Positions 1 to 15,539 of a stretch of 15,539 nt of DNA are shown in pieces. The DNA comes from a virus. Numbering within the stretch: the first letter of the stretch is position 1; each line of letters opens with the position of its first letter. The stretch is taken from positions 1-15,539 of IMG/VR virus record IMGVR_UViG_3300045988_127212; one strand, written 5' to 3'. Made by a program: the position numbers and the translations under genes. Under the pieces are notes generated by a model. That model made no database searches, was not told the DNA's origin, and worked only from the letters and a program-made list of their open reading frames with translations.

Positions 1-55
1 ACCTGTGCAACGAATTTCGTACCAGGAACGCCGCTTAGCTGACCAAACTTTTATT
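1..55. repeat. 55-nt terminal overlap identical to 15485..15539 (circular closure of the contig)
   Basis: By direct comparison, acctgtgcaacgaatttcgtaccaggaacgccgcttagctgaccaaacttttatt occurs at both ends. It lies inside the terL reading frame. Confidence 0.95.
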
Positions 56-268
56 ACCGCCGCCCGCGACGATCACACGCTAATTCACGACGGCGCTAGC
101 GTGCTCAGGCAAGCTATTTCAGCCGCGCAGATTCGCCGCGTGAACGGAATGGAACTACTCGACCGCGAAAAAAGCCTGGCACCCATCCCATCGCTTATCG
201 CCGCGTCAATCGCGATCTACGCAGATACACACCGCGTGGAAGACTACGTACCCACGCTTGTTGCCTAA
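1..268 (+). CDS. terL: Terminase large subunit, C-terminal part (wrap-around continuation of 14340..15539); stop TAA at 266..268
   Basis: Codon phase: position 2 equals 15486, which is a codon start in the 14340 frame. The track ORF 5..268 is in the same frame, and its apparent GTG start is internal. Confidence 0.85.
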   Translation, partial: PVQRISYQERRLADQTFITAARDDHTLIHDGASVLRQAISAAQIRRVNGMELLDREKSLAPIPSLIAASIAIYADTHRVEDYVPTLVA

Positions 269-305
269 CAGCCCGCAGCGTGGCATGAATGACCCTGGAT
301 AACCC

Positions 306-348
306 AAACGCGGCCGATTAGTAGACGCGCGCGTACCCACCCGCGTTT
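306..348. repeat. Nested dyad symmetry in the terL-portal gap: AAACGCGG (306..313) / CCGCGTTT (341..348) enclosing the palindrome ACGCGCGCGT (325..334)
   Basis: Read directly from the sequence. It is followed by TTATT. Function unknown. Confidence 0.6.
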
Positions 349-358
349 TATTGCCGGT

Positions 359-1528
359 ATGGACATTCGTTCGAAATTGCTTTCCGCGATCGGCTTCACG
401 ACCCGCGCCGCCGTGCCTCAGTCGCTAAACAATACGCTGACCGCGTTGCGATCGACGACGAACGTTCAACCCCTCCCACCCGAAGCCGCCGTATCGCTTT
501 CCGCTGTTTACAGGTCAATTAGCATTATCTCTACCGCTATGCGACAGCTCAGCTTGACAGTGGAACGCGGCGGCGCACAACTTCCGGCGAAGGATATCCC
601 CGCGTGTATCCGGCGACCGAATTTGCACCAATCGCGCGGCGATTTCATCGAAGCGGCGACAATCTCCCTAGCATCGACCGGCAACGCATACATTAAAGTT
701 AACCGTTTCGGCGACAGTGTAGACGCGCTTACCGTGCTTAATCCGTGGGAATGCCAAGCTGTCATAGACACCGACACAGGTGTGAAGACTGTTTCCTACC
801 GTGGCAAGGTCTATCAGTTCGATGAAATCCTACACGTTCCACTGCTCACGCTACCCGGCGCAACGAACGGCCTTGGACCTATCCAAGCTTCCTATATGGA
901 ACTCTCGACGGCCCGCGACGTTCGCGACTTCGCCGCCGGCTGGTTCCGAAACAGCGGACAACCTTCGGGAATTCTTTCCACTGACCAGAAGGTGAGCACC
1001 GACGATCTTATAGCCATGCGAAACGCGTGGAATTACCTAGACCCAGACGGTAACCCGCTTGACATGTCCGCGAACCCTTCACGTATTCGCGTCTTCCCGC
1101 ATGGACTTACCTACACGCCTATTCTTATTTCCCCGCGTGAAGCGCAATGGCTTGAAGCGCAGCAATTCAACACGACGCAGATCGCGCGTATTTTCGGCAT
1201 TCCCGCGCCGCTCCTGCTCGCCGCCGTTGAAGGCAATGCGCAGACCTATAGCAACGTTGAACAGGAATGGATCGCGTTCACTCGCTTCACATTGCAGTCT
1301 TACATTTCCAAACTCGAAGACGCTCTAACAATGTGCGTACCGCGCGGGCAACGCGTGAAATTCAACGTTGAAGCACTGCTGCGATCAGACACCGCAAGCC
1401 GCTACGCCGCGCACAAGACAGCTATTGAAATCGGACTGTATTCACCGCAATACGCACGCGAAATTGAAGGTATCCCAGACACAGCCGCACCGAACCAGAC
1501 ACACGAAAGCGAAGGCGAAGGCGAATGA
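359..1528 (+). CDS. Portal protein (HK97-family type)
   Basis: 389 aa, sited between terL and the prohead protease. Sequence character is portal-like (..NAYIKVNR.., ..QWLEAQQFNTTQIARIFGIPAPLL..) with an acidic C-terminal tail. Its stop overlaps the next start as ATGA. Confidence 0.85.
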   Translation: MDIRSKLLSAIGFTTRAAVPQSLNNTLTALRSTTNVQPLPPEAAVSLSAVYRSISIISTAMRQLSLTVERGGAQLPAKDIPACIRRPNLHQSRGDFIEAATISLASTGNAYIKVNRFGDSVDALTVLNPWECQAVIDTDTGVKTVSYRGKVYQFDEILHVPLLTLPGATNGLGPIQASYMELSTARDVRDFAAGWFRNSGQPSGILSTDQKVSTDDLIAMRNAWNYLDPDGNPLDMSANPSRIRVFPHGLTYTPILISPREAQWLEAQQFNTTQIARIFGIPAPLLLAAVEGNAQTYSNVEQEWIAFTRFTLQSYISKLEDALTMCVPRGQRVKFNVEALLRSDTASRYAAHKTAIEIGLYSPQYAREIEGIPDTAAPNQTHESEGEGE

Positions 1529-3075
1529 ACCTAGACCAGCTACAGACACGTTCGCTTGCATTTAGGGCGAAAATCGACGGCTTGACCGTTGAAGGTATCG
1601 GCGTACCTTTTAATCGAGAAATCGAATTCGGCGGCTGGTACGAACAGTTCGCGCCCGGAAGCATCGACGACGAAGGCGCAATCCTGCGCTATGGACACAC
1701 CGAACCTATCGGCGTAATCACCCACGCCGAAGACACCGACCATGGCCGCAAGATTACCGCCCGCATCTCTGATACGCAGCGCGGCCGCGATATCGCGCAG
1801 CTTATCCGTGACGGTGTGCTCACTAAATTTTCGATTGGATTCGAACCACTCGAATACACCACCGACGAAAACCAGGAATCTACGCACATCACCTACACCC
1901 GCGTGAAGGCGCGTGAATTCTCAGTAGTCGAATTCCCAGCCTACGACACCGCGACAATTTCCGAAATCCGCAAACAACCAGACCAGGAACCCGTTAGGAC
2001 CCAGCACATGAACATTGAAGAAATCCGTTCCCAGATCACCGAAGCCATTACACCGCTCACGTCTGCTATCGACGACTGCGAACGCGAAATCCGTTCCCTT
2101 CGCACTGCGACAGATCGCAACGCCGAAACCCCGTTCGAATTCCGTTCCCTTGGCGCATACGTGAAGGCTCTCGCCGCCCGCGACGAAATGGCAACCCGCG
2201 CATTTGAAGGCGCAACCATTGGCCGCACCGTCGCCCGCCCGGCCTGGCTTGGCTCGCTTGAAAAGCGAATGAACGCAAAGCAAGTCGTTACGAACTTGTT
2301 CACTCACACGACCGATTTGCCCGCCGAAGGAATGACCGTCGAATACGCCGTGAAGAAGGGCGCAACCACGATCGGCATTGACAACGATCACAAGGAAGGC
2401 GAAGCGCTTCCCACCGGTAAGCCCGCCGAATACGAAGTGAAGTCCGCGCCTGTCCTTACCTACGCCGGCGGCGCTGAAATCAGCTTCGAAGCCGTTGAAC
2501 GCGCCTCAATCTCCCTGCTTGACGACATGCTATTTGATCAGGCATTCGCCTATGCAACGGCAATTGAGACGAAGACCCGCGAAGTCTTCAATACTGCCGT
2601 GACTACCGCCGAAACCACGCCGTTGAAGACGATTGCTAGCCTTCGCGCCGCGACCGTGAACGACTGGACCGACTTCGTTCTAGCACTGATCGACGCATAC
2701 GACGCAACGCCGTATGTGCTCGACGGCCTGGCAGTCTCGCCGGCCGTGTTCCAGGCTCTCGCCGGACTCGATCGCGCACCCAAGGCCCTGCAATTCTCTG
2801 GTGCACCCGTCGACCATCAGGGCACGATTACCCTTCCTTCGGGACGCGGCGACTTCGCAACGATCACCGTTCAGCGAATCCCGAACTGGACTGGTAACCA
2901 CGCGGTTGGCTACGCCCGCGAAGCTATCCGAATCAAGGAAGCGCCCGGCGCGCCGTACCGCTTGCAGGACTCGCAGATTTTCAGCCTCACCAAGCAATTC
3001 GCCGTTTACGGCTACGCTTCGCACTTCGCGCCGAAGCCTGAACTGATTAAGGCACTCAAGTTCAATGCAGCCTGA
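1525..3075 (+). CDS. Prohead protease (HK97/S78-like), scaffold-like linker and major capsid protein fused in one ORF
   Basis: 516 aa. The N-terminal ~150 aa carry protease-like motifs LRYGHTEPIG and KFSIGFEP. A helical, charged segment spans roughly residues 162-235. The C-terminal ~280 aa look capsid-like and sit at the capsid position, after the portal and before the head-tail adaptor. Confidence 0.8.
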   Translation: MNLDQLQTRSLAFRAKIDGLTVEGIGVPFNREIEFGGWYEQFAPGSIDDEGAILRYGHTEPIGVITHAEDTDHGRKITARISDTQRGRDIAQLIRDGVLTKFSIGFEPLEYTTDENQESTHITYTRVKAREFSVVEFPAYDTATISEIRKQPDQEPVRTQHMNIEEIRSQITEAITPLTSAIDDCEREIRSLRTATDRNAETPFEFRSLGAYVKALAARDEMATRAFEGATIGRTVARPAWLGSLEKRMNAKQVVTNLFTHTTDLPAEGMTVEYAVKKGATTIGIDNDHKEGEALPTGKPAEYEVKSAPVLTYAGGAEISFEAVERASISLLDDMLFDQAFAYATAIETKTREVFNTAVTTAETTPLKTIASLRAATVNDWTDFVLALIDAYDATPYVLDGLAVSPAVFQALAGLDRAPKALQFSGAPVDHQGTITLPSGRGDFATITVQRIPNWTGNHAVGYAREAIRIKEAPGAPYRLQDSQIFSLTKQFAVYGYASHFAPKPELIKALKFNAA

Positions 3076-3388
3076 TGAAGCCATGATTAGCGCGGCCGCT
3101 GAATACGTACATGCAACCGGCGGCGATAGGCAGTTTGTCGCCGAATGCACGACGGCGGCGGCCGCGCTAGTCGACCGGTTTATAGGCACTAGCAAGGTGC
3201 CCGCCGATATCCGAAAGTCAGCGATTCTAGAAGTCACTGCGAACCTCTTTAATCGCCGCTCTTCTAGCCGCGACGCGTCAACCGCGTTGGACGCTGATTC
3301 TACGGCCTCATTCTTTAGGCCCGCTCTCGACCCGCTCACGCCCGCATATCCCATGCTACGCCCGTTCATGAAAGCCGCGTTTGTCTGA
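3065..3388 (+). CDS. Head-tail adaptor/connector (gp6-like)
   Basis: 107 aa, immediately after the capsid gene. Size and pattern (..AAALVDRFIG...AILEVTANLFNRR) are typical of head-tail connector proteins. An alternative start is ATG 3083. Confidence 0.55.
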   Translation: MQPDEAMISAAAEYVHATGGDRQFVAECTTAAAALVDRFIGTSKVPADIRKSAILEVTANLFNRRSSSRDASTALDADSTASFFRPALDPLTPAYPMLRPFMKAAFV

Positions 3389-3741
3389 TGTTTTACGACA
3401 TTAACGAAATCATTGAAGACGCGACAATACAGGGCCTAACTGTAACCGCTGACCCTACCGCGCTTCGCCCGGCGCTAGCCGCCGGCGAAACGTGCCTATG
3501 GATTGGCGCACCCGAAGCAATCGAGTTCGAAGGTTATGGACAAGGAACCTGCACATGGGCAACCGTGATCGTTCACCCGAACTACCGCGACCACATGGCC
3601 GCACTGCCCGAAATGCTTGCCCTGGCCGAAACCCTTGAACCGCGCCTGGCAGTTACCAGGATTCGACCGGACACGATCGACCTGGCAGGAACCGTTTACC
3701 CAGCCCTTGAACTTTCGTTCGAAACAACATTTAGGAAGTGA
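3388..3741 (+). CDS. Head-tail joining / neck protein, exact role unknown
   Basis: 117 aa with a TGATG overlap onto the upstream gene. Assignment is by position between adaptor and tail tube gene; I recognise no specific motif. Confidence 0.4.
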   Translation: MFYDINEIIEDATIQGLTVTADPTALRPALAAGETCLWIGAPEAIEFEGYGQGTCTWATVIVHPNYRDHMAALPEMLALAETLEPRLAVTRIRPDTIDLAGTVYPALELSFETTFRK

Positions 3742-3746
3742 AAAAC

Positions 3747-4172
3747 ATGGCCGAAAAATTCCCTAAGCTTGGCCCTGGAACCTTGAAGTTCGGCGAAACC
3801 GCTAGTGCACGCGAATTCGCCGCGCGCCTGTCTAGCGTGAAATACACGCCTTCAATGAAAGACGAAGACCCTATCGCTCTCTTGGACGGCTCAGAATTCG
3901 TTCCTAGCGGCGACGTGACCGGCGAACTGTCTGGAACGTTCTATCAAGACTTTGATAAGACCGGAATTGTCGCATGGACCTATGCGCACGCCGGCGAAGT
4001 CATGCCCTACATTTTCAAGCCGAACAACAATGAGCAAATGACCTTGAAGGGCAAGGTGAAGATTACGCCGGTTGTGATCGGCGGCGACGTAAAGAAGGAG
4101 AACACCACCGACTTCACGTTTACGACCGTAGGCGGGCTTCCCACAATCGAATTCGGAAACGTGCCCGGGTAA
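3747..4172 (+). CDS. Major tail (tube) protein, putative
   Basis: The track ORF starts at GTG 3738. ATG 3747 is preferred because AGGAAG (3733..3738) lies 8 nt upstream. The product is about 141 aa; GPGTLKFGE...VVIGGDVKKENTTDFTFT resembles small siphovirus tail tube proteins. Confidence 0.55.
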   Translation: MAEKFPKLGPGTLKFGETASAREFAARLSSVKYTPSMKDEDPIALLDGSEFVPSGDVTGELSGTFYQDFDKTGIVAWTYAHAGEVMPYIFKPNNNEQMTLKGKVKITPVVIGGDVKKENTTDFTFTTVGGLPTIEFGNVPG

Positions 4173-4174
4173 TC

Positions 4175-4621
4175 GTGGGAAGCGGACGCGGTAAAAGCCC
4201 GCTCTTCGAAGTCGCAAACGCTAGAGAGTATCGCCGGCGAATGAAAGCCGCCGGCGACTCTCTAGAAGACCTCAAACAACTTCACAAAGACGTTGCAACG
4301 CTTGTTGTCGCCGAAGCGCAGCGACTTGTTCCGCGCAAAGACCAAGACCTAGCCGGGACAATCCGCGCAAGTGGAACAAAAACCGCCGCAATCGCCCGCG
4401 CCGGTAACAAGCGAATCAGGTACGCAGGAATGATTCAGTGGGGACGAAAGATTTGGCCCTCTGTACGTGCTAAAAAACCGCCGTCTGGCCGCGAAAAGCA
4501 TGATTCTGTGTACCTTCCTAGTCTGTTCCTCACCCGCGCCGCCGCTGACAGCGAACCGAAGTGGGTAGGAATGTATATCGACCATATTGAGAACTCATTA
4601 GAGAAAGCCGCCGAATCATGA
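4175..4621 (+). CDS. HK97 gp10-like tail completion / head-tail joining protein
   Basis: 148 aa. The pattern AEAQRLVPRKDQDLAGTIRASG...RIRYAGMIQWG...LFLTRAA fits the HK97 gp10-family layout (PxxTGxLxxSI ... YAxxxxxG ... FLxxA). Start is GTG with a weak RBS. Confidence 0.55.
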   Translation: MGSGRGKSPLFEVANAREYRRRMKAAGDSLEDLKQLHKDVATLVVAEAQRLVPRKDQDLAGTIRASGTKTAAIARAGNKRIRYAGMIQWGRKIWPSVRAKKPPSGREKHDSVYLPSLFLTRAAADSEPKWVGMYIDHIENSLEKAAES

Positions 4622-4893
4622 TTCAAAAGACATTCGTTTCTTACGAACTCGCAGACGGACAAACCGGAACCGCGCGCATTTTGGCGTTCGACAAGATCAT
4701 TGCCGAACGTACCTGCCAAATGAATTCATGGGAATTCAAGGACGGCCCGCGCCTGGCCTCAGTCATTCTTTACGCCGCGCTTCAGCGCCTTCACGTCATT
4801 GAAGAAGTGTCCTACGAAGAGTTCGCAGAAAAGATTCTTGTTGACTACTCACCCAGCGACGCGCCCGAAGACACGGGAAACCCTACCCGGTAG
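4618..4893 (+). CDS. Tail assembly chaperone (G-like, zero-frame product)
   Basis: 91 aa, acidic, immediately upstream of the tape measure gene. It has an ATGA overlap with the upstream gene and contains the slippery heptamer near its 3' end. Confidence 0.7.
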   Translation: MIQKTFVSYELADGQTGTARILAFDKIIAERTCQMNSWEFKDGPRLASVILYAALQRLHVIEEVSYEEFAEKILVDYSPSDAPEDTGNPTR

Positions 4894-5021
4894 GCGAATG
4901 GACCGCCGCCGTTGTCGCACTAGCCATGCGAACAGGTATCCCCGTTTCCGCATGGCTTAGCGAACCCGCCGAAATTCTTGAAACAGCTTTAACGATCGCC
5001 TTCAATTCTGAAAAGGGGTAA
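4618..5021 (+). CDS. Tail assembly chaperone -1 frameshift product (GT-like), about 134 aa
   Basis: After a -1 slip at G_GGA_AAC (4875..4881) the frame stays open to TAA 5019..5021 and encodes ..PYPVGEWTAAVVALAMRTGIPVSAWLSEPAEILETALTIAFNSEKG. It ends 4 nt before the tape measure ATG. Confidence 0.65.
4875..4881 (+). promoter_or_regulatory. Programmed -1 ribosomal frameshift slippery heptamer GGGAAAC (X_XXY_YYZ)
   Basis: In the zero frame it reads acG GGA AAC. The lambda G/GT site is GGGAAAG. It lies 10 nt before the zero-frame stop. Confidence 0.65.
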
Positions 5022-5025
5022 CCAC

Positions 5026-7032
5026 ATGGGTTCAGGTAAGAGCGCAATTCTTGCCGTGAAGATTCTTGGCGACGCACAAGGCGCAGTTAAGGCAATTAAA
5101 GACACTGAGGATGCCGGCGGCGGCCTATTCTCCAAAATCACAGGCGGCCTTCCAAGCTTCGCAATGATTGGCACGGTAGCCGCCGGCGCGGCGATCGCCG
5201 CCGGTAAGGCTCTTTACGGTATCGGCGAAGCGTTCGACGAAGTAGAAGACACTATCCGCGTGGGCACAGGCGCTACCGGCGACGCTCTAAAAGGCTTGGT
5301 AGACGATGCCCACGCCGTCGCTACCAGTATCCCCACATCTTTCGAAGATGCCGGGAAAACGGTAGCCGACTTAAACACGCGCCTTGGTTTATCCGGCGAC
5401 CAGCTGCAAACCGTCGCTAAACAATATCTTGAAGCCGGCCGCATTCTCGGCGAAGACGTTGACGTAAACACAACCACCGCAGCGTTCCACGCGTTCAACC
5501 TGGAAAACGACCAGGTCAGCGGCGCAATGGACAACCTATTCAGGGTATCGCAAGCAACCGGCGTGGGAATTAACGACCTTGCCGGGAAAATGACCGCCGG
5601 CGCTGAAACGCTGAACAACCTTGGATTTAGCTTCGAAGAAGGCGCTGCCCTCATTGGCGCTCTCGATAAGGCCGGCGTAGACAGCGCCGCAACGCTTGGC
5701 GTAATGAAAAAGGGAATGCTTGCCGTCGCTAAGCCCGGCGAAGATATGCAATCCGCATTTTTCCGCGTCACACGCGAAATTGAAGAATTCACCGCCCGCG
5801 GCGACACGGCCGGCGCGCTCGACCTGGCCGGAAAGGTCTTCGGTACCAAGGGCGCGGCTCAAATGGTACAAGCGATTAAAAGCGGTTCCATTAACATTGA
5901 CGACCTCATGGGGAAGATCGGCGCTACTGGTGATTCGATTCTCAAGGTAGGAGAAGAAACCCAGGACGCAGCGGAAAAATGGACGATTCTTAAAAACCGT
6001 GGAATGGAAGCGCTTCGCCCGCTCGCCGAAGGGGCGTTTAGCCTGGTAGGCGATGCGCTAGGCAAGCTCATGGATTTTATCGACGGACTAGACTTCACGC
6101 CGGTAACAAGCGCGTTCCAGGCCGCCGCGCCTTGGCTTTCAAGCACCGCCGAAAACCTTATGACGCTTGGCGCGTCCGTTATGAATATGGTGTCTTCCGT
6201 TTGGTCATTCGTTCAGCCTATCCTTATGCAGTTCGCGCCAGTCGTTATGTCGATTATCGACACGGTTAAAACGTACATTGGCGACCTGATCGGCGTTATT
6301 CAGAACGTCGTTTCATTCGTTACTGCAATCTTTAACGGCGATTGGTCCGCCGCGTGGGAAGCCGCAAAGAACATCGTTTCGGGTACGCTGTCGCTAGTTT
6401 CTAATCTCATTTCCAACATTTGGAACACGATTAGCAACATTTTCACCGGAATTAAGAACGTCATTGTGAACCTCTGGTCTTCCGCGTGGGACTTCGTGAA
6501 AACCGCCGCTTCTAACGGTGCTTCCGCACTGTGGAACACGATTAGCGGAATTCCAGGGCAAATTCTGTCAGCGCTAGGAAACGTTGGAAGCCTTCTTTAC
6601 AACGTGGGCCGCGACATTATCCAGGGCCTTATTAACGGTATTAAGAACATGGCCGGCGCGCTCTGGAACGGTATTAAAAGCACCGTTTCGGGCGCTGTGG
6701 ACGGTATTAAAAACTTCCTTGGCATTCATTCGCCTTCGCGCGTCTTTATGGAAATCGGCGAATTTTCCGGAACCGGCTTGATACTAGGACTAGAAAAGAA
6801 GAAGAACGCTGTACATAAGGCATACACAGACCTAGCGGCCGTTCCAAACCCCGGCGAATTCGCTATCCCTAATCCACGCTTCGCCGGCGGCCCCGGCGCT
6901 GCAAACGATCGCAACGCCGCCGTAACGATCAACATCACTGTTAACGGCGCGTTGGACGCAGACGCGACAGCCCGCGAAATTCAACGCGTACTACAGCGCG
7001 CTAATTGGCGTAACCAAGGGGTGCAACTCTAA
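5026..7032 (+). CDS. Tape measure protein
   Basis: 668 aa, Ala/Gly-rich and helical, with repeated WN(T/G)I(S/K) motifs and a C-proximal GIHSPSRVF motif common in tape measure proteins. The RBS AAGGGG lies upstream. Position after the G/GT chaperones fits. Confidence 0.9.
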   Translation: MGSGKSAILAVKILGDAQGAVKAIKDTEDAGGGLFSKITGGLPSFAMIGTVAAGAAIAAGKALYGIGEAFDEVEDTIRVGTGATGDALKGLVDDAHAVATSIPTSFEDAGKTVADLNTRLGLSGDQLQTVAKQYLEAGRILGEDVDVNTTTAAFHAFNLENDQVSGAMDNLFRVSQATGVGINDLAGKMTAGAETLNNLGFSFEEGAALIGALDKAGVDSAATLGVMKKGMLAVAKPGEDMQSAFFRVTREIEEFTARGDTAGALDLAGKVFGTKGAAQMVQAIKSGSINIDDLMGKIGATGDSILKVGEETQDAAEKWTILKNRGMEALRPLAEGAFSLVGDALGKLMDFIDGLDFTPVTSAFQAAAPWLSSTAENLMTLGASVMNMVSSVWSFVQPILMQFAPVVMSIIDTVKTYIGDLIGVIQNVVSFVTAIFNGDWSAAWEAAKNIVSGTLSLVSNLISNIWNTISNIFTGIKNVIVNLWSSAWDFVKTAASNGASALWNTISGIPGQILSALGNVGSLLYNVGRDIIQGLINGIKNMAGALWNGIKSTVSGAVDGIKNFLGIHSPSRVFMEIGEFSGTGLILGLEKKKNAVHKAYTDLAAVPNPGEFAIPNPRFAGGPGAANDRNAAVTINITVNGALDADATAREIQRVLQRANWRNQGVQL

Positions 7033-8789
7033 TGCTTGCCTCTTGTACTCTTAGCGTTGCAGGTCAGCGCGTTACCGCACTAGATAGCCTTACTGTCACG
7101 TGGGGACGCGATAACGCGACGACACAGCCGCCGGCGGCTACCTGCACCGCAAGCCTGTTCGTTGACGACGCAGCAACCGCACTGCAAATGTACACGATCG
7201 GCCGCAAGGTAACCGTTTCGTCTGATATTTCGACGTACACCACCGGAACCGCCGCAGTTTACCCGATTGCGCTTGCAGCTGCGCTTTACGGAACAATCGA
7301 CACGGCCGGCCGCATCCGCTCAGACGCAGACGGCGACGACCTAGCAATTTTGACATTGCCACCCGCGCAGATAAGCGACGACCCCGCCGCGTGGGACGCT
7401 ATTCCCGTCGCCGAATCAGGCACAACATGGACTATTGAAGCGGCGCTAGACCTACCGCCCGGCGCTAGCGTCTCTATCAGGCCCTGTTATTACGCGTCGC
7501 CGTCCGCGTCACCGACCTTCGGCGAAGAAATCGCGTCAATCAGGCAAACCGGAACAGTTCGCGCCGCGTTCACTATCCAACCTAACGCCCGCCGCAAGTG
7601 GGTTGGCGTTGTCTTGGTAGCCGGACCGACCGGCGTTACCTGGAATACCAGCCCCGTGCCCTGGAAGCCAGGCCCGCGCACCTGGACTGGCCTAAACACG
7701 ATCACGCTTCGAAGCATGCAAGTCACGCGCCCGAAGGAAGCGACAACGATTCAGGCCGAAGTTTTTGCTGGTTCGATTACAGACGTTTCCCTAGAGTTCA
7801 ACGAACAGGCCAAGCGGCCGGTACTACAGATCACAGCCGCCGATATGCTTGCCGAACTAGAGCATGTTCGCGTGTCAGCAGAGCCGTGGGCAACGCAACG
7901 GCTTTCCGACCGGTTAAACAATATCGTTCGCGCTCTCCCGCAATCTGTGACCCCTTCTATTACTGTTGACCCGGTTCCCGCGTCCCGTTCTTTGATCTGG
8001 CAAGATGCAGATAGCCAAAGCGCAGCAACCTTGTTTAAATCGGCGGCGACCAGTACCGGCGCGGTTCTTTGGTCAGCGACGCACAGGCTTACCGGCCCGT
8101 ACCTCAAATTCGAAGACCCGTCGACGCGCGGCGCGCTAGGCAAGCTCACCCTTGAAAACGGACAACTGCACGTTTCGGCGCAGAAAGCCGCGCACACGCT
8201 TTCAGCTTCCCAGCTACTCAGGGAAGGAACGCTAACGCAGTCTAACGGCGACGCGGCTAGCGTTGTGCGCTTGACGTGGAAAGAACCCGGCGTAGACGCA
8301 GACGGTAAGCGAACGGCAACAGATCGCACAATCACGATCGCAGATAAGGACCTCATTTCACGAATCGGTTACCGCGAAATCAGCCTATCAACGTCACTGG
8401 CTATCCAGGCCGAAGCCGAAGCCGCCGCCGCACGTCTATTCCGCACCTACCTACCAGGCGGCTTTAACATTCCGCGCCTGACGTGGGATACCCGCGTACA
8501 CCCTGAGAAGATCAACCCGGACACCCTGGCGACACTGCTCGACGCTACCCGGCGGCTTGGACTGATGCTATCGGTAACTGATCTTCCCGCATGGTATCCG
8601 GCGCGCACAATGACAACCTACATTGACGGCGGCCGCTACACGTATGAAAACCAGCGTTGGAAGCTAGAACTTAACGCGTCTACCACCGCCGCAACGGGAC
8701 GCGGCTTGACCTGGAACCAGCTACCGCCCGTTACCTGGAACAAGTCACGCCCGCTCACGTGGGCTCTTAGCGCTCGAATCACCTACTAG
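7032..8789 (+). CDS. Minor tail protein (distal tail / tail tip component)
   Basis: 585 aa, directly after the tape measure gene with a TAATG overlap. The N-terminus (..LSVAGQRVTALDSLTVTWGRDNATTQP..) resembles the first minor tail protein of actinophages. Confidence 0.65.
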   Translation: MLASCTLSVAGQRVTALDSLTVTWGRDNATTQPPAATCTASLFVDDAATALQMYTIGRKVTVSSDISTYTTGTAAVYPIALAAALYGTIDTAGRIRSDADGDDLAILTLPPAQISDDPAAWDAIPVAESGTTWTIEAALDLPPGASVSIRPCYYASPSASPTFGEEIASIRQTGTVRAAFTIQPNARRKWVGVVLVAGPTGVTWNTSPVPWKPGPRTWTGLNTITLRSMQVTRPKEATTIQAEVFAGSITDVSLEFNEQAKRPVLQITAADMLAELEHVRVSAEPWATQRLSDRLNNIVRALPQSVTPSITVDPVPASRSLIWQDADSQSAATLFKSAATSTGAVLWSATHRLTGPYLKFEDPSTRGALGKLTLENGQLHVSAQKAAHTLSASQLLREGTLTQSNGDAASVVRLTWKEPGVDADGKRTATDRTITIADKDLISRIGYREISLSTSLAIQAEAEAAAARLFRTYLPGGFNIPRLTWDTRVHPEKINPDTLATLLDATRRLGLMLSVTDLPAWYPARTMTTYIDGGRYTYENQRWKLELNASTTAATGRGLTWNQLPPVTWNKSRPLTWALSARITY

Positions 8790-8804
8790 AAAGGACAAAA
8801 GGAC

Positions 8805-9263
8805 ATGCCGGCAACAACAAGCACGCTAAACCTGCCCTATCCTCTTGACAGTGATCGCTTGGAAGACTTTCCGACGATCGCAAAGCAATCCGCGCAACTG
8901 ATCGACCAAGCCGCAACCACAAAAGCCGTTGTTTTGCCGGTATTTGATGACGCTTGGCGACATGACCCAGACGGCGGCCTGGTACGAAGCGTGAACGGCG
9001 TACACCACCTAAACATTTCATTGCGCCGCATTAAAAACAGCTTCCACATGGACGCAAACGGCATCGTTGACATTTATCGCGTTAACAATCTTGTTAAGGT
9101 TCCCAACACGCGCGAATGGGTATTCTGTGGCTCTATCTACGGCCCGGGTGTTTGGCCTATGCCAGTGTTCCTAGATAAAGGCCTTGTTCGAGTGCTCTGT
9201 TATGGCCCGGTGGACTTTACAAAGGATTCTGTTTACCGTGGTTCGGCGGTGTGGACAGCATGA
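8805..9263 (+). CDS. Minor tail protein, possible receptor-binding component
   Basis: 152 aa. The N-terminal LNLPYPLDSD...IAKQSAQLID motif recurs in actinophage minor tail/fiber proteins. A strong RBS (gaaaggacaaaaggac) precedes the ATG. Confidence 0.5.
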   Translation: MPATTSTLNLPYPLDSDRLEDFPTIAKQSAQLIDQAATTKAVVLPVFDDAWRHDPDGGLVRSVNGVHHLNISLRRIKNSFHMDANGIVDIYRVNNLVKVPNTREWVFCGSIYGPGVWPMPVFLDKGLVRVLCYGPVDFTKDSVYRGSAVWTA

Positions 9264-10012
9264 CCATTCACCCGAACTACGCTGTAACCGACGTTCGCGA
9301 ATCCCCGAACTACGACCCAGGCCGCCCGCTAGGCGGCCCCACGGGAATCGTCATCCACTGGTGGGGCCTCCCCGAACGGGGACAAACACACGACCAGGTA
9401 GTTAATTACCTCATAAACGGCAACCGTGCTAACCCCACATCCGCCCATTACGTCGCATCTGTAGGCCGTGTCACTCAGCTTGTGTCGGACGGTGACCGCG
9501 CGTGGCATTGCGCCGGAAACAACATGCGGACAATCGGTATCGAGTGCCATCCCGCCGCGCTCGACGGCGACATGAAGACGATCGCCCGCCTTATCGCAGC
9601 GATTCGGAGCGAATGGGGACCGCTACCGCTTTCACGGCATTGTGACCACTTCGCTACCGCTTGCCCTGGCAACTATAAAGACAAACTCGAAACTCTCGAC
9701 TATCTCGCAACACACGAAGGAGACAATGATATGCAACTCAGCGACCAGGTAACCCGACCCGACGGACACACCGCAACCGTGAACGACGTTCTTGCCTATA
9801 TTGACATGCGCATTGAACGCATCGAATCCGTGCTAATCGGTGGACAAGACAAGAAAGGCGAAGACGGCAAACCAACCGGCGCACGCACCAACGTCTTTGA
9901 TGAAGCCGCCTGGAACGCAACCAATTTCGCGCGCGTGTACGCCGGCATTGAAGCGCTTTCGAAGCGCGTTGACGACCTTGTGAACCTTATTGAAGTTGGT
10001 GCATCAAAGTGA
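9260..10012 (+). CDS. Endolysin, N-acetylmuramoyl-L-alanine amidase (Amidase_2/PGRP, T7-lysozyme-like) with an unassigned C-terminal ~100 aa
   Basis: Motifs GIVIHWWG, SAHYVAS, RAWHCAGNNMRTIGIE and SRHCDHFATACPG match the Zn-ligand His/His/Cys pattern. The track start is GTG 9251; ATG 9260 forms an ATGA overlap with the upstream stop. Confidence 0.85.
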   Translation: MTIHPNYAVTDVRESPNYDPGRPLGGPTGIVIHWWGLPERGQTHDQVVNYLINGNRANPTSAHYVASVGRVTQLVSDGDRAWHCAGNNMRTIGIECHPAALDGDMKTIARLIAAIRSEWGPLPLSRHCDHFATACPGNYKDKLETLDYLATHEGDNDMQLSDQVTRPDGHTATVNDVLAYIDMRIERIESVLIGGQDKKGEDGKPTGARTNVFDEAAWNATNFARVYAGIEALSKRVDDLVNLIEVGASK

Positions 10013-10239
10013 GCGAATCCCCGCGCCATGCAACCCCTCAGCCCATCACGTGGTTAACGCCGCAAGTTCGCGCCTGGCTCTACGGTATCGTCACCGCGCT
10101 TGTGCCTATCTTGACGATTTACGGAATTGTTGACCAGACGGCCGCGCCACTCTGGCTTGCCCTGGCCGCTTCCGTTCTTGGAACGTCAACGGCCCTTGCA
10201 CACACACCGTTTGGCGGCGACAGTGCACGCGATCGCTGA
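10009..10239 (+). CDS. Holin (two transmembrane helices, r1t-holin-like pattern)
   Basis: 76 aa with hydrophobic helices WLYGIVTALVPILTIYGIV and PLWLALAASVLGTSTALA. It follows the endolysin directly with a GTGA overlap. Confidence 0.65.
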   Translation: MSESPRHATPQPITWLTPQVRAWLYGIVTALVPILTIYGIVDQTAAPLWLALAASVLGTSTALAHTPFGGDSARDR

Positions 10240-10516
10240 AATTATCACAGCAACCGGCGGGCTTGGCGGCCTGTCCGCCGCGCTCACAGGCGCAGCGACC
10301 TTGCTTGCCGCCCGCCGCACCCGCGCGCAGCTTGAACCGAATCATGGTTCCAGCGTGAAGGACCAGCTGAACAGGATTGAACAGGAGCTAAATAACCACG
10401 GTACGCAGTTGCTCCAAATCACGCATCGAATAGATAGCGTTGACGATCATGCGCATGACACGCACCGTGAAATTAACCAGCGACTTTCAGCCCTGGAACA
10501 CGGCCGGCGACGCTAG
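10223..10516 (+). CDS. Small membrane protein with a C-terminal coiled coil, a possible lysis accessory
   Basis: The track ORF 10127..10516 overlaps the holin by 113 nt, and its N-terminus is rich in Arg, Pro and His. The in-frame GTG 10223 gives about 97 aa: a TM segment (IAEIITATGGLGGLSAALTGAATLLAA) followed by a helical region (VKDQLNRIEQELNNHGTQLLQI..). Confidence 0.45.
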   Translation: MHAIAEIITATGGLGGLSAALTGAATLLAARRTRAQLEPNHGSSVKDQLNRIEQELNNHGTQLLQITHRIDSVDDHAHDTHREINQRLSALEHGRRR

Positions 10517-11325
10517 GCGGCGGCTTCGACAACACGCCTTAGCGTATCGTCAGCGAGCTGCAAATACACTAGCGTCGTTTCCGGCGACGCGTGCCCAAGA
10601 ATCCGCTGCACAGCAACCAAATCGCGCGTAGCCCTGTACGCGCGCGTCGTAAACCTATGACGAAGCGAATGCATGGAAACGCCGGCCGGCATTTCCCGCG
10701 AAATCAACTTCCCTAGCCACGCGGCGCTAATATGGCCGTCTTCCTTCCCCGGAAAAACAAAGCCATTGAAGCGCTGTAATTCGCCGGCAATCGCCGCAGG
10801 TAGTGGGACAATCCTTGTTTTATTGCCCTTGCCATGAACGATTAGCGCCATGCCTTCCGGTGTTTCGATTAGATCGCGATCGACATTGATACACGCCACT
10901 TCCGCGCGCCTTAAACCCGTTTCTACGGATATCCGCGCTGCTAGGCGTACCCTCCAATCTCTGGATAGTAGGCACGCTTGTAAAGTCGCGTCGCTTGCAG
11001 GATGGGGAGCCGCCGGCGTTTTTCGCACGCTTGGAATCTTCGGCACGTCTTGAATGTAGCCATTTGATTTAGCCCAGGCGTAGAACCCCTTCACGGTCTG
11101 GTGCGCACTTCGCCGCGTTGCCTGTGACCAGTTTTGAGCCGCTGACCAGTCAATAACGCTAGTCAGTTCCACGTTAAACGGCTCTACCTGGACCCAGCGC
11201 GCAAACCGCGCTAACCAATCTCGCCTAAGCGCCGCCGTCTTCGGCGTACAGCCCGCCGCTAGTAAGAATCTTTCATACGCCGCTACCGGTCCCGCCCAAC
11301 CCGCCGGCATCGTCATAGTGAACAT
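10513..11325 (-). CDS. int: Tyrosine integrase / site-specific recombinase (short, Xer-like, no arm-binding domain apparent)
   Basis: 270 aa. Catalytic signature: ETGLRRAEV (Arg), HGKGNKTR (Lys), HSLRHRF (His-x-x-Arg), LGHAS (His), TLVYLQ (Tyr). The C-terminus is ..VVEAAA. Confidence 0.93.
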   Translation of the reverse strand: MFTMTMPAGWAGPVAAYERFLLAAGCTPKTAALRRDWLARFARWVQVEPFNVELTSVIDWSAAQNWSQATRRSAHQTVKGFYAWAKSNGYIQDVPKIPSVRKTPAAPHPASDATLQACLLSRDWRVRLAARISVETGLRRAEVACINVDRDLIETPEGMALIVHGKGNKTRIVPLPAAIAGELQRFNGFVFPGKEDGHISAAWLGKLISREMPAGVSMHSLRHRFTTRAYRATRDLVAVQRILGHASPETTLVYLQLADDTLRRVVEAAA

Positions 11326-11335
11326 ATACAGATAA

Positions 11336-11677
11336 TTACGCGGCGGCGCTCAGCTCGCATTCAGAATCGCTAACGGCGTAACCGTCGATAGTCTCCCAAT
11401 CCCGAGGTTGCAGGTTCGAGTCCTGTCGGGGGCGCAACTCGATACTTGGCGTGCCGTCTGAGTTATCCGTTACGAGATAAGCGACAGACACACCAAGGAC
11501 ATCGGCAACTGTGGGAAGGTCTTCAAGTGGCCATGCCCGCCCGCCGCGCCACCGCTTCGAAATCGTCGCTTGCTGCAAGCCAAGCGCATGTGCAATATCC
11601 CCTTGATAAAGGCCACGACGCGCCGCCTCTGCACGAATGTTTGACGCGACCACATCAACAAGATTTGTTGTACTCAT
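11336..11677 (-). CDS. HTH (Cro/C1-type) immunity repressor. The ORF contains the tRNA-like attP core, and the C-terminus is ..ELSAAA.
   Basis: 113 aa. HTH: GDIAHALGLQQATISKRWRGG. It is divergent from a Cro-like gene across an AT-rich region and lies 10 nt upstream of int on the same strand. Confidence 0.8.
   Translation of the reverse strand: MSTTNLVDVVASNIRAEAARRGLYQGDIAHALGLQQATISKRWRGGRAWPLEDLPTVADVLGVSVAYLVTDNSDGTPSIELRPRQDSNLQPRDWETIDGYAVSDSECELSAAA
11393..11436 (+). other. Putative attP common core: the 3' part of a tRNA (variable loop, T-arm, 3' acceptor strand), not a complete tRNA gene
   Basis: It reads CTCCCAA TCCCG AGGTT GCAGG TTCGAGT CCTGT CGGGGGC G. The T-stem GCAGG/CCTGT and canonical T-loop TTCGAGT are present. 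No D-arm or complementary 5' acceptor strand lies upstream. It is adjacent to int. Confidence 0.7.
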
Positions 11678-11778
11678 GCGGAAAGTGTATACCGAAACGG
11701 CATAACTAGCAATAGTTTGGACACTAAAAGTTCAATACGGCTTGATTTTTTATTTTCCGATATGGAATACTAATTTCC
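11678..11778. promoter_or_regulatory. Divergent early regulatory region (repressor vs Cro-like promoters and operators), AT-rich
   Basis: This 101-bp gap between divergent HTH genes is about one-third GC by hand count. It has short dyads TTCC-N5-GGAA (11755..11767), GGAA-N7-TTCC (11764..11778) and GTATAC (11687..11692). Neither start codon has a Shine-Dalgarno sequence. Confidence 0.6.
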
Positions 11779-12024
11779 ATGACATCAACGCAAACCGTCG
11801 TGACTCGCGTAGTACGGAACTACCTGCACGACTCAGGAATTTCGCAGCGGTCACTAGCCGCTGAACTTGGCGTTACACAAGCCACTTTGAGCCGCAAGCT
11901 TTCAGGAATCCGCACCTGGTCACTAGATGATCTTGACCAACTTATTCAAATCGGCGTGCCGATTGGTCTTGATGTTTTTGGCGCTGCGGTCAATGAGGAA
12001 TACGCACAAAAGGAGTCCAAATGA
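11779..12024 (+). CDS. Cro-like HTH regulator, first gene of the early rightward operon
   Basis: 81 aa. HTH: QRSLAAELGVTQATLSRKLSG. It is clearly similar to the repressor across LGxxQATxSxxxxGxRxWxLxDL. Confidence 0.65.
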   Translation: MTSTQTVVTRVVRNYLHDSGISQRSLAAELGVTQATLSRKLSGIRTWSLDDLDQLIQIGVPIGLDVFGAAVNEEYAQKESK

Positions 12025-12239
12025 ACCCGGTAAGCAATCTTCGACAGCTTGTTTATGTAATGAACGCACTCTGCAAGGTTGATTGTCTGCTTGCTGACCT
12101 GCAGCTTAAGGCAAAAGACGAGCTCGCAGAGTCAGAGAAAGCCGAGCGCGCGCTACTGATTCTGCGCTTAGAACTTCGAAAGGGAATCGCTGACGGCTTC
12201 GGCATTTTTGGAGACGAAGGTGAAACCGATGAACTTTAA
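12021..12239 (+). CDS. Hypothetical small helical/acidic protein
   Basis: 72 aa with AGGAG (12010..12014) upstream and an ATGA overlap with the cro-like stop. Confidence 0.6.
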   Translation: MNPVSNLRQLVYVMNALCKVDCLLADLQLKAKDELAESEKAERALLILRLELRKGIADGFGIFGDEGETDEL

Positions 12240-12405
12240 TAAATCGCTGTTTGCTTCGTTCGTTGTCTTCGCGTTAATGCTTATCTCAATTCTTGTTGCG
12301 TCGTTCATGTTCGACGGTTACCGCATTACGTGGCCTCATTACGCGGCTTTCGGTACTGCTCTTGCCTGGTACGGTGTAGAGCTTCACAGGAGCGAAGAAA
12401 AGTGA
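12229..12405 (+). CDS. Hypothetical small membrane protein (two hydrophobic helices)
   Basis: The track ORF starts at TTG 12208. ATG 12229 is preferred because GAAGG lies 8 nt upstream. The sequence reads MNFNKSLFASFVVFALMLISILVASFMF...HYAAFGTALAWYGV. Confidence 0.55.
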   Translation: MNFNKSLFASFVVFALMLISILVASFMFDGYRITWPHYAAFGTALAWYGVELHRSEEK

Positions 12406-13211
12406 CGCGCCGGCTTACCGCTCACGCTAGCGTTTTCACAATCCTTGACGCGCTCAGGCGCGCAGGGTGGGGTGTTCTACGCGGCCCGGCGTTCCGTTGT
12501 CACCGCGCTATTCTTGACTCGCTTGTAGCCGCTTCGCGTAATCAACGATCGGATTACGCAGGATTCTTCACGATCACCACTAACCAGCTCGCAGACCGCG
12601 CAGGTTATACAGATCGACACATTCGCGCTTGCTTACCTGACCTTGAAGACCTTGGCGTGATTACGTGGCACAGGGGCGGCGTTGTGGAAGGCCGCCCGCG
12701 TCCTGGACACATGCGCATTAACAAGAAGACGCTTGTTGACCTGGTACACGCCGCGCGACCTGTTTATGACCGACTGTTGAACCAGCGTCGCCGTGAAACG
12801 TCTGAACGTTTGCGCAAGCTCAACCGCGCCGTTCTATTTCCGCAAAAACCCCGCCGTGTTTCAGTGGATAACTCCCATGCGGAAATGAATTCATGCCTTC
12901 CTCTTAACAGGAGAGCAAGCGCAACCAGCGCGCTTGCTCATGCACAGAAAGCTTCTCCCGCTGTGGATACAGCGGTTAAGAAGAAAGGACAAACTGAATT
13001 GCGTGTAATCACGTTCCAATCATACATGAATAAGAAGTATCCGAACGCTCACACTGACCTATGGGCACTGTGCGATATTGACCCGGTAGCACAGGAGCTA
13101 GCAGAGCGCGGCGCAATGACTTATGAAGAGATTCGACGGCTGGAAACTGATTCGCATTTAGAACATGCGAACTTGGCCGGCGTTAGCGTGGTAGATATAT
13201 ATGAACGCTGA
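12402..13211 (+). CDS. Putative replication initiator / winged-helix DNA-binding protein
   Basis: GTG 12402 is preceded by AGGAG (12389..12393) and forms a GTGA overlap with the upstream stop. The track start 12330 would overlap the membrane ORF. The wHTH-like segment is FFTITTNQLADRAGYTDRHIRACLPDLEDLGVITWHRGG. It is the only candidate replication gene in the genome. Confidence 0.4.
   Translation: MTRRLTAHASVFTILDALRRAGWGVLRGPAFRCHRAILDSLVAASRNQRSDYAGFFTITTNQLADRAGYTDRHIRACLPDLEDLGVITWHRGGVVEGRPRPGHMRINKKTLVDLVHAARPVYDRLLNQRRRETSERLRKLNRAVLFPQKPRRVSVDNSHAEMNSCLPLNRRASATSALAHAQKASPAVDTAVKKKGQTELRVITFQSYMNKKYPNAHTDLWALCDIDPVAQELAERGAMTYEEIRRLETDSHLEHANLAGVSVVDIYER
12913..12939. repeat. Perfect 10-bp inverted repeat GAGCAAGCGC-N7-GCGCTTGCTC inside the initiator gene
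   Basis: Read directly from the sequence. It is flanked by two DnaA-box-like 9-mers (12863..12871 and 12962..12970) and a 10-bp palindrome ATGAATTCAT (12885..12894). Confidence 0.8.
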
Positions 13212-13395
13212 GGACGATCGTTACCGAATCAAGGTCGCTATTCACTCTGTTCTAGACAGCATTCTGGACGCGAAGGAAACTCTTCCTAGCTCACCTTCTT
13301 CATGCTCTACAACGCAGCTCAAATTACATACGCAGCTTAACGAAGCTCATAATCTCATGCTGCACGCGCTGTATCTCACGAATCAGGTGGACTAA
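13201..13395 (+). CDS. Hypothetical protein
   Basis: 64 aa. It overlaps the upstream gene by 11 nt and the downstream gene by a TAATG junction; I recognise no motif. Confidence 0.5.
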   Translation: MNAEDDRYRIKVAIHSVLDSILDAKETLPSSPSSCSTTQLKLHTQLNEAHNLMLHALYLTNQVD

Positions 13396-13607
13396 TGCAA
13401 GCGACAGCATGGACCGAAGAAGACTGCGCAAACTTCCTACAGGTTGATAAAGAGCTATTGAGGAAGCTCAGGCAGCGCGGCGGCGGGCCGCCGTTCGTGA
13501 AAGTAGGTAGAGCCGTTAGGTATATTCCCGCGCACGTCTCACGTTGGCTAGACGCTAACGCATCGACCACCACACAGACCGAACAACGACCGCTAATAAT
13601 CTCATGA
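13395..13607 (+). CDS. Excisionase-family (MerR/HTH_17-like) DNA-binding protein, candidate recombination directionality factor
   Basis: 70 aa. WTEEDCANFLQVDKELLRKLRQRGGGPPFVKVGRAVRYIPAHVSRWLD matches the excisionase-type HTH pattern (lt..e.a.yl.v....l..l...g..P.vk.Gr.vry....v..wl). Confidence 0.6.
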   Translation: MQATAWTEEDCANFLQVDKELLRKLRQRGGGPPFVKVGRAVRYIPAHVSRWLDANASTTTQTEQRPLIIS

Positions 13608-13900
13608 GAGACGATTGGACCAGCCTATCTAACAAGAAACGCAGAGCGTTCACGCTTGAACTTATCCGCATCTACGGCAACATCTGTTGCCTATGCGGAC
13701 TAAGGATTAAGCCAGGCGAAGAATCATGCGAACACCTTGTCCCCAGGAGCAAAGGCGGACGCACTACCTTCGCGAACTGTAGACCAGCGCACATTAGTTG
13801 TAACTGCTCTAAGCGAGACACTGAATATTTAGGCCCATCAGCGGTTATTTACGAAGGATTGTCTTCGCTGCTCGACGCACAAACCCGTTTTTCTGGCTAA
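13604..13900 (+). CDS. HNH endonuclease, packaging-associated
   Basis: 98 aa with CCLCG...CEHLVPRSKGGRTTFANCRPAHISCNCSK (Cys-pair plus His-Asn-His motif). It lies immediately upstream of the terminase genes. Confidence 0.8.
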   Translation: MRDDWTSLSNKKRRAFTLELIRIYGNICCLCGLRIKPGEESCEHLVPRSKGGRTTFANCRPAHISCNCSKRDTEYLGPSAVIYEGLSSLLDAQTRFSG

Positions 13901-13902
13901 AA

Positions 13903-13921
13903 GCACGGTGGTACACCGTGC
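13903..13921 (+). terminator. Stem-loop GCACGGTG-GTA-CACCGTGC after the early operon; possible terminator or part of cos
   Basis: Perfect 8-bp stem with a 3-nt loop, 2 nt after the HNH stop. No U-tract follows; instead there is a C8 run (13937..13944) and A-tracts. Confidence 0.35.
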
Positions 13922-13977
13922 GCTAGCTCGAAAAGTCCCCCCCCAAAAACACCTAAAAAAAATGGAAGTTGCAAAAA

Positions 13978-14340
13978 ATGGACTTTGAAGACGTCCCGTT
14001 ATCTACCGAAATATTCGGTAAATATACAGGGGATTCAGTCGAAAAGCCCGGGATTGTGGAAGATGCCTACCGTAGGCAGATAGATTCACTCAAAAACGCC
14101 GGGTATTTGGACGACACACACGCCGGCCTTATCTCCCTGGTGCTTAAAGCCGCGCGCGCCGTGGACGATATTAAACCGACCGACGCAGCTAGCGGCCGCG
14201 CTCAGCTGTTTAAGGCCCTGAACGACATTGCGGACAAACTTCCGCGCGCCGTTGAACAAGCCGCTGACCCGTTGCACGCCTTGACGGCCCTTCTTGACTC
14301 TCGCACACTTCCTATGCCCGCTGACCCACGCGAAAACTGA
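13978..14340 (+). CDS. terS: Terminase small subunit, putative
   Basis: The track ORF starts at TTG 13969. ATG 13978 is preferred because GGAAG (13964..13968) lies upstream. The product is about 120 aa, directly upstream of and overlapping (ATGA) terL. Assignment is mainly by position. Confidence 0.55.
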   Translation: MDFEDVPLSTEIFGKYTGDSVEKPGIVEDAYRRQIDSLKNAGYLDDTHAGLISLVLKAARAVDDIKPTDAASGRAQLFKALNDIADKLPRAVEQAADPLHALTALLDSRTLPMPADPREN

Positions 14341-15539
14341 TGTTTACCCACTTCCCACCACCTGCCTACGGCCCGCGCCGTGACCCTGCCTATCTCAGCG
14401 AAGAACCGCGCCTAACCGCGCTGTCTCTCTCGCTTGGCAAGGAACCTCAGCCCTGGCAACGCTACGTGTGGGACGTTGGAACTCAATTCAAGTACGACAA
14501 CGACGGCCGCAAGATTTACAAGTACAGCGACGTTCTTGTAACCGTGCCCAGGCAATCCGGTAAAACAACGCTACTTCGCCCGCTTCGCCTTCTTCGTATG
14601 ATCGAAAACCCCGCCGCGCGCCTGTTCGCGACAGCGCAAACAGGTAAACACTCTTCCCTGCGAATGCTAGATATGATTAGCGAAGTTGAACACTCGCCGC
14701 TGTCTTCGTTCTTCAAGCCCAGGAAGGGCAAAGGCGACGCAGGTTTAGAACTTATCGCGAACGGTTCGAAGCTCTCGCAGTTCACGCCTAACGAAGAAGC
14801 TATCCACGGCGAAACAGCGATCTACGTTGACCTAGATGAAATTTGGTATTTCTCAAAAGCCCAAGGCGAAGCGATTCTAGGCGGCGTGCGACCGGCCGCC
14901 GCGACACTCTACGGGAAAGCTCAACGCTGGTACACGTCAACCATGGGAACACTCGCAAGCGAATTCATGAATGAAATGGTAGACCGTGGCCGAAAAGGCG
15001 AAGATCAATCCCTCTGCTATATCGAATTCTCGCTACCCGAAGGCTTGGACTACAAAGACCCCGCGAACTGGTGGAAATTCCACCCCGCGTTAGGGAACAC
15101 GATTAACGAAGCCGTCTTAGCTGACGAACTCGCTCATATGAGCGAAGGCGAATTCATGCGTGCCTATATGAACCGGCTAACAGACGTTCAAGATGCGATT
15201 ATTCCGCTGCAAATGTGGGACGACCTGGCAGACACTACGGTAATCCCGCCGGCCCTGGACGAACTCACCGTGGCGTTCGAAGTTGCACCGTCGAATGCCT
15301 GTTCCGCTGTTGTGGCCGCGTGGAATACAGACGACGGCCCGGCCGTCCGCGTCCTGCACCAAGCGCCTGGCACGGCCTGGCTAATCCCCTATTTGAACGA
15401 TCTTATGGACCGTGGCATTACTCGATTCACCGCAGACGACGCAGGGCCGGTTAAACGTATCCTGGATAAGATCGGCGACACGCTACCTGTGCAACGAATT
15501 TCGTACCAGGAACGCCGCTTAGCTGACCAAACTTTTATT
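14340..15539 (+). CDS. terL: Terminase large subunit, N-terminal 400 codons. The ORF runs off the window end and continues at 56..268 on the circle, about 470 aa in total.
   Basis: Not in the supplied ORF track because it has no stop inside the window. My manual translation from ATG 14340 (ATGA overlap with the upstream stop) is open to 15539: MFTHFPPPAYG...VLVTVPRQSGKTTLL (Walker A) ...AIYVDLDEIW (Walker B-like). The frame matches ORF 5..268. Confidence 0.9.
   Translation, partial: MFTHFPPPAYGPRRDPAYLSEEPRLTALSLSLGKEPQPWQRYVWDVGTQFKYDNDGRKIYKYSDVLVTVPRQSGKTTLLRPLRLLRMIENPAARLFATAQTGKHSSLRMLDMISEVEHSPLSSFFKPRKGKGDAGLELIANGSKLSQFTPNEEAIHGETAIYVDLDEIWYFSKAQGEAILGGVRPAAATLYGKAQRWYTSTMGTLASEFMNEMVDRGRKGEDQSLCYIEFSLPEGLDYKDPANWWKFHPALGNTINEAVLADELAHMSEGEFMRAYMNRLTDVQDAIIPLQMWDDLADTTVIPPALDELTVAFEVAPSNACSAVVAAWNTDDGPAVRVLHQAPGTAWLIPYLNDLMDRGITRFTADDAGPVKRILDKIGDTLPVQRISYQERRLADQTFI
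15485..15539. repeat. Second copy of the 55-nt terminal overlap (identical to 1..55)
   Basis: Direct comparison with 1..55. Confidence 0.95.

Follow-up and report, generated by a model that had tools for sequence, protein, structure and literature searches.

Integration-dependent immunity has been described in the mycobacteriophages BPs (Cluster G), Brujita (Cluster I1), Charlie (Cluster N) and those of Cluster P (Broussard et al. 2013; PMC3694055, PMC4557955), and the role of the ssrA-like tag is documented in BPs (PMC3694055, PMC4557955). In phages of this type, an int–rep operon is divergent from cro, an attP core derived from the 3′ part of a tRNA lies inside the 3′ part of rep, and the prophage repressor is shorter than the phage form (103 rather than 136 aa in BPs). 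Both the phage-form repressor and the integrase (Int) have C-terminal ssrA-like termini. The system is also known in smaller phages. The Gordonia Cluster CW phages GRU3, GMA5, Jeanie and McGonagall (17.1–17.7 kb) carry a 37-bp attP in rep that matches a tRNA-Lys gene (PMC5559632). [quoted passage not shown]

Here, we analysed a 15,539-nt stretch of viral DNA (positions 1 to 15,539 of IMG/VR record IMGVR_UViG_3300045988_127212), referred to as the window. The same 55 nt stand at both of its ends (1..55 = 15485..15539) and the large terminase gene runs across the ends, so the window is a circular assembly, with a unique length of 15,484 bp. It has a G+C content of about 55% and about 23 genes, including a small-siphovirus set of portal, tape measure protein, amidase endolysin, holin and HNH endonuclease (coordinates of the features discussed here are in Table 1). 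The ORF in which prohead protease and major capsid protein are fused is kept in relatives. Megablast searches with the whole window and with the switch region returned no match among 50,697 GenBank phage records. In the switch region, int and rep are adjacent and co-oriented and are divergent from a cro-like gene, an order that is syntenic in all relatives; int starts 10 nt downstream of the rep stop, in agreement with the coordinates given in an earlier note made from the sequence of the window. The window probably represents the whole circular genome of a temperate, as yet uncultivated siphovirus that infects Actinomycetaceae and has an int–rep–cro integration-dependent immunity switch.

Table 1. 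Coordinates of the features of the window
Feature	Coordinates	Strand	Details
516-aa ORF, Peptidase_S78 prohead protease fused to major capsid protein	1525..3075	+	
int, tyrosine integrase, 270 aa	10513..11325	-	Pfam Phage_integrase 7e-17
rep, phage-form repressor, 113 aa	11336..11677	-	Pfam HTH_3 and BetR; PHROG transcriptional repressor
rep part split off by integration, W94–A113 plus stop	11336..11398	-	Carries the Ala-Ala-Ala terminus; beside int at attR
attP common core, 38 bp	11398..11435	+	tRNA positions 37–73 plus at least one flanking base common to attB
rep–cro intergenic control region, 101 nt	11678..11778		
Candidate leftward Prep	-35 TTGCTA 11712..11707; -10 TACACT 11689..11684		17-nt spacer; 6 nt to rep ATG
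Candidate rightward PR	-35 TTGATT 11742..11747; -10 AATACT 11766..11771		18-nt spacer; 7 nt to cro ATG
cro-like HTH protein, 81 aa	11779..12024	+	Pfam HTH_26 and HTH_3; divergent from rep
HTH_17 (excisionase/MerR-type) protein, 70 aa	13395..13607	+	Pfam PF12728, 28.2 bits (cut-off 27)
Large terminase, 475 aa	14325..15539 joined to 1..about 355		ORF bridges the window ends

The window phage shares with the BPs type its gene order, the tRNA-derived core inside the 3′ part of rep, the shortening of the repressor upon integration (from 113 to 93 aa) and, at the level of sequence, the ssrA-like termini of repressor and Int. In contrast to the BPs-type phages, its host family is Actinomycetaceae, its site is tRNA-Arg(TCT), its genome is about 15.5 kb rather than 41–50 kb and it has a possible HTH_17 excisionase. 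To our knowledge, BPs-type systems lack an excisionase and Int alone catalyses recombination in both directions. The window Int is 40% identical over its whole length to gp32 of the Cluster G phage Angel (E 7e-56), but is without the ∼60-aa extensions found at each end of gp32. No similarity was detectable between the window repressor and BPs-type gp33.

The best Int matches in cultured phages were those of Gordonia phages SallySpecial and GRU3 (39–41% identity). Cluster CW and SallySpecial (15.9 kb) are likewise temperate siphoviruses of 16–18 kb with the same int–rep–cro cassette, and the repressors of the small Gordonia phages are weakly similar to that of the window (26% identity, E 1e-5). 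SallySpecial Rep contains a tRNA-antisense peptide (IRDSNPEPAD) and ends in ...MSAA, and its Int ends in ...AWAA. The differences are the Gordonia host, the tRNA-Lys site in Cluster CW and, in SallySpecial, a rep–int gap of 325 nt compared with 10 nt in the window phage; similarity to the window is confined to the protein level. The small B. breve prophages differ in host genus and tRNA, and are known only as prophages, whereas the window lineage is found both circular and integrated in assemblies.

The plus strand at 11393..11434 reads CTCCCAA TCCCG AGGTT GCAGG TTCGAGT CCTGT CGGGGGC G. The earlier note had read these letters correctly as the 3′ part of a tRNA, although it placed their end two bases too far, at 11436. 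The first 7-mer, described there as anticodon-loop-like, matches the tRNA at 5/7 bases (CTCCCAA in the phage, CTTCTAA in the tRNA), and continuous identity starts only at A37 (11398). From this base, 11398..11434 corresponds to positions 37–73 of the Actinomycetaceae tRNA-Arg(TCT) with 37/37 identical bases, in 26 genome-contig loci, which supplies the matching host tRNA that the note had called for. The chance expectation for a 37-nt exact match is about 1e-18 in 31 kb of two-strand sequence. Because of the 37/37 identity, the tRNA-like segment is not a chance look-alike. In agreement with the proposal that only the 3′ part of a tRNA is present, ARAGORN found no complete tRNA in the window; the absent 5′ acceptor strand had been given as GCCCCCG, but the true tRNA strand is GCCTCCG.

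To define the host site, one genome per species was scanned with the 30-mer GAGGTT...GGGGGC. This gave 27 loci, from Schaalia turicensis, S. meyeri, S. georgiae, several Actinomyces, Pauljensenia, Winkia neuii, Trueperella pyogenes and related MAGs, and ARAGORN called tRNA-Arg(TCT) at the match in 24/27. At locus L026, the match lies inside a tRNA-Arg(ACG) (ARAGORN). This uncultured Actinomycetota MAG contig has 21 tRNA genes clustered within 1.9 kb (191..2083), among them the tRNA-Arg(ACG) with the identical 30-nt T-arm and acceptor sequence. A different target, tRNA-Arg(CCT), had been predicted from protein alignment; ARAGORN and the genome scan ruled it out in favour of tRNA-Arg(TCT).

The attL-type alignments all begin at 11398 and the attR alignment stops at 11435, and the common core is therefore 38 bp long. 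Read antisense, it supplies rep codons 81/82–94. The earlier note had thus located the core correctly, antisense within rep, but its extent, given as L81–E95, is L81–D93 with the adjacent W94. At attL in L032 (6950..7000) and L031 (at a contig end), the tRNA has a compensatory T-stem change, from G52–C62 to A52–T62. The phage copy of the core is the presumed source of this variant; if so, the crossover would lie between tRNA positions 37 and 51. An IMG/VR search for the variant core of L032 found no phage-form copy with it.

We examined integrated relatives for the predicted junctions. The closest, IMGVR_UViG_3300045988_172259 (loci L040 and L060), is about 91% identical to the window. This prophage opens with the final 15 nt of the 5′ portion of the tRNA, followed by the core, and is collinear with the window from 11398 via 15539/1 round to 11397, with 91% identity from 11398 through 15539 and 1 to 8503, and 87% for 8504 to 11704. 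Its core copies are 15,483 bp apart, compared with the unique length of 15,484 bp in the window. Int is 95% identical to that of the window and the other proteins are 65–100% identical, all but one at least 84%. The prophage repressor in L040 has 93 aa, 92/93 of them identical to the window, and ends in ...LQPRD at a TAG that is derived from the tRNA. The detached tail ...WETVDGYAGSDPECELIAAA lies beside int at the far end of the prophage in L060.

Further loci gave the same picture. L059 is an attR that aligns with window 3368..11435 at 91% (Int 98% identical), and beyond 11435 it continues into a host flank identical to the one beside the unoccupied attB of, among others, Actinomyces sp. S6-Spd3. 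For a sister phage, we recovered the full set of sites: attP in L036 (a 15.6-kb contig), attB in L014, attL in L030 and attR in L010. Here, attL and attR are on one MAG contig with cores 15,503 bp apart, and the flanks match base for base. L003 and L032 are attL sites in which the shortened rep lies antisense over an intact tRNA-Arg(TCT), followed by the host MTHFR (metF) and MetE (metE) genes. ARAGORN called an intact tRNA-Arg(TCT) at attL in L003, L017, L021 and L030, whereas attR in L010 gave no such call.

The genomic expectations of the earlier note for integrated copies were all borne out. The junctions in L040/L060, L059, L030/L010, L003 and L032 fall in the core, the prophage rep ends early (at 93 aa in L040), and recombination parts int from the rep promoter region, with int at the other prophage end in L060. 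Integration had been expected to remove at least the last 18 codons of rep; removal is confirmed, and the number is 20 (W94–A113). Together, these loci show that the prophage encodes a C-terminally shortened repressor and that the tRNA gene is regenerated at attL. Both free circular and integrated genomes of the lineage occur in assemblies, which gives direct evidence of the long and the short repressor rather than an in silico reconstruction.

The two forms were also evident among repressor homologues. A search of 5.8 billion proteins gave 96 Rep homologues, which included a long class (111–127 aa, full query coverage) on contigs of 15.1–16.5 kb and a short class of 92–99 aa that covers the first 65–82% of the query, with several members on contigs of 67–932 kb. 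In the alignment, short forms stop at ...LQPRD or at ...PPTGLEPATSGLEGPCSIH. Both endings derive from one core DNA that sister lineages translate in two frames, as LRPRQDSNLQPRD and PPTGLEPATSGL (window 11398..11435 compared with L003 10238..10300, L036 and L033). In the first frame, anticodon bases 35–36 and A37, read in antisense, form the prophage stop. In the second, the ORF continues across the anticodon and D arms, both in antisense, and ends at a TGA within the D-arm (final residues ..EGPCSIH). Read on the rep strand, GAT TGG of the phage (Asp93–Trp94) corresponds to GAT TAG of the tRNA. The identity between phage and tRNA thus breaks off at the very base whose difference keeps the rep ORF open, which argues for selection for read-through into the rep tail.

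What follows this point varies greatly in sequence, but not in how it ends. The core peptide is present in 83 homologues, 60 tailed and 23 truncated. The tails are of at least four unrelated types (...ECELIAAA, ...ELMIAA, ...HVGSGAAA and ...DMWTQAA); 54 end in AA and three in VA (57/60), compared with 0/23 truncated forms. The window Rep ends in ...SDSECELSAAA. Int has a similar Ala ending (...VVEAAA), a feature absent from the earlier note, and an AA or VA ending is found in 84/95 Int homologues of less than 300 aa, compared with 0/25 longer ones. A C-terminal Ala-Ala resembles the ssrA tag that is recognised by ClpXP. The C-terminus of the phage-form repressor is therefore a putative ssrA-like proteolysis signal, as judged from these endings and from the BPs precedent, and Int is predicted to carry a C-terminal proteolysis signal as well. 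In the AlphaFold2 model of Rep, a five-helix HTH domain is predicted with a pLDDT of about 90 at residues 4–70, and values fall below 60 at residues 71–113. Given this predicted disorder beyond residue 70, the cut at residue 93 would take away only a flexible tail.

These data are best explained by a switch of the BPs type. Transcription of rep and int would start together at a promoter immediately upstream of rep (the Prep candidate). After infection, the 113-aa repressor and Int would both be unstable, owing to ClpXP-type proteolysis through their C-terminal Ala-Ala degrons, as the BPs paradigm and the conservation of the endings suggest. Immunity would then depend on Int persisting until the genome has been integrated, such that integration amounts to commitment to lysogeny. 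As the junctions show, recombination of the attP core with attB by Int places the rep promoter and codons 1–93 beside the tRNA 5′ half at attL, and carries the tail and int to attR, away from the rep promoter. The prophage repressor has 93 aa, with the HTH intact and no ...AAA tail, because the antisense anticodon loop supplies TAG in place of TGG (Trp94). Excision would rebuild the tagged, inactive repressor and so lead to lytic growth. In this scheme, it is the breakdown of the 113-aa repressor and the activity of the 93-aa one that we infer from sequence and by analogy. At the genomic level, the integration-dependent immunity architecture proposed in the earlier note is upheld by the core within rep, the shortened prophage rep, the AA/VA tails and the homology of Int to Cluster G gp32. 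Against the explanation stand a phage-form contig with an untagged 97-aa Rep (L033, below), the conserved HTH_17 ORF and the sub-threshold scores of the candidate promoters.

Alternatively, the attP in rep and the shortening may be real but have no regulatory role, with both forms being functional repressors. The tail could then serve oligomerisation or modulation of Prep, or simply keep an ORF open over a site constrained by the tRNA. Both forms of the BPs repressor bind DNA alike and the long one may modestly activate Prep (PMC4557955), and the untagged repressor of the phage-form contig L033 would also fit. We nevertheless consider this explanation unlikely. A shared AA/VA terminus on 57/60 otherwise unrelated tails and on 84/95 short Int proteins, but not on long ones, is expected for a C-terminal degron rather than for a structural role. 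The repressor tail is predicted to be disordered, and tRNA identity ends exactly at the base that turns TAG into TGG. A decayed phage tRNA gene, host DNA from aberrant excision or chance resemblance would account for a half tRNA with no ARAGORN call in the window, but is exceedingly improbable and already refuted by the junctions: all 37 bases match the host tRNA, homology between phage and prophage forms breaks at 11398 and 11435 in many independent contigs, and direct repeats of the core flank 15.5-kb prophages.

The control region of the BPs-type switch proposed here lies between rep and cro. The Prep and PR candidates were read by eye from the sequence; both score 8/12, which is under the threshold of the generic scan, and a generic sigma-70 scan of 10400..12100 returned no promoter. 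The hexamers and spacing of the Prep candidate are conserved in an alignment of nine family members. The rep and cro mRNAs are predicted to be leaderless or nearly so. A repeat search of the rep–cro intergenic region gave no convincing operator. The control region of the L003 prophage differs from that of the window at one position, which makes homoimmunity between this prophage and the window phage probable. The HTH_17 protein, encoded just upstream of the HNH endonuclease gene and conserved in relatives, is a possible recombination directionality factor.

In addition to complete prophages, remnant arrays were frequent at tRNA-Arg(TCT) (L060 2904..5200, L014 5123..6876, L017 2909..5168, L021 3000..3310 and L011). 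Each remnant comprises a rep N-terminus and its promoter, to which cro and part of int may be added, and closes with a full or partial copy of the core; in L060, a host lactate permease gene follows the array. The repressors encoded by these remnants are untagged, and the remnants may provide immunity. Two apparent exceptions at this locus were rejected. L001, where rep adjoins int and host genes are on the other side, was considered as a counterexample, but it is an int-side prophage junction abutting an older remnant rep N-terminus, next to the host lactate permease gene. An attR seemed to be missing in L017 and L021, which have a single copy of the core 30-mer; both hold only rep (+cro) remnants and no whole prophage.

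Where a prophage abuts a remnant, the rep N-terminus of the remnant is joined through the core to the tail of the incoming phage. In L010 (2915..3250), this fusion is in frame and the AA tag is regained. Fusions are out of frame where the lineages differ in frame, as in L060 (2861..3181, ending ..GLGDCRRLRR) and L001 (3583..3864, ending ..QPRD). A hybrid rep is also present in L033 (4534..4827), a complete 15.6-kb phage-form contig, in which the untagged protein stops at 97 aa (..QPRD). This contig may be a defective or mis-assembled hybrid; otherwise, the phage configuration must tolerate a repressor without a tag.

One reading of these fusions, which we regard as improbable, is that tRNA-Arg(TCT) is a composite immunity locus contested by phages, in which the reading frame of the core decides whether an incomer disables resident immunity. 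If so, each remnant (rep N-terminus and Prep) would express an untagged, presumably active repressor. A newcomer would take the tRNA for its own repressor and fuse its own tail to the neighbouring remnant repressor. The resident repressor would regain an AA tag between lineages of the same frame, and would stay untagged between lineages of different frames.

Phages of mycobacteria, Gordonia and Bifidobacterium are already known to use this switch; what is new is the host family, and no new mechanism is involved. The earlier note had seen special interest in a 15.5-kb minimal genome, but the system has been reported for genomes of 17 kb (Cluster CW) and 18 kb (Bifidobacterium prophages) (PMC5559632, PMC6109161), which weakens this point. 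In our literature search, we found no report of integration-dependent immunity for Actinomycetaceae phages, and the available part of the account of the Schaalia odontolytica prophage Xhp1 (PMC13578794) holds nothing on its repressor or attachment site. Our results would therefore extend integration-dependent immunity to Actinomycetaceae phages, in a lineage that is abundant in public assemblies (hundreds of Int and Rep member sequences). With about 23 genes and a three-gene switch, the window phage is a compact natural example of the circuit. Broussard and Hatfull reportedly proposed this circuit as an ancestral lysis–lysogeny switch. Genetic tools for Schaalia and Actinomyces are few, and attB together with the 270-aa integrase and its 38-bp core could be used as an integration tool in these genera.

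More distant Rep homologues (P0052, P0089, P0093, P0095 and P0060) contain other tRNA-antisense-like peptides, such as GRPTGTRTRNPRI, RESNPEPTD and KGLEPPTF, and their short and long (..VA) forms fit the same scheme. Attachment sites thus seem to have moved to other tRNA genes within one architecture. Finally, the contigs of several family members (P0105, P0109, P0124, P0023, P0027 and P0075) are 31.3–32.7 kb long, about twice the genome length, and could be tandem double lysogens or concatemers.
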